This document shows positions 1-64,000 of a stretch of 64,000 nt of DNA, piece after piece. The position numbers and the translations under genes are program-made. This stretch comes from an uncultured virus (IMG/VR IMGVR_UViG_3300025585_000041) (Duplodnaviria; Heunggongvirae; Uroviricota; Caudoviricetes): positions 1 through 64,000 of the IMG/VR virus record IMGVR_UViG_3300025585_000041; one strand, written 5' to 3'. Under the pieces are notes generated by a model, which had not been told where the DNA came from, ran no database searches, and was given only the letters and a program-made list of their open reading frames with translations. Within the stretch, counting starts at the first letter, position 1; every line of letters begins with the position of its first letter.

Positions 1-1
1 A

Positions 2-259
2 AATGGTCAGACATTCGGTGGAGCACGTACAACACGTGTTCTCGGAATTGACGTACAAGAAGTTCCTTACTATCCAGATGGATATGTCGATTTGACATTC
101 CCTCAGAACCGTGTATGGGGCTTCCAGCGAGACATCGTTGTAAACCGTGAATACAAGGCAAAGAAGGATACAATTGAGTATACCGTCTTCGTTCGTTTTG
201 GTATTCAATGGGAAGAAGAAGATGCAATCGTCTGGGCCGATGCTGCTGCAGATGCATAA
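2..259 (+). CDS. Major capsid protein, C-terminal part (5' truncated by window)
   Basis: My translation: NGQTFGGARTTRVLGIDVQEVPYYPDGYVDLTFPQNRVWGFQRDIVVNREYKAKKDTIEYTVFVRFGIQWEEEDAIVWADAAADA*. Resembles an HK97-fold capsid C-terminus; biased codons, followed by a terminator and head-tail genes. Confidence 0.8.
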   Translation, partial: NGQTFGGARTTRVLGIDVQEVPYYPDGYVDLTFPQNRVWGFQRDIVVNREYKAKKDTIEYTVFVRFGIQWEEEDAIVWADAAADA

Positions 260-279
260 TCTGTAAGTACATCCCTTTT

Positions 280-320
280 GAGAGGGGGTAGGGGACAATC
301 TCCTCCCCCTCTTATTTTTA
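280..320 (+). terminator. Intrinsic terminator after capsid gene
   Basis: AGAGGGGG-TAGGGGA-caa-TCTCCT-CCCCCTCT hairpin followed by TATTTTT. Confidence 0.8.
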
Positions 321-353
321 TATTCTGTTATAATATCTACATAGGAGGTATAT

Positions 354-830
354 ATGTCTGAAGAAAATAATGAACAAGATTTTTCTTTTAATGAAAATAC
401 ACAACCAACAGAACCAGTAATTCAAAATGAGGAGCCTGTAGTAGAACAAACTGCGGTGGAGCAAGTTGCTGAAGAACTTAATGTTACTGCAACTATTTCT
501 GCTCCAGAAGAACCAAAGCCAGCAGAAAACATAATTACAGCACCATCTTTCGGAGGTAATTCTGATGTCCCAGGAATGGGATTGGTTGCAGAGGGAGTCA
601 TCGGATCTACATCTGTTACTCCTAAGAAGCAAGAAGAAAAGTCTAACAAGAAGAAAGTAAAAGAAGAAACAGTCGCTATCTTTTCAACACGAAATGTATC
701 TTGGCCAGAAGTTGGCAAGGTATATCGTGGATATAACATTGTTTCAAAGTCTGCTGCTGATAAGTGGCTTACACGTGATCATATAAGAATTGCTACACCA
801 GAAGAAGTGGCAAGGGAATTTGGTCGATAA
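354..830 (+). CDS. Hypothetical virion-module protein (acidic Glu/Pro-rich N-terminus, small C-terminal domain)
   Basis: AGGAGG RBS; lies between capsid and adaptor genes. Confidence 0.7.
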   Translation: MSEENNEQDFSFNENTQPTEPVIQNEEPVVEQTAVEQVAEELNVTATISAPEEPKPAENIITAPSFGGNSDVPGMGLVAEGVIGSTSVTPKKQEEKSNKKKVKEETVAIFSTRNVSWPEVGKVYRGYNIVSKSAADKWLTRDHIRIATPEEVAREFGR

Positions 831-832
831 GC

Positions 833-1753
833 ATGGAAGTATTGAGAGTTCCACCCTATCCTCTAGTAACAACGTGGGATTTGCCTATAGCAAATTATGA
901 ATACATTGTTTATGTTGAGGATTTGGTGGATCACTCAGTAGAAGAGTCAAATATTTTTTCTGATGCAAATAAAAAATTAGTTTATCAATTACCACTTGAA
1001 AAAGTACAATTTGATCGTGACTTTTTAATTAGATTTTATGATACAGAACACGAACATATTCTTTACGAAAGTAATTTATCAATAATAAGACCATATGTAA
1101 ATCCATCAGATATGGCACAAACAGCAACTGAAATTAAAGAATATCAGATGTACGAACTTATAGCAAGATCTATAATTGATACTTATGTGGGTGATGGTTT
1201 TTATAATCATAAACTAGTAATGAATACTTCTGGAAATGGTGCAGATTATTTTCCAATATGGCATGACTTTAACAGAGTTTTAAAAGTTTATGAAAATGAT
1301 ATTTTAGTATATGATATTGATAACCCAGAAAATTATGAATTTGAGTATAAAGTTTTATTAGATAATTCTGCAATATATAAAGTTGAAACAGCAACTGTTG
1401 GACAAGAAAAAAATAGAAGAGAAAATGATTTAACAAAAATTTCTACAGCACATGGAGATTTAGGATATGTTGCTTATTCTCCAACAGACTTTCCAAGAGG
1501 GTTTGATTACACTTTTATTTTAGATGTTGGATATCGTGCAGTACCAGCAGATGTAGAAGTTGCAACAAAAATGCTTATTGAAGATATAAAGTGTGGCAAA
1601 TTAGACTATTATACAAGATATATATCTGCTTACAATACAGATCAATTTAGAATTCAATTTGATAAAGGTATGATGTCTGGTACTGGAAATATGGTAGTAG
1701 ATAAAATTTTAGATAAATATGTCAAGACAATAACTAAGCCAGGAGTTTTATAA
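833..1753 (+). CDS. Putative head-to-tail adaptor
   Basis: Position; C-terminal GY..VP.DVE.AT..LIED and VDKILDKY motifs typical of adaptors. Confidence 0.6.
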   Translation: MEVLRVPPYPLVTTWDLPIANYEYIVYVEDLVDHSVEESNIFSDANKKLVYQLPLEKVQFDRDFLIRFYDTEHEHILYESNLSIIRPYVNPSDMAQTATEIKEYQMYELIARSIIDTYVGDGFYNHKLVMNTSGNGADYFPIWHDFNRVLKVYENDILVYDIDNPENYEFEYKVLLDNSAIYKVETATVGQEKNRRENDLTKISTAHGDLGYVAYSPTDFPRGFDYTFILDVGYRAVPADVEVATKMLIEDIKCGKLDYYTRYISAYNTDQFRIQFDKGMMSGTGNMVVDKILDKYVKTITKPGVL

Positions 1754-2199
1754 TGATTTGCGAGGAACCAGACTTCGCTTTTCCCATGCAGGCAGACATA
1801 TACCATCCAATAGTTGAACAAGGTGCATATGGAAATGTTAAGAAAACTTGGATCTTAGATAGAACAATTGCATGTTCTTTTGCAGCAGCAGGAACTGCAT
1901 TTAAAGAAGAAATAACACCAAATATAAATATAACACAAGAAAAATTACTTTTGGGAAGATGTAAAACAGATGTCCGCATATCTAGTATTAATGCAAAAAA
2001 TACAATTACAAATGTTATTATTACAAATATTAAAGATAAAAACTGTAATGAAATATATACTGAAACATCTGGTCCACGTGCAGGCAAGTCTACAATATTT
2101 GAAATAGCAACACAAGAACCATTTGCTGGCCCATTTGGTAATGTAGAGTATTACAAACTTATATTGCGTAGATCAGAAAACCAGGCGGTAGATGTATGA
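1753..2199 (+). CDS. Putative head-to-tail stopper
   Basis: Position, size, beta-rich sequence; TAATG overlap. Confidence 0.55.
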   Translation: MICEEPDFAFPMQADIYHPIVEQGAYGNVKKTWILDRTIACSFAAAGTAFKEEITPNINITQEKLLLGRCKTDVRISSINAKNTITNVIITNIKDKNCNEIYTETSGPRAGKSTIFEIATQEPFAGPFGNVEYYKLILRRSENQAVDV

Positions 2200-2870
2200 T
2201 AGTTGCATTCAACACTACTGCATTTCGTAAAGATATGAAAAATATTATAGATTATTCTATAGGATATGTTGATGGAATACAAGGTGGCAAAAAAGCATTT
2301 TTGAGTACACTTGGTATAGAAACAGTAGAATTAATGAAAGAGTATATAGATTCTAATGCTAGGGTTAATCCAGAAATGTTACATCATGTTTATGAATGGT
2401 ATCAAACAGGAAGTCCTAATGCAAGATTATATGATATTCAATATACAGCAAGTAATGTAGGACTTTCTTTTAGGTCAACTTTTAAACAATCTACATCAAT
2501 TAAAAATGGATCACGTGTTCCTTTTTATGATAAAGCAAGAATTATGGAACAAGGAATACCAGTAACGATTCGTCCAGTAAGAGCACAGGCTTTAGCATTT
2601 GAAGTTGATGGAGAAGAAATTTTTACAAGACAGCCTGTAGAGGTTTTAAATCCTGGAGGAACTGCAGTTCAGGGTGGTTTTGAAAAAATATTTGATTCAT
2701 TTTTTAATAGGTTTTTTACACAAGCATTCTTAAGAATTAGTGGTATTGCAAACTATTTAGAAAATCCTACATCATATAAGAAAAATTTAAATGCTGGTAA
2801 AAAAGGTGGAAAAGCAAAAGGATATGAAACAGGATATCGTTGGATTGCAAATGCGGGAGTGATTAAATAA
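2196..2870 (+). CDS. Putative neck/tail completion protein
   Basis: Position in head-tail module; ATGA overlap. Confidence 0.5.
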   Translation: MIVAFNTTAFRKDMKNIIDYSIGYVDGIQGGKKAFLSTLGIETVELMKEYIDSNARVNPEMLHHVYEWYQTGSPNARLYDIQYTASNVGLSFRSTFKQSTSIKNGSRVPFYDKARIMEQGIPVTIRPVRAQALAFEVDGEEIFTRQPVEVLNPGGTAVQGGFEKIFDSFFNRFFTQAFLRISGIANYLENPTSYKKNLNAGKKGGKAKGYETGYRWIANAGVIK

Positions 2871-3376
2871 TGGCAATATATTACCCACCAATATTTATTA
2901 ATGAATATCTAAAGGATAAACTTCCTATGTCTGGAAAAGAAACAATACCATTTTTTCCATCAATGCCAACAGACTTACACTCATTAACGGAGTCATTTCC
3001 AGATGGTATGTTTGCTGTTTTTGATAGAATGTTTAAAATGCGTCGTGGACCATTTCCACATATTAAATGTGAGCAATTGTTATATTATTTTTATAAAATA
3101 GATGGAGATCCAGAATTACTAATAGAGCATACTCAAAGAGTGCAGGATTTGTTAGATAATGCAGACGAATCAGCACAAGAGTTAAATAGATGGATAGACC
3201 AAAGACTAACAAATGAAGGTAAGTTTGTCGTGGCAGATAAAGAATTTTTACCAGTATATTTTCACAATATTAAGGTATATCAACTCGAAGAAACCAGGGA
3301 TATCATAGATTTTGGAACAGCCAGAACATTTGCTGGCAATAAACTAATAATAGACTATGACTGGCATAAATCTTAA
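2870..3376 (+). CDS. Putative tail terminator protein
   Basis: Immediately upstream of major tail gene; size. Confidence 0.5.
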   Translation: MAIYYPPIFINEYLKDKLPMSGKETIPFFPSMPTDLHSLTESFPDGMFAVFDRMFKMRRGPFPHIKCEQLLYYFYKIDGDPELLIEHTQRVQDLLDNADESAQELNRWIDQRLTNEGKFVVADKEFLPVYFHNIKVYQLEETRDIIDFGTARTFAGNKLIIDYDWHKS

Positions 3377-3448
3377 AATAAGGCTGTATACTTATCAATG
3401 AGGAAACACGCCTTTTAATTTCTAGAAAAATAAAGAGGTGAAATATAA

Positions 3449-4072
3449 ATGGCTCTAGGTAATAGTACTAATATTATCGTTGGTGCAGCCCAGGTTTTTG
3501 TTCATGACGGACCATTAGCCTTGGGTGGAAATCCAACCCCAGTATCTGGCGAAGCATATGTTGCGACACTTGATGACACAGCAGGCTTTGAATCGGTTGG
3601 ATATACAATGAATGGTTTGGAACTACAGTTCCAGCCAGACTTTGGTGAGGTTGCTGTTGATCAGATCCTTGACGTTGCTAAACTTTTTAAGCAAGGCATG
3701 CAAGTAAATCTAAACACAACATTTGCTGAAGCCACATTGGAAAATCTTCTTATTGCTGTTGCTGGTGGTCCTGGAGACCTTACTGGTGACAAGGGTACAT
3801 CAAATGGCCAGGTCTTTAATATTAAATCAGGTAATCTTGGCGAATGCCCAGTAGAACGTGGTTTAGTAGCAGTAGGTCCTGGAACAGGTGATTGCGAAGA
3901 AGGTTCCAACAAGGAAAGAATCTATGTTGCATATCGTGCACTCTCAATTGAGAATGTAACTGTGTCTGCAAAGCGTGATGAGGCTACAATGTTTGAAGTT
4001 TCATTCCGTTTGCTACCAGAAGATTCAACAGGTTCATACGGTAAGATCATTGATCGCACTGTAACTCCATAA
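3449..4072 (+). CDS. Major tail (tube) protein
   Basis: VGYTMNGLELQFQPDFGEVAVDQ...TTFAEATLENL pattern; GAGGTG RBS; terminator follows. Confidence 0.8.
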   Translation: MALGNSTNIIVGAAQVFVHDGPLALGGNPTPVSGEAYVATLDDTAGFESVGYTMNGLELQFQPDFGEVAVDQILDVAKLFKQGMQVNLNTTFAEATLENLLIAVAGGPGDLTGDKGTSNGQVFNIKSGNLGECPVERGLVAVGPGTGDCEEGSNKERIYVAYRALSIENVTVSAKRDEATMFEVSFRLLPEDSTGSYGKIIDRTVTP

Positions 4073-4085
4073 TACAACTTAATAA

Positions 4086-4130
4086 AACGGATAGCCCAGT
4101 CATATTTGAAAAGGCTGGGCTTTTCTGTTT
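4086..4130 (+). terminator. Intrinsic terminator after major tail gene
   Basis: AGCCCAGTC (4093-4101) / GGCTGGGCT (4113-4121) stem plus T-rich tail. Confidence 0.8.
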
Positions 4131-4138
4131 GCTATAAT
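4130..4138 (+). promoter_or_regulatory. Extended -10 promoter, probably leaderless transcript
   Basis: TGCTATAAT 6 nt before ATG 4145; no SD. Confidence 0.65.
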
Positions 4139-4144
4139 AAATAC

Positions 4145-4831
4145 ATGGCTACCGAAATATATAATAGTGGATATGTTGAATTAATTGATGGAACAGAAAT
4201 ATATGTTACCCCACTAAAAATAAAATATCTTCGTTTATTTATGGAACAGTTTGAAAATGTTAAAAAGTCAAAAAGTGATGAAGAGGCTATTTCAGAATTA
4301 GCAAAATGTGCATTAATCTGCATGAAACAATATTATCCAAATATTAAAACAATAGAAGAACTTGAAGATAATATAGATATTAAAACAATTTATAAAGTAT
4401 TAGATATTGCTGCGGGAATTAAAATAGATAAAGAATCCCAAGAAAAAATAAAAGATCAAGCAACAGAAAGTCCAGGCGCTTCATGGGATAAACTCGATTT
4501 GGTCAAACTTGAGGCAGAGGTATTTTTGCTCGGTATTTGGAAAGACTATGAAGAACTAGAAACATCAATGTCTATGCCAGAATTAACAGAAACCTTAAAT
4601 ATAAAAAGAGAGTTAGATTATTCAGATAAAAAGTTTTATGCTGCAATTCAAGGTGTAGATTTAGATAAAAATACTAAAAAGTCAAATGCTTGGGAAGATA
4701 TGAAAGCAAGAGTATTTAGTAAAGGTAAGGCATCAGACTCAAGAGATGTTCTTTCACTTCAAGGAATAAATGCTAGTCAGGCTGGATTTGGTATTGGCAT
4801 GGGGCTAGAGTATGAAGAAATAAAAGATTAA
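4145..4831 (+). CDS. Tail assembly chaperone, long (GT-like) form
   Basis: Between tail tube and tape measure; N-terminal half aligns by eye with 4881..5207. Start moved from TTG 4106 (inside terminator loop) to ATG 4145. Confidence 0.7.
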   Translation: MATEIYNSGYVELIDGTEIYVTPLKIKYLRLFMEQFENVKKSKSDEEAISELAKCALICMKQYYPNIKTIEELEDNIDIKTIYKVLDIAAGIKIDKESQEKIKDQATESPGASWDKLDLVKLEAEVFLLGIWKDYEELETSMSMPELTETLNIKRELDYSDKKFYAAIQGVDLDKNTKKSNAWEDMKARVFSKGKASDSRDVLSLQGINASQAGFGIGMGLEYEEIKD

Positions 4832-4846
4832 AAATAAAAGCCATTG

Positions 4847-4855
4847 TGGTATAAT
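4847..4855 (+). promoter_or_regulatory. Extended -10 promoter
   Basis: TGGTATAAT in intergenic gap, upstream of AGGAGG (4871-4876). Confidence 0.65.
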
Positions 4856-4880
4856 TAATTCAACCTTATAAGGAGGAATA

Positions 4881-5207
4881 ATGGCTACAACTGTGCATGA
4901 AGCAAAAGAAATCGTTCTTATTGACGGCACAAAGATAAAAGTAAGACCACTGAAGATATCTCTTCTTCGTCCATTTATGAAGAAGTTCGAAGGTATTGCA
5001 GCAGTGGCAGAAGATAATGAAAAATCAATGACTCTTCTTATGGAATGTGTAGCAATTGCTATGCAGCAATATAAGCCAGAGTTGTCAGAAGATCTTGCTG
5101 CTCTTGAAGAGAATTTGGATCTTCCTACAGTTTACAAAATCGTTGAAGAGGCTTCAGGAATTAAGTTAACAGAAGCCAGTCTTATCGGCGGACTTGCAAA
5201 CGTATAA
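4881..5207 (+). CDS. Tail assembly chaperone, short (G-like) form
   Basis: 108 aa, directly before tape measure, strong SD, paralog of the preceding gene. Confidence 0.75.
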   Translation: MATTVHEAKEIVLIDGTKIKVRPLKISLLRPFMKKFEGIAAVAEDNEKSMTLLMECVAIAMQQYKPELSEDLAALEENLDLPTVYKIVEEASGIKLTEASLIGGLANV

Positions 5208-5236
5208 AAAATAAATATAAATAGAGGTGTAATGGA

Positions 5237-8200
5237 ATGGCTGATGTTCAATCGAATATTCATGTAAATATCGATACGTCTGAAGCATTAGCCAGCATAA
5301 AACTTTTACAGAAGCAGATATCAGCCTTCCATACATCTATGGCGAAGAGTGGCGCAGCAGCGTCAGCAGTCTCCGCCAATATGCAACAAAATTTAATCAA
5401 CTCACTTAATGCTTCTGGTAAATGGTCTGCTTCTATGCGGACTGTTAAAACTACAACAGAATCTTTTACAAATGCTCTTGAAAAAAACAAACTTTCAATG
5501 CGAGATTACTATCGCTATTCAATGGGTGCTACAAAAACTTTCGGAAGATTATTTTCATCAGAATTTGATACCATAAGTAAGGTCGCACGTGAACGTGTCA
5601 AAGATTTACAAACTCAGTATATTAAATTAGGTAGAGATGCTAATGGGGCAATGAGAGCAATTGCTATTAGACCATTGGCTCTTGATATGCAAAACTATGG
5701 AACTCAAACTGCAATAGCATCACAAAGACAAGCATTGCTTAATCAGTTAATGAAGCAAGGCGCAACAAATATGCTTAACTTTGGTAAAAATACACAATGG
5801 GCTGGTCGTCAGTTAATGGTAGGCTTTACAATACCACTAACATACCTTGGAACTGCTGCTGCTAAAACTTTTATGCAATTAGAAGAACAGGCTATTAGAT
5901 TTAAACGTGTTTATGGAGAAATGTTTACTACTGGTGCAGAAACTGAAAAAATGCTTTCAGACATTCAAATACTTGCTAAACAATTTACAAAGTATGGTGT
6001 TGCTGTTGAAAAGACAATGGAGATGGCAGCCACTGCAGCAGCACAAGGCAAGATGGGTGCTGAACTGCTTGCACAGGTTAATGAAGCAACAAGATTATCT
6101 GTTTTAGGTGGCGTAGAACAAGAGCAATCTTTAGAAACTACAATATCCTTAACAAATGCTTTTGGATTGTCTGCAGAAAAATTAGCACAAAAAATTAACT
6201 TTTTAAACGCAGTAGAAAACCAAACAGTTGTATCTATTGAAGATTTAACAGTTGCTATACCAAAGGCTGGTCCAGTTGTAAAACAACTTGGTGGAGATGT
6301 TGAAGATCTTGCATTCTTCTTAACAGCAATGAAAGAAGGTGGAATTAATGCATCAGAAGGTGCAAACGCACTTAAGTCTGGACTTGCATCGTTAATTAAT
6401 CCAACAGATAAAGCATCTCAAATGCTTGCTGATATGGGAATTAATTTAAAGGGAATTGTTGAAACAAACAAGGGCAATGTAAAACAGGTTGTATTAGATT
6501 TTGCTGCAGCACTTAATACATTAGATCCATTAAATAGAGCAAAGGCAATTGAACAATTATTTGGTAAATTTCAGTTTGCACGTTTATCAACACTATTCCA
6601 AAATGTTATTCAGCAAGGAAATCAAGCAAGTCGTGTATTAAAATTAACTCAAGCCACAACAGAAGAACTTGCTATTTTATCTGAACGAGAATTATCTAAA
6701 GTTGAAGAGTCAACTACATATAAATTTAAGAAAACAATAGAGGATTTAAAGGTTAGTTTAGCACCAGTCGGTGAGCAATTTTTAAAAGCAATAACACCTA
6801 TAGCAGAGTTTATTGGTAAGGTATTAGAAAAGTTTAATAATCTTGGTGATGGAACTAAAAAGTTTGTTGTAATTCTAACAACACTTCTTGGCGGAATAGG
6901 TCCAATATTACTTATGACCTTTGGTTTATTGGCTAACGGACTTGCAAATATTATTAAACTATTTGTTAGCATGAAATCAATATTTAATCGTGCAGGACAA
7001 TCTTCAAATACTTTAGGAGAACAAACACAATATTTAACATCAGAGCAGGCAGAAGCAGCATCTGTCGCAGCATCTTTAAATCAAATACACACAAGATTAC
7101 AGCAAACATTTACATCTGAAACATCTGCTTTAAATGCATTAATAAGCGCCTATCAAAGAGCAATTGCTGCCCAACGTGGATTTAGTGGTCCAATTATAGG
7201 TGGGGGTAAGAGGGCAAAGTTTGCAAGTGGTACAACAAAGGTAAGACCATTTTATTTTGCTAGAGGTACAGATACTGTCCCTGCAATGCTTACTCCAGGA
7301 GAAGCAGTAATCCCAGCAGGTCCAGCACAAGATCCAAGAAATAAACCAGCAATAAAACATATGATTGCTGGTGGTACTATGGAATACCTTTCAGAAGGTG
7401 TTGGTAGTGTAGTAGAAAAGAAATTAAGAAGAATTGGTAGCGGATCTGAGGGTAGGGTTGGAAAGTCTGGCACAACAGTTCCAATTCCATATAAATTAAA
7501 TGTTTCAAATTCTGGAGGTGCTGTTCCATTTACAAGTATTAATCCAGCAAGTATGGTAAATCTAACTAGCATTTATGCAAAGGATATTGCTAAGGCTGCA
7601 AAGATTTCAGTTACATCAATTAACAAAGAAATAAAAGAATGGCAAATAGCAAATAAAAAAGCAATAGATGTAGCAACAGAAGCAGTTCAAAAGGGAATTC
7701 CAGCAGAAAAAGCCTTTGGCAATTTGATGGAAAAGTTTAATGCAGATATGAAGAGGGCTGGAGGCCCAGTTAGCAAGTTTGCAGACGCTGCTAGGAAAAT
7801 GGCTCCAATGTTACAACAAGATTTAATTCAAGCACAAAATGAGGCAAGAAGACTTGGACTTAATGTAAAAAATGCTGCTGATGCAACTGCACTTGCTGGT
7901 AAGTTACCAAATAATATAGTTGCACAATCAATTACAAAGCCTGGAAACTTTCAAGGTTTATCTAAGGCCAGAGGTGCAGGAATCTCAATGTTTGGAGGTG
8001 CTGCTGGATTACCACAATATGGAATTCCTAGATTTATGCTTACTCCAGGTATTGCACCAGCATCGCCAGCATATTTAGCAGGAACTTCTCAAGAACATTT
8101 TGGTCAAACAAAACAAGAGCAGGCTGCTAGGGCTGCTAATAGAGAACAAAGAATTAAACTTCGTGTAGGAACAAATCTTGGAAAACAAACAGCACAACAT

Positions 8201-11200
8201 CTTGTAAATGGTTTAGAGCAAGGTTTAAGGGCTGAATTACAATCTGCATCTCCATCAAAAAGAATGCAAAAGATTGGTCAAGATGCTGGGCGTGGACTAA
8301 TAATAGGTGCACAAGAATATGTAGATGATGCACGAGTAGCGGGTCAGCAAATAGGTGTAGCAGCCACACAAGGTGTAATGTCACAAGCACAAATGGCAGC
8401 AGCATCACGTGCATCTTTATATGGCGGAGGCCCAATAGATGCTTCACAAAAGTCTTTACGTAGACAATTACAAAAACAAGCACGTATCGCAGAACTAGCA
8501 CAAAAGAAACCTTTATCACAATCAACAATAATGCCAATGGTTGCTGGAGCAGGAACTGCAAAGCCAACAGTTGCTGGAAAGTTTAGTAATTGGAGACAAA
8601 ATAAAATTGAACAACAAAGACTTGCAAAGGCTGAAAGAGGTTCAAGACCTGGTGTTAGCATGGGTGGAGTTGGTATGGGCCTCTCAATGGCTGCTATGGC
8701 TGGATCAATGGTCCCAGGCAAAGTTGGTGACGTATCTCAAAAATTAATGATGCCTTTAATGATGCTAACAATGATTGGGCCTATGTTACAAACCCCTATA
8801 GGAGCACTTATGGTTTCTATAGGTGCAATGGCTGCAGGAATTATTAAACTTAGAATGGAATTTGATAAGGCACAAGATTCATCAATTAAACTAAGAGAGT
8901 CTTTGTCAGCAAGCAAAGATTCAATGAGAAACCTTGCTAAATTCTCTGGCAACGTTACTGCTGGTGAAATTATGGATAGAAGAAGAGATCAGAAATTTGG
9001 ATTAGTTGGCGCAAAACCAGGAAAGACTACATTTGGAGAAGCATATGTGTCTAGTAAAGAAGGTAAAACTGTTATGGACGCAACAGTTGAATCTCTTAAA
9101 ACTCGGGGAGTTAAGGCTACTGGAGGAGATTTAACTAATCAATTAGTAAGTAGCGTATTGGCTGGAGCATTAAGTGCAGAACAAGCAAAATCAATAGCAT
9201 TAAATATTGGTCAGAAAACAGGAAATTATGGATTAGGATTTTCGGTAACTGCTCAAATAAATCAACTAATTGGACCAAATGGAGAAAATTTAGAAAAAGA
9301 TCCTTTAGAGATTAGAATGAAACTTATTGAGCAAACAGAGGGACAAAACAAACAACTATTTCAGCAAATGCAAGAAAAGGGTGGTCGTGGGGGCTTCCTT
9401 AATATGGGTGCTTTAAATCCAAATGTTGCTATGGGTGGAATGACTGCAGCAGGTGCTGGATTAGGTGCAGCAATTGGAACTGCTATATTGCCAGGTATTG
9501 GAACAATAGTTGGTACTGGTCTAGGCGCTATTGCTGGTGCAGTAGGAGGCTATTTCTCTCAAAGAGGGGCTAATGAAAGAAATGGTAAGTTATCTGGAGC
9601 AGTCGTTGCATCACAAAGAGCACAGATGGAACAACAAAAAGAAATGCTAGATTCTTTAGATTTGTATTATCAAAAGAAAATAAAAGAATTAGAAATAGAA
9701 GGAAAAATTACTGAAGCAAAAGCACTACAGAAAAAGTATGATGAAGATAGAAATAAACTTGTAGAAAAGGGTGCTCAGTTAAATAAAGATATAATGACAA
9801 ATTATGGTGCAACAAAAGGAAATGTTAGAAGCGCCATGGATACTGGTATTGATAAATTATTAACACAAAGATATAAGAATAGTGATGAAATACAATATTT
9901 GGATGCAGCAAAAACATTATTGTCAGAATCACAATTAACTAAGGAACAACAGTATTTAATAAAAGTAAAAATGTCTACTGGAGAATTAACACCTAGCCAA
10001 CAGATGTTCTTATTCAGCAACTTTGGAAATGATAAAAACGTACAGCAACAGTATATGGATATTATTACTAGATTTAGTGCTACCACTGCGGATGATGCTA
10101 CTAGAGTAATGGGAATGTTTTCAAACCCTGACGGAACCCCTAATAAAGAGTTACAAACAAAATTTTTAGCAAGCGTTGCAACTAAAAAAGATGATAAAGA
10201 AGCATCAAAGTATATAGACTTTTTTGCTGAAGTAGCAAACACAAATGGTGTATTTGACATGACAGCAATATTAAATTTCTATATGAAGAATCCAGAAATG
10301 CAAGCAAAAACACAAGAAATAATTGATAATATTGATAAAAATAAAGGTAAGTTAACTCTTGATGTAATGACTAACTTTTTACCTGAAAATGTTATGGGGT
10401 CAATTGATAAAGCATATTTTGAAAAATTATCTCAAGATGAAAGAATAACATATCTAAAAGAAATTGCTACTATTGTAAATGTTCCAGATCCAGTAATACA
10501 AGCAGATCCTGAATTTATTAAATGGCAAAAAGAAGGTGCTTTATATAATGGAGTTTCATATTCTGGAAAAAGTATTGGAGAGCAGATTGCTGCTTATAGA
10601 CAATTCCAACCATGGAAAGTAACACAAGAATCTATTGCTCAGGCTTCTGCTACTCCAGCAAAAACCACTAGTGGTGGAGGAAAGGTTGATTCATCTCCAT
10701 TAGATGACATTGTTAAAAAGTTAAGGGATGTTCGTAAAAATCAAATAAAGGTAACTGAAGGTTGGTCTGCATCAATGAAAACTTTAGATCAGTTATTTGG
10801 TGGCAAAAAAAGACTTGAAATGTTTAGCGGTATAGAGCAAGACCTGGCTAAACTTGGTGCTAAAGGTAACTTTATTGAACTCATTGTTGGCATGGATCCA
10901 AAAGAATATGAAAAAAGAAAAAATCAATTATTTAAATTTGATAATAATAATAATATTATTGGATTAAAAAAAGATGCAAAAACAATACAAGAAGCATTAA
11001 ATGCTGTAGTTGCTGGAGACTATGCTTCTCAAATGATTCAATTAAAACAAGAAATAGCAGATCAATCAGCAGCATATGATATATTAACAAAGGCTGGATT
11101 GAGTTATGCAGATACACAAGAATTAATTGCCGATAAAGCATTTGCTGCAATGATAGCATCAGAAGGTAATACAAAGGCTGCACAAAAATTAATTAAATTA

Positions 11201-13225
11201 TTAAAAGAAGCAAAAACTTTATCTAAAGGAAATCAAATTAAAACTGATTTACAAGGTGATATTGATGCAGATAAGCAGACTGCTGCAGCAAGAGCAAATC
11301 TAGCAAAAGCAGCAAAAGCAAACAATTGGAGTTGGCTTGAAGCAGATGCAATCCTTAGTGACGATACATTAAGAGAGGCAATGGCAAATTGGGATAAACT
11401 TACAAAAGAACAAGCAGCAGTATTTAAAGAACGATTGCAACAAGTACTTAATTCTATAGAATTTAAAGAGTCAATATTTAATAAGGGTTTTGAAAAGGCT
11501 ATGGAAAAGTTTTCTGTTATGGAAACTAAGATTGAACTTGATTTTCAATTTACCACATTAAAAGATCAAGATATTATTGAAAAGGCTCAAGATAAAATTG
11601 CTGGAATTAATTATCAAATAGATGATTGGGAAGCAAGTCTCAAGGGTATAGAAGAACAAGAGCAAAAAATTAATGATAAGTATGACCTTAAATATAAAGC
11701 ATTAGATGAAATAAGAAGTTTAAATGATAAAATATCTAAACAACAAAAGGGACAACTTACACTTGCTGATGCATTGTCACAAGGAGATATTGCTGCTGCT
11801 GCAAGAGCAGCCCAAGACATAAGATCTCAACAAGCAACAGATGCAATAGATAATCAGCAAAAATTATTAGATGCTGCTAAAGAAAATGAATTAGCAAATA
11901 TAAGAAATGAAAAAGGTTATACTCGTGCACAAATAGAAGATCAGATTAAAAATTTACGTGATCAAATATTTAAGATAGAGGAACAGGAACTTGAACCAGC
12001 ACAAGAAAGAGTGCGTATCGAAGAAGCAAAAAAGAGAGAACTAATTCAATCACTTACAGTTCTTGGAAAAAGTAAATTAGAATGGGAAGCAATAAAAAAT
12101 AGAATAGATATTGCAAGAACATCTAGTGCAGAATATATGCAAGCAATTGCTGCAGCACTTACAGTTGTTGAAGATATTGTTAATTATTGGAATTCGCTTG
12201 ATGGAAAAATAATTACAACTACACATAAAATTATAACTATATATGAAAACGGAGGAACACCAGGACCAGGACCAGGACCAGGACCAGGACCAGGACCAGA
12301 GCCATGCCCTCCTGGACATATCATGAATGATGCTGGAAACTGTGTTCCAGTTGGCGGTGTAAGCGAATGTGGCCCAGGAATGGTTAAGGCAGATGACGGC
12401 AGATGTGTTCCTGCTGGATCATTTAATACAGATAATAGTGATGGTACAAGCAAAACTGATGGATCTGGAAATAACAATGATTCTACTGGTGATTCAAATA
12501 CAGATTATAGCGGAAGGTTAATTAATGGTTTTACTCCATATTTAATTGAAGCAAAAGAAGAATATGACAAAATTGTTGCAAAGTCATTAGCACCTGGAGC
12601 AACGCCAAGTGATTTCGGTCACGATCTAGCGTCTGCTGATCAAAAAGTTATAAATGCTTTAAACTTAGTTGACGCAAAAAATGAGTATAATAAAAAAGTA
12701 ACTCAAAGTTTAACTAAGGGTGCTACACCAAGCGATTTTGGTGCAGGACTAGCAGCATCAGATATGAAGGTTATTAATGCTGCGAATAAAGTTATAGCAT
12801 CATCTACTTCAGCAAATGCTGCTAAGGCTGCTGCTGATGCTGCTGCAAAGGCTAAGGCTGCTGCAGATATTAAAAAGTTTGGTGGAAATGCAATTGCAGC
12901 ATCTCAATTTGCTAACTGGCCTAGCGGTAAATCTTCTGGAGGGCTTATTAAAAGATTTGCTGTTGGTGGACCAGTTATAGGAACTGATGTTGTTCCTTCA
13001 ATGTTAACACCTGGAGAATTTATCATGAGCAAATATGCAGTAAATACGTATGGCGTAGATAAAATGAGAGCAATTAACAATGGCGATGTATCAGATGCTT
13101 CGGTGTATAATTATAGTATTGCTGTTAATGTAAAATCAGATGCAAATCCTGATGAAATTGCAAGGGCGGTAATGGGTCAAATTCGTCAAGTAGATTCAAA
13201 GAGATTAAGGAGCAGAGCAGTATAA
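5237..13225 (+). CDS. Tape measure protein (2662 aa)
   Basis: Very long Ala/Lys/Gln-rich helical ORF; TP901-type core (EGGINASEGANALKSGL, IEQLFGK); hydrophobic segments; two VPxMLTPGE motifs. Confidence 0.92.
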   Translation: MADVQSNIHVNIDTSEALASIKLLQKQISAFHTSMAKSGAAASAVSANMQQNLINSLNASGKWSASMRTVKTTTESFTNALEKNKLSMRDYYRYSMGATKTFGRLFSSEFDTISKVARERVKDLQTQYIKLGRDANGAMRAIAIRPLALDMQNYGTQTAIASQRQALLNQLMKQGATNMLNFGKNTQWAGRQLMVGFTIPLTYLGTAAAKTFMQLEEQAIRFKRVYGEMFTTGAETEKMLSDIQILAKQFTKYGVAVEKTMEMAATAAAQGKMGAELLAQVNEATRLSVLGGVEQEQSLETTISLTNAFGLSAEKLAQKINFLNAVENQTVVSIEDLTVAIPKAGPVVKQLGGDVEDLAFFLTAMKEGGINASEGANALKSGLASLINPTDKASQMLADMGINLKGIVETNKGNVKQVVLDFAAALNTLDPLNRAKAIEQLFGKFQFARLSTLFQNVIQQGNQASRVLKLTQATTEELAILSERELSKVEESTTYKFKKTIEDLKVSLAPVGEQFLKAITPIAEFIGKVLEKFNNLGDGTKKFVVILTTLLGGIGPILLMTFGLLANGLANIIKLFVSMKSIFNRAGQSSNTLGEQTQYLTSEQAEAASVAASLNQIHTRLQQTFTSETSALNALISAYQRAIAAQRGFSGPIIGGGKRAKFASGTTKVRPFYFARGTDTVPAMLTPGEAVIPAGPAQDPRNKPAIKHMIAGGTMEYLSEGVGSVVEKKLRRIGSGSEGRVGKSGTTVPIPYKLNVSNSGGAVPFTSINPASMVNLTSIYAKDIAKAAKISVTSINKEIKEWQIANKKAIDVATEAVQKGIPAEKAFGNLMEKFNADMKRAGGPVSKFADAARKMAPMLQQDLIQAQNEARRLGLNVKNAADATALAGKLPNNIVAQSITKPGNFQGLSKARGAGISMFGGAAGLPQYGIPRFMLTPGIAPASPAYLAGTSQEHFGQTKQEQAARAANREQRIKLRVGTNLGKQTAQHLVNGLEQGLRAELQSASPSKRMQKIGQDAGRGLIIGAQEYVDDARVAGQQIGVAATQGVMSQAQMAAASRASLYGGGPIDASQKSLRRQLQKQARIAELAQKKPLSQSTIMPMVAGAGTAKPTVAGKFSNWRQNKIEQQRLAKAERGSRPGVSMGGVGMGLSMAAMAGSMVPGKVGDVSQKLMMPLMMLTMIGPMLQTPIGALMVSIGAMAAGIIKLRMEFDKAQDSSIKLRESLSASKDSMRNLAKFSGNVTAGEIMDRRRDQKFGLVGAKPGKTTFGEAYVSSKEGKTVMDATVESLKTRGVKATGGDLTNQLVSSVLAGALSAEQAKSIALNIGQKTGNYGLGFSVTAQINQLIGPNGENLEKDPLEIRMKLIEQTEGQNKQLFQQMQEKGGRGGFLNMGALNPNVAMGGMTAAGAGLGAAIGTAILPGIGTIVGTGLGAIAGAVGGYFSQRGANERNGKLSGAVVASQRAQMEQQKEMLDSLDLYYQKKIKELEIEGKITEAKALQKKYDEDRNKLVEKGAQLNKDIMTNYGATKGNVRSAMDTGIDKLLTQRYKNSDEIQYLDAAKTLLSESQLTKEQQYLIKVKMSTGELTPSQQMFLFSNFGNDKNVQQQYMDIITRFSATTADDATRVMGMFSNPDGTPNKELQTKFLASVATKKDDKEASKYIDFFAEVANTNGVFDMTAILNFYMKNPEMQAKTQEIIDNIDKNKGKLTLDVMTNFLPENVMGSIDKAYFEKLSQDERITYLKEIATIVNVPDPVIQADPEFIKWQKEGALYNGVSYSGKSIGEQIAAYRQFQPWKVTQESIAQASATPAKTTSGGGKVDSSPLDDIVKKLRDVRKNQIKVTEGWSASMKTLDQLFGGKKRLEMFSGIEQDLAKLGAKGNFIELIVGMDPKEYEKRKNQLFKFDNNNNIIGLKKDAKTIQEALNAVVAGDYASQMIQLKQEIADQSAAYDILTKAGLSYADTQELIADKAFAAMIASEGNTKAAQKLIKLLKEAKTLSKGNQIKTDLQGDIDADKQTAAARANLAKAAKANNWSWLEADAILSDDTLREAMANWDKLTKEQAAVFKERLQQVLNSIEFKESIFNKGFEKAMEKFSVMETKIELDFQFTTLKDQDIIEKAQDKIAGINYQIDDWEASLKGIEEQEQKINDKYDLKYKALDEIRSLNDKISKQQKGQLTLADALSQGDIAAAARAAQDIRSQQATDAIDNQQKLLDAAKENELANIRNEKGYTRAQIEDQIKNLRDQIFKIEEQELEPAQERVRIEEAKKRELIQSLTVLGKSKLEWEAIKNRIDIARTSSAEYMQAIAAALTVVEDIVNYWNSLDGKIITTTHKIITIYENGGTPGPGPGPGPGPGPEPCPPGHIMNDAGNCVPVGGVSECGPGMVKADDGRCVPAGSFNTDNSDGTSKTDGSGNNNDSTGDSNTDYSGRLINGFTPYLIEAKEEYDKIVAKSLAPGATPSDFGHDLASADQKVINALNLVDAKNEYNKKVTQSLTKGATPSDFGAGLAASDMKVINAANKVIASSTSANAAKAAADAAAKAKAAADIKKFGGNAIAASQFANWPSGKSSGGLIKRFAVGGPVIGTDVVPSMLTPGEFIMSKYAVNTYGVDKMRAINNGDVSDASVYNYSIAVNVKSDANPDEIARAVMGQIRQVDSKRLRSRAV
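12260..12300 (+). repeat. (CCAGGA)x6 perfect tandem repeat encoding (Pro-Gly)6
   Basis: Read directly in sequence. Confidence 0.95.
12551..12781 (+). repeat. Two 41-aa internal repeats in tape measure C-terminus
   Basis: AKEEYDKIVAKSLAPGATPSDFGHDLASADQKVINA vs AKNEYNKKVTQSLTKGATPSDFGAGLAASDMKVINA, 123 nt apart. Confidence 0.85.
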
Positions 13226-13899
13226 TGGCTACAGTAAATTACATAACTGGTAGAAGAAGGTACCAAAGACCTCAAGCAATGCTCTGGGCAAACAATTCTG
13301 GAACTTTAGCAGAAACAAGTCCTGGTGGCTCAAAAATATATGTTCCAAATGGTTTGGAAATAGGACAAGATCCTGGAAGCGAAACTGATGAATCTCTTTA
13401 TAATCAATTTATTATTTTATCTGATGACAATAGACAAGAAATAGATTTTAGACCTGTAAGAATTGAAAAACGTGAAAGAATGATTAATGGAAGAATGAGA
13501 TCTTATCATATAGCAGATAAATTACAAATAAGTACATCATGGCAAATGCTTCCATCCAGATCATATTTTCAGGTAGCAGAATTTAATGCTACTACTGGAA
13601 AATCTCCTCATATTAATGACAATAATTTAGAGTTTACAACAGATGGTGGTGCTGGAGGAGTAGAAATTTTAGATTGGTATGAAAATCATAAGGGACCATT
13701 CTGGGTTTATTTAGCATATGATAAATATAAAAATTTTAAAAATGACAATGGTGATATTGACAATAATTCTTATGCACATCTTCCACAATATAATCAATTA
13801 ATAGAAATGTATTTTACAGATTTTAACTATAGCATCGTAAAAAGAGGCGGTAGTAATTTTGACTTTTGGAACATAAGCGTAACGCTGGAAGAGGTATAA
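13225..13899 (+). CDS. Putative distal tail (Dit-like) protein
   Basis: Follows tape measure; ends WNISVTLEEV. Confidence 0.6.
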   Translation: MATVNYITGRRRYQRPQAMLWANNSGTLAETSPGGSKIYVPNGLEIGQDPGSETDESLYNQFIILSDDNRQEIDFRPVRIEKRERMINGRMRSYHIADKLQISTSWQMLPSRSYFQVAEFNATTGKSPHINDNNLEFTTDGGAGGVEILDWYENHKGPFWVYLAYDKYKNFKNDNGDIDNNSYAHLPQYNQLIEMYFTDFNYSIVKRGGSNFDFWNISVTLEEV

Positions 13900-16800
13900 T
13901 GTTTCAAAATGAAGATTTAAAGTTACATCTTGAGTCATCAAATACAATAAAGACTCAATCTGCAGTAATTGCAGAATGGAATATGAATATAGCAGATAAC
14001 ATTTTTAGAATTGGAAATTATAGATACAGACCAACGTTATCTGTTTCTGAAAAATATAAATTAATACCAAATAGTTTTGATCAAAACGATATAGGTAATT
14101 TTTATACTAATGCTACTGATGCTGATATTAAAATAGATGGTGGTATTGATCCATCTGATAATGAACAGCCATGGTTTTTATTATCTCAAAATATAAAAAA
14201 TAAAATGATTTATTCATTAGAAGATTGTTTTAAAAAATTTAGGCCAAGGTCAGGTATAAATAAGGCAACATATATTCCAGGGAAAAAAGTTCATCACTCA
14301 AATATGAATATGTCTAATAGACCTAGATATTACATGGCAGACAAAAATGATAATTTTAAATATTGGACATCCTATAGAACAGAATCTGGATCAGTATTTG
14401 GTATAGCAAATAAACAATTAAATGGTCAATATTTTATAGATGATGCATGTCCTTTTGTTGTATATAATAGTCCAGTACCAACAAATAGGATAGTTGTTAA
14501 AATGCAAACTAATGTTGGATCTATTGACCTTGGTCCTTTTTCTGGACCTGGAGGATCTTTTACAGATCCATTATACGGTGATGCAAATAAGTCAACACCA
14601 GTTAAATGGAAAATACAATATTTAAAACAAAATGACTGGATTGACGCTGTATCATTTGAATCAAATTCCAGAAGAAAAGATGGAACAGCAATTATAAAAT
14701 CAGATGGCTATGTTGAACTTGCCTATGGTTTAAAGGTACCAGATAAGTATAGGGATGTTTTTATTCGTGCTGAAGAATATTATAATGAATCATTTTTACC
14801 AAAAGAATCTATAAATGGATATGCTTATTTAATAAAACAAGATAAAAATGACATAGGTATTTATCATATATGGTTTAACGGTGGTTGGGAAACATTCACC
14901 CCGTCCTATGGCTGGTATTTAGAAGAGGAAACTGTCACAAGATTAACAAACTTTGTTACTGATTTAACTGACCCAATTACCTTTATTTCAAATAATGAAA
15001 ATAAAACTGTATATAGAGAGTTTGAAAATATTAAAGGAATAAGAATTGTGGTAGACACAATGAATAAAGTTAACTCTACTTTTGACTTGATTGAAATGTC
15101 ACCTAGATTAGTTGCAGATATTTCTGAAAAGGTTACTGGATTTTCTGTAAAAAAGTCTGCTTCAGATTTAGGTACAAGCGGATTACCAGTCGGACAACTC
15201 TTAGCATCCGTCGGCAATCTTAATATATTTGATTATGATGATGCATTTAATGAAAATAATACTGGAAGTATTATTCATAAATATTTATCTAATAACATAC
15301 AAATTAAATTTTATGACATAATAATCGATGTTGATGGCTATGACTATTTAGTTCCAATAAAAACATTATATTGTGATGCTTTTCCAAAGTACAACCCTAA
15401 TGATAAAAAGGTAAATCTTGAATTAAGAGATTTATATTTTTATTTTGAATCAATACTTGCACCACAAATGCTGGTTACAAATGTTTCTTTAAGTTACGCA
15501 GTATCTTTATTATTAGACTCTATAGGTTTTTCAAACTATACTTTTAAAAGAGTAGATGGAGAAAAAGAACTAGTAATTCCATTTTTTTATATTGGACCAG
15601 ATAAAACAGTTGCATCTGTATTAAATGATCTTGCTATCTCAACACAAACAGCAATGTTTTTTGACGAGTATAATAATTTTGTAATGATGAGTAAAAATTA
15701 TATGATCCCATCATCTTCACAAAGACAAAAGTCTTTTACCTTTTATGGCTCTAAAGATTTTACTAAAGATGCTGCAATAGAAAATAAAAGTATTAATACA
15801 AAACTTACAAACATAATAGATATTGCATCTACTGATAAAAGTGTATTTAATGATGGGAAAATTAATTATAAATCCAGATATATACAAAGATCATATGGAA
15901 CAATTAAACAAGCAAGTATGGTAGACAATGAAGCATCTGCAAAAAATTGGATATATAAGCCAGTTCTTTTATGGGAAGTAACTGGAGAAAATTCTTTACG
16001 ATCAATTAACGGAGAAGCGCAGAGTCAGTCAGCGTATAGTTTATCTGCTATTCCGTTAAACTCTGACCTGTCATCCTCTTTACCAATAGTCGTAGGTAAT
16101 CAATTAACAAATAATACTATTGATTTAGGAGAAGCAGTTTATTGGTTAAGCAGACATTCTGGATATTTTTATACAAATGGAGAAATAATAAGATTTGATG
16201 CAGTTCAATATAGTATACCTGGAGCAGAAAAAATAATTGCAAGAGAGGAAAGTAATGGCAAGGTTACTTTTACAACTACGACTACTGGTGCTATAGGAAA
16301 TGTTTGGATAAGTAGCAATCAAGAATATCAAGATTATTTATCAAAACTTACATTTAATGGAAAAATATATCCTACAGGACTTGTTAGAATTTACTCAGAA
16401 CCAAAATACGAAGAAATTAATGGAATAACTGTTATGAAGAATGGCGAGGTATCTAGACACGGTAGAGGTCAATTCGGTACCCCAGTATTATCTCACAAGG
16501 CTGGACTAGACACATATTGGACAGATAATACATATGTACGTGGAATGGATATGAAAAGTGAATTTTTGTTTGGTTTAGAGTACATTGGACAAACTCAAGA
16601 TCAAATAGTAGAAGGTGTTGGCGAACAACTTTCAGAATCACCAGCAGGAGTTAATAATACAAAATCAAAAGAAAACAAGAGAACTGGTATTATAAAAAAC
16701 TTTTTGTCTACATCTTTTACAAAAGAAACTCAAAATAATACTATAAAATCTACCCAAACAGGATCAATACAATCATCTGCTCTAGTTATGAATGGACCAT

Positions 16801-18299
16801 CTTTTTCAACAACCGAAACTCCTATTAACTTTTTGTCATATCAATATAAAGCATTAGACAATAGATACAAGCACTTCGGCACCAGAATGAGAATAGTTGG
16901 GAAAATAGAAGCAAGTGAAACACGTGGACAAACACCATTAAACTCAACTCCATATTATGTATTACCAGGATCTCAGCCAAATCAAAGTTTAAATATATCT
17001 GGTGGTTCTGGAGGTATATCTGTACTATTAAATCCAAATACTAATGTCGGATATTATTTTGAAATTATTTCATTAACAGAAAATAATGTTAGTGAATATT
17101 CTTCTGCTGCAGAAAATTTGCATAATGTTGTGTTTTATAAAATATTGGCTGATGAAAGTGGTAACGCTATACCAATTAAACTTTGGGGCGGGTTTACAAA
17201 CATACTAGTTGATGATGGAAACTTTACTGGACAATCAAGATTAATGGGAGAAGAAAATCCAACTGTATATGATTTAGCAGTTGAATATCAAGATCTAGGT
17301 TCCGTAAGACAATTTTATTTATATATAAATAATCAGATAGTTGGAATTGTAGATGATAACAATCCAACGCCAGCATATAATAATATGGCTTTATTTGTTC
17401 GTGGTGGGTCTAAGTGTATGTTTGAAAATATATATGCATTAACAAATAATTATAGTCAGAATACAGTATTTGCTTTGGATACTCCAGTGTCTGCTGCATT
17501 TACAGATAATGAAATTAATGCTAATGAATCATTTAGAAAGTATGCTATGTCTGGAGTTATACAGTCAACATATTTATCTGGAATTAGTTCAAGTCAACCA
17601 CCTAAATTTAATATGTATTTTGAAGAATTTGGAAGCATAATGAGAGAGGCAGCATATCTTAAAGTTAGATATGATAAAGCATATCCAGCATTATATGCAC
17701 AACTATCTCCAACGTTTAACAGAATTAAGGGATATACCGTTTCTGGTTTTAGGGCTGGATCCTACGGTGCTGAATTTTTAATATTTAATTCAACAGATAC
17801 AACAATTAATTTGGACGAAACAAGCGGAAATTATTTAAGAATTCAAGGAATTACATTTACACAACAATCAGAAAATGAACTTACTGTTGATAATTATTTT
17901 ACTAAAAACAGCAATTTTTCTGACCCGCAAATAGGTAAAGATGGATTAATAATTTCGCCAATAAGAGCAGAACAAGATTATGATAAAATAAAAACAAGTA
18001 GATTGACATATGGAAGAAAAGAATTTGCAATTGATTCTCCATACATTCAGTCAGAAGATGATGCAAGAGATTTGATGTCCTGGATTATTGAAAAAATTAT
18101 GAAGCCTAGAAAGAGTGTAGGGGTAAAAGTTTTTAGTATGCCAATAGTACAACTAGGCGATATAGTTAATATAGAATATAAAAATGAAAACAACATAGAT
18201 GTTGTCTCTCCATCTTCATCAAATTTTGTTGTATATAATATAGATTATCAAAAGGATATAAATGGTCCTAGTATGACATTATATTTGAGTGAGGTGTAA
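13899..18299 (+). CDS. Large tail-tip/baseplate hub protein
   Basis: TAATG-coupled ATG with GAGG RBS; AMFFDEYNNFV and PIVQLGDIVNI hub-like motifs. Confidence 0.65.
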   Translation: MFQNEDLKLHLESSNTIKTQSAVIAEWNMNIADNIFRIGNYRYRPTLSVSEKYKLIPNSFDQNDIGNFYTNATDADIKIDGGIDPSDNEQPWFLLSQNIKNKMIYSLEDCFKKFRPRSGINKATYIPGKKVHHSNMNMSNRPRYYMADKNDNFKYWTSYRTESGSVFGIANKQLNGQYFIDDACPFVVYNSPVPTNRIVVKMQTNVGSIDLGPFSGPGGSFTDPLYGDANKSTPVKWKIQYLKQNDWIDAVSFESNSRRKDGTAIIKSDGYVELAYGLKVPDKYRDVFIRAEEYYNESFLPKESINGYAYLIKQDKNDIGIYHIWFNGGWETFTPSYGWYLEEETVTRLTNFVTDLTDPITFISNNENKTVYREFENIKGIRIVVDTMNKVNSTFDLIEMSPRLVADISEKVTGFSVKKSASDLGTSGLPVGQLLASVGNLNIFDYDDAFNENNTGSIIHKYLSNNIQIKFYDIIIDVDGYDYLVPIKTLYCDAFPKYNPNDKKVNLELRDLYFYFESILAPQMLVTNVSLSYAVSLLLDSIGFSNYTFKRVDGEKELVIPFFYIGPDKTVASVLNDLAISTQTAMFFDEYNNFVMMSKNYMIPSSSQRQKSFTFYGSKDFTKDAAIENKSINTKLTNIIDIASTDKSVFNDGKINYKSRYIQRSYGTIKQASMVDNEASAKNWIYKPVLLWEVTGENSLRSINGEAQSQSAYSLSAIPLNSDLSSSLPIVVGNQLTNNTIDLGEAVYWLSRHSGYFYTNGEIIRFDAVQYSIPGAEKIIAREESNGKVTFTTTTTGAIGNVWISSNQEYQDYLSKLTFNGKIYPTGLVRIYSEPKYEEINGITVMKNGEVSRHGRGQFGTPVLSHKAGLDTYWTDNTYVRGMDMKSEFLFGLEYIGQTQDQIVEGVGEQLSESPAGVNNTKSKENKRTGIIKNFLSTSFTKETQNNTIKSTQTGSIQSSALVMNGPSFSTTETPINFLSYQYKALDNRYKHFGTRMRIVGKIEASETRGQTPLNSTPYYVLPGSQPNQSLNISGGSGGISVLLNPNTNVGYYFEIISLTENNVSEYSSAAENLHNVVFYKILADESGNAIPIKLWGGFTNILVDDGNFTGQSRLMGEENPTVYDLAVEYQDLGSVRQFYLYINNQIVGIVDDNNPTPAYNNMALFVRGGSKCMFENIYALTNNYSQNTVFALDTPVSAAFTDNEINANESFRKYAMSGVIQSTYLSGISSSQPPKFNMYFEEFGSIMREAAYLKVRYDKAYPALYAQLSPTFNRIKGYTVSGFRAGSYGAEFLIFNSTDTTINLDETSGNYLRIQGITFTQQSENELTVDNYFTKNSNFSDPQIGKDGLIISPIRAEQDYDKIKTSRLTYGRKEFAIDSPYIQSEDDARDLMSWIIEKIMKPRKSVGVKVFSMPIVQLGDIVNIEYKNENNIDVVSPSSSNFVVYNIDYQKDINGPSMTLYLSEV

Positions 18300-18300
18300 A

Positions 18301-18939
18301 ATGGTATATTTTACTGGAGATGGAAAAATTGTATATGATGATTATCCAATAGCGCCTACACATGAACAAAAAATGTCTTGGAAGTTTGGTAGTGATAAAA
18401 GAGTTACTAGTCAAGAGCAATTAGATGAATATGGAGATTATATAAGTGGTCTTAATGCAATACCAGATGATCCAACAGTTTTATATCCAAATGGTTTGGT
18501 AAATAAAGATGTTAAGCCAGCGACTACAGATATTATATTATTTAAAGATGATACTCTTCCAATAGAAATAATGACTGACCTTATATTTGAAAATATAGGT
18601 GGTCAAGAATTAATTAATATTGTAAGATCTGATTTAGTAAACGGTCAAAATATTTTATATCAACCAATTAAAAATCTTAGCAGCATATATTTTCAATATA
18701 ATCCACAAAATATACTTGGTTTACAAGATATAGATGCTAATTATTTTAAGCAGTTTCCTATTAATTTTTCAAGTAAAGTTCCTTTATGTGGTACTGGGCC
18801 TAACTGTTCTATTGTATATATAGACGAATCTACAGGGGATTTAATTATTAATGTTATAAATTTAGCAAAAGATGAACAAGTAGAAATATCCATAATTTCT
18901 AATGGGGAGGTATTAGATGATACAATATATGAGGTGTAA
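18301..18939 (+). CDS. Putative minor tail protein
   Basis: GAGGTG RBS before ATG 18301; position. Confidence 0.55.
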   Translation: MVYFTGDGKIVYDDYPIAPTHEQKMSWKFGSDKRVTSQEQLDEYGDYISGLNAIPDDPTVLYPNGLVNKDVKPATTDIILFKDDTLPIEIMTDLIFENIGGQELINIVRSDLVNGQNILYQPIKNLSSIYFQYNPQNILGLQDIDANYFKQFPINFSSKVPLCGTGPNCSIVYIDESTGDLIINVINLAKDEQVEISIISNGEVLDDTIYEV

Positions 18940-18941
18940 TT

Positions 18942-20054
18942 ATGATAACTAATATTGGAAAAGGCATTATTGCAAAATATCTGATAGGACAGGCTCCTGC
19001 TTATGCGTCCTATATAGCAATTGGTTGCGGTGCAAAGCCATTAAATACAGCACAAGCATTTGGAGACTATACGGATAAAGAGGTTTTAGATTTTGAGATG
19101 TTCCGTGTACCTATCATTTCTAGAGGATATGTAAATGATAATGGAGTTGAAAAAATAGTTTTAACTGCAGAATTGCCAACAGATGAAAGATATGAAATAT
19201 CAGAAGTTGGAATATATTCTGCTGGAGCAAACCCGTCTGCTGGAGCATATGACTCAAGATCTTTATTTGCTTTTACTGTAAATGAAAACTGGGAATATCA
19301 TGATCAACTAGGAAACGCTGGAGCATTAGATATTATTTATGAACCACTAGGAGAAAATAATACTATAGATCAAACACAAAAAGCCTTTCAAACAAACTCC
19401 GATAATTTAGTTTTTACAGATTCTGCAAGAGTTTTGAGATATGAAAGGGCAAGATTTTTCAATAACATTGTTATGATGAGGGGTGATTCTGCAGATTTAG
19501 GAATTTCTTCAAATCACTTATCAATAGGAGAAGGCTCTGCACATATACACCTTGCTGGAACCGCATTAGACTTTAATAAAAATTCACCTACAGATCAAAT
19601 TAAATTAGCCTTTAGTGTTATCAATAAAGATCCAGATGGAGCAATTGTTCCAGACAAGGTTAGAATATTATTAGAGTTTGCAGAATCAGATGCTCCAGGA
19701 GTTAATGAATGGGCAAGGTTTGAAGTCGTTATGGATGCAAACGACTATGATTTTGAAAATAATAGGTATTATGTAATAACGAAACAACTACAAGAACTAT
19801 ATAAAAGTTCTGGTTTTACTTGGAATAACGTTTCAATAGTTAAGATTTATACAACTGTTATAAAAGATAATGAACCTTCTGAAAACTTTTATATAGGATT
19901 AGATGCAATTAGGTTTGAAAATATATCAACTACTAATCCAATATATGGTTTAACGGGATATACAGTATTAAAAAATACCAATGCTGAAACCGTTATTAAA
20001 GAAGCCAATACAACAAATTATATAGAATTTAGATTTGCAATGGATGTGCAATAA
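18942..20054 (+). CDS. Putative minor tail/baseplate protein
   Basis: MITNIGK...YIAIGCG...ISEVGIY pattern common in tail fibre attachment proteins. Confidence 0.6.
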   Translation: MITNIGKGIIAKYLIGQAPAYASYIAIGCGAKPLNTAQAFGDYTDKEVLDFEMFRVPIISRGYVNDNGVEKIVLTAELPTDERYEISEVGIYSAGANPSAGAYDSRSLFAFTVNENWEYHDQLGNAGALDIIYEPLGENNTIDQTQKAFQTNSDNLVFTDSARVLRYERARFFNNIVMMRGDSADLGISSNHLSIGEGSAHIHLAGTALDFNKNSPTDQIKLAFSVINKDPDGAIVPDKVRILLEFAESDAPGVNEWARFEVVMDANDYDFENNRYYVITKQLQELYKSSGFTWNNVSIVKIYTTVIKDNEPSENFYIGLDAIRFENISTTNPIYGLTGYTVLKNTNAETVIKEANTTNYIEFRFAMDVQ

Positions 20055-20494
20055 TGTCTAGTCCAGATCAAGGAATAAAAAAAGTTATTATTCCAAAATC
20101 TAAACTTCCAGGTTTTTTTGGCAACAATAAAACATACGTTTTACGATATAGATTTATTTCAGAAGATAAAAATAGAACATCTCACTGGTCTCCAGTTTAT
20201 AAAATAATTGCTGAAGATACACCAGTAGAAATTTTAAATAGTATGGTAATAGATACTAATAACCGTGTTATTAATTTAACATGGGAACCTCAGTTAAATA
20301 TAGGAGAATATCACTTATATGTTAAATGGAATAATCTAGATTGGCAATATTATGGCAAAACATCTCAGACAAATTATTCAATTGTTTATTCTTCAGATAA
20401 AGAGTATATTAATGTTGCTGTTCAGACAAACACAATTCCACTTGAAAGATTTCAAAATGCAACATTATTTGAAAATGAAGGAAGTCTGATATAA
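20054..20494 (+). CDS. Putative minor tail protein (FN3-like beta fold)
   Basis: YVLRYR..SHWSP, INLTWEP pattern; position. Confidence 0.5.
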   Translation: MSSPDQGIKKVIIPKSKLPGFFGNNKTYVLRYRFISEDKNRTSHWSPVYKIIAEDTPVEILNSMVIDTNNRVINLTWEPQLNIGEYHLYVKWNNLDWQYYGKTSQTNYSIVYSSDKEYINVAVQTNTIPLERFQNATLFENEGSLI

Positions 20495-20510
20495 TTAGAC
20501 AGGAGGAAAT

Positions 20511-20954
20511 ATGGCAAAAATACCTTTACCAGAACTAGGTCAACCGCTTGACGTTTCATATATATATCAAATTGCAAATGCAATTAACGAGTTATCATTA
20601 CAGATTTCTCCAGCAATATATAAATATGTTACAGTGGATGTCCCTAATGGAGTATCACAAAATGCAAAGGCATCTGAAACAAGAATAATTGCAGGCTATA
20701 CAGATGTTGTAAAAAGTTCTAATCAGAGTATCGGAAGCCAGCAACCTTTTTCGTATAACTTTCCCGCAGATTTTAAATTTGCCCCAATTGTTACAGCAAG
20801 TCCAATTAATATTGGCGGAACAGAAGCAGGAAAAAATGTTTCGGTAGTAATAAAAAGTATTACTACATCAAAGGTAGATGGCGTTGTTAATTTTAATTCT
20901 AGTGGAGATGTATCCATTGGTATTAATTTAATTATTGTCGGCATACCCAATTAA
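20511..20954 (+). CDS. Putative tail fibre tip / lectin-like protein
   Basis: FP..FKFAPIVTASP motif; AGGAGG RBS; TGATATAAT at 20487-20495. Confidence 0.5.
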   Translation: MAKIPLPELGQPLDVSYIYQIANAINELSLQISPAIYKYVTVDVPNGVSQNAKASETRIIAGYTDVVKSSNQSIGSQQPFSYNFPADFKFAPIVTASPINIGGTEAGKNVSVVIKSITTSKVDGVVNFNSSGDVSIGINLIIVGIPN

Positions 20955-21145
20955 TGATTAAATGTAAAAAATGTTTAAAAAATATGATGGTAGACAGAGT
21001 ATACAACTCATTCTCTCATATAGAAATATATTGTTTTATTTGTGGATCAAGAAAATTTTTTCATCCACCGTCTGATTCGGAGGAAGGTAGATGGTTGCTA
21101 AAAAAGGAATTAGAACGAGCGAAGAATACAATCTCTCCCCTGTAA
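20954..21145 (+). CDS. Small zinc-ribbon protein
   Basis: CKKC...CFICG. Confidence 0.65.
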   Translation: MIKCKKCLKNMMVDRVYNSFSHIEIYCFICGSRKFFHPPSDSEEGRWLLKKELERAKNTISPL

Positions 21146-21633
21146 TTCAGGGTAGTAAAAAAATTTGGTTTTTAAATAAAGATCTTGTAAGGGTGATTCA
21201 TTCTAATAGATCAAATGGCATTATGTCTATTTATAATATTACAAAAGATAAAATTGAAAGTTGTTTAATAAGCGAATTTAAAAATAAAAAAGAAAGAGCA
21301 TATACTGTATCAGAAGCAGCAGATCTTGTCAATAGACATAGAAAATATATGCCAACATTAATGAAACGTGGAATAATACCTACTCCGATTGGAGCACAAA
21401 AAGATGGTAAAAGAGGATGGCAAGTAAGATCTTATTATTCAGAATCGCAAGTTAAAGAGATTCGTGATATACTGGCTACATACCATATTGGTAGACCAAG
21501 AAAAGATAATTTAATAACAAACGATATCACTCCCACTAAGGCTGAATTGACACGCAGAATGGGAGATGGTATACTAACATATACAAAGACTGAAGATGGT
21601 AGATATATACCAGTTTGGTCAGAATCAATATAG
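21091..21633 (+). CDS. MerR-like HTH DNA-binding protein
   Basis: YTVSEAADLVNRHRKY...RSYYSESQV; GGAGG RBS. Confidence 0.65.
   Translation: MVAKKGIRTSEEYNLSPVIQGSKKIWFLNKDLVRVIHSNRSNGIMSIYNITKDKIESCLISEFKNKKERAYTVSEAADLVNRHRKYMPTLMKRGIIPTPIGAQKDGKRGWQVRSYYSESQVKEIRDILATYHIGRPRKDNLITNDITPTKAELTRRMGDGILTYTKTEDGRYIPVWSESI
21547..21575 (+). promoter_or_regulatory. Sigma-70/SigA-type promoter inside CDS, upstream of replication genes
   Basis: TTGACA-17 nt-TATACT with TG extension. Confidence 0.75.
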
Positions 21634-21647
21634 CAGAAGGGTATGAA

Positions 21648-21854
21648 ATGGAAGATACAAAAGTATCAGTAACACTTGGCTACACACTCAATCTTGGAAA
21701 CTTTCAATCTTTAAGATTAGACTTAGGTGTAGTAGATTCAAAGCGTGATGGTGAAAATACAGATCAAGCATTTGAACGTGTATATAAATTTGTTGAAGAT
21801 AAGTTAACAACAAAAATTACAGAAGCAAAAGCAGAACTAGCCGAAAGCGAGTAG
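21648..21854 (+). CDS. Hypothetical protein
   Basis: ATG 21648; GYTLNLGNFQSLRLD. Confidence 0.65.
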   Translation: MEDTKVSVTLGYTLNLGNFQSLRLDLGVVDSKRDGENTDQAFERVYKFVEDKLTTKITEAKAELAESE

Positions 21855-21855
21855 T

Positions 21856-22164
21856 GTGACAGACAAACAGAAGCGCATGGCTCTGTTGAGTAGGTTTGAT
21901 AAACACTATAAGTTTAAACTAGGACAAGGGCCACAGTATAATAAGTGGATTGAACAATGGTCTGCTGATGCATTAGTAGAGTCTTATGGACTTGATAAAT
22001 GTTATCAATTATTAGAATATTATTTTGAAGTTACGGATAATCCAACATGGAATCATTTTGCTTATATTGCACATGATATACTGGAAGCAATACATCAACA
22101 ACAAAAAGATTTAGAAGAAAGACAGCAGCGTAGGGAAAAAGCAAAGGAATGGCTAAGTGAATAA
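21856..22164 (+). CDS. Hypothetical protein (possible helicase loader)
   Basis: GTG start; overlaps the helicase start; function from position only. Confidence 0.55.
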   Translation: MTDKQKRMALLSRFDKHYKFKLGQGPQYNKWIEQWSADALVESYGLDKCYQLLEYYFEVTDNPTWNHFAYIAHDILEAIHQQQKDLEERQQRREKAKEWLSE

Positions 22165-23383
22165 TTCAGAATCAAAACTTATATCTGCCGTTCTTAAAGA
22201 TAAGCAAGCGCATGTTATGCTTCAGGCCAATGTTGAGGGCATACTAAAAACACACTTAGATGTTTGGCAATTTATAAGAAAATATTATGAGCATAATGGA
22301 ACAGTTCCTCCAACAGAATTAGTTGTAGAAAAATTTAGAGATTTTGAACCAGTAGATGGAATTGGTTCTACAAAGCATCATCTTGAAGAGTTACAATCTG
22401 AATATCTAGTTAATAGTCTTAAAGATATATTAAGATCTGCTGCGACAGAAGTTCAGGGTGGTCTTGGTGTCGAGGCATTAGAATCTTTAATATCAAAAAC
22501 AGCAGAACTTAGAAAAAACACAGCAGCAATTCGTGATATAGATGTAACAGATTTAGATTCTGCTATTGCATATTTTGAAAATCTTAAAAAGCAACAAGAG
22601 GCTGGTGCCCTTGGAATTAAAACTGGACTTCCAGGATTTGATAATTATTTGCCTTCTGGAATTATGCCAGGACAATTAGGAGTCTTTCTTGCATATCCAG
22701 GCATAGGAAAGTCATGGTTGTCCCTCTATTTTGCTGTACAGGCTTGGAAACAGGGTCGTAGTCCAATGATTATAAGTCTTGAAATGTCTGAGACAGAAGT
22801 GCGTAATCGTGTATTTGCAATTATGGGCGAAGGATTATGGTCACATCGTAAATTAAGTGCTGGTCAAATTGAAATGGACATGTTGAAATCTTGGCATACT
22901 AAAAATGTTCAGGGTAGACCAGAATTTCATATCATATCAAACGATACAGGCGGAGATATAACTCCATTAGTTTTACGTGGCAAAATAGATCAATATAAAC
23001 CAGACTTTGTTATTGTAGATTATTTACAATTAATGAGTCCTAATACTAAGTCTGACAATGAAACTATTCGTATGAAAAATCTTTCACGTGAATTAAAGTT
23101 AATGGCAATCGCTGAAGAAGTCCCAATTATTGCCATATCATCTGCTACCCCCGATGATGTCACTAAACTTGAAACAGTTCCAACACTTGGTCAAACAGCA
23201 TGGTCACGTCAAATTGCCTATGATGCTGACTGGGTTCTTGCTTTAGGTAGGGCTACAAATAGCGATATTATAGAATGCGTATTTCGCAAGAATCGCAATG
23301 GTTTTATGGGTGAATTTTTGGTTCAGGCTGACTTTGACAAGGGATATTATAGGTATAAAGATTATGAAGATAAGTCAGTATAA
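22157..23383 (+). CDS. dnaB: DnaB-like replicative helicase
   Basis: Walker A AYPGIGKS, SLEM, VIVDYLQL, DAD, KNRNG. Confidence 0.93.
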   Translation: MNNSESKLISAVLKDKQAHVMLQANVEGILKTHLDVWQFIRKYYEHNGTVPPTELVVEKFRDFEPVDGIGSTKHHLEELQSEYLVNSLKDILRSAATEVQGGLGVEALESLISKTAELRKNTAAIRDIDVTDLDSAIAYFENLKKQQEAGALGIKTGLPGFDNYLPSGIMPGQLGVFLAYPGIGKSWLSLYFAVQAWKQGRSPMIISLEMSETEVRNRVFAIMGEGLWSHRKLSAGQIEMDMLKSWHTKNVQGRPEFHIISNDTGGDITPLVLRGKIDQYKPDFVIVDYLQLMSPNTKSDNETIRMKNLSRELKLMAIAEEVPIIAISSATPDDVTKLETVPTLGQTAWSRQIAYDADWVLALGRATNSDIIECVFRKNRNGFMGEFLVQADFDKGYYRYKDYEDKSV

Positions 23384-23391
23384 TATGTGCC

Positions 23392-23718
23392 ATGGAGACA
23401 TATCAGCACAAACCTATAAAAAGGTTTGGGATGGACGGAGTTATTTATGATGACTCCTCTATATATAGATTACAGCAAGAATATATCAGATTATTGGTAT
23501 CTGAAATGCGCTTGTCTGGATATGTTCCAAGATTTGATATTGACCCTCAGTTTACAATAGAATACAATGAAAAAAATAATACATATAATTTTATATTAAG
23601 TATATATGGAATATATATAGGGAGAAAAAAGAGCGAATGGATACTAGGAATAGACGGTACGAAAGCAGTTCATACACAGCCAACCAGATTAAAAGAGTTC
23701 TCTCAGGATCTGGCATAA
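23392..23718 (+). CDS. Hypothetical protein
   Basis: ATG 7 nt after TATAAT (23379-23384); overlaps primase start by 82 nt. Confidence 0.6.
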   Translation: METYQHKPIKRFGMDGVIYDDSSIYRLQQEYIRLLVSEMRLSGYVPRFDIDPQFTIEYNEKNNTYNFILSIYGIYIGRKKSEWILGIDGTKAVHTQPTRLKEFSQDLA

Positions 23719-24581
23719 ATATAGAAAAAGAGGCAGAGTCTGAGTATGTTGTTTTTTGTCCATTTCACTCAAACCATAGGACCCCTGCTGCAGAAATAAA
23801 TAAGTTTAGTGGATTGTTTTTTTGTTTTTCTTGTAGTCATACTGCAGATTTAATAGAATTAGTTATGCATTGTTCAAATAGGACATATTTTGAGGCTATT
23901 AGATTTATTAAAAGCAAAGAGGTTGAGGTTGATATTCTTTCTGATATATCTTCTAAGTTAGTAGAAAAAGAAGAATGGTCTGAGTTTGATATTAATGTAA
24001 TAGATAGACTTTCCGATCAGGCATTATCAAACGATAGAGCCAAACAATATTTTGATGGCAGGAAAATAACAGAGAATTCTATTAAAAAATTTAAACTTGG
24101 ATATTCTGAAAATCAAGATATGGTAACTATACCTGTTCATAACCATGATGGACTATGTGTTGGATTTGTCGCTAGGTCTATAAGTGGAAAGGAATTTAAA
24201 AATACTCCAGGACTTCCAAAATCAAAATTACTATTTAATTTAAATCGCATTAAAAATGCAAGTCGTGTATATGTTGTAGAGTCATCATTTGATGCAATAA
24301 GACTAGATCAGGTTGGTCTACCAGCAGTTGCTACCTTAGGAGCAAATGTATCATCAAAACAAATATCATTGCTTCAAAAATATTTTAACGATATAGTTAT
24401 TATTGCTGATAATGATGATGCAGGAAACAATATGAAACAAAAAATATTAGAAAGATTAAATAACTCTGTTTCTATAATAAACCTAGAAAGTAAATATAAA
24501 GATATCGGGGATATGGATGATTCTGATATAATTAAGATAGATAAAAGTTTTACCGATCAAATACAAAGGATGTTAGTATGA
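23637..24581 (+). CDS. dnaG: DNA primase (CHC2 zinc finger + TOPRIM)
   Basis: CPFH...CFSC; VVESSFD; ADNDDAG; KDIGD. Confidence 0.92.
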   Translation: MDTRNRRYESSSYTANQIKRVLSGSGINIEKEAESEYVVFCPFHSNHRTPAAEINKFSGLFFCFSCSHTADLIELVMHCSNRTYFEAIRFIKSKEVEVDILSDISSKLVEKEEWSEFDINVIDRLSDQALSNDRAKQYFDGRKITENSIKKFKLGYSENQDMVTIPVHNHDGLCVGFVARSISGKEFKNTPGLPKSKLLFNLNRIKNASRVYVVESSFDAIRLDQVGLPAVATLGANVSSKQISLLQKYFNDIVIIADNDDAGNNMKQKILERLNNSVSIINLESKYKDIGDMDDSDIIKIDKSFTDQIQRMLV

Positions 24582-24877
24582 AAAATAAAAATCATATGGA
24601 ATGGTTACAGGCTTTAAAAACCATGGGTCATAAAGAATATTGGACAAAGGCAAACATTGTAGAATTTTTTGCTTTTGTTGCCAAAGCAATAATTATTTTA
24701 CCAGGATTACTGTTTGATGTGAGTGTATGGTGGTTTTATATATTTGCATTAGTATCAAGTATTGGACTTATTTGGTCATCTACTGTTAAAACAATACCTA
24801 CCCTAATTTGGTTTAATATTTTATGGTCAATCCTTGCAATACTTTATATTGCAAAATATTTTGGAGTTATTCTTTGA
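24578..24877 (+). CDS. Small membrane protein (about 3 TM)
   Basis: Hydrophobic segments; overlaps both neighbours. Confidence 0.65.
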   Translation: MKNKNHMEWLQALKTMGHKEYWTKANIVEFFAFVAKAIIILPGLLFDVSVWWFYIFALVSSIGLIWSSTVKTIPTLIWFNILWSILAILYIAKYFGVIL

Positions 24878-26331
24878 AAGTAGTTGTTGCTGGAGGCGGT
24901 ACTGCTGGATATCTTGCTGCTTTAACAATTAATAAAAGATTGCCACATGCAGACATAACGGTAATAGATAGTTCTAGAGTTGGGGTGCTGGGTGCTGGAG
25001 AAGGAACCACAACTAACTTTGCTTATATTTTTGATGAATTAGAATTACCAATAGATAAATTTATAGAGCATACTGGGTCAACATTAAAGAACGGTATAAA
25101 ATTTATAGGATGGTCTAAAAGACAAGATTCATACTTTCATCCATTAATAAATTATGTATCTGATAATGATCTTACAAAAGAAGAACAATTAGAATTATTT
25201 AAGTTAGCATCTATAGAAGTTATGTCAAATAATAATAATTTAGATGATATTAATAAAGGACTTAGTGCTACAAATAAAAATAAACTATCTTGGCCATATA
25301 TTGGATGGCATTTAGATGCTATTAAATTAGCAGAATTTTTTAAAGAAGAGTCAACAAAAAGAGGAATAAAAATAATAGATGATAAAATTAAACATGTTGG
25401 AGAGTTTAATGGAAATATTACTGTTATACACTGTGAGTCTGGTTCTTATCAATGTGATTTTTTAATAGATGCTACTGGATTTAAAAATTTATTTGTTGGG
25501 CATCACTTACAATCTGAATGGGTTGATACATCAGAAAGTTTACCTTGTACTAAAGCATTAGCATTCTTTTTACCACAAGATGAAAATTATTCTATGTGTA
25601 CAGAAATTATAGCAATGAAATATGGTTGGGTATGGAAGACACCGTTAAAACATAGATATGGATGCGGATATGTATACGATCCAAAATATACATCTAAGGA
25701 AAATGCATTAGAAGAAATTTATACTCTTTTTAAAAAAGAAGATGTCAAAGTAGTTAATCATTTTGATTTTAAACCAGGATATTATAAAACACCATGGGTT
25801 AAAAATTGTTTATCTGTTGGGCTTGCTGCGGGATTCTTTGAACCATTACATGCTACGTCTATTATGCTTACTATATACATGTTAAGATTGTTTACGTCTC
25901 CAGAATTTTTAACTGAATATACATTAAATAATAATGAAACAGTTATTGAAAAATATAATGATTTGATATTACAAAAAAATAAAGAACTATTAGGATTTAT
26001 TTATATACATTATTTAACTGACAAAGATAATTCTGAATTTTGGAAAAACTTTAAAATAGAAAATAAAATGCCAGAATATGCAGAAAATGTATTAAGAGAA
26101 TTAGATAAAGATTATATATCACAATACGTTATTTCAAATACTAATAAAACATTTGGATATCAGTCATGGATGACTACATATGTAAATACTGGACAGTTTA
26201 ATAGATCTAATTTGTATTCAGATTTGCAAACTAAGCAAGCATATGATAAACTGTATAATGAAGCAAAAAACTTTGAAGGAATAGATGTTAAAGAGTATTT
26301 ATCTAAGCACTTGACAGATGTTACCTTTTAA
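24874..26331 (+). CDS. Flavin-dependent halogenase (tryptophan halogenase family)
   Basis: TTG start after GGAG; GGGTAG, GAGEGT, TLKNGIKF (catalytic Lys position), DATG, GWVWKTP, FFEPLHATS. Confidence 0.85.
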   Translation: MKVVVAGGGTAGYLAALTINKRLPHADITVIDSSRVGVLGAGEGTTTNFAYIFDELELPIDKFIEHTGSTLKNGIKFIGWSKRQDSYFHPLINYVSDNDLTKEEQLELFKLASIEVMSNNNNLDDINKGLSATNKNKLSWPYIGWHLDAIKLAEFFKEESTKRGIKIIDDKIKHVGEFNGNITVIHCESGSYQCDFLIDATGFKNLFVGHHLQSEWVDTSESLPCTKALAFFLPQDENYSMCTEIIAMKYGWVWKTPLKHRYGCGYVYDPKYTSKENALEEIYTLFKKEDVKVVNHFDFKPGYYKTPWVKNCLSVGLAAGFFEPLHATSIMLTIYMLRLFTSPEFLTEYTLNNNETVIEKYNDLILQKNKELLGFIYIHYLTDKDNSEFWKNFKIENKMPEYAENVLRELDKDYISQYVISNTNKTFGYQSWMTTYVNTGQFNRSNLYSDLQTKQAYDKLYNEAKNFEGIDVKEYLSKHLTDVTF

Positions 26332-26339
26332 TGTATACT
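26311..26339 (+). promoter_or_regulatory. Sigma-70/SigA-type promoter for ssb-dnaE-recA
   Basis: TTGACA-17 nt-TATACT, then AAAGGAG RBS. Confidence 0.8.
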
Positions 26340-26361
26340 AGTATAAAACAAAGGAGAAAAA

Positions 26362-27024
26362 ATGAGCGTTATTAAGGGACTAAAAAATATCAACGCCCTG
26401 CTCGATAAGAAAAATGATGAAGGTGCACCAAAGGTGCGATGGCTCAAGTTGGCAGATGGACAATCTGTAAAGATTAGATTCATCGAAGAACTTGATGAAG
26501 ATTCTGCACATTATGTAGAAGACCGTGGTCTTGCACTTGTTGTAAAAGAACATACAAATCCAAAGGACTATAAGCGTAAGGCTGTAGACACAATGGATAC
26601 AGAAGGTCGTGACTGGGCTGAAGAGATGTATCGCAAAGATCCAAAGGGAAACAGTGGATGGCGTGGTCGTCTTCGTTTTTATTGTAATGTTCTTGTTGAT
26701 GATGGGATTGAAGATAAGCCCTATGTCGCAATTTGGTCTATGGGTGTAAGCAAGCAATCCGCATTCAATACAATTCGTGAATATGCACTAGAAACTGGTA
26801 GCATTTCAAATTTACAATGGAAGTTAAAGCGTAATGGTCAGGGAACTGAAACATCTTATACTTTAATTCCATCTGCTCCAGATAAGGAGCCATTTAAGTG
26901 GGAAGGTATTGAGCCATACCCATTGGAGAAGGCGCTTCGTCGTGTGCCATATGCCGAACAAGAAGCATTTTATCTTGGATTCGACTCTCCATCTACTACA
27001 TCAGCGACAAACATCGACTGGTAG
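26362..27024 (+). CDS. Single-stranded DNA-binding protein (gp32-like)
   Basis: LKLADGQSVKIRF, KLKRNGQGTETSYTL; acidic/aromatic tail; precedes polymerase. Confidence 0.7.
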   Translation: MSVIKGLKNINALLDKKNDEGAPKVRWLKLADGQSVKIRFIEELDEDSAHYVEDRGLALVVKEHTNPKDYKRKAVDTMDTEGRDWAEEMYRKDPKGNSGWRGRLRFYCNVLVDDGIEDKPYVAIWSMGVSKQSAFNTIREYALETGSISNLQWKLKRNGQGTETSYTLIPSAPDKEPFKWEGIEPYPLEKALRRVPYAEQEAFYLGFDSPSTTSATNIDW

Positions 27025-27027
27025 TAG

Positions 27028-30000
27028 ATGAACTACGTACCACTTCATTTACATACCCATTTTTCACTATTTGACGGAATTGGGTTGCCGTCTGAATATG
27101 TTGAACGTGCTAAAAACTTGGGTATGCCTGCAATATCGATTACAGACCATGGCTCCCTTTCTGGCCATAGAGAGATGTATCGTGTTGCTAAAGCAAGTGG
27201 TATAAAGCCTATTCTTGGCATAGAAGGTTATATGTGTGAGGATCGCTTTGATCAAAGAGATAAAGGCGAAAGAACCGATCAACTAGATATGGTTTATAAC
27301 CATATAATCCTTCTAGCCAAGAACAAGGTTGGTTTAGAAAATCTGAATAAATTAAATGAAATTGCTTGGACAGAAGGTTATTACAAAAAACCCAGAATAG
27401 ATTTTGAAGTTCTTTCCAAATACAAAGAGGGCATAATTGTATCTTCTGCATGCCCAAGCGGAATCGTTGCTAAATCAATTGAACTTGGTGAACTTGGTAT
27501 GGCAAAGAAATATATTAAATGGTTTAAAGAAGAATTTGGTGGTGATTATTATCTTGAGGTAATGCCACATAATAATGAATCAATTAATAGAACAATTTTA
27601 CAGTTAGCAGATGAATTTAATATTAAGCCAATTGTAACTCCAGACTGTCATCATGTTGATCAATCACAAAAAGAGATTCAAGAATTAAAATTAATTCTTA
27701 ATACATATTCTAATAAGATTCAAAAAGATGCTACATATGAAAAGTCTAAAAAGCAAGGTGACTTAATGAAGCGTCTTGATTATTTATATGGTGCTGATAG
27801 ACAGATGTCATTTAATAAGTTTGATATTCACCTATTATCTTATGAAGAAATCAAAGAGGCAATGGAAAAGCAGGCGGTATGGAGAACTGACATTTATGAA
27901 AATACTATTGATCTTGCCAATAAGATTGAAGATTATGACATACAAGATGGATTAAATTTATTGCCAGTTCAATATAAAAATCCAGATAAACAATTAAAAG
28001 AACTGGCTATTGAGGGTTTGAAAGATAAAGGGCTTGACACTAATCAAGAATATCTTGATAGACTTGAAGAAGAATTAAAGGTTATTAAAGATAAAAATTT
28101 TGGACCTTATTTTCTAGTTGTACAAAGCATGATTTCATGGGCTAAAAAAGAAGGAATCATGGTTGGTCCAGGTCGTGGATCTTCTGCTGGATCTCTTTTG
28201 TGTTATGCATTAGGTATTACAGATATTGACCCATTAAAACACGGACTTCTATTCTTCCGATTTATTAATCCAGAGCGTAATGACTTTCCAGATATTGATA
28301 CAGATATTCAAGATTCTCGTCGTGACGAAGTAAAAGATTATCTTGTTAGACAATATAAGCATGTTGCTTCTATTGCTACATTTTTAGAATTTAAGGATAA
28401 AGGTGTTGTGCGAGATGTTGCTCGTGCATTAAATATTCCATTAGCAGATGTAAACAAAGTATTGAAGTTAGTAGATACATGGGATGAATATTGTACTTCA
28501 AAAACAACTGCATGGTTTAGAGAAAAATATCCAGAGGTGGAACAATATGGAGAACAACTTCGTGGCCGTATTAGAGGTACTGGCATACATGCTGCTGGTG
28601 TTGTCACTAGTAAAAATCCTATTTTTAGGTACGCACCGATGGAGACACGCAACTCTCCTGGCAGCGATGATCGTATACCAGTTGTGGCAGTTGATATGGA
28701 AGAGGCTGAAAAAATCGGACTCATCAAAATCGACGCACTTGGTCTTAAAACTTTAAGTGTTATTAATGATACCTTAAAGATTATTAAGGAAAGAGAAGGA
28801 ACAGAAATAAATCTTTTAGGACTAGATATGCAAGACCAAAAGGTTTACCAAATGCTTTCTGAAGGCTATACAAAAGGTGTATTTCAATGTGAAGCAACAC
28901 CATATACAAACCTTTTAGTTAAAATGGGAGTAAAAAATCTTGCTGAATTGGCTGCATCAAATGCTCTTGTTCGCCCAGGAGCCATGAATACTATTGGAAA
29001 AGATTATATTGAAAGAAAGCATGGTAGGCAGTCAGTTAATTATTTGCACCAAACCATGAAACCTTTTACAGAAGAAACATATGGGTGTATCCTATACCAA
29101 GAGCAGGTTATGCAAGCCTGTGTTCAGTTGGGAGGAATGTCGTGGTCTGAGGCTGATAAAGTTCGTAAGATCATTGGTAAAAAGAAAGATGCTAGAGAGT
29201 TTGATGCGTTTCGTGATAAGTTCGTTGATGGTGCTTCTAAGTTTATTAGTCCTAATCAGGCTCGTGATTTATGGCATGACTTTGAGGCGCATGCGGGTTA
29301 TTCGTTCAACAAGTCTCATGCGGTTGCTTACTCTACGCTCTCGTATTGGACGGCATGGCTAAAGTATTATTATCCAATTGAGTTTATGTACTCATTGCTA
29401 AAAAATGAAAGGGACAAGGATGCACGAACTGAATATCTTATTGAAGCGAAAAGAATGGGCATTAGCATTAAGTTGCCTCACATTAATGATTCGGATATTG
29501 ATTTTAAAATTGAGGGTAAGGGTATTCGGTTTGGACTCTCGGGGATCAAGTTCATCTCTGATAAAATTGCAGAACGCTATATATCGGCACGACCTTTTAA
29601 ATCTTTTGAAGCACTTAGAGATTTCACGTTTACAAAAGGAAATGGAGTAAACAGTAGAGCATTGGAAGCATTAAGAGTTATTGGTGCTGCAACATTTCCA
29701 GATAATCCAAGAAATGATAATGAGATTCGTGAAAATCTTTATGAATATTTAGGTTTGCCAGAATTCACGCAGACAGTTCCATCACACTATCATGCTTTTA
29801 TAAATCCTGTAGAAGATTTTGAAGAAAAAGGATCTTTTATTCTTATGGGAATGGTTAAAGGAATTAAGCGTGGCAAAGGTTGGTCTCGTGTAGAAATATT
29901 AGATAAGACTGGAAGCATAGGAGTATTTGATGAAGAGCAAACAACAATTGAGGCTGGACGAAGTTATATTGCACTCTGTTCTGATAATAGAATTGTTAGT

Positions 30001-30306
30001 GCTGTTCCTGTGGATGAAATAAAAAATTCAGATGCTGCATTAATTAAGTTTTTAAATTACAGGATGCTACCATACAAAGATGATGAACTATTTGTAATAT
30101 CATTCAAGCCTAGAATAACAAAAGCAGGCAAAAAAATGGCTTCTTTAACTTTGGCAGATACTTCTAGAGAACTTCATCCAGTAACAGTATTTCCTACTGC
30201 ATTTGCTAAAGCATATATGAAGATTGAAGAAGGACATGCATATAAATTTGAATTGGGTAAAACTAAAGACGGTACAGTAATATTGGAGGATATAAATGTC
30301 GGTTAG
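27028..30306 (+). CDS. dnaE: DNA polymerase III alpha subunit
   Basis: PHP motifs HLHTH, TDHG, DCH; GPGRGSSAGS; PDIDTD; HAAG; KIDALGL; FNKSH. Confidence 0.96.
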   Translation: MNYVPLHLHTHFSLFDGIGLPSEYVERAKNLGMPAISITDHGSLSGHREMYRVAKASGIKPILGIEGYMCEDRFDQRDKGERTDQLDMVYNHIILLAKNKVGLENLNKLNEIAWTEGYYKKPRIDFEVLSKYKEGIIVSSACPSGIVAKSIELGELGMAKKYIKWFKEEFGGDYYLEVMPHNNESINRTILQLADEFNIKPIVTPDCHHVDQSQKEIQELKLILNTYSNKIQKDATYEKSKKQGDLMKRLDYLYGADRQMSFNKFDIHLLSYEEIKEAMEKQAVWRTDIYENTIDLANKIEDYDIQDGLNLLPVQYKNPDKQLKELAIEGLKDKGLDTNQEYLDRLEEELKVIKDKNFGPYFLVVQSMISWAKKEGIMVGPGRGSSAGSLLCYALGITDIDPLKHGLLFFRFINPERNDFPDIDTDIQDSRRDEVKDYLVRQYKHVASIATFLEFKDKGVVRDVARALNIPLADVNKVLKLVDTWDEYCTSKTTAWFREKYPEVEQYGEQLRGRIRGTGIHAAGVVTSKNPIFRYAPMETRNSPGSDDRIPVVAVDMEEAEKIGLIKIDALGLKTLSVINDTLKIIKEREGTEINLLGLDMQDQKVYQMLSEGYTKGVFQCEATPYTNLLVKMGVKNLAELAASNALVRPGAMNTIGKDYIERKHGRQSVNYLHQTMKPFTEETYGCILYQEQVMQACVQLGGMSWSEADKVRKIIGKKKDAREFDAFRDKFVDGASKFISPNQARDLWHDFEAHAGYSFNKSHAVAYSTLSYWTAWLKYYYPIEFMYSLLKNERDKDARTEYLIEAKRMGISIKLPHINDSDIDFKIEGKGIRFGLSGIKFISDKIAERYISARPFKSFEALRDFTFTKGNGVNSRALEALRVIGAATFPDNPRNDNEIRENLYEYLGLPEFTQTVPSHYHAFINPVEDFEEKGSFILMGMVKGIKRGKGWSRVEILDKTGSIGVFDEEQTTIEAGRSYIALCSDNRIVSAVPVDEIKNSDAALIKFLNYRMLPYKDDELFVISFKPRITKAGKKMASLTLADTSRELHPVTVFPTAFAKAYMKIEEGHAYKFELGKTKDGTVILEDINVG

Positions 30307-31309
30307 CCTTGAAGATGTATTAGCACAACTAAACCCTAAATTAAGAAAAAGCATTCTTGTTGGTGACGAAGTTCCAAAGACAGAATATGCCGTAACACCA
30401 AGTTTTGGATTAAATCGTGCACTGAATGGTGGTTTGCCTTATGGTCGCCAAGTGCTTATTTGGGGATCAAAGTCATCCGCCAAATCATCTCTATGTCTTC
30501 AGACAATTGCACTGGCTCAAAAAGAAGGCAAAATATGTGCATGGATAGACGCAGAAATGTCTTATGATAAAGATTGGGCAGAAAAATTAGGAGTAGATAC
30601 ATCTAAATTAATTGTTTCTCAGGCAAGGACAATAAATGAAATGGTCGATGTTGGAGTAAATCTAATAGAGGCTGGAGTGGATATTATTGTTGTTGATTCA
30701 ATTACGTCTTTGCTGCCAGCAATTTATTTTGAAAAAGATTCGTCAGAATTGAAGCAGTTAGAAAATACAAAACAAATTGGTGCTGAGTCTCGTGACTTTA
30801 GCAATGCCTGGAAAATGCTTAACTATGCAAATAATAAAGCGAAGCCAACATTGCTAATACTTATTTCTCAATCTAGAAATAATATTAATGCTATGTATAC
30901 AAGCCAGCAACCAACTGGAGGGCAGGCAACTAAGTTTTATTCTTCTACTGTAGTTAAATTATTTTCATCTGAATCTGATAATCAAGCACTGAAAGGAAAA
31001 ATATATGTTGGTGACAAGGCTATTGAAGAAAAAGTTGGTAGAAAGATTAGATGGGAACTCCAGTTTTCCAAAACTTCTCCTGCTTTTCAGTCTGGTGAGT
31101 ATGACTTCTATTTTAGAGGCGATAGTTTGGGCATTGATTCTGTCGCTGATCTTGTTGACACTGCTGAACTTGTTGGCATAGTAGAACGTACTGGAGCATG
31201 GTACTTGCTTCCAGATGGATCTAAGGTTCAAGGAAGAGATGCCTTTGTAAATCGTGTAAGAGAGGATCTTGATCTACAAGATATGATTAAGAATAAGATT
31301 AGTGGATAA
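30296..31309 (+). CDS. recA: RecA/UvsX-like recombinase
   Basis: GGLPYGR, GSKSSAKS P-loop variant, WIDAE, IVVDS, TGG.A.KFY. Confidence 0.92.
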   Translation: MSVSLEDVLAQLNPKLRKSILVGDEVPKTEYAVTPSFGLNRALNGGLPYGRQVLIWGSKSSAKSSLCLQTIALAQKEGKICAWIDAEMSYDKDWAEKLGVDTSKLIVSQARTINEMVDVGVNLIEAGVDIIVVDSITSLLPAIYFEKDSSELKQLENTKQIGAESRDFSNAWKMLNYANNKAKPTLLILISQSRNNINAMYTSQQPTGGQATKFYSSTVVKLFSSESDNQALKGKIYVGDKAIEEKVGRKIRWELQFSKTSPAFQSGEYDFYFRGDSLGIDSVADLVDTAELVGIVERTGAWYLLPDGSKVQGRDAFVNRVREDLDLQDMIKNKISG

Positions 31310-31478
31310 ATATTCTATTTATCAAGGAAAGTTTTCTTGTAAAGTATGTAAAAAAGAGGTAAAAACAATGAGACTATATCCAGCAACAGGCATGGCATCA
31401 TGGATGTGTCAAGATAAACATCTCTCTGAAGTACAACTTTATAAAGTAGGATATAAGAAAATAAAAACAAATGAGTGA
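31302..31478 (+). CDS. Small zinc-binding protein (58 aa, not in ORF track)
   Basis: My translation from GTG: MDKYSIYQGKFSCKVCKKEVKTMRLYPATGMASWMCQDKHLSEVQLYKVGYKKIKTNE; fills the gap with overlaps on both sides. Confidence 0.65.
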   Translation: MDKYSIYQGKFSCKVCKKEVKTMRLYPATGMASWMCQDKHLSEVQLYKVGYKKIKTNE

Positions 31479-31755
31479 AAAAAATGAAAGTAAAAGAATA
31501 GGTGCTAAACAGCATAAAAATTCTGGTAGAAATATAAAAAAGGGCGACGCTACTTGGAAAAATTTTACTATAGACTTTAAGGAAAATTCAAAATCCTTTA
31601 CCCTTAACCATGATGTTTGGGCTAAAGCAACTACTGATGCCATAAGAAATGGAAATGACCCAGCAATTATGGTTATCCTTGGAGAGGGAAATAAAAAAGT
31701 TAGACTTGCTATTATAGAACTAAGCATATTAGAAGAGTTAATCGATAAGGTATAA
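31471..31755 (+). CDS. PD-(D/E)XK nuclease / Holliday junction resolvase-like
   Basis: NSGR...KGDA...IDFKE. Confidence 0.65.
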   Translation: MSEKNESKRIGAKQHKNSGRNIKKGDATWKNFTIDFKENSKSFTLNHDVWAKATTDAIRNGNDPAIMVILGEGNKKVRLAIIELSILEELIDKV

Positions 31756-31762
31756 TGGAGAT

Positions 31763-32395
31763 ATGGGTCTAATTAGAAAAAATGTTTTTTCAAATGAACA
31801 CATAGCAAAAATATATGAATGTGTTGATAAAGAGTTATCCAGTAGAGAACAGATAGACTGGTATGATTCAAAGACTGGGCATGAGTATCCGAATGATAAA
31901 AAATTTATTGCAATTAAGAAAGAGTTACTTTCTAGGTTAGATATAGATAAGTTTGTTTTGCCGTATGAAATTATTACTGTAGCAAAAGAATGTGCTGATG
32001 ATATTTGTTCAGAAATGAATATGAAAGTAACAGGTATTACTGGAATTACATATGTTGAATATAATCCAAAATATGGAGATAACGGACAGCCATATTTAAA
32101 TCCACATAAAGACCATCCTGACGCATCTGATTTTGTCTTAGACTATCAGTTAGATTCAAACATAGATTGGCCAATAGGAATAAATAAAGACGTCTACTCA
32201 TTGTCAAATAATGATGCTCTTGGCATTATAACAACTAAAAATTACCACTGGAGAGCAAAAAGAAGTTGGAATAGTGGAGAGTATGTTAAAATGTTATTTT
32301 TTCATATTGAATTAGAGGATAAAAATATAAATGATTGTACTTATACAAGTGAAGAAATTTGGGATTTTGCAGAAAAATATAACGGAGGAAAATAA
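31763..32395 (+). CDS. 2OG-Fe(II) oxygenase-like protein
   Basis: PHKD, DYQLDSNIDWPI, HWR. Confidence 0.7.
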   Translation: MGLIRKNVFSNEHIAKIYECVDKELSSREQIDWYDSKTGHEYPNDKKFIAIKKELLSRLDIDKFVLPYEIITVAKECADDICSEMNMKVTGITGITYVEYNPKYGDNGQPYLNPHKDHPDASDFVLDYQLDSNIDWPIGINKDVYSLSNNDALGIITTKNYHWRAKRSWNSGEYVKMLFFHIELEDKNINDCTYTSEEIWDFAEKYNGGK

Positions 32396-33012
32396 TGAAG
32401 CATAATGAAAATAATGTAATACTAGATGATATCTTAAATCAGGATGGAATAAATTCTGTAAGAGCATCTATTTCTAGAAACACTGGCGGTAATTTTGTAC
32501 AAGAGCATTGTCAGGCAAACCTATTTATACAACTTGAAAATGCTGTCGCAGAAAAATTTACAAGATTAGCAAGACAGGTTAGTGGAAACAATAATTTAGT
32601 ACTAACAGAGCATTGTTTTGCAAGATATGAGAACGTAACCAGTAATTGTGGCAAGTTTCATTTTAAACCTTCCTTATTTCCGCATTATGATGAAACTTTT
32701 AAGGAGCCAAGGTTTACATTTGATTATCAGTTAAGTTCAAACATTAGTTGGCCAATAGTGGTTGAGCCAGATAAAGAGTTTGTATTAAAAGATAATCAGG
32801 CTATAACTTTTAGTGGAACTCATCAAGTTCATTGGAGAAAGCCAACTTTATTTAAAGAAGGTGATTTTGTAGAAATGATATTCTGTCATTTTTCAGATCC
32901 AACATCTGGACCAAAAGAACCAGACCTAAATCAAAGAATGGACGAAAAGGTTGCAGCATATAGAAAGGCATATTTTGATGCAGGAGGTTGGACAAATGGC
33001 TCAGATTCATAA
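32395..33012 (+). CDS. 2OG-Fe(II) oxygenase-like protein
   Basis: PHYD, DYQLSSNISWPI, HWR. Confidence 0.75.
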   Translation: MKHNENNVILDDILNQDGINSVRASISRNTGGNFVQEHCQANLFIQLENAVAEKFTRLARQVSGNNNLVLTEHCFARYENVTSNCGKFHFKPSLFPHYDETFKEPRFTFDYQLSSNISWPIVVEPDKEFVLKDNQAITFSGTHQVHWRKPTLFKEGDFVEMIFCHFSDPTSGPKEPDLNQRMDEKVAAYRKAYFDAGGWTNGSDS

Positions 33013-33784
33013 TTATTTAACTGGGTTTGATAAGTACAATAAACCATTACCATTTTATATAGATAACTTATTTAATGATGATCAAAAAAATAGAATTATG
33101 TCAATCATTAAAGAAAACAGAAAATTAGAACCATTTGTTATTGGCGATAGAATTGAAGATGGATATATTAGAACTGGAACATTTAAAAGTAGGTTTCAGC
33201 CAAAAATAGCAAAAAATATGTCCCGTGTTTTAATTGAATTTGATATGCCTAAAGATTGTGAGGAAATATTAGACTCAATTGCTAAACCTTTATATAAAGA
33301 ACCAATCGCTCTATGTCATTGGAATTATATTGATTATAATTTAAAATATGGTTATGGTGATAATAGTCCAGCACTACCTCCACATTTAGATGCTGATGAA
33401 AATCTTGTTACTATTAATTATTGTCCAGATACTAATATTGAGTGGGATCTATATGTTGGTAACTGGGATGATACTGGAAACTTTACAAGATACACACTTG
33501 GTCCAGGACAAACTATAGTATTTAGTGCTGTAAATCAGATTCACTGGAGACCAAAACGTAAGTTTAAAGAGGGAGAGTTTTGTGAAATTATTAGTATGGA
33601 CTATTGCCCTATTACAAGTTATAGATTTAATGGAGAAGAAAATCCAATAGATCCAGAAAAATATCCTGATAAAAGACGTGAATATTTAGATAAATTACAA
33701 GCAAGGCCAGACATGCAGGCTGCATTTAAATTATGGGCTGAAGATGGTATAAAAGACGGCATTCCGCCAGAATCGATGGGGTAA
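32996..33784 (+). CDS. 2OG-Fe(II) oxygenase-like protein
   Basis: ATG 32996 after AGGAGG; PHLD, TNIEWDL, HWR. Confidence 0.75.
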   Translation: MAQIHNYLTGFDKYNKPLPFYIDNLFNDDQKNRIMSIIKENRKLEPFVIGDRIEDGYIRTGTFKSRFQPKIAKNMSRVLIEFDMPKDCEEILDSIAKPLYKEPIALCHWNYIDYNLKYGYGDNSPALPPHLDADENLVTINYCPDTNIEWDLYVGNWDDTGNFTRYTLGPGQTIVFSAVNQIHWRPKRKFKEGEFCEIISMDYCPITSYRFNGEENPIDPEKYPDKRREYLDKLQARPDMQAAFKLWAEDGIKDGIPPESMG

Positions 33785-34089
33785 TGGAACAACAACAAAC
33801 TACACTAGAAATGATTAATGGTCTTTCAGAAATCGCAGAATATATGGAAGATGAAGAGTTTACTGTTGCATTAACTACAATTGCAAAGTTAATACTAAAA
33901 CCAGATATTCCTATGAATGTTGCAACTTTAGAGATAGTTAGATTACAAGCAATAGCATCTAAGATGGCATTAAGAGCCACTTGGATGGCAAATGTAGATA
34001 AATCTAATAGAGGCAAAAAGAACCTTTATTATACTGCTGCAGAATCTATAAATAATCTTGTATCTGCACTTAAATATATAACTAGATGA
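33784..34089 (+). CDS. Hypothetical helical protein
   Basis: TAATG-coupled ORF. Confidence 0.6.
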   Translation: MEQQQTTLEMINGLSEIAEYMEDEEFTVALTTIAKLILKPDIPMNVATLEIVRLQAIASKMALRATWMANVDKSNRGKKNLYYTAAESINNLVSALKYITR

Positions 34090-34122
34090 TACCTGCTATA
34101 ATAGTATAAACAAAGGATAACA

Positions 34123-34983
34123 ATGAAAAATTTATTAAAAGAAGTAATGATTAAAGATTCAAAAATAAATAAAACAGCAAAAGATCTAGAAGATATGTCT
34201 TTTATTGATGGTTTAATTGAAAAAATACAGTCTGGATATTTAACTAAAACTAAACCTAAGTTTAGTAAAAAGACTAATTTTTCTGCATCTGGCTTAACTT
34301 ATGGTGCTGGTGAATGTCCAAGATATTGGTATCTAGCATTTGATGGAGCAGTATTTCATGATAACTCAGATGCATATGGTGTTGCAAACAGAACAAATGG
34401 AACTTTGGGTCATGAAAGAATACAAGAAGCAATAGAGGCTTCTGGGTTGCTTGATAAAGACATGGTTATGGATCCAGTTCCAAGAAAGTATAATAAACAA
34501 ACACATCCTTCAATGGAGTTTAGAGTAAGTTTAGAAAATCCACCATTTGATGGTTATGGCGATGTTATGCTTAATATTAATAATGAGCGAGTTATTGGTG
34601 AAATTAAAACTATCACTAATGAAGGTTTTGAATATAAAAAGAATAGTAAGAAGCCTAAGATGGGTCATCTTATGCAACTATTAATTTATATGAGGGTATG
34701 GAAAGTGGATAAGGGTGTAATGATTTATGAGAACAAAAATAATCATGAACTATTAACCTTGCCAGTTGTAATGAACGATCATTTCCGTCGGTGGGTAGAC
34801 CAGGCATTTGATTGGATGAAAGATGTATATGCAAGTTGGAAAAAGCAGGAGTTACCACAAAAACCCTACAGATCTAATTCTAAAATATGCAAAGTTTGTC
34901 CTATTCAAAAAGCATGTGCTGAAGCAGAGACAGGGGTAATTAAAATTAAACCTCTGGAGTTGCTAGAAGATGAAAAGTTGTAA
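34123..34983 (+). CDS. Cas4-like/RecB-family exonuclease
   Basis: CPRYW, GD...GEIKT, QL..Y, CKVCPIQKAC (4-Cys cluster); TGCTATAAT at 34094-34102. Confidence 0.8.
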   Translation: MKNLLKEVMIKDSKINKTAKDLEDMSFIDGLIEKIQSGYLTKTKPKFSKKTNFSASGLTYGAGECPRYWYLAFDGAVFHDNSDAYGVANRTNGTLGHERIQEAIEASGLLDKDMVMDPVPRKYNKQTHPSMEFRVSLENPPFDGYGDVMLNINNERVIGEIKTITNEGFEYKKNSKKPKMGHLMQLLIYMRVWKVDKGVMIYENKNNHELLTLPVVMNDHFRRWVDQAFDWMKDVYASWKKQELPQKPYRSNSKICKVCPIQKACAEAETGVIKIKPLELLEDEKL

Positions 34984-35248
34984 TTGGTGCGATCATACTT
35001 TTGAGCCAACAGTTTCTTATCAGATTTATTGTTCTCCAGAATGCAGGGAATCTGCTACAAAAGAAAAAATAAGTCAAAGATATATTCAGACTAGAAGACA
35101 AAAAAGAAAAGGCAGAAATAGATTATGCAAAAAATGTGGATCAAAGTTATCAATATATAATGATGATTTGTTATGTAATAATTGTTCTGTTAATCCAAAT
35201 GACGTTAAAAAAGCAATAAAACAAATTAAAGGATTATCAAATGGCTAA
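34970..35248 (+). CDS. Zinc-finger protein
   Basis: CNWC, YCSPEC, CKKC, CNNC. Confidence 0.7.
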   Translation: MKSCNWCDHTFEPTVSYQIYCSPECRESATKEKISQRYIQTRRQKRKGRNRLCKKCGSKLSIYNDDLLCNNCSVNPNDVKKAIKQIKGLSNG

Positions 35249-35840
35249 GGCTTTAGAGACAGATAGATATTTTAGAGATGATTTATCTAGTCAGCCAGGA
35301 GTTATTTGTGCAATAGACGCAAGCACTACAAGTTTAGCATTTACAATTTACTCATATAAAAACTTATCAGAACATGGAAAAATAGAATTTAAAGGTAAAG
35401 ATATCTATCAAAAAGTTATAGATGCAAATAAAAAAACAAAAGCATTATTTGACCATTATAACTTAGTTGAAGCAATAATTATTGAGCATACTGTTTTTAT
35501 GAATTCTCCAAAAACTGCAGCAGACCTTGCTCTTGTTCAAGGTGCGATAATAGGCGGTGCTGGGCTGGCTGGTATTAAAATTATTGGTAAGGTTTCTCCA
35601 ATAACATGGCAGTCTTACTTAGGAAATAAAAAATTAACTAAAGAAGAACAGTTAAATATTAGATCCGCTAATCCAGGAAAATCATCATCATGGTATAAAA
35701 CATATGAAAGAGACTTTAGAAAACAAAGAACCATTAAATTATTAGATGTTATTTATGATAAAAAAATAACAGACAATGATGTTGCAGACTCAGCAGGAAT
35801 AGGTCACTGGGCTATAAATAATTGGGAAAAGGCAATTTGA
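35241..35840 (+). CDS. RuvC-like resolvase
   Basis: AIDAST, IIEH, DVADS. Confidence 0.75.
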   Translation: MAKALETDRYFRDDLSSQPGVICAIDASTTSLAFTIYSYKNLSEHGKIEFKGKDIYQKVIDANKKTKALFDHYNLVEAIIIEHTVFMNSPKTAADLALVQGAIIGGAGLAGIKIIGKVSPITWQSYLGNKKLTKEEQLNIRSANPGKSSSWYKTYERDFRKQRTIKLLDVIYDKKITDNDVADSAGIGHWAINNWEKAI

Positions 35841-35851
35841 CAGGATATATT

Positions 35852-36007
35852 ATGGGTGCTAAACTATATACAAACGAACTATGGCTAAAAAAGAGATATC
35901 ATGTTGATAAAAAATCTCCAGAAGCCATAGCAAAGGAGTGTGGTGTTACAGTGGAAACAGTATACGTATATCTTGCTAAATTTGGATTGAGGAAATCAAA
36001 ACGATGA
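35852..36007 (+). CDS. Small HTH protein
   Basis: SPEAIAKECGVTVETVYVYL. Confidence 0.7.
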   Translation: MGAKLYTNELWLKKRYHVDKKSPEAIAKECGVTVETVYVYLAKFGLRKSKR

Positions 36008-36360
36008 ATCCAGTATTTCCAGATATTGATAATTTTAGATGTGATGATTTATATTTACTAACAGTAGGTACATCTGCAGGTAAAGAAATATATGAGTCTT
36101 GTCATGAAATTGCACATATGCTTATTAAAAAAAATATAGCATATGGTAATTCCGCATTAGAGCCAGTTCGTGTTTTTAGCAGGGCTGATGCAAGAGAACA
36201 ATTACATGTACGTATAGACGATAAGTTAAGTAGGATAATGCGTGGCACAGAGTATGTTGGTGATAACGATATTGACGATCTTATTGGATACCTTGTTTTA
36301 TTAAAAATAGCAAAGGCAAAAGAGTTAAAAATGCAGGAAGCATACGGACATGTCGACTGA
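36004..36360 (+). CDS. DUF1599/nucleotide-modification-associated all-helical protein
   Basis: KKNIAYGNS...RIDDKLSRI...DLIGY. Confidence 0.65.
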   Translation: MNPVFPDIDNFRCDDLYLLTVGTSAGKEIYESCHEIAHMLIKKNIAYGNSALEPVRVFSRADAREQLHVRIDDKLSRIMRGTEYVGDNDIDDLIGYLVLLKIAKAKELKMQEAYGHVD

Positions 36361-36883
36361 AGAAGACTTAATTAAACATTTAGATGAAATAAATATAGTA
36401 GTAGGAGAATATCTAAAGGGAAATGATGCTACTAAAATTTCTAAAGATCTTTCTATACCACGTACTCGTGTAGTCCAGCATATCAATGAATGGAAAGTTA
36501 TGGTGTCTGCAAATGATGCCATTCGTGCCCGTGCAAAAGAAGCATTGGCTACTGCTGATACACACTATAATAAACTTATTAGTAAATCATATGAAGTTAT
36601 TGATGAAGCATCATTAACTAATAATTTAAGCGCAAAGACCGCAGCAATAAAGTTAGTTATGGATATTGAATCTAAAAGAATTGATATGTTGCAAAAAGCA
36701 GGCCTACTTGAAAATAAAGAATTAGCAGAAGAAATGTTAGAAATAGAAAAAAAGCAAGAAGTTTTGATGAGTATATTACGAGATATTGCTTCTGAGTATC
36801 CAGAAATTCGTGATGAGATCATGCGTAGACTTTCAGACATTGCTAAAAAAGATGAGGTAATTACAATTGTCCACGATGTTTGA
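36350..36883 (+). CDS. HTH protein, possible terminase small subunit
   Basis: N-terminal HTH plus coiled coil, directly upstream of TerL. Confidence 0.55.
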   Translation: MSTEEDLIKHLDEINIVVGEYLKGNDATKISKDLSIPRTRVVQHINEWKVMVSANDAIRARAKEALATADTHYNKLISKSYEVIDEASLTNNLSAKTAAIKLVMDIESKRIDMLQKAGLLENKELAEEMLEIEKKQEVLMSILRDIASEYPEIRDEIMRRLSDIAKKDEVITIVHDV

Positions 36884-38651
36884 TGATTTTTTAGAAGCAT
36901 TAAAGGATAATCATTTTGAAGAGATTCCTGTTGATGTAAAAACATTTGTTGAGTCTCCAGACTATTTAGGTCAACCACCATTGTCAGATGCACAATACGA
37001 TATTGTTGAAGCAATGAGTCAGATATATAAACAAGAAGACTTACAAAGAATAATGGGTGATAAAGAAGGTGCTGACTATTATAATAAATATACTAAAAAT
37101 GAAATCATTCTTCAACTTGGCAAGGGTAGTGGAAAAGATTTTACTTCTACTGTTGCTTGTGCTTACATTGTGTATAAGTTACTATGCCTTAAGGATCCAG
37201 CAAGATATTTCGGTAAACCCAGTGGAGATGCCATAGATCTTATTAACGTTGCTATTAATGCTCAACAGGCTAAAAACGTTTTCTTTAAAGGATTTGCAAC
37301 TAAAATTGAAAAGTCTCCGTGGTTTGCTGGAAAATATGAAGCAAAGGTTTCTTCTATTAGTTTTAATAAATCAATAACAGTTTACTCTGGACATTCAGAA
37401 AAAGAATCTCATGAGGGTTTAAATCTTTTGCTGGCAGTTCTTGATGAGATTTCTGGATTTGCAACAGAATTACAAAGCGGTAATGAGCAAGGTAAAACAG
37501 CAGATAATATATACAAGGCATTTCGTGGATCTGTGGATTCTCGTTTCCCTGATCTTGGCAAAGTAGTTCTTCTATCTTTTCCACGTTTTAATGGTGACTT
37601 TATTTCTGAAAGATATGATGCTGTGATTGCAGAAAAAGAAACTATAGCAAAAACACATAGATTTATTATTAATCCATTACTTCCAGAAGATGATAAAGAT
37701 AATTGGTTTGAAATTACTTGGGATTATGATGAAATTAAATCATATAAATATCCTGGAGTATTTGCATTAAAAAGAGCAACGTGGGAAGTTAATCCTACAA
37801 GAAAAGTTGATGATTTTAAAATTGCATTTATGACAGATCTTGGTGATGCAATGATGCGTTTTGCATGTGTTCCTACATATGCATCAGATGCATTTTTTAA
37901 ACAGGCTGATAAGGTAAGAGCATGTATGACTATTAGAAACCCATTGGATAATTTTAGAAGATTTGATGCAGGGTTTAAACCAGATCCAGAAAAAGTTTAT
38001 TATGTTCATGCTGACCTTGCTCAAAAACATGACAAGTGTGCTGTCGCAATTGCACATGTAGAGAAATGGGTAAACGTTCAGGTAATTAAAGATTATGAAC
38101 AAATATCTCCAGTTGTAGTAGTAGATGCCGTTGCTTGGTGGGAACCAAGAATAGAAGGGCCAGTAAACTTATCCGAAGTAAAACAATGGATTCAAAATTT
38201 ACGTAGAATAGGGTTTAATATTGGATTAGTGACATTTGACCGATGGCAATCATTCGATATTCAAAACGAATTACAGGCTGTTGGGATGAGGACAGAAACT
38301 GTATCTGTAGCAAAAAAACATTATGAAGATATGGCTATGCTTGTATATGAAGAAAGATTGGCTATGCCTGCTGTAGAACTTTTGTTTGAAGAGTTAACAG
38401 AACTTAAAATTACAAAAACAGATAAGGTAGATCACCCCAGGAAACTGTCAAAAGACTTAGCAGATGCTGTGTGTGGTTCTATTTTTGGTGCTATTTCTTA
38501 TACACCAAGAGATCAAAACCTTGAAGTTGAAGTTCATACCTTTAAAGATAAACCACGTAGAGTTGACACGCTCCCTGAGAACGTGATACAATATAAACCT
38601 AGTCAAATAGAACAAATAAATAACTATTTGGATAGACTAAAAACAATATAA
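36867..38651 (+). CDS. terL: Terminase large subunit
   Basis: LGKGSGKD Walker A, AVLDE Walker B, HADLA nuclease motif, TFDRW, KDLADA. Confidence 0.9.
   Translation: MSTMFDDFLEALKDNHFEEIPVDVKTFVESPDYLGQPPLSDAQYDIVEAMSQIYKQEDLQRIMGDKEGADYYNKYTKNEIILQLGKGSGKDFTSTVACAYIVYKLLCLKDPARYFGKPSGDAIDLINVAINAQQAKNVFFKGFATKIEKSPWFAGKYEAKVSSISFNKSITVYSGHSEKESHEGLNLLLAVLDEISGFATELQSGNEQGKTADNIYKAFRGSVDSRFPDLGKVVLLSFPRFNGDFISERYDAVIAEKETIAKTHRFIINPLLPEDDKDNWFEITWDYDEIKSYKYPGVFALKRATWEVNPTRKVDDFKIAFMTDLGDAMMRFACVPTYASDAFFKQADKVRACMTIRNPLDNFRRFDAGFKPDPEKVYYVHADLAQKHDKCAVAIAHVEKWVNVQVIKDYEQISPVVVVDAVAWWEPRIEGPVNLSEVKQWIQNLRRIGFNIGLVTFDRWQSFDIQNELQAVGMRTETVSVAKKHYEDMAMLVYEERLAMPAVELLFEELTELKITKTDKVDHPRKLSKDLADAVCGSIFGAISYTPRDQNLEVEVHTFKDKPRRVDTLPENVIQYKPSQIEQINNYLDRLKTI
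38563..38592 (+). promoter_or_regulatory. Promoter inside terL 3' end
   Basis: TTGACA-18 nt-TACAAT with TG extension. Confidence 0.65.
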
Positions 38652-38677
38652 GCCAAATGAATAATAAAAGGAGAAAA

Positions 38678-39826
38678 ATGAATTCATTTAAGAAGATCGC
38701 TCTTGCCGTGGTTGCAGCCATGACACTGGGCACATTAGTAGTGACACCTGCAAGTGCCAATACCGTTTCTGTAGACGTAACAACAGAAATTTCTGGCGCA
38801 GGTACTGCAGCCTCACCATTCACAGTTAAGGTTCCTTCTGATAACGTAGTAAGCGTTGCAGATACCACAACTGTAACAAACAACGAAGCATTGCTTCTTA
38901 CTGCAACTGTAGTTGCTGGAACACCAGTGACATTTACAGCAGTAGGTGCAAATACACGCCTCGTCTCTGCAATTGGTTCAACAGTTAATGCATCTGCTGG
39001 ATCCTCATCAATCACAGTCACACCTGCTTCAACAACAGCGACTGTATATGCATATACAACTACAACTGCTGCTTCTGCTGTTACAGTTTCTGTAACTGGT
39101 GCAGCAACAACAATCTATCTTAAGGGTGTTGCAGGTCCTGCATACGATCTTAAGATGTCAATTCCTGCTTCAGGAAACATTTCTGGTAAGGTAACAGCAA
39201 CTTTTGATGTTGCAGATATCTTTGGAAACGCTGTTGCTGATACAGTGACAGTAACTACTCTTGGTGGCGCAACTGCTGGAACAGTAACTGCTGATGCTCT
39301 TGTAACAGGTCGTTACACATCAGATATTACACTTCCTGCAACTGCTGGAAGCGTTGCTGTCGGTGCATCTATTACTGCACCTACATCAGTTCCAACAATT
39401 AAGTTGGCTACAACTTCACAGACTGCAATCGTAACAGTGTCTGATCTTTCATCTGCACTTGCTGTTGCTAATGCTGCGCTTGCTGCAGAAAAGGCTGCTC
39501 GTGCTGCTGATGCAACTACTGCTGCTGCTGCTCTTGCTGCTGCTGTAAAGGCAGAACAAGACAAGGCTGCTGCTGCTGCAATCACTGCTGCTGCAGAACT
39601 TGTTAAGGCTAATGCTGAAGTTGCTAAGTTAAAGGCTGATGCTGTAACTGCAAAGGCTGCTGCTGATAAGGCTCTTGCTGATGCAACTGCTGCACACGCT
39701 GTAGAACTTGCAAAGGTAAAGGCTGACAATGATGTTGCACTCGCTGCAATCAAGAAGGCATTTAATTCTCTTGCTGCAAAGTGGAACAAGGCTAATCCAA
39801 AGGCTAAGGTTGCCACACTTAAGTAA
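38678..39826 (+). CDS. Secreted Ala/Thr/Val-rich surface protein (Ig-like repeats + Ala-rich coiled coil)
   Basis: AAAGGAG RBS; signal peptide MNSFKKIALAVVAAMTLGTLVVTPASA; strongly biased codons. Confidence 0.75.
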   Translation: MNSFKKIALAVVAAMTLGTLVVTPASANTVSVDVTTEISGAGTAASPFTVKVPSDNVVSVADTTTVTNNEALLLTATVVAGTPVTFTAVGANTRLVSAIGSTVNASAGSSSITVTPASTTATVYAYTTTTAASAVTVSVTGAATTIYLKGVAGPAYDLKMSIPASGNISGKVTATFDVADIFGNAVADTVTVTTLGGATAGTVTADALVTGRYTSDITLPATAGSVAVGASITAPTSVPTIKLATTSQTAIVTVSDLSSALAVANAALAAEKAARAADATTAAAALAAAVKAEQDKAAAAAITAAAELVKANAEVAKLKADAVTAKAAADKALADATAAHAVELAKVKADNDVALAAIKKAFNSLAAKWNKANPKAKVATLK

Positions 39827-39842
39827 TTAAAACTTAAACATT

Positions 39843-39874
39843 AAGGGCGTAGATTAATTTCTACGCCTTTTTTT
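39843..39874 (+). terminator. Intrinsic terminator
   Basis: AAGGGCGTAGA-ttaatt-TCTACGCCTTT plus T run. Confidence 0.88.
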
Positions 39875-39886
39875 GTTTTAATATAA

Positions 39887-39895
39887 TGTTATAAT
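39887..39895 (+). promoter_or_regulatory. Extended -10 promoter
   Basis: TGTTATAAT just after the terminator. Confidence 0.6.
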
Positions 39896-39926
39896 AATCT
39901 TATTATAACTGGAGGAAGAAAGGAAA

Positions 39927-41561
39927 ATTAAAAAATTAATCAGAATATTATCAGCAAGTTTATTAGCATTTGGATTCAATCTTTGGCTTCCAGAAAATGC
40001 AAACGCAACATGCATTAATTTTATACAATCACAAACTATAGCAGCAGCATACGAAGGTGATGCAGAACCAACAGTTCATACAATGGATACATGTTCTGGT
40101 GATGATGTTTCTTATCAAATTCCAATTGCAACTACCGTGACTTTTGACGGGGTACAGTATGAAAACATTTATGCAACAACTAACTCAGTAATTACATTTG
40201 GTCAACCTGATGGTACATATTGGACTTACCCATCCACACCATCTATTTCCCTATATTCTATGGATTGGTTTCCAGGAGCAAGTGGGACATCTGGTTTGGA
40301 TATTTATTATTCAGAAGGTGGTTTTCAGTTAAATCTTAATATGGTTCCATATGGCAATTATGGAGCACAGCCAAGTACTGTAAATATATTAGTTGCCATT
40401 ACTAATACAGGCAGTCTTGCAGTATCCTATAGTTATCAAGGGCCAGAATATAATAATCTTAGAACAGGTGTTCGTCTACATGATGGATCTATAGTTTCCC
40501 TTGAGGCTTGGGGGGCAACACAGGTGCAGGCTGGAAGCCCAACGCCTACATTGGCTCCAGAGCCTATTCCAGATCCAACCCTAAGCCCTACCCCTACTCC
40601 AACTCCAACGCCCTCACAAACGCCTATAACGGCTGAAGAACAGCAAGCACAAGTAGCAGAGGCAGCACAACTTGCTAGTGATATTGCTGATTTAAATAGC
40701 CTTATTGCTTCCATTAATAGTGATGGTTCTACTGTAACTACACCAGATCCAGAGCCATCTGTTGATCCAGAACCATCTGTTGATCCTACTCCTGACTCTA
40801 CAGAAAACCCTGATTTGCCTGACCCTGATATTGAAGTTGACCCAGAAGTTATTACACCAGACGATCCCCGTTGGCCAGATGATGAGCAAACTCAACCAGA
40901 CGATCCCAATCCAACTCCAAGTCCTGATACCACAAATGGGGAGAACGAAGAGACTGATCCAACTCCAGAACCTTCACAAGAGCCTTCATCTCAGCCAGAG
41001 GATACAGATCCAAGCCCAGAACCTGAACCTGAGCAACCTGTTGACGAAGATCTTGTAGTAACACCAGATAATAATAACACAGATAGCGATCCTATTTCTG
41101 ACGAGGAACTTAAAAAGTTAAACAAACTAATTAGTGTTAATGATGCTAAATTAATGTCAGCAGTATCAACATTTTTAACTGAATTAAATCCAGGGCAGTC
41201 AAAAGAATTGGCAAAAGATTTGGGTATTAAAACAGAAGAAGTAGCACTGATAGCAGAGATAGCAAAAGAAAACCCTGCAGTTGCAGCAGCCGTAGTTCAA
41301 TTTACGGATAAAGCAGCACAAAATCAAAATGCTCCAATGCCTTATACATTAGCAGATGCAATTACAGAAATACAAACAGAAGCATTTTTGGCTGATCCAC
41401 TTGGAGTACTAATAGATATAGACTTTGAAAAGTTATTAAGTCCTACAGAATGGGGTAAGGATATGACAGATGATCAAAGAGAAAAGGTTCAGGAAGTAGT
41501 TATTCCTGTTATTTTGGTAGGGAATATTGTTAGTTCAGTTATGTCACTAAGGAGGTTATAA
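39927..41561 (+). CDS. Exported, C-terminally anchored protein with beta domain and Pro/Asp/Glu-rich stalk; probable ATT start
   Basis: Frame open upstream of ATG 40083 back to TAA 39906, encoding signal peptide IKKLIRILSASLLAFGFNLWLPENANA; C-terminal hydrophobic segment + RR. Confidence 0.7.
   Translation: MKKLIRILSASLLAFGFNLWLPENANATCINFIQSQTIAAAYEGDAEPTVHTMDTCSGDDVSYQIPIATTVTFDGVQYENIYATTNSVITFGQPDGTYWTYPSTPSISLYSMDWFPGASGTSGLDIYYSEGGFQLNLNMVPYGNYGAQPSTVNILVAITNTGSLAVSYSYQGPEYNNLRTGVRLHDGSIVSLEAWGATQVQAGSPTPTLAPEPIPDPTLSPTPTPTPTPSQTPITAEEQQAQVAEAAQLASDIADLNSLIASINSDGSTVTTPDPEPSVDPEPSVDPTPDSTENPDLPDPDIEVDPEVITPDDPRWPDDEQTQPDDPNPTPSPDTTNGENEETDPTPEPSQEPSSQPEDTDPSPEPEPEQPVDEDLVVTPDNNNTDSDPISDEELKKLNKLISVNDAKLMSAVSTFLTELNPGQSKELAKDLGIKTEEVALIAEIAKENPAVAAAVVQFTDKAAQNQNAPMPYTLADAITEIQTEAFLADPLGVLIDIDFEKLLSPTEWGKDMTDDQREKVQEVVIPVILVGNIVSSVMSLRRL
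40746..40786 (+). repeat. 18-bp tandem duplication (DPEPSV x2)
   Basis: GATCCAGAGCCATCTGTT GATCCAGAACCATCTGTT GATCC. Confidence 0.9.
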
Positions 41562-41562
41562 T

Positions 41563-41772
41563 ATGAACATGATTAAAAAGATAGTTAAGGGTTTACTAAA
41601 GTGGCTTAAGGCTGCTGTTATTGAGAGCATAGCCCAGGTATTTACCATTCTTGGCTTCTTTATTGCTTGGCTTACCCTTACAGGTACCGCCCAGCAGGTA
41701 GTGGGGGTAGCCACATTAATATCAATAGCCATATGGCTTATTACAATCCCGCTTCGTGAAGAAAAAGAATAA
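41563..41772 (+). CDS. Small 2-TM membrane protein (holin-like candidate)
   Basis: AGGAGG RBS; two hydrophobic helices; near lysin. Confidence 0.6.
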   Translation: MNMIKKIVKGLLKWLKAAVIESIAQVFTILGFFIAWLTLTGTAQQVVGVATLISIAIWLITIPLREEKE

Positions 41773-41792
41773 TAAATTGGTATAATGTTGAC

Positions 41793-42008
41793 ATGAGAAT
41801 TCGTCATATTTTACTATCGTGTATACTTATATTAAGTCTTAGTGGCTGTGGGTATAGCGGTTTTTATCGTTACCCTTGCCAAGACCCAGCAAACTGGGAA
41901 GCAAAGGAATGCAATCCACCAGTTTGTGAACCTTCTGGAACTTGTTCACGGGATCTAGTAGGAAAAACAGTATGGGACGAATACCAGAACGGAAAGAAAA
42001 ATGGCTAA
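41793..42008 (+). CDS. Small Cys-rich lipoprotein
   Basis: Lipobox LSGC; TGGTATAAT (41778-41786) 6 nt upstream. Confidence 0.7.
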   Translation: MRIRHILLSCILILSLSGCGYSGFYRYPCQDPANWEAKECNPPVCEPSGTCSRDLVGKTVWDEYQNGKKNG

Positions 42009-42444
42009 AGAAAGATTAACACCAGCAGAGTTGGATGCTCGTTTAAAGTTTACCCTAGGATTAATTCTTGGAGGAATTCTTTTATTTACAGCACTTGGAA
42101 TTTTATATGGTTTGTTGTTTGTTACACAACCAGTTGGAGCACAATCAGAAAATGATAAGATGTTCTTCAATGTGCTTGGATCAGTTGCAACATTCATTAC
42201 AGGAACATTAGCAGGACTATTAATTGGGCAGTCTGGTGCTAAAGATATTATGGCAGCACAATTATCTAATAAAGAAATGGATGCAAAAAATACACAGGCT
42301 GATAAGAAACTTGAATCAGAACTGGAAATTGCTGAGAATAAGGCTCAAGCAGAAATTGATGCTACTATGGCAAGACTTGCTGCTAAACCAGATGGTCAAA
42401 TGCCAGAAGAGCAACCAGTTGATTTAGATTGGCATAAGGAGTAA
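42001..42444 (+). CDS. 2-TM membrane protein, putative holin
   Basis: Two TM helices plus charged tail, directly before endolysin. Confidence 0.6.
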   Translation: MAKERLTPAELDARLKFTLGLILGGILLFTALGILYGLLFVTQPVGAQSENDKMFFNVLGSVATFITGTLAGLLIGQSGAKDIMAAQLSNKEMDAKNTQADKKLESELEIAENKAQAEIDATMARLAAKPDGQMPEEQPVDLDWHKE

Positions 42445-42446
42445 TC

Positions 42447-43034
42447 ATGGCAGAACAAGGTACAGCAGCACGACTTATTGAAGTTGCTAAAGGTGAATTG
42501 GGAACTATTGAAGGTCCAAAAGATAACGAAACAAAGTATGGTGCTTTTACTAAAGCAAACTTTCAGCCATGGTGTGGCTCATTTGTTATGTGGTGTGCAA
42601 ATGAAGCAGGAGTAAAGGTTCCTAATACTGTTTATACTCCAGGAGGCGCAGCAGCATTTAAGAAGGCTGGTGCTTGGATTGATGGCGATGTAGCAGATCC
42701 AGAACCAGGCGATATTGCTTACTTTGACTTTCCATCAGATGGTGTTGATAGAATCTCACATGTTGGTATTGTTATTGCAGACAATGAAGATGGAACTGTA
42801 TGGTGCATTGAAGGAAATACAAGCCCAGATAAAAAGGGTAGCCAAAGAAATGGTGGACAGGTTTCAAAGAAACTTCGTGCATATAAGAAAAATAAGGCTG
42901 GAGAAATGATTTCTATCGTAGGCTTTGGTCGTCCAAAATTTGGTGCTGTAAAAGAAAATAAATCTAATACATTACCTAATAAAACCTCTAAGCCAAAAAC
43001 TTGTTCAGAATGTGGACAAGAAATAAAAAAGTAG
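42447..43034 (+). CDS. Endolysin, CHAP/NlpC-P60-type amidase
   Basis: PWCGSFV (catalytic Cys), PGDI, SHVGIV, IEGNT. Confidence 0.88.
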   Translation: MAEQGTAARLIEVAKGELGTIEGPKDNETKYGAFTKANFQPWCGSFVMWCANEAGVKVPNTVYTPGGAAAFKKAGAWIDGDVADPEPGDIAYFDFPSDGVDRISHVGIVIADNEDGTVWCIEGNTSPDKKGSQRNGGQVSKKLRAYKKNKAGEMISIVGFGRPKFGAVKENKSNTLPNKTSKPKTCSECGQEIKK

Positions 43035-43063
43035 TTGACATAAAAAATATTTCCTGATATACT
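43035..43063 (+). promoter_or_regulatory. Sigma-70/SigA-type promoter
   Basis: TTGACA-17 nt-TATACT with TG extension. Confidence 0.8.
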
Positions 43064-43089
43064 GATATTAAACAATCAGAAAGGCTACA

Positions 43090-43623
43090 ATGACTTGCAT
43101 AGCAGTCGTACGTGATAATATAAACAATAAACTTTGGATGGCAGGAGACCGTGGAGTTTCTGATGATAATGTTATTAATGTATCTTCAAGTCCTAAAATA
43201 TGGAAAAAAGAAGGATATTTATTTGGATATGCTGGCTCTATGGATGGAGATAGAATAAAACACTTATTTGTTCCCCCAGCATTTGAAGGTCGTGGCAGTA
43301 TTGATAAATTTATGTATAGTAAATTCCTAAAAGCACTTCGTAATTTTTATGAAGGTTGGTGGGTTGATACATCTCCATCATCAGACTTTGGAATGATTAT
43401 TTGTATTCGTGGAAAAATATATGAACACAATGCTGGAGATATGTCATTAACTCAGTATGAACAAGATTATCTTGCTATGGGATCTGGTGGAGACTTGGCA
43501 TTGGGATCTTTATATTCAACACAAAAGCAAAAGGATGCAAGGAAAAGAGCGGTACTTGCAGTAAATGCTGCAATTAATCATTCTATGTCATGTAAAGGTC
43601 CTATTGACATTCTGAGCATTTAA
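43090..43623 (+). CDS. HslV/proteasome-beta-like Ntn hydrolase
   Basis: N-terminal M-T-C-I, AGD, PKI, GYAGS, AMGSG. Confidence 0.75.
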   Translation: MTCIAVVRDNINNKLWMAGDRGVSDDNVINVSSSPKIWKKEGYLFGYAGSMDGDRIKHLFVPPAFEGRGSIDKFMYSKFLKALRNFYEGWWVDTSPSSDFGMIICIRGKIYEHNAGDMSLTQYEQDYLAMGSGGDLALGSLYSTQKQKDARKRAVLAVNAAINHSMSCKGPIDILSI

Positions 43624-43632
43624 GTATATACT
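43604..43632 (+). promoter_or_regulatory. Promoter, probably leaderless transcript
   Basis: TTGACA-17 nt-TATACT, 6 nt before ATG 43639; no SD. Confidence 0.75.
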
Positions 43633-43638
43633 AAAGAT

Positions 43639-45162
43639 ATGAAAAAAATATTTATAACTTTCGTCTTATCATTTTCTTTATTATTACCATCTTGCGTTAA
43701 CGCAGCAACACCATTAAAGGCATGTCCAAAAAATCAATTAAATAAAATTAAAGATGGTTTTATTTGTAAAAAGATTGATAATGTTTATAGATGGGCAAAA
43801 TTAGATGTAGTTCCTACAATAGCGCCAACCATAAAACCAACACCAACACCATCTGCAACTATTAATACTAAACCAAATGTTACTAAAAAATATTTTAACA
43901 GTCCATGCGATCTTGATCCAAATACTCCAACAGAATGGAAAGATTTTGAAAGAAAACATATTAACGGTGGCGGTTGTTTAAGTGCACTCAGGATACCAAA
44001 TACTCAACCCTTAATAGAGTTACCAACAACACAAACAGATAAGTCTAATTTAAATCTTTCTCAATGCAAAATTGAACAATCTAGAAATAAAGGAAATGTT
44101 TTAGGATTTAAAACTTGGGACTCATACTGGCAAACATCACTAAAACATCCTTCGCCAAATACTATTTATCAGGTTATTCCTTTATATTCTGATGACATAC
44201 CAAACTCTAAAACAAATCCTAATGATGATTTTAAAAAATATTTTGATTTCATTACTGCTTGGACTAAGCAGGCATCAGATAATGGATCTAATGTAGAATT
44301 TAGAGTGCCTAATAATTATATTTATATGCCTGGAAACATATCGTCATATAACTTAATACACGAAAGAAGTGAATCTTCTGCACAAAGGTTTACAAGTGAT
44401 TTAGTCAAGGCTGTAGATTCTAAGATTAATTTTTCTGGATCAAATATTGCATTAATTTTATTTCCACCATCTACAAATAAAATAATTGGTGATCAAGTAG
44501 GTCTAAATAGATTTTTAACAGATGAAGGTTATGTTGTTGGGTCTATTATGCCAAGTGGCGGTAGCATTGCTTTAGAAAGAAATTTTTCATGGCCAACATG
44601 GTGGATGCATGAATTAATGCATGTTGGAATTGGCTTTGATGATAATAATCATTCACAAAATGATTCACCATCATGGTGGGGATTAATTAATTGGGCATCT
44701 ACATTTGATCTGCTTGCTTGGCATAAATGGATTGCTGGCTTTATTTCTGATTCTCAGGTTATTTGTTTAGATAAAGAAAAGACATCAATAGCCTATATTG
44801 CTCCATCTACAGTTAAAAGCACAAGAGATAAAATGATTGTTATTCCTTTAAGTAATTCAAAGGCTATTGTTATTGAATCACAAAGAGCAGAGGGAATAAA
44901 TTATAAACTTCCACAAGTTTCAGAGGGTGCTCTTGTTTATTTTATTGATATGTCTCTTACAAATCATGCTGATGGTATTAGATTAATATTGCCAAAAAAT
45001 AAAAATATACTTAGAGCAGATAATATGAATTCAAAATCACAAGGAAATAATGCAAACGCTTCACTTAAATTAGGTGAAATTGCAGAGTATAATGGAATTA
45101 GAATACAAGTAATAGAATCTGGATCATTTGGGGATGTGATAAAAATTGAGCCAACAAGATGA
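43639..45162 (+). CDS. Secreted zinc metallopeptidase-like protein (M6/InhA-like)
   Basis: Signal peptide, PT linker, HELMH (HExxH), LLAWHKWIAG, EGALVY. Confidence 0.65.
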   Translation: MKKIFITFVLSFSLLLPSCVNAATPLKACPKNQLNKIKDGFICKKIDNVYRWAKLDVVPTIAPTIKPTPTPSATINTKPNVTKKYFNSPCDLDPNTPTEWKDFERKHINGGGCLSALRIPNTQPLIELPTTQTDKSNLNLSQCKIEQSRNKGNVLGFKTWDSYWQTSLKHPSPNTIYQVIPLYSDDIPNSKTNPNDDFKKYFDFITAWTKQASDNGSNVEFRVPNNYIYMPGNISSYNLIHERSESSAQRFTSDLVKAVDSKINFSGSNIALILFPPSTNKIIGDQVGLNRFLTDEGYVVGSIMPSGGSIALERNFSWPTWWMHELMHVGIGFDDNNHSQNDSPSWWGLINWASTFDLLAWHKWIAGFISDSQVICLDKEKTSIAYIAPSTVKSTRDKMIVIPLSNSKAIVIESQRAEGINYKLPQVSEGALVYFIDMSLTNHADGIRLILPKNKNILRADNMNSKSQGNNANASLKLGEIAEYNGIRIQVIESGSFGDVIKIEPTR

Positions 45163-45853
45163 AATGTTTTCTGGCTTTAAAAAAGATTGGAACTTATGGG
45201 ATAATTCTAAAACAGAAAGTTTCCTTTATATAAATAAAATAGCAGTTCCTTATAAAAAATGGCTTTCTTATGTTCCTGTTAAAGAAAATGAAATTTTTAA
45301 AAATTCTATATTAAAGCCAATAAATCATTATGCTGCAACTCTATATCCTCCACCAAAATTAATATCTATAACAGATAATGGATTTAGGTTAAGGCAGGGT
45401 AATCATGCAGAAATGTTCTTATTAGTAGATCATTATAGAAGAGATGGTCAGTTTTATAATATAGATAGGCCATGGGTTAGACAATACTATAGTTCAGCAA
45501 AAGAGTATACTCTTCCAGATGGTTGTTTTGATGGTATATATCGATTCTATGTTCCTTGGATTATTGATGAAAATGTTACAGTTAACTTTAAACAAGCAGA
45601 TGATAGTCCGTTTTATATATATGAGGATTCTATTGCTTTTACAAAAATACCATTTAATACATCAGAAATAGAACCACCCTTTATACATTTTCATTTTAAA
45701 AATGTAGGAAAACATATGTTAGATTCAGAATTTGGTAAAATTAAAAAACAATCACCAATGTTTGATATTGAGGTTCAAACAACTGATATAATGTTAATAG
45801 AGAGAGTTAGGGAGTTTTATGAGTTTACGAAAGATAAAATTTTATCCGTTTAG
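45146..45853 (+). CDS. Hypothetical protein, distant paralog of the next two genes
   Basis: C-terminal GKIKKQSPMFDI resembles GVIKQGTPLVQI. Confidence 0.5.
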   Translation: MSQQDEMFSGFKKDWNLWDNSKTESFLYINKIAVPYKKWLSYVPVKENEIFKNSILKPINHYAATLYPPPKLISITDNGFRLRQGNHAEMFLLVDHYRRDGQFYNIDRPWVRQYYSSAKEYTLPDGCFDGIYRFYVPWIIDENVTVNFKQADDSPFYIYEDSIAFTKIPFNTSEIEPPFIHFHFKNVGKHMLDSEFGKIKKQSPMFDIEVQTTDIMLIERVREFYEFTKDKILSV

Positions 45854-46547
45854 TGAAGAGACAGTATCTTTTGCTCCGCCACCAGTGCCAGCATCAAGAG
45901 TTGTTCCAGAATGGTATAAGAAGCAATCATCTACAGTAGATAATGAGAGAGGGCTTGCTCAGGGATCTTTTAATGGCACAGTAAAAAAATGTATGCCAAT
46001 ATTTGACTTAATGACTGCTGGATATATATTATCTTTACCTATGGATATTTATATAGATGCATCTGATCCAAATAAATTAAACATTCAGTGTCCTAATCCA
46101 ATGAAAAGATTTGGAACAGATATGTTTGCAACGCATGCTCCAGAACAATATAATCATTATCCTGTAGATACAGACATGTATCATAAAACATTATTCAGAA
46201 TAATGCCATTTTGGGCATTTAAAACTGAAAAAGGTTATAGTACATTAGTTCTTCATCCAAACCATCAAGACGAACTTCCATTTAGGGCACTTGGAGGATT
46301 CGTTGATACAGATAAGTTTATAGTTGATGGACATTTTTCTTTCTTTATCAAAAAAGGTTTTGTTGGTGTAATTAAGCAAGGCACTCCATTAGTACAAATA
46401 ATTCCTGTTAAGAGAGAAGATTGGGAGTCTGAAATGGTTCCCCATGATCAAGTAAAAAAAGAAATTGGTCATCAAAGAATACATTTAAGATCAACATTTA
46501 GCAATGGATATAAGGGTAAATATAGAAGCATGAAGAGATTTTCATGA
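45819..46547 (+). CDS. DUF6065-like / dUTPase-like beta-fold protein
   Basis: VPEWYK, KKCMPIFDLMTAGY, GFVDTD, IKQGTPLVQIIP.KRE.W. Confidence 0.65.
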   Translation: MSLRKIKFYPFSEETVSFAPPPVPASRVVPEWYKKQSSTVDNERGLAQGSFNGTVKKCMPIFDLMTAGYILSLPMDIYIDASDPNKLNIQCPNPMKRFGTDMFATHAPEQYNHYPVDTDMYHKTLFRIMPFWAFKTEKGYSTLVLHPNHQDELPFRALGGFVDTDKFIVDGHFSFFIKKGFVGVIKQGTPLVQIIPVKREDWESEMVPHDQVKKEIGHQRIHLRSTFSNGYKGKYRSMKRFS

Positions 46548-47326
46548 ATGAAGATCCATTAGAAATTGTCTTTACTCCAGCGCTTAATGCACAGCCACAT
46601 TGGTCAGTAGTTCAAACAGCACCAGAGCCAGCAGTTAAACATGTTCCAGAATGGTATAAAAGTTTAGCAAAGCATGATAATTGGAACGATGATAGATATT
46701 TAAATCCAGTTAATCATTTAGGATCTGATGGTGCACAAGTTGCTACAAAAATGTGCTTGCCGTTCTTTGATGCATTGACTGCTGGTTATGTATATTTGCT
46801 TGAAGATGATTTATATGTTGAATTAGATCCAGATGGAAGACCAAAACTATCTTGGAATGGCAATATAATGTTATTAGATAAAAGACCAACAAATGATATA
46901 GTCGTTCCAGATAATTGTCATCCTATGCATTATGGATTTCGTATGAATTGGTTTTATGATACTCCGCCTGGATATTCTGTTCTTATAACACATCCAATGA
47001 ATAGGCATGATCTTCCATTTTATACAATGTCTGGGATAGTAGAATCAGATATTTGGGGTTTACCAGTTTTCATAGCATTCTTTTTAAAAAGAGGTTTTCA
47101 AGGCGTAATTCCAAAAGGAACACCAATTATGCAAATTATTCCTTTTAAAAGAGAAAATTGGGAAATGTCTATAGACGAAGATTATGATTCTGTTGATAAA
47201 AAATTATTAAAGGCAGAAGATAGACGATCATTATTATATGGTTATTATAAAAAAACAACTTGGAGAAAAAAAATATACGGAATAAAAAACATGTTTTCAA
47301 AGGATGCGAATCACGACGATGAGTAG
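46544..47326 (+). CDS. DUF6065-like / dUTPase-like beta-fold protein
   Basis: VPEWYK, KMCLPFFDALTAGY, TPPGYS, SGIVESD, IPKGTPIMQIIP.KRE.W. Confidence 0.65.
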   Translation: MNEDPLEIVFTPALNAQPHWSVVQTAPEPAVKHVPEWYKSLAKHDNWNDDRYLNPVNHLGSDGAQVATKMCLPFFDALTAGYVYLLEDDLYVELDPDGRPKLSWNGNIMLLDKRPTNDIVVPDNCHPMHYGFRMNWFYDTPPGYSVLITHPMNRHDLPFYTMSGIVESDIWGLPVFIAFFLKRGFQGVIPKGTPIMQIIPFKRENWEMSIDEDYDSVDKKLLKAEDRRSLLYGYYKKTTWRKKIYGIKNMFSKDANHDDE

Positions 47327-48173
47327 CATTGGGGTAGTTATTTATTCTTATAAAGGAAAATCTTTAAAAGATGTTGTGCAAAAAATTAATGAAAATTCAT
47401 CCAAAGAACATACAATCAATATTTATATATTAGACCAATCACCATTAATAAAAAATGAATATTATAATTCTATAAGCAATGTTTCATATAAACATAAATT
47501 TTGGGACTACCCATATGGTCAGTGCTTATATAGATTTGAAACTGCAAGAAATATACAAGAAGAATTTATTTTAATAATGTCTGATAATATTTTAGTAAAT
47601 AATAACTGGGATTTAGAATTAATTAAAAATTATAAAACAAATTCTGTTATATCTGGAAAAGGAATTCCGTCAATAACAAATGATAACTTTTACTTTTATA
47701 ATAATTCGCTAAATTCTGATGATTTTATATTATCAAATTTTGTAGACAAAGATTTTATTTTTATTTCAAAAGAACTTTTTCATAATACTAACTACCCAAC
47801 TTTTTTAAAATATAATGGCGAGGCAGAGTATTTATCAATGTATTGGTTTACAAGAGGAATAGATATATATTCTTGTCCAAGTAGTTTTTATACAAAAAAT
47901 AATCAGAATTCTATAGATATTTTATATACACCTTATTCTAAAGATCATAATTATAATGAAATAATTAAAATTATAAAAAATCAGCATAGTTCATTTTTTG
48001 ATCCTGGAACTGCTAGAACAGTAAATGATTTTTTGTCTTATCATAATATAGATTTAGAAAAAATATTTCCGTTACCATTTCAAACAAACGATGTTGAATA
48101 TGATTGTTATAATAATGATTTTGACAAACTTGATGGAAGAAAATTTATAGGCCATTTACACTATATTTACTAA
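47319..48173 (+). CDS. GT-A glycosyltransferase resembling the Skp1 hydroxyproline GlcNAc-transferase (Gnt1/GT60) family
   Basis: G.C.YR...EEFIL...NWD.ELI and GEAEYLSMYWFTRGIDIYS motifs; alternative start at 47304. Confidence 0.6.
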   Translation: MSSIGVVIYSYKGKSLKDVVQKINENSSKEHTINIYILDQSPLIKNEYYNSISNVSYKHKFWDYPYGQCLYRFETARNIQEEFILIMSDNILVNNNWDLELIKNYKTNSVISGKGIPSITNDNFYFYNNSLNSDDFILSNFVDKDFIFISKELFHNTNYPTFLKYNGEAEYLSMYWFTRGIDIYSCPSSFYTKNNQNSIDILYTPYSKDHNYNEIIKIIKNQHSSFFDPGTARTVNDFLSYHNIDLEKIFPLPFQTNDVEYDCYNNDFDKLDGRKFIGHLHYIY

Positions 48174-48200
48174 TAGTGTATAATGTTAATAGGAGGAAAA

Positions 48201-48803
48201 ATGCATAGAATTAAAATTATAGATAATTTTATAGAGCCAATAGATGCTTTAACATTAATACAGCAACAAAATGATCCAAACTCAATTAGGCTTCCATATC
48301 CAGAATATTATAAAGAAAGATTTGGTGGTACATCTTTACCATATAACCCAACAGTAATGTCTATATTAAAGAAATATGGCGATAAATCTAATGAGGTTCA
48401 CAAAGAATTAAACGGATTTAATAGTCCAATATATGTGTTTAAGGCATTTGGTTCACACTGGACTACTGGCACAAAAGGACCGTTACATTTAGACGCACAA
48501 GATCCAGAGCCATGGATTGAGTGGAGTACTATAATATATCTAAATGAGGAGCCAGACTATACTGGAGGAAAAATATTTTTTCCAAATCAAGATTTTATTT
48601 ATCAACCAAAAAGATATTCTGCAGTCTTTTTTCCAAGTGCTGGAAGTGAATATATTCATGGTATAACAGAAGTAACTTCTGGCAATAGATATACCGCTTT
48701 ATATATGCATACATCTCTTCCTCAACATGCAGATCCAGATTTTCTTGGAGAAGATAAGAATCCAAAATGGAGGGCGCCAGAACATGAATTTAACTACTTA
48801 TGA
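48201..48803 (+). CDS. Prolyl-4-hydroxylase-like 2OG-Fe(II) oxygenase
   Basis: AGGAGG; IIDNFI, HLD, IIYLN, YTGG, HGITEVTSGNRY. Confidence 0.85.
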   Translation: MHRIKIIDNFIEPIDALTLIQQQNDPNSIRLPYPEYYKERFGGTSLPYNPTVMSILKKYGDKSNEVHKELNGFNSPIYVFKAFGSHWTTGTKGPLHLDAQDPEPWIEWSTIIYLNEEPDYTGGKIFFPNQDFIYQPKRYSAVFFPSAGSEYIHGITEVTSGNRYTALYMHTSLPQHADPDFLGEDKNPKWRAPEHEFNYL

Positions 48804-49455
48804 TTATGAAATATTAGATTTAGGATTAGTTTATTATAAAAATGCTTTAAATAATCCACAAGAAATTATTGATATAGTTAAATCTGTTGATGAAAAATAT
48901 AATCAAAAAGAACACGGAGATAATTATACTGCAGTTCAACCCTGGCATGCTTGGCAAAATGAAAGTGCTGGAACATTAGAAACTTTTTGTTGGCAAAAAT
49001 TTTTCCCAAAACCAGAGGACATTAGAGCAGATGATTATTATTATAAGGATCAGCAGTATGTCTCTAAAAGACTTTATGATGCATTAGATGCTGCAACAAA
49101 TCATTATACAAATATTATATATCCATTTGCATCAAGAAATATTAAGTCTAGAGAATATAGTGTGCACCTTTTAAGGTATGAAAAAGGTGGGTACCTACCA
49201 GCACATCAAGATCATGGGGTAAGTAGCAGAGTAATTTCTGTTGTTATGTATTTAAATAATGATTACGAAGGTGGAGAAATATCTTTTCCAAATTCTAATG
49301 TTAAAATAAAGCCAGAACCAGGAAGTATTATTTTCTTTCCTTCAAATTATTTATATATACATGAAGTTGCTCCAATTATTAGTGGAACTAGATATTCCAT
49401 GCCACATTGGTATCATAATATGAAGACTCCAATAATGTCGACTGGCCAGGAATAA
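48784..49455 (+). CDS. Prolyl-4-hydroxylase-like 2OG-Fe(II) oxygenase
   Basis: HQD, MYLNNDYEGGE, FPS, HEVAPIISGTRY. Confidence 0.88.
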   Translation: MNLTTYDYEILDLGLVYYKNALNNPQEIIDIVKSVDEKYNQKEHGDNYTAVQPWHAWQNESAGTLETFCWQKFFPKPEDIRADDYYYKDQQYVSKRLYDALDAATNHYTNIIYPFASRNIKSREYSVHLLRYEKGGYLPAHQDHGVSSRVISVVMYLNNDYEGGEISFPNSNVKIKPEPGSIIFFPSNYLYIHEVAPIISGTRYSMPHWYHNMKTPIMSTGQE

Positions 49456-50144
49456 TGGAATTTTATGAAAATTATTTAACAAAAAACACCACTATCTCTC
49501 CAGTTTTTTGGCATAAAGATGGTATGCCAGATTATAGAAAAAATATTTCAAACAGTAATGTAATATATAAATTAAACTCACATGGATTAAGATCAGATGA
49601 ATTTATAAAAAATCATAATGGCGAACATATTTTATTTGCTGGCTGTTCTATAACTTGTGGTATAGGTGTTAATATAGAAGATACATGGGCATATAAAGTT
49701 TATTCTGATTTCAAAAATTCTTCTGGATTTTTTAATGTTTCTCTTCCAGGCGGTTCGCCAATAGAAATAATATCAAATATATATAAATATATAAATTTAT
49801 ATGGAAATCCAGATTATATTTTTATATTATTGCCACCAATACATAGGGATGGAAGATATATAATTAAAGATCATATTGATAAAGTTGTTTATAATTTTTA
49901 CAAATCTTTAGAAATTTTTTGTTATTTTAATAATATAAAACTTCTATCATCTTCCTGGTCATCTAAAAATGAATTTGATTTTTTAAATAATTTTGATACT
50001 TTTTTTGAAATTAATAAAAGCGATATAGATTATTATGGTGGTGAAATTCTTGGTGATGATAAACATCATCCTGGACCTGCAGCACATTTAATTTGGTATA
50101 ATGAATTTAAGAAGAGGATTAATTATGAAAATTTTAGGAATTAA
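49455..50144 (+). CDS. SGNH-hydrolase-like protein
   Basis: FAGCSITCG, NVSLPGGS, DKHHPG..AH. Confidence 0.65.
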   Translation: MEFYENYLTKNTTISPVFWHKDGMPDYRKNISNSNVIYKLNSHGLRSDEFIKNHNGEHILFAGCSITCGIGVNIEDTWAYKVYSDFKNSSGFFNVSLPGGSPIEIISNIYKYINLYGNPDYIFILLPPIHRDGRYIIKDHIDKVVYNFYKSLEIFCYFNNIKLLSSSWSSKNEFDFLNNFDTFFEINKSDIDYYGGEILGDDKHHPGPAAHLIWYNEFKKRINYENFRN

Positions 50145-51561
50145 TGAAACAACACATGATGCTTCTGTATCATTAATAGATAATGGTAGCATTTTGTTTG
50201 CTGGCCATGCTGAAAGATACAGTAAAGAAAAAAATGATTGGTTTACAAACGACGAACTAATAGATCAAGCACTTTCGTATGGTAAGCCAGATCAAATAGC
50301 ATATTATGAAAATCGTTGGTTAAAAAAAATAAGAATAATGACTAGGGGTGGCTTCGGAGGAGGAAAACCTTATTATCTTGAAAGAAATGATTTAAGATGG
50401 ATACCAAGAGAATCTTTTAGCCATCACCATTCTCATGCAGCAGCAGGTTATTACACGAGTAAATTTAATGATGCAGTAATAGTTGTTTTAGATGCCATAG
50501 GGGAATATAATACATCAACAATCTGGACTGGACAGGGATCATATATTAAGCAGGTCTATAAAAAAAATCATCCATTTAGTTTTGGGCTATTCTATTCTGC
50601 CTTTACTCAATTAGTTGGATTAAAACCAAATGAAGAAGAGTATATTATGATGGGCATGGCTGCATATGGTGACTGGACAAGATATTATAACAAGGTAAAA
50701 GAATACTTTTCATCTATAGATGACCAAAAATATGGATTCCATAATGGTATTTTAGATTGGAATGAAATAATAGATGAACAAGCCAAGTTTGATATAGCAG
50801 CAGCAGTTCAAAAAATATATGAGGATAGATTAGTTAATTTCATGGCCATGGCTCAAAAATTAACTGGTAAAAAGAATCTTGTTTTTATGGGTGGATGCGC
50901 CCTTAATTGTGCAGCAAACACAATGTTATGGAGGATGTTTGATGATGTTTGGATTATGCCAAATCCAGGCGACGCTGGATCCTCTCTTGGCGCAGCAGCA
51001 GCAGCATATGGAAATCATTTAAATTGGGAGCATCCATATTTAGGTTACGATCTTGGTGGAGAGTATCCAGTCAGTAAAATTATGGCAGAATTAATAAGAA
51101 ATAAAATTGCAGCAGTTGCAACTGGACGTGCAGAATACGGACCAAGAGCACTTGGAAACAGAAGTATTTTGGCAGATCCAAGGGATCCTGACATTAAAGA
51201 TAAGGTTAATTTAATTAAAAAAAGAGAATTATTCAGGCCTTTTGCTCCAGTAATTTTAGAAGAGCATGCATCAAAATGGTTTGATATGAATTATACTTCT
51301 CCTTATATGCAGTATACTCCTAAATGTTTAAAGCCAGAACTTATACCGTCTGTAGTACATAAAGACGGTACATCTAGAGTTCAAACTGTAAATAAAAATC
51401 AACATCCAGGACTATACAATCTATTATCGGAATGGTATGCTGTCACTGGAATCCCAATATTACTTAATACAAGTTTAAATATTAAAGGTCAGCCATTATT
51501 AAATGATGAAAATGATATTTTAGAATGGGAAAAAGCATACAATACTAAAATAGTACGATGA
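50125..51561 (+). CDS. O-carbamoyltransferase (NodU/CmcH/TobZ family)
   Basis: HDAS, ERYS, HH.SHAA, DAIGE, GGCALNC, GDAG, EYGPRALGNRS, RPFAP, LNTSLN. Confidence 0.92.
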   Translation: MKILGINETTHDASVSLIDNGSILFAGHAERYSKEKNDWFTNDELIDQALSYGKPDQIAYYENRWLKKIRIMTRGGFGGGKPYYLERNDLRWIPRESFSHHHSHAAAGYYTSKFNDAVIVVLDAIGEYNTSTIWTGQGSYIKQVYKKNHPFSFGLFYSAFTQLVGLKPNEEEYIMMGMAAYGDWTRYYNKVKEYFSSIDDQKYGFHNGILDWNEIIDEQAKFDIAAAVQKIYEDRLVNFMAMAQKLTGKKNLVFMGGCALNCAANTMLWRMFDDVWIMPNPGDAGSSLGAAAAAYGNHLNWEHPYLGYDLGGEYPVSKIMAELIRNKIAAVATGRAEYGPRALGNRSILADPRDPDIKDKVNLIKKRELFRPFAPVILEEHASKWFDMNYTSPYMQYTPKCLKPELIPSVVHKDGTSRVQTVNKNQHPGLYNLLSEWYAVTGIPILLNTSLNIKGQPLLNDENDILEWEKAYNTKIVR

Positions 51562-52277
51562 ACAAAAAAGTTGTATTTGCTGCTATGCCAATAGGCAATA
51601 ATGATCATATTGCTATAGCATTTAAAAATTATTTAAATCAAACAGATATAGCAATTGTTGAAACAGAAAAAGTTTTCAAAAATTTTTGCGATATTAATGG
51701 TGTTTATATTAACAATATATATGAATATAATAACTCTAATTCTTTAGAAATAATTTTAAATGGTATTAAAAATAACAAAAATATACTTGTTGTGTCAAAT
51801 GATGGATATCCAAATATACAAGATTTTGCTTCACCATTAATACAATCTTTAATAGAGAACAACATAGAAATTGAATTAATTCCTGGTCCAAATGCAATAT
51901 TACAATCTTTATTTTTTTCAGGATTTGATGGAGATAGTGGACAATTCTATTTTGGAGGAAGAATACCAAATACTGATACAGTTAAATTTTTAGAAACATT
52001 ATCTAATATTAATTGTCCTATAGTGCTGATATGTATTCCATTTTTAAATAAACATTTAGAGGATATAGCAACTGTTTTTCCATATAGAGATATTGCCATA
52101 TGTATTGATCTTAGTAAGCCAACACAGAAAATTATAAGGGGGAAGACTACTAATGCTCTAGAATTTATAAAGCCATATAGACTTTTTCCATTTAATTTTG
52201 ACATAATAAATGGATGGAAAAACAATATACATACCTTTTACTCACATTACACACTTGTCATATCTCAAATCAAATGA
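51558..52277 (+). CDS. RsmI-like SAM-dependent methyltransferase (tetrapyrrole methylase fold), divergent
   Basis: AMPIGN, SNDGYPNIQD, IPGPNA, DLSK. Confidence 0.7.
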   Translation: MNKKVVFAAMPIGNNDHIAIAFKNYLNQTDIAIVETEKVFKNFCDINGVYINNIYEYNNSNSLEIILNGIKNNKNILVVSNDGYPNIQDFASPLIQSLIENNIEIELIPGPNAILQSLFFSGFDGDSGQFYFGGRIPNTDTVKFLETLSNINCPIVLICIPFLNKHLEDIATVFPYRDIAICIDLSKPTQKIIRGKTTNALEFIKPYRLFPFNFDIINGWKNNIHTFYSHYTLVISQIK

Positions 52278-52299
52278 TACAATATATATAGGAGGAATT

Positions 52300-52500
52300 A
52301 TGGAATCTACAAAACGTACATTATTAAAGACAGCAAGTTGGGAAACATTCCATCTTGTTGGTGTTGCTGGAGTTATTTACCTATTTACAGGTGAATGGGA
52401 ATATGCAAGTCTTGGTGCGCTCATCTATATTGGTTGGGAAGCACTTGGATACTTTATTCACGAAAGAGTTTGGGCTAAGTTTGGGGGAAAGATTAGATAA
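52300..52500 (+). CDS. DUF2061-like small membrane protein
   Basis: ES.KRTLLKTASW...YFIHERVW; AGGAGG RBS; TGATACAAT at 52275-52283. Confidence 0.75.
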   Translation: MESTKRTLLKTASWETFHLVGVAGVIYLFTGEWEYASLGALIYIGWEALGYFIHERVWAKFGGKIR

Positions 52501-52601
52501 TGCGTATTAAAATAATTAGATTTATTGCTAAAGTTTTGGGCTATGAACTTAGTGCCGCACCAAGGGGAATCCCTGTTTGGCAATTACGAAAGAAAAAGTA
52601 A
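52500..52601 (+). CDS. Small hypothetical protein (33 aa, not in ORF track)
   Basis: MRIKIIRFIAKVLGYELSAAPRGIPVWQLRKKK; TAATG-coupled at both ends. Confidence 0.55.
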   Translation: MRIKIIRFIAKVLGYELSAAPRGIPVWQLRKKK

Positions 52602-52786
52602 TGCCATCTTACGAGTATGATTGTATGGGGTGTGCTACAAGATATACCAAAGTTCGTGGAATGTCAGAGTCAGATCCAGGCTATTCCTGTGAAACTTGCA
52701 ACAAGCCATTAGTTCGTGTATACTCTAACGTAGGAGTTTCATTTAACGGATCTGGTTTTTACACAACAGATAATAGAAAGGTATAA
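52601..52786 (+). CDS. FmdB-family zinc-ribbon protein
   Basis: MPSYEYDCMGC...CETC...FNGSGFYTTD. Confidence 0.85.
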   Translation: MPSYEYDCMGCATRYTKVRGMSESDPGYSCETCNKPLVRVYSNVGVSFNGSGFYTTDNRKV

Positions 52787-52787
52787 T

Positions 52788-53042
52788 ATGTCTAGTATGC
52801 TTAAACCAAAAGAAGAACTTTGGATTCTTGATGCAACAGATAGATGTGATAGATGTGGGGCACAAGCGTATGTAAAGGTTATTGGTAAAAATAATTCAGA
52901 TTTATTATTTTGTGCACACCATTATAATAAAGCAATGGATAATGCAATAGGTTATGACAATATGATGAAATTTGCTTTAGAAGTTGTTGATGAAAGAAAC
53001 AGGCTGGATGAAAATAGAACCAAGGGAGAATCTTATTCATGA
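52788..53042 (+). CDS. Zinc-binding hypothetical protein
   Basis: DRCDRCGAQAYV...LFCAHH, a motif I associate with actinobacterial proteins. Confidence 0.65.
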   Translation: MSSMLKPKEELWILDATDRCDRCGAQAYVKVIGKNNSDLLFCAHHYNKAMDNAIGYDNMMKFALEVVDERNRLDENRTKGESYS

Positions 53043-53734
53043 TAGTTCAATTTTTTGGAATGGATGAAAAAACAAGAACAGAGATTTCTATAGCATATGC
53101 TGAACGTACAAATTCTTGGCATGTTTTAGATACAGATTTGCCTATGGCAGAACTACAAGCACAGTATGCTAGGTGGCTTAGAACAATATCTATATTTTTT
53201 ACAAAAGACTATAATTCATCAATTGTAGTTAGTGGATATTTCCCAACTAAAGAAGCAAGAGATCAATATAGAGACATCAGTGGTTACATGCATTTATCTG
53301 AAATAAATAAATTTCCAGATATTTCTGTATGGGTTGATACTACAGACAAAAAAGAATTTACTGATAAATTTGGCAAAACTATTGCATGGGAAGAACCAAA
53401 CGAAAATGAGTATGACTTTAGAATTACAAACACTGGAAATGAATATCTAGATGCATTGCCAACTAGGGCTTTTAGTGTAATTAAAGAATATCAAACTTTT
53501 GACTGGAAACCAGAGCAAACATTAATGGTAGGAAAATTTCAACCATGGACAAAAGAAGATTTTCAAAAATATAAAGAATTATCTGAAACAAGAAATGTAG
53601 TCATAGGAATTAAGCATTGTATGGGTATGACTGATGAAGATAAATTGTCTTTAAGACAGGTAAAGGAATTAATTTTAAAAGATATTCCAGATGCTAATAT
53701 AATTGTATTGCCAAATATAGTGGAGGTTGTTTAA
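53039..53734 (+). CDS. Degenerate paralog of the kinase-nucleotidyltransferase fusion at 61046
   Basis: Shares MI.Q..G, FDW...TLM.G..QPW, LPNI; lacks Walker A and HxGH. Confidence 0.65.
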   Translation: MIVQFFGMDEKTRTEISIAYAERTNSWHVLDTDLPMAELQAQYARWLRTISIFFTKDYNSSIVVSGYFPTKEARDQYRDISGYMHLSEINKFPDISVWVDTTDKKEFTDKFGKTIAWEEPNENEYDFRITNTGNEYLDALPTRAFSVIKEYQTFDWKPEQTLMVGKFQPWTKEDFQKYKELSETRNVVIGIKHCMGMTDEDKLSLRQVKELILKDIPDANIIVLPNIVEVV

Positions 53735-54150
53735 TGTATATATATAGAGTAAAAAAAATTACTGGTGTTGTGGATGGAGATACTATTGATGTTGATATTG
53801 ATTTAGGATTTAATGTATCTTTTTCTCAAAGGGTTAGACTTGCGGGAATAGATACTCCAGAATCAAGAACATCAGATAAATTTGAAAAAGCGTTAGGACT
53901 TGAGGCAAAAGAATACCTAAAAAATAAACTTAAAGACGCCAAGGAAATAGTAATTAAAACAGAAAAACCAGATTCTTCAGAAAAATATGGTCGTATTTTA
54001 GGCTGGCTTTATGTAGATGGTGATACAATTTCTGTCAATGATTATATGATAGAAAATGGTTATGCATGGTCTTACATGGGAGAAACAAAAATTAAAGATT
54101 TTTCAGTACTTGCAAAACAAAGAGAAAAGTCAAAAAATGCAACAAAGTAA
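53734..54150 (+). CDS. Thermonuclease (SNase family)
   Basis: VVDGDTI, VRLAGIDTPE, KYGRIL. Confidence 0.9.
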   Translation: MYIYRVKKITGVVDGDTIDVDIDLGFNVSFSQRVRLAGIDTPESRTSDKFEKALGLEAKEYLKNKLKDAKEIVIKTEKPDSSEKYGRILGWLYVDGDTISVNDYMIENGYAWSYMGETKIKDFSVLAKQREKSKNATK

Positions 54151-54463
54151 TGATTTTGATAAACTTATTTTATCTGGGGCAATAGAACCTGCTGGCATTG
54201 ATCCAGAGACTGGTGAAATGCTTTATAGTTTTACTAAAAAATTAAAACATGTTCATCCCGCCCTACACAGAGAGGTAAATAATATGTTTTCTCAACAAGT
54301 TATGGATTTATGGGAAAAGGGTATGGTAGATATGGATCCTACTGAAGTAAATCCACTTATTAGATTAACACCAAAGGCCTTTAATTTAAAATTAATTAAG
54401 CAGTTAGACAAAGAAACATCACATACTTTAAAAGAAATAAAAAGAACCTTGTATAACAAGTAG
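54137..54463 (+). CDS. Hypothetical protein
   Basis: ATG 54137 overlapping the upstream gene end. Confidence 0.6.
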   Translation: MQQSNDFDKLILSGAIEPAGIDPETGEMLYSFTKKLKHVHPALHREVNNMFSQQVMDLWEKGMVDMDPTEVNPLIRLTPKAFNLKLIKQLDKETSHTLKEIKRTLYNK

Positions 54464-54478
54464 TATAATAGTTCTATT

Positions 54479-54904
54479 ATGAAGTACTTAGTGGGGTTTT
54501 TTAGTTCTTTTTTATTGATTTATGTTTTGTTTAAACTTCAAATAAAAAATGATATTTTTAAAGAGCCAAAAATAAAAAAAATTAAATACAGTCAAAGCCA
54601 TATACATTCTATAGTGCTTCCTTTATTACCAAAAAACACAAAAAGAAATAATAGAAAAAAATCTCAGGCATCTATTCATGAATCAAAATATAGCATCAAA
54701 GTAATCCTTATGGATAACAATGCTTATTGGATTAAAGATAATGTATTTTATATGGCTGATATGAGTTCAGATGGAATGGTCGATAAAGATACGACTAGGA
54801 TAGTTGACACAATGGCTATGAATAAGGTACAATTAGATAAAATGATGTTCATCATTGATAGGCTTAGAGAGGATACATATGATAGTGGTGGTTCAAGGGA
54901 CTAA
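54479..54904 (+). CDS. Hypothetical protein with N-terminal membrane anchor
   Basis: Hydrophobic N-terminus; TATAAT at 54464-54469. Confidence 0.6.
   Translation: MKYLVGFFSSFLLIYVLFKLQIKNDIFKEPKIKKIKYSQSHIHSIVLPLLPKNTKRNNRKKSQASIHESKYSIKVILMDNNAYWIKDNVFYMADMSSDGMVDKDTTRIVDTMAMNKVQLDKMMFIIDRLREDTYDSGGSRD
54804..54833 (+). promoter_or_regulatory. Promoter inside CDS
   Basis: TTGACA-18 nt-TACAAT. Confidence 0.6.
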
Positions 54905-55229
54905 TGGTTTTAATGATTACCAGGTCTTTTTACGTGCTATTGCTGTTGCTCTTACTAGTTTAAAAAACGATGACAAATACTTTTATATACATAGCGTAGG
55001 TCCTGCAAGGGTAAACTCTATGGCCATGGAATTTGTAAATATTTCAGAAAGAAGTATGAAATCTCGTGGAATTAAAATTAAGTTAATACATACCCCACCT
55101 TCATGGGTTATTGAAAATATGTCTTCTATTGATTATTTTGCTTACCTTGCAACACCAAATGAGGGTAAAGGTAATTTAGTTAAAGAAGCAGAATTAAATA
55201 ATATTGAAGTTGGAATTTTTAAATACTAA
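54879..55229 (+). CDS. YspA/SLOG-like protein
   Basis: MIVVVQGTNGFNDY; GAGG RBS. Confidence 0.55.
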   Translation: MIVVVQGTNGFNDYQVFLRAIAVALTSLKNDDKYFYIHSVGPARVNSMAMEFVNISERSMKSRGIKIKLIHTPPSWVIENMSSIDYFAYLATPNEGKGNLVKEAELNNIEVGIFKY

Positions 55230-55239
55230 AGGATAAAAA

Positions 55240-55446
55240 ATGTATATTAAGTCATTAGAACAAATGGAAAATATTGTAAAAAATAATAGATCGCTGTTTT
55301 GGTCTGGCTGGGATGTAATGCATAAAACAAAAACAGACAAAGGTAGAACTTCTAAAAATGGTAAGTTTATTAATGGAAAATGGTATATTGTTAATAAAAT
55401 TAAGTTAAACAGAGATGGTTGGTATATACCAGAAAAACTGACATAA
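55240..55446 (+). CDS. Hypothetical protein
   Basis: AAGGA RBS; Trp/Gly-rich small domain. Confidence 0.6.
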   Translation: MYIKSLEQMENIVKNNRSLFWSGWDVMHKTKTDKGRTSKNGKFINGKWYIVNKIKLNRDGWYIPEKLT

Positions 55447-55447
55447 T

Positions 55448-56023
55448 ATGAAATTTAATATATTTAAAGGTTCAGTTATTACTCTTCCTCAAATATTTAA
55501 TGAAGATTCTGATGATTTTGATACAGCAATTTCATCTGCTAAATCTAAATGTATTGAAAAAGGAATTGATGTAGATACTGAGCCGTTTAATTTTCTAGAT
55601 CCACATATACTTGTTTTAGTAATAAAAGAAAACAATACAAGAATATCTTATTGGGATAATAATATTTTTTCTTTTGTGGTTAGTGGTGTTGTTGGAAATA
55701 TTGGAGATGGATTTTTATTATTAAATTCAACAAATTATACAATAACACATGGCAAAATAGATACATATAAATTTAGAATAGTTAATAAAAAAAATTACGG
55801 CAATGGAGAAAAAATATATAGGGCAGAAATAATTTTTTCAGATAAATATTATTTAGATGTTCTTGCAAATAATAAAGAAGAGGCACTAAATATAGCATAC
55901 TCCATTGGAATGGAAGAATGGGTGCATGAATGGCCTGAAGATAAAGAATTAGATCGATGGCAAAGCACACGAAAAAGTAAATGGGGTAAAAAAATGATAA
56001 AGGTAGTGGAAAAAAATGCATAA
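55448..56023 (+). CDS. Hypothetical protein
   Basis: ORF tiles between neighbours. Confidence 0.55.
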   Translation: MKFNIFKGSVITLPQIFNEDSDDFDTAISSAKSKCIEKGIDVDTEPFNFLDPHILVLVIKENNTRISYWDNNIFSFVVSGVVGNIGDGFLLLNSTNYTITHGKIDTYKFRIVNKKNYGNGEKIYRAEIIFSDKYYLDVLANNKEEALNIAYSIGMEEWVHEWPEDKELDRWQSTRKSKWGKKMIKVVEKNA

Positions 56024-56300
56024 AATAAAATGGAAAGATAATGCCAGTTGCCTTGGATATGACACAAATATATTTTTTGATAAATATGAAGAATCTGAGT
56101 CTTTTAGAGAAGCAATAGACAAATTATGTTTAAGTTGTCCAGTCTTAAAAACTTGTTTTTCTGTAGGTGTTTCTCAAAAAGAATGGGGAGTTTGGGGTGG
56201 AGTTTATTTAGAAAATGGTGATATTTCTAAAGAATTTAATTCCCATAGATCAGAAAAAGATTGGAGCAATGTCTGGACTATCCTGACAAATGAAAAATAA
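56016..56300 (+). CDS. whiB: WhiB-family Fe-S transcription factor
   Basis: C...CLSC.....C plus EWGVWGG. Confidence 0.9.
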   Translation: MHKIKWKDNASCLGYDTNIFFDKYEESESFREAIDKLCLSCPVLKTCFSVGVSQKEWGVWGGVYLENGDISKEFNSHRSEKDWSNVWTILTNEK

Positions 56301-57230
56301 ATGTTTGTATACGGAGATTGGAAGCAGCCAAATAAACTAGAGGGACTACATAGAATAAGTGTTCCAAAATTAGGTTATGTATGGCCAATTATGGGACAGT
56401 TAGAAGATAATGAGGAATTTTCTGAAAGACTAATTGAAAAACCTGATCTTCATTTAGTCTTATGGCAAAAAAATTTTTTACATGCATTTTTTAATATGGT
56501 TCAGTACATTTTACACTATCATAGAATAAATAATGATGCTTATTTTGTCATAATGTTTGGATTAGATTATCGTGAAGAAGACAAAGAAATAAATCATGCT
56601 AAGTTTATCTTAAAACTTTTAGATGATAAAAAAATTAAATATGAATTAGTTTATTTAAAAGAAGAGTCAATTGTAGTTAAAGATGCAACATATATGTCAG
56701 TTATACCTTTTTCTTCTTTTGTTTTTAAAGAAGTGTATGACTATTGTAGTACTAAAATAAATAGAGTTAAATCTCCTAATAAAGTTGCCTATTTAGCAAG
56801 ATCAAAAGTTCCACCAAAAGCAGAAAATAGTATTTTTAATGGAAAAGATCAAAATTCTTTTAGAATAAAAAATGATTTAAGGATAGAAGATGAAGAGGTA
56901 TTAATTGAATATTTTAAGCAAAAAGGTTTTGACATAGTTTATCCAGAAGATTTTGCAAGTTTTGAAGAACAAATTATTTATTTTGACAGTGTAAAGGCAA
57001 TGATATGTCCATCTGGTTCTGGCATGGCTAATATGATGTTTTTGCAGCCATCACAAATTGTGGTGGAATTGCAAACCCCAGTATTAATAGGTGGAACACA
57101 ACAAGTGCATCCATTTTATGAAGGTTTTGCTTGGGCAAAAAAACATAATCTTATTACTATTCCACATGAAAGAAAATCAGAGCATATAATAGAATATTTT
57201 GAAAAAAGAAAATTTTTGGAGTATTTATGA
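56301..57230 (+). CDS. Glycosyltransferase family 61 (DUF563)
   Basis: H.FF, YLAR, R...EE, PE...FEEQI.YF, SGSGMANMMF. Confidence 0.8.
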   Translation: MFVYGDWKQPNKLEGLHRISVPKLGYVWPIMGQLEDNEEFSERLIEKPDLHLVLWQKNFLHAFFNMVQYILHYHRINNDAYFVIMFGLDYREEDKEINHAKFILKLLDDKKIKYELVYLKEESIVVKDATYMSVIPFSSFVFKEVYDYCSTKINRVKSPNKVAYLARSKVPPKAENSIFNGKDQNSFRIKNDLRIEDEEVLIEYFKQKGFDIVYPEDFASFEEQIIYFDSVKAMICPSGSGMANMMFLQPSQIVVELQTPVLIGGTQQVHPFYEGFAWAKKHNLITIPHERKSEHIIEYFEKRKFLEYL

Positions 57231-58189
57231 TAAGAATGGAACCAAGAAAGCCAATATATTATGATGGCTTATTTAAAATTGAAGATGGATTTAATGCTTC
57301 TATGCCAATTATTACTAAGATAACTCATGAAGAATTTAAGGGCTATACATTTAATCAACATAATAACGGAGATCACTTTTTAGATGATACTAATAGAAAA
57401 AGGATAGTCGTTAGATTTGAGTCAGCATTTTTTCATATATTTTTTCACGTACTTGGTCCAATTTTATATGAATATAAACAAGATAAAAACATTGAGGTAA
57501 TACTATTACATCCAAGCAAAGAAAAAGATATTTTTCATAATAGTGGATTATTTGTAATAAATGTATTAAGAAAATATGGTATTCCGTATAGCGTTGTGCA
57601 AACACATTCTATTTATCCCCCAATAGTTAGAAATTTTTATTATTACGAAGAGACAGAGTTATGTGGAGAATTTATTCGCTGTCTTGATGAGATGGTTGAA
57701 GGATATCGAGATCTTTCTATATCTAATGACAAAAAAATATATGTTTCTAGACAAAAAAAACAAAACATGATGGCAACACAATTACACCAAATGTCACAAG
57801 AAGAAATAGATAAATTAGAATTTAAAGATGATTTAAGAATTGATAATGAAGAATATTTAGAGAATTTATTAAGAGCCAATGGATTTGAAATATGTACCCC
57901 AGAAATGTTTAATAGCATTGAAGATCAAATAAAATATTTTGATAAAGCAAAAATTATAGTTTCATTATCTGGATCAGGACTCACTAATTTGCTTTTTATG
58001 AGAAAAAATACAACCATTATAGAGTTAAGTACAACACAATTACTTAAACAGAATATAGAATTTCATTTTCATTTTTATCTAATATCTTCTTTATTTTCTG
58101 AAAAAATATATGTATCAGTACCAAATGTCACTAGAAAATATGATAAAATAGAAAAAGAACTTGAAAGGTTTATAAAAATATATGACTAA
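57227..58189 (+). CDS. Glycosyltransferase family 61 (DUF563)
   Basis: FFHIFF, IYVSR, RIDNEE, PE...IEDQI.YF, SGSGLTNLLF. Confidence 0.82.
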   Translation: MIRMEPRKPIYYDGLFKIEDGFNASMPIITKITHEEFKGYTFNQHNNGDHFLDDTNRKRIVVRFESAFFHIFFHVLGPILYEYKQDKNIEVILLHPSKEKDIFHNSGLFVINVLRKYGIPYSVVQTHSIYPPIVRNFYYYEETELCGEFIRCLDEMVEGYRDLSISNDKKIYVSRQKKQNMMATQLHQMSQEEIDKLEFKDDLRIDNEEYLENLLRANGFEICTPEMFNSIEDQIKYFDKAKIIVSLSGSGLTNLLFMRKNTTIIELSTTQLLKQNIEFHFHFYLISSLFSEKIYVSVPNVTRKYDKIEKELERFIKIYD

Positions 58190-58910
58190 TATACTTATTC
58201 CAATTGCTGGACTTGGTAGTAGGTTTCCAGTAGACATATATAAAACAACTAAGCCATTAATAAAAATAAATGGAATTTCTATGATACAGCATGCCATAAA
58301 TTCTTTATCTATAAAAGGAAAGTATAATTTTGTAGTTAGAGATAACATATTTTTTGATGAATTATATTCAACATTAAAAAACATTGAGCCAACATGTAAT
58401 ATTATTAAGATTGATAAATTAACAAATGGACCAGCAGAAACATGCTTGATGGCAAAAGATTTTATCAATAATGATGAAGAACTCATAATTGCTAACTCTG
58501 ATCAAATAATGTGGTGGGATTCTGATTTATTTTTACAGGTAGCACGTAATTCAAAATATGATGGAATGATTGTAACTTATACCGCAAATACAGATAAAAA
58601 TAGTTATGCTAAAATAAATAAAAATGGATTAGTTTTAGAAATAAAAGAAAAAGAAATTATAAGTGATATATCATTAAATGGAATACATTATTGGAAACAT
58701 GGAAAAGATTTTGTTGATAGTGCAAGCAAAATGATATTAAATAACGAAAGATATAATGGAGAATTTTATGTAGGACCTACTTATAATTCAATGATTAAAG
58801 ATGGTAAAAAAATTGGAATTTATCACATACCTTCTTTTCAACATAATGCTGTTGGAGTACCTTCTGATTTAGAACTATATATGGAGAAACTATGGAAATT
58901 AGAAGAATAG
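58182..58910 (+). CDS. Sugar-phosphate nucleotidyltransferase
   Basis: IPIAGLGSRF, KPLI, GPAET, NSDQ, EK..IS, EFYV, GVP.DL. Confidence 0.85.
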   Translation: MTNILIPIAGLGSRFPVDIYKTTKPLIKINGISMIQHAINSLSIKGKYNFVVRDNIFFDELYSTLKNIEPTCNIIKIDKLTNGPAETCLMAKDFINNDEELIIANSDQIMWWDSDLFLQVARNSKYDGMIVTYTANTDKNSYAKINKNGLVLEIKEKEIISDISLNGIHYWKHGKDFVDSASKMILNNERYNGEFYVGPTYNSMIKDGKKIGIYHIPSFQHNAVGVPSDLELYMEKLWKLEE

Positions 58911-59215
58911 AAGACTTTACCAGAGGATGGATTATAGGAAACTTTGATCCGTCTTTATTAAAAACAGATAAATTTGAGGTTGGTTTGTTAACTCATAAGG
59001 CTGGAGAAATGTGGCCAAAACATTACCATGAGGTTGCAACAGAATATAATGTTCTTGTATCTGGTAGAATGATAATACAAGGAAAAGAATTAAAATCTGG
59101 AGACGTTTTTGTTTTTAATCCAGGAGATATAGCAGATCCAATATTTTTAGAAGATTGTTCAGTTTTAGTAGTAAAAGTTCCATCTATTATAGGAGATAAG
59201 TATGAAGTTTTATAG
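58892..59215 (+). CDS. Cupin-domain protein
   Basis: GW..GNF.P, H.H...E..V...G motif. Confidence 0.8.
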   Translation: MEIRRIEDFTRGWIIGNFDPSLLKTDKFEVGLLTHKAGEMWPKHYHEVATEYNVLVSGRMIIQGKELKSGDVFVFNPGDIADPIFLEDCSVLVVKVPSIIGDKYEVL

Positions 59216-60407
59216 AGACTTAGACGACTCTGAAAAACAAAGATGTATAGTTGTAACATATTATATAGAAGTCAATCCTTCACATGGTAGATTAAATGAT
59301 GCTGCATGGGCGCTTGCTATTGGACAAAGTGTTGGTAATCCAAAACAAAGAAATAGTTGGGAAACTGATGATATATTTGAAATGTCATCATGTGTTATTT
59401 ATGATGATGAAGAAAAATTAAAATTAGCACTAAATGGTTTTGTTAAAATTGGTTTTCCAAAAATAAATTCAGATTGGGATAACGATGGTATTTCGCATTT
59501 CTTATGTCAGATTATGGGTGGACAATTAGACATTGATGTATTTAAAGTATGTAGAGTGGTAGATGTTGAATTTCCAGAAAGTGTAAAAAAGAGTTTTCTT
59601 GGCCCTAAGTTTGGTATGTCTGGAATAAGAGAGTTAACTGGACAAAAAAATAAGCCATTGTTAGGCGGTATTGTAAAACCTAAAACTGGAATATCAGTTA
59701 AACAACTAGGATATATAGTTAAAGAGTTAATTGATGGTGGCGTTGATTTTATTAAAGAAGATGAAATATTATCTAACCCAACATTTTGTAGGCTAGAAGA
59801 AAGAGTTGAGCACATTGCTAACATTATCGCAGATTCTGGAAGAAAGGTAGTTTTTGCTCATTGTATTAATGCTGATCCACATGCTATTTTAAATAGAGTA
59901 AAAACAGTATATGAAAATGGTGGTAATGGTGTACATGTAAACTTCTGGAGCGGATTTGGAGCATATAACTCTATACGAAAAATGGATCTTCCAATATATA
60001 TGCATTTTCAAAAAAGCGGGGATAAGATATTAACAAATCCTAGTCATAATTTTAGAATTGATTGGTATGTTATTTGTAAGTTAGCAGCATTAATGGGAGT
60101 AGATACGATACATACTGGTATGTGGGGTGGGTATTTAAGTGATGACGAAGATAATTTAAAAAGATCTATAGATTTATTAAATGATAATAATGTTGTGCCA
60201 GCGCTAAGTTGCGGAATGCATCCTGGCCTTGTAGAGGCTATAAGCAGAAGGTTTGGTATAAACTATATGGCAAACGTAGGAGGAGCCATCCACGGGCATT
60301 CTGGTGGCACTTTAGGGGGCACTATGGCCATGAGGCAGGCTATAGATAAGTCCTATGGTCCAGAATATATTTCTGCTATAGAAAAGTGGGGAATTGTTAA
60401 TGATTAA
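59202..60407 (+). CDS. RuBisCO-like protein (form IV-type, probably non-carboxylating)
   Basis: F.GP.FG, GGIVKPKTG, GGVDFIKEDE, IHTG, LSCGMHPG, VGGAIHGH..G...G..AMRQA. Confidence 0.92.
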   Translation: MKFYRDLDDSEKQRCIVVTYYIEVNPSHGRLNDAAWALAIGQSVGNPKQRNSWETDDIFEMSSCVIYDDEEKLKLALNGFVKIGFPKINSDWDNDGISHFLCQIMGGQLDIDVFKVCRVVDVEFPESVKKSFLGPKFGMSGIRELTGQKNKPLLGGIVKPKTGISVKQLGYIVKELIDGGVDFIKEDEILSNPTFCRLEERVEHIANIIADSGRKVVFAHCINADPHAILNRVKTVYENGGNGVHVNFWSGFGAYNSIRKMDLPIYMHFQKSGDKILTNPSHNFRIDWYVICKLAALMGVDTIHTGMWGGYLSDDEDNLKRSIDLLNDNNVVPALSCGMHPGLVEAISRRFGINYMANVGGAIHGHSGGTLGGTMAMRQAIDKSYGPEYISAIEKWGIVND

Positions 60408-60840
60408 AATATCACATAGGGGTAATCTATATGGTAAAAATGAATCAAGAGAAAACTCCCCAGATTATATTGCTGAGGCTATAAATGCTGGATACAATGT
60501 TGAAATAGATTTTTGGTTTGTAAATAATAAAATGTATTTAGGACATGATAAACCAACATATGAGATCGACATATATTTTTTAAATTCTTATATTAAAAAG
60601 TTATGGATTCATTGTAAAAATTTAGAAGCCTTAGATTTAGTTTTATCAATGCCAAAATATTATAATGCGTTTTGGCACCAAGAAGATGATTTTACAATAA
60701 CTACTAATCATTATATATGGACATACCCTGGTATGCCAGTTACACCAAAAAGTATTTTGGTTCATCAAGAAATGCCAACCGCAGATGTTTTAAATATGCA
60801 GATGGCTGGAATCTGTAGTGATCATATTGGAAGAGTATAA
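60400..60840 (+). CDS. PI-PLC/GDPD-like phosphodiesterase
   Basis: ISHRG, EN, VEID, LGHD, WIHCKN, ICSD. Confidence 0.78.
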   Translation: MIKISHRGNLYGKNESRENSPDYIAEAINAGYNVEIDFWFVNNKMYLGHDKPTYEIDIYFLNSYIKKLWIHCKNLEALDLVLSMPKYYNAFWHQEDDFTITTNHYIWTYPGMPVTPKSILVHQEMPTADVLNMQMAGICSDHIGRV

Positions 60841-60842
60841 AA

Positions 60843-61049
60843 ATGAACAATAAAGAATATTTAGAATTTTTAAGACAAAAAAATAAAAAAATTATGTCTA
60901 AATGTTATTACTGTGATGGTTTTGCAATAACAATAATTGCAGATGGTTACTCAATACATCCTGTATGTAAAAATCATGATAATAGATCATTTGATATAAT
61001 TGAAGATGATATAAATAAAATTTTTGAAAGTCAGAGGGATTTTGAATGA
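60843..61049 (+). CDS. Small zinc-binding hypothetical protein
   Basis: CYYC...CKNH. Confidence 0.55.
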   Translation: MNNKEYLEFLRQKNKKIMSKCYYCDGFAITIIADGYSIHPVCKNHDNRSFDIIEDDINKIFESQRDFE

Positions 61050-61807
61050 TTATACAAATTATAGGATTACCAGGTTCTGGTAAGACAGAGTTAGCAAAAG
61101 CATTAAAAGAACGAATTAATGCTATTCATCTTAATGCGGATGAGGTTCGTGCTACCGTAAATTCTGACCTTGGCTTTAGCCATGAAGATAGGATTGAGCA
61201 GGCAAGACGAATGGGTGAGATGGCTCGTCTTATTGCAAAACAAGGGGTTGCACCAGTAGTAGTTGATTTTGTTTGTCCTACAGAATTAACTCGTGCAGCA
61301 TTTGGTAAGCCAGATATTTTAGTTTATATGGAAACAATTGAGGCTGGTAGATTTGAAGATACTAATAAAATGTTTGAAGTGCCATCTAACTTTGATATGG
61401 CATTTATTAGTCATGAATGGGATGCCAATGAAAAAGCATCGGTAATCATTAATCAATTTAATTTACACGATTGGTCAGCACCTACAACATTAATGCTTGG
61501 TAGATATCAGCCTTGGCATGAAGGCCATCATGCTTTGTATGAAGAGGCTGGGAAAAGAACAAAACAAGTGCTTCTTGGGGTACGCAATACATATAACACA
61601 AGTCCAAAAGATCCGCTTAAATTTGATCAAGTTAAAGAATATATTTCAAAAGATGAGTTTATGGATGGGGCAATGGTGCTACGTTTGCCAAATATTACTA
61701 ACATAGTTTATGGTCGTGATGTAGGATATAAAATTGAACAGATTGAACTTGCTCCAGAAATACAGGCTATTTCTGCGACACAAAAACGTAAGGAAATGGG
61801 AATATGA
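61046..61807 (+). CDS. APS-kinase-like P-loop kinase fused to HxGH nucleotidyltransferase
   Basis: GLPGSGKT, NADEVR, LGFS.EDR.EQ.RR; GRYQPWHEGH; ISAT.KR. Confidence 0.85.
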   Translation: MIIQIIGLPGSGKTELAKALKERINAIHLNADEVRATVNSDLGFSHEDRIEQARRMGEMARLIAKQGVAPVVVDFVCPTELTRAAFGKPDILVYMETIEAGRFEDTNKMFEVPSNFDMAFISHEWDANEKASVIINQFNLHDWSAPTTLMLGRYQPWHEGHHALYEEAGKRTKQVLLGVRNTYNTSPKDPLKFDQVKEYISKDEFMDGAMVLRLPNITNIVYGRDVGYKIEQIELAPEIQAISATQKRKEMGI

Positions 61808-62106
61808 ATAAAATTAAATATATTTGGGAAATAGTAAAAGACCGTTGGATTAGACCATATGATGAAATTACTGTAAGGTTTAATACAAAGGCACAACCAG
61901 AAGATCCTTTGGTATGGAGAATTTTTATTAATGGAGTTGAAAATTTAGCAAGTGGATTTGAAATTCATGGATATGTTTATGATATTGTGAATCAGCATAA
62001 CGGTGAGACAAAATGGAATGTTGGATGTAAGGGAAGAGTTCGTTGGGAAGGTTCTAAGGCTATTATTATTACAGCGCCAAAACAATCAGAAGACCTTTTG
62101 TCATAA
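61804..62106 (+). CDS. Hypothetical protein
   Basis: ATGA-coupled ORF. Confidence 0.6.
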   Translation: MNKIKYIWEIVKDRWIRPYDEITVRFNTKAQPEDPLVWRIFINGVENLASGFEIHGYVYDIVNQHNGETKWNVGCKGRVRWEGSKAIIITAPKQSEDLLS

Positions 62107-62343
62107 ATGTATACAGATGGAATGCGTAGGGCTTTTAGGTCATTAAACCATTTTTGTCCTAAAGGTTTTAGTTTAGAACTTATAGATAATGATAATTTTA
62201 TTACTGTTAAAGCATCAGAAAAATCTTTTATGTCGTTACTTGACGAAGACAAGCGTCGTGCTGTAGAATATATGGTAAGAGTAAAAAAAGCATTAGAAGA
62301 TAATGGTGCCATTGTCTTATTAGTAAGAGAAGGCGGAAAATGA
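62107..62343 (+). CDS. Hypothetical protein
   Basis: ORF abutting neighbours. Confidence 0.65.
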   Translation: MYTDGMRRAFRSLNHFCPKGFSLELIDNDNFITVKASEKSFMSLLDEDKRRAVEYMVRVKKALEDNGAIVLLVREGGK

Positions 62344-62474
62344 AAAATAAATTTATTTTTGGCATTATTGGAATAATAACCTTATCAACAATATTAACAT
62401 TTTGGGTTAGGCAGTTGACAAAAATTGAAGACTTTGATATATTTGGAGATATAGAAGACGAGGAAGATCTATAA
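62340..62474 (+). CDS. Small membrane-anchored protein (44 aa, not in ORF track)
   Basis: MKNKFIFGIIGIITLSTILTFWVRQLTKIEDFDIFGDIEDEEDL; ATGA and TAATG overlaps. Confidence 0.55.
   Translation: MKNKFIFGIIGIITLSTILTFWVRQLTKIEDFDIFGDIEDEEDL
62415..62443 (+). promoter_or_regulatory. Candidate promoter inside small CDS
   Basis: TTGACA-17 nt-TATATT with TG extension. Confidence 0.5.
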
Positions 62475-62971
62475 TGCAAACATTTCTACCATCATCAGAT
62501 TTTAATATCTGTGCAAAAATGCTTGATTCTAAAAGATTAAATAAGCAAATATTAGAAGGCTACCAAATACTAAATGTGCTCTCTGGAAACTCACCTACTG
62601 GTGGTTGGCGCAATCATCCTGCCGTACTTATGTGGAAAGGCAGCGAATGGATGCTTAATGAATACGTTTATGCAATGATTAAAGAAGCAAAGTCTAGAAA
62701 TATAAAAGTTGATAAAAATCAAGAAAATATGAAATTATTAAAAACAAGATTTTCTAAAATTTGGGGTAAAAATAAACCTAAATGGTTTATAGATAAAAAT
62801 AAATTAATGCTTGTTATTACCACACACAAAGCAAATTTATTTAAAAAAGATCCTCTTTATTATGCAAAATTTCAACACGCTATTTATAGCATAAATAACT
62901 CACCTTGCTGTCCAAATCGTAAAGAACCTTGTAAGTATTATTGGCCAACACACGAGGATAAATATGCTTGA
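62474..62971 (+). CDS. Pyrimidine-dimer DNA glycosylase (DenV/T4 endonuclease V-like)
   Basis: MQTFLP, LD.KRL.KQ..E..QI, W.NHPAV.MW, H..NL..KDP. Confidence 0.8.
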   Translation: MQTFLPSSDFNICAKMLDSKRLNKQILEGYQILNVLSGNSPTGGWRNHPAVLMWKGSEWMLNEYVYAMIKEAKSRNIKVDKNQENMKLLKTRFSKIWGKNKPKWFIDKNKLMLVITTHKANLFKKDPLYYAKFQHAIYSINNSPCCPNRKEPCKYYWPTHEDKYA

Positions 62972-63326
62972 TTTATTAGTTTTTATTTTAGTTGTTATAG
63001 TTATTGTTGGCGCAGTTATAGAAAACATAAGATTAAAAAATAAAAATATAGAGTTAATGTTTTTGTTAACACAATCTGCCATAGATATAAACAGTATTAA
63101 AGAAAAAATAGAAAATAATTCAGAAAATATTGAACAAGAACATCTAATAGCATTTTTAACTGAAACAAGAGATATGGCGTATAAGTATATTGAAGATTTA
63201 CAAAAAGAATTAATTACATTTGCTAAAATTTTAGATCAAGAGTCATCGTCTCCAAATGATTTATCTGTTCTTAGAATTAAAAAGGCTTTTGATAACTTAG
63301 AAAGTATGAAGCCAGATGCAAATTAA
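62964..63326 (+). CDS. Membrane-anchored coiled-coil protein
   Basis: N-terminal TM helix; GAGG RBS. Confidence 0.6.
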   Translation: MLDLLVFILVVIVIVGAVIENIRLKNKNIELMFLLTQSAIDINSIKEKIENNSENIEQEHLIAFLTETRDMAYKYIEDLQKELITFAKILDQESSSPNDLSVLRIKKAFDNLESMKPDAN

Positions 63327-64000
63327 TAAAATAGTAATAGTTGGCGGGGGTTCTGCTGGATGGATGACTGCATCTGCACTAATAAAAGCATACCCAGAAA
63401 AAAATATTTCTTTAATTGAAAGCACAGATATTCCAATTATTGGTGTAGGAGAAAGTACTACATTTGAAATAAATGGATTTTTTAATTTTTTAGATTTAGA
63501 CTATTCAAGCATTATGAAATATACAAATGCTGCCTATAAAGTGGCAATAGGTTTTACTAACTTTAAAACTAAAGATTCGCCAACATTTTATTATCCGTTT
63601 GGACACCCCAATTTAGACCCAGAAATAACACATTATGGACTTGATGATTGGCATTATAAAAAAGCATTTTATCCAAAAACAGAAGATCAAGATTATGTAA
63701 GATATTTTTTCCCGCAGGCTAAAAGCATGGAAACAAACAAACTTGTAATTGATCATATAGACTCAATGAATCCATATCAGCCTCATAGGGATTTAGCATT
63801 GCAGATGGATGCTACTAAACTTGGTAACTGGCTTGCAGAATATTATGCTATCCCCAGGGGTGTAAATAGAATATTTGGTACAGTTACTGATATTGATGGA
63901 AATGAAAATGGTATAACATCTATACTTTTAGACAATGGCACTAAAGTTTATGCTGACTTATTTATAGATTGTTCTGGATTTAAAAGTATCCTTTTGGGTA
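63316..64000 (+). CDS. Second flavin-dependent halogenase (tryptophan halogenase family), 3' truncated by window
   Basis: My translation: MQINKIVIVGGGSAGWMTA...IGVGEST...AAYKVAIGFTNF...ADLFIDCSGFKSILLG. Confidence 0.85.
   Translation, partial: MQINKIVIVGGGSAGWMTASALIKAYPEKNISLIESTDIPIIGVGESTTFEINGFFNFLDLDYSSIMKYTNAAYKVAIGFTNFKTKDSPTFYYPFGHPNLDPEITHYGLDDWHYKKAFYPKTEDQDYVRYFFPQAKSMETNKLVIDHIDSMNPYQPHRDLALQMDATKLGNWLAEYYAIPRGVNRIFGTVTDIDGNENGITSILLDNGTKVYADLFIDCSGFKSILLG

Follow-up and report, generated by a model that had tools for sequence, protein, structure and literature searches.

A compact gene block centred on a RuBisCO-like protein (RLP), found in the 64,000-nucleotide stretch of tailed-phage DNA that was analysed as a whole (the window), probably makes a nucleotide-activated unusual sugar, or a sugar-like phosphate unit, destined for a surface glycan, with the RLP as its enolising or isomerising step. 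The conserved core, consisting of a nucleotidyltransferase, a cupin, the RLP and a miniature GDPD-like phosphodiesterase, would be biosynthetic. This reading draws on comparative evidence throughout: the linkage of the core genes and their fusions, the RLP active site, the glycan-related neighbours, the RpiB, RibB and HAD_2 fusions of related nucleotidyltransferases, the nucleotidyltransferase fold and the precedent of an RLP–cupin pairing in R. rubrum.

Six plus-strand genes are packed into positions 56301-60840 with successive overlaps of 4, 8, 19, 14 and 14 bases in the list of open reading frames, confirming the overlapping junctions described in the original prediction, and its six protein assignments (two GT61 enzymes, a nucleotidyltransferase, a cupin, a RuBisCO-fold protein and a PI-PLC/GDPD-like protein) are likewise borne out by Pfam, profiles and fold. 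The 4-base overlap joins the two GT61 copies, and a WhiB-like gene abuts copy a with a gap of zero bases. The genes of the locus are as follows.

56016..56300, plus strand: WhiB-like regulator gene (Pfam Whib 1e-11); context, outside the conserved cassette
56301..57230, plus strand: GT61-family glycosyltransferase, copy a (PF04577 4e-15, 56.6 bits against a cut-off of 27)
57227..58189, plus strand: GT61-family glycosyltransferase, copy b (PF04577 1e-17, 65.1 bits against a cut-off of 27)
58182..58910, plus strand: sugar-phosphate nucleotidyltransferase, RmlA/GlmU fold, 242 aa (PF00483 4e-5; phrog_3980 3e-57)
58892..59215, plus strand: small single-domain cupin, 107 aa (Cupin_2 2e-4, below cut-off; phrog_24762 3e-33)
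59202..60407, plus strand: RLP, 401 aa (PF00016, RuBisCO_large, 3e-38, plus RuBisCO_large_N)
60394..60840, plus strand: miniature GDPD-like phosphodiesterase, 148 aa (no Pfam match; phrog_34507 1e-26)
60843..61049, plus strand: Cys-rich open reading frame, 68 aa (no family match); cassette membership doubtful
61046..61807, plus strand: P-loop kinase with an APS-kinase-like N-terminus, fused to an HxGH cytidylyltransferase-like domain (PF01583, PF01467); membership doubtful

Homologues of the phosphodiesterase begin at the ATG at 60400, which is therefore probably the true start of its gene. A scan of positions 54500-63000 gave 51 sigma-70 promoters against 56.9 in shuffles and 2 terminators against 2.6, with no excess of either, and sets no operon limits.

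Both superfamily domains are present in the RLP, with PF00016 at 132 bits (cut-off 30) and PF02788 at 23.4 bits (cut-off 20.7). The protein scores below every NCBIfam cut-off: form III is best at 198 bits against 497, and lower scores are returned by the other RuBisCO models (PRK04208, 183 against 438; form II, 107 against 489), the two MtnW models (153 against 409 and 129 against 514) and the OiaX model (147 against 700). The top PDB matches are form III RuBisCOs (8dht, 1.4e-42), with a DK-MTP-1-P enolase placed lower (2.3e-34). Residue numbers were taken from a HMMER alignment to 8dht and follow the spinach RuBisCO numbering. The Mg/carbamate core (K175, K177, K201, D203, E204) is found in the window RLP and in 100 of 100 relatives, S379 and G381 are also fully conserved across the 100 distinct sequences, and H327 is kept in the window RLP and in 86 of 100 relatives, with Q in the other 14, while the carboxylase residues E60, N123, H294 and K334 have given way to G, G, Q and Y in 100/100. 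Since E60, T65, W66, N123, H294, H298 and K334 are all replaced relative to form III RuBisCO, carboxylation is not expected. The RLP is thus not a RuBisCO, reaches no curated RLP subfamily cut-off and belongs to a distinct clade, predicted to be non-carboxylating, that keeps the Mg/carbamate enolisation core without the four carboxylase residues. That it might nevertheless fix CO2 as a form III-like RuBisCO serving nucleotide salvage, as the form III profile and PDB matches and the intact Mg/carbamate core could suggest, is very improbable in view of the uniform replacements and of a form III score so far below its cut-off.

The nucleotidyltransferase passes the PF00483 (NTP_transferase) cut-off at 23.7 bits against 21.2 and conserves G10, G12 and R14 of the N-terminal G-x-G-x-R loop. 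Its family profile matches 4evw at 3.6e-34, followed by GMPP, GlmU, RmlA and HddC, and an AF2 model (pLDDT 96) aligns by Foldseek at TM 0.82 to 4evw and about 0.8 to RmlA/GlmU, so that the protein is predicted to have a sugar-1-phosphate nucleotidylyltransferase fold. An alkyl-phosphate enzyme of LicC/IspD type, favoured first, was made less likely by the profile and the fold and is kept as part of a rival explanation considered below. LicC is absent from the profile matches at E <= 0.001, and IspD appears only at 8e-5, over the N-terminus; several family members have weak IspD matches.

Cupin motif 1 is defined as G-x5-H-x-H-x3,4-E-x6-G, and the small cupin carries it from G38 to G58 as G-x5-H44-x-H46-x4-E51-x6-G58, conserved in 44 sequences from which the motif-2 His is missing. 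Its Pfam score falls below the cut-off (21.4 against 27.2), a single-sequence PDB search gave nothing significant (best E 0.046), and a protein-atlas look-up returned viral 'hypothetical' clusters only.

The sixth protein is GDPD-like, as indicated by invariant residues, a profile match and the model fold. Among 48 sequences, H8, R9, N21, E37, D39, H51, H73 and K75 are invariant, comprising the catalytic HRG, EN, ExD and HD residues together with an HxK pair, and the profile matches GDPD 7e0v at E 8e-5 across the catalytic motifs. The model (pLDDT 96) has only GDPD chains as its best PDB neighbours, at TM 0.5-0.63 normalised to the query and only 0.35-0.43 normalised to the target. At 148 aa and with no Pfam match, PF03009 included, the protein is shorter than a full (beta/alpha)8 barrel of about 240 aa; a single-sequence PDB search found nothing significant (best E 0.39).

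A word-based search with the RLP retrieved 2711 proteins at E <= 0.001, with relatives encoded on 235 IMG/VR stretches. For comparison, 80 viral loci (the window's own record, L003, among them) and 40 genomic loci were kept; the counts take in close relatives, and contig ends cut some loci short. BLASTP places the nucleotidyltransferase in 76/80 viral and 37/40 genomic loci, the cupin in 68/80 viral loci and the GDPD-like protein in 67/80, so the co-occurrence on which the original prediction had staked its case is indeed seen. In 103 of 119 loci the nucleotidyltransferase lies at most two genes away from the RLP. Strict nucleotidyltransferase–cupin–RLP adjacency holds in 57/80 viral loci, and RLP and nucleotidyltransferase are adjacent in 23/40 genomic loci, a set that takes in SAR11, DPANN archaea, Legionellaceae, Verrucomicrobia and Elusimicrobia. 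The RLP–nucleotidyltransferase linkage therefore spans three domains and is more than chance. In addition, the only two longer RLP relatives found (P0122 and P0123; 813 and 817 aa) are both RLP–nucleotidyltransferase–cupin fusions.

Other members of the locus are less constant. The cupin is dispensable, since 31/40 genomic loci and 9 complete type-B viral loci do without it, and the GDPD-like gene is missing from 13/80 viral loci and accompanies the RLP–nucleotidyltransferase pair in 24/40 genomic ones. GT61 genes occur in 5/80 viral loci, all in the window phage's own clade; they are not conserved partners of the RLP, and other loci use other transferases. Homologues of the WhiB-like regulator are likewise confined to 5/80 viral loci and those of the 68-aa Cys-rich open reading frame to 2/80. 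The kinase/HxGH protein (PF01583 1e-15 at residues 2-85; PF01467 2e-3 at residues 150-186; phrog_10255 7e-65; weak NadR-type and NMNAT matches) is not counted as core because it is found in only 5/80 viral loci; the idea that it is the counterpart of 251-aa genes following the mini-GDPD in cyanophages was dropped at BLASTP E-values of 0.09 and 0.05. The original prediction is accordingly supported in part, for the co-occurrence of the core genes and not for the GT61 enzymes as conserved partners.

The linkage and the fusions also bear on the possibility that RLP and cupin serve salvage or catabolism, as a module of methionine-salvage or MTA-isoprenoid type that acts on 5-methylthio- or 5-deoxy-pentulose phosphates and lies in a glycan island by accident. 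Characterised RLPs act in methionine salvage, and an APH-type kinase follows the RLP in 8 loci. A pairing of RLP with a cupin methylsulfurylase is described for the R. rubrum MTA-isoprenoid shunt in the accessible part of the source (PMC6302742). Such a module is improbable, given that the nucleotidyltransferase is fused to the RLP in 2/2 long relatives, that linkage to the nucleotidyltransferase and to transferases recurs in three domains, that both MtnW models score far below their cut-offs, and that general Pfam scans of the recurrent neighbour families gave no MtnA, MtnB or MtnK match. The shortfall in MtnW score (153 bits against 409) equally sets aside the standard methionine-salvage enolase that the original prediction had named as a threat to its case.

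Glycosyltransferases and methyltransferases make up most RLP-locus neighbours, which include GT2, GT6, GT8, GT11, GT17, GT25, GT61, WavE, methyltransferases, NAD epimerases and DegT aminotransferases. In 4/4 Legionellaceae loci, a LicD-family gene (PF04991, 1e-42 and 3e-43) lies divergently beside the RLP–nucleotidyltransferase pair, with the GDPD-like gene in 0/4 of them; no LicD was found outside Legionellaceae among the compared loci. These neighbours raise the alternative that the product is a CDP- or NDP-linked phospho-unit (ketol, polyol or sugar-1-phosphate) moved as a phosphodiester, as by LicC/LicD or TagD/TagF, with the GDPD-like protein acting on that phosphodiester. Besides the LicD association, this alternative would account for the GDPD-like genes accompanying the pair in most viral and genomic loci, for a Micrarchaeota locus in which a GDPD-like domain is fused to a nucleotidyltransferase, for the weak IspD matches, and for a RibB fusion in cyanophage S-SKS1 that implies a small ketol phosphate as substrate. 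It is nonetheless unlikely, as the nucleotidyltransferase is closest in profile and fold to sugar-1-phosphate enzymes, ordinary glycosyltransferases dominate the neighbourhoods, and LicD is limited to Legionellaceae.

Under the preferred reading of a glycan cassette, the RLP would enolise a 2-keto sugar phosphate through its carbamylated-Lys/Mg2+ site and conserved phosphate-binding glycines, and the enediolate would be re-protonated to an isomer or epimer with no CO2 added. The substrate would most likely come from the ribulose-5-phosphate or ribulose-bisphosphate pool, although a pentulose-derived substrate is itself a tentative proposal, put somewhat short of an even chance. The His2-Glu cupin may use its metal for a further isomerisation or epimerisation, the RmlA-fold enzyme would join the phosphate of the product to an NMP, and the mini-GDPD may perform a phosphodiester step, either supplying the substrate or trimming or transferring the product; variable transferases, in the window phage the two GT61 enzymes, would then install the activated unit. 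The chemistry of each step, the substrate, the order of steps, the nucleotide and the acceptor (host envelope or virion) are inferred here from sequence. As originally worded, the claim of a self-contained pathway is not supported, and its step order, substrate and phosphodiesterase 'trimming' are guesses.

Several observations weigh against a glycan cassette. The nucleotidyltransferase is most similar to hexose-1-phosphate enzymes, whereas in the known substrates of RLPs the phosphate is non-anomeric; the scheme therefore lacks a linking step, unless this is provided by the cupin or activation precedes the RLP reaction. Furthermore, the cupin is dispensable, the GDPD-like gene is sometimes missing and GT61 is not conserved.

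Enzymes with the RuBisCO fold have been described in CO2 fixation and in salvage or catabolic pathways; if the proposal is true, building a glycan would give the fold a new type of role, and the activated sugar involved would itself be undescribed. As far as our searches reach, no literature was found on a nucleotidyltransferase–cupin–RLP–GDPD cassette or on a glycan-building role for an RLP. Because the RLP family is large and occurs in SAR11, the product may be common in aquatic cell surfaces, as an unrecognised component of these surfaces and a factor in phage–host recognition, and the cassette is small, at three or four genes. A bolder version, to which we give nearly an even chance, sees in this clade the first branch of the RuBisCO superfamily to work in anabolism: an enolase or isomerase, complexed or fused with a nucleotidyltransferase and a cupin, that would convert a central pentulose phosphate into a new nucleotide-activated sugar or ketol unit, in a cassette that phages of unrelated lineages trade to repaint the host surface and that SAR11, Legionellaceae and DPANN archaea use for their own envelopes.

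Among known systems, the closest precedent is that of Jaffe, Castelle, Dupont & Banfield (2019; PMC6389311), whose accessible text reports about 80 phage RLPs of unclear function, so that the novelty assigned to an RLP in a virus by the original prediction was overstated. Likened by description, the window RLP probably belongs to the 'form IV-like' clade of that study (phages, Beckwithbacteria), which comprises divergent IMG/VR phage RLPs lacking the carboxylase residues, as here (PMC6389311). The same accessible portion is silent on the nucleotidyltransferase–cupin–GDPD linkage, on the fusions and on any part played in glycans, and its emphasis for this clade is on Myoviridae, whereas the window phage has a 2662-aa tape measure gene and no sheath gene in the window.

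The form III RuBisCOs of archaea (8dht, 2cwx, 3kdo) are the highest-scoring relatives of the RLP and share with it K175, K177, carbamyl-K201, D203, E204, H327, S379, G381, G403 and G404. The MtnW DK-MTP-1-P enolase and the R. rubrum RLP 1,3-isomerase likewise enolise keto sugar phosphates on a RuBisCO fold without CO2; these enzymes, however, are catabolic or salvage enzymes without a nucleotidyltransferase partner, and their models lie far below cut-off on the window RLP.

A further comparison is offered by the NDP-sugar cassettes in the glycan islands of cyanomyoviruses (S-CAM9, DSL-LC03, S-PRM1, Bellamy and S-SKS1), in which homologues of the nucleotidyltransferase (28-46% identity), the cupin (45%) and the mini-GDPD (32-47%) sit among glycosyltransferases. 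A tblastn search of 50,697 deposited phage genomes returned no RLP, while the other cassette genes matched cyanophages. In these cyanophages without an RLP, the nucleotidyltransferase is fused instead to a HAD_2, RpiB or RibB domain: Bellamy encodes a nucleotidyltransferase–RpiB fusion followed by the cupin of 45% identity, and S-SKS1 a nucleotidyltransferase fused to a true DHBP synthase (RibB, 5e-65). Both RpiB and RibB use ribulose 5-phosphate.

The RuBisCO-like protein (RLP) is encoded in a run of six consecutive ORFs at 56301-60840, whose junctions overlap by 4, 8, 19, 14 and 14 bases and which directly follows a WhiB-like gene (gap of 0). The reading we favour, at somewhat better than even confidence, is that the core of this cassette (nucleotidyltransferase, cupin, RLP and mini-GDPD) serves to build an unusual sugar, or a sugar-like unit, in nucleotide-activated form, destined for a surface glycan of either the host envelope or the virion. 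In this pathway the RLP would provide the enolising or isomerising step, before or after activation.

Genes of the six-ORF run
56301..57230 (+), GT61 glycosyltransferase
57227..58189 (+), second GT61 glycosyltransferase
58182..58910 (+), nucleotidyltransferase of RmlA/GlmU fold
58892..59215 (+), cupin, 107 aa
59202..60407 (+), RLP, 401 aa
60394..60840 (+), GDPD-like phosphodiesterase (mini-GDPD)

In Pfam, two proteins of the run match Glyco_transf_61 (4e-15 and 1e-17), the nucleotidyltransferase matches NTP_transferase narrowly over the cut-off (4e-5), the cupin matches Cupin_2 under the cut-off (2e-4), and the RLP matches RuBisCO_large (3e-38) together with RuBisCO_large_N (8e-5); the sixth protein has no Pfam match. 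PHROGs families of unknown function are matched by the nucleotidyltransferase (3e-57), the cupin (3e-33) and the sixth protein (1e-26), and PHROGs holds no family for the RLP.

The surrounding sequence is part of a tailed-phage genome of about 30% G+C with every gene on the plus strand, including those for minor tail proteins, a DnaB helicase, a primase, a large DNA polymerase, a UvsX-like recombinase, a Cas4-like nuclease and an endolysin. The tape measure protein (2662 aa; 5237-13225) implies a very long non-contractile tail. The same phage appears in two records of unequal size, one of 75,869 bases and an IMG/VR contig of 121,867 bases with a 100% identical stretch. Two flavoenzymes of the tryptophan-halogenase family are also encoded, at 24823-26331 (Pfam 3e-88) and at 63316-63999 (1e-43; open at the window end). 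Upstream of the cassette, two 2OG-Fe(II) oxygenases, a NodU/CmcH-type carbamoyltransferase (Carbam_trans_C 1e-52) and a TP_methylase-like protein occupy 48183-52277, a run that may represent a second small-molecule or glycan-modification module. At 61046-61807, an HxGH cytidylyltransferase-like domain is joined to an APS-kinase-like P-loop domain (phrog_10255, 7e-65); because its NadR/NMNAT-type matches, albeit weak, point that way, this protein, found in 5 of 80 viral RLP loci, may be related to NAD or nucleotide cofactors rather than to glycans.

The best NCBIfam model for the RLP is form III RuBisCO, at 198 bits against a cut-off of 497, while the methionine-salvage enolase (153 bits, cut-off 409) and OiaX, a decarboxylase of the apiose pathway (147 bits, cut-off 700), fall below theirs. 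The nearest solved structures are the form III enzymes 8dht (1.4e-42) and 2cwx, followed by DK-MTP-1-P enolase (2.3e-34). In a HMMER alignment to 8dht, and in spinach numbering, the RLP retains the residues of the core and P1 phosphate site (K175, K177, K201, D203, E204, H327, S379, G381, G403 and G404) and carries the substitutions E60G, T65N, W66P, N123G, H294Q, R295K, H298D and K334Y. In a set of 100 distinct members of the family, drawn from phages, bacteria and archaea, the core residues are invariant, Q294, Y334, G60, N65, P66 and G123 are each present in 100/100, and K295 and H327 occur in 88 and 86, respectively. Judged from these residues, the family forms a functionally coherent clade whose members should be able to enolise but not to carboxylate; that the RLP is a true carboxylase, for all its proximity to form III enzymes, is exceedingly improbable.

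Relatives of the RLP are numerous, comprising 2711 proteins at E <= 0.001 in a word-based search, with 235 IMG/VR stretches and 40 loci in species-representative genomes encoding them. Genomic carriers include SAR11 (42-64% identity, one on a complete chromosome), DPANN archaea (43-47%), Legionellaceae (35-37%), Verrucomicrobia, Elusimicrobia and others. Linkage was counted on ORFs called in 40 genomic and 80 viral loci, one of the latter coming from the window (100% over 12.8 kb).

Homologues of cassette genes in RLP loci
Nucleotidyltransferase: viral 76/80, genomic 37/40 (BLASTP at 1e-5)
Cupin: viral 68/80, genomic 9/40 (BLASTP; the same by HMM)
GDPD-like protein: viral 67/80, genomic 16/40 by BLASTP and 24/40 by HMM, the HMM count taking in full-length GDPD genes of DPANN loci
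GT61: viral 5/80, genomic 2/40 (BLASTP)

Of 119 loci, 103 have the nucleotidyltransferase within two genes of the RLP. The order nucleotidyltransferase-cupin-RLP is found in 57 viral loci, in 27 of which the GDPD-like gene comes immediately 3', and GDPD-nucleotidyltransferase-RLP in nine viral and eight genomic (SAR11) loci; RLP-nucleotidyltransferase and RLP-cupin-nucleotidyltransferase account for 23 and three genomic loci. The cupin is truly missing from nine complete 'type B' viral loci, and three more viral loci lack it where the contig ends. Furthermore, a search among longer proteins gave just two relatives (813 and 817 aa), both RLP-nucleotidyltransferase-cupin fusions, although a small yield of long proteins says little about fusion frequency; their RLP parts are 57% identical to the window RLP, their cupin parts 61% and 44% identical to the window cupin, and the nucleotidyltransferase part, compared by BLASTP for one of them (P0123), 33% identical to its counterpart. 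Set beside this linkage, a salvage module co-located by chance is a very unlikely account.

The genes that recur around the RLP are glycan genes, comprising GT2/GT25 giants, GT6, GT8, GT11, GT17, WavE, FkbM-type and other methyltransferases, NAD epimerases, DegT aminotransferases, radical-SAM enzymes and a DUF7796-like family. The GT61 pair is characteristic of the window's own clade, and GT61 is found in addition in one SAR11 locus and in phage Bellamy. In a viral subgroup (L035, L038 and L041-L046), an APH/fructosamine-type kinase, a dehydroquinate-synthase-like sugar-phosphate cyclase, an SDR and a radical-SAM enzyme follow the RLP, in the position of the mini-GDPD.

The sixth protein had been predicted to be a PI-PLC/GDPD-like phosphodiesterase, and this assignment is borne out. 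Residues H8, R9, N21, E37, D39, H51, H73 and K75 are invariant in an alignment of 48 homologues, and its profile matches the solved glycerophosphodiesterase 7e0v (E 8e-5) over the region holding HRG, EN, ExD and HD. The best PDB matches of its AlphaFold model (pLDDT 96) are all GDPD structures, with TM scores of 0.5-0.63 on the query and only 0.35-0.43 on the targets. On these grounds it is a 148-aa cut-down GDPD-like barrel and not a full family member; its true start is likely the ATG at 60400.

Two observations leave room for a unit that keeps its phosphate on transfer. Such phospho-unit transfer would suit the four Legionellaceae loci (L116, L117, L119 and L120), all of which have a divergent LicD-family gene (in the region of about 5000-7800 of each locus) adjoining the RLP-nucleotidyltransferase pair and lack both the GDPD-like gene and the cupin, LicD being found in none of the remaining 116 loci. 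It would likewise suit a Micrarchaeota MAG locus (L096, 10025-11542, minus strand), where a 505-aa protein, encoded two or three genes away from the RLP, combines a nucleotidyltransferase domain with a GDPD N-terminal region. However, the nucleotidyltransferase profile is nearest to 4evw, a Vibrio protein with no assigned function (3.6e-34), and then to mannose-1-P, GlcNAc-1-P, glucose-1-P and heptose-1-P enzymes, IspD matching at no better than 8e-5 and confined to the N-terminus, and its structural model (pLDDT 96) aligns with RmlA and GlmU at a TM of about 0.8. Phospho-unit transfer is thus considered unlikely. In L116 and L119, the two Legionellaceae loci that were scanned, the gene after the LicD-family gene encodes a membrane protein that weakly resembles O-antigen ligases.

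Further clues to the chemistry come from the cupin and from fusion partners of the nucleotidyltransferase. The cupin retains G-x5-H44-x-H46-x4-E51-x6-G58 and lacks the second-motif histidine, a pattern consistent with a three-ligand metal site of isomerase or dioxygenase type; such sites occur in cupin sugar-phosphate isomerases or dioxygenases. Homologues of the nucleotidyltransferase, cupin and mini-GDPD are held in glycosyltransferase islands of cyanomyoviruses, in which the RLP was not found. Nucleotidyltransferase homologues are fused to HAD_2 in DSL-LC03 and several RLP-bearing loci, to an RpiB domain (4e-32) in Synechococcus phage Bellamy (L002, 7992-9466), with a cupin homologue directly next, and to a genuine DHBP synthase domain (5e-65) in S-SKS1 (L124, 6998-8425). 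The Bellamy gene is annotated just as 'phosphatase'. RpiB and RibB act on ribulose 5-phosphate through enediol intermediates, and RuBisCO-fold enzymes enolise ribulose-type ketose phosphates; because of this shared chemistry, a pentulose-phosphate origin of the unit is tentatively proposed, at rather less than even confidence.

A full-text literature search, with subscription journals and bioRxiv supplements outside its scope, found no publication on an RLP with a nucleotidyltransferase and cupin, on a viral RLP with a glycosyltransferase, or on form IV RuBisCO as a phage auxiliary metabolic gene. New branches of RuBisCO homologues had already been seen in ocean data (GOS paper, PMC1821046), and about 80 non-redundant form IV-related RLPs were reported on putative phage contigs in a study that left their function open (Jaffe et al. 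2019, PMC6389311). The pairing of an RLP with a cupin, in turn, has a precedent in the MTA-isoprenoid shunt of R. rubrum (PMC6302742).
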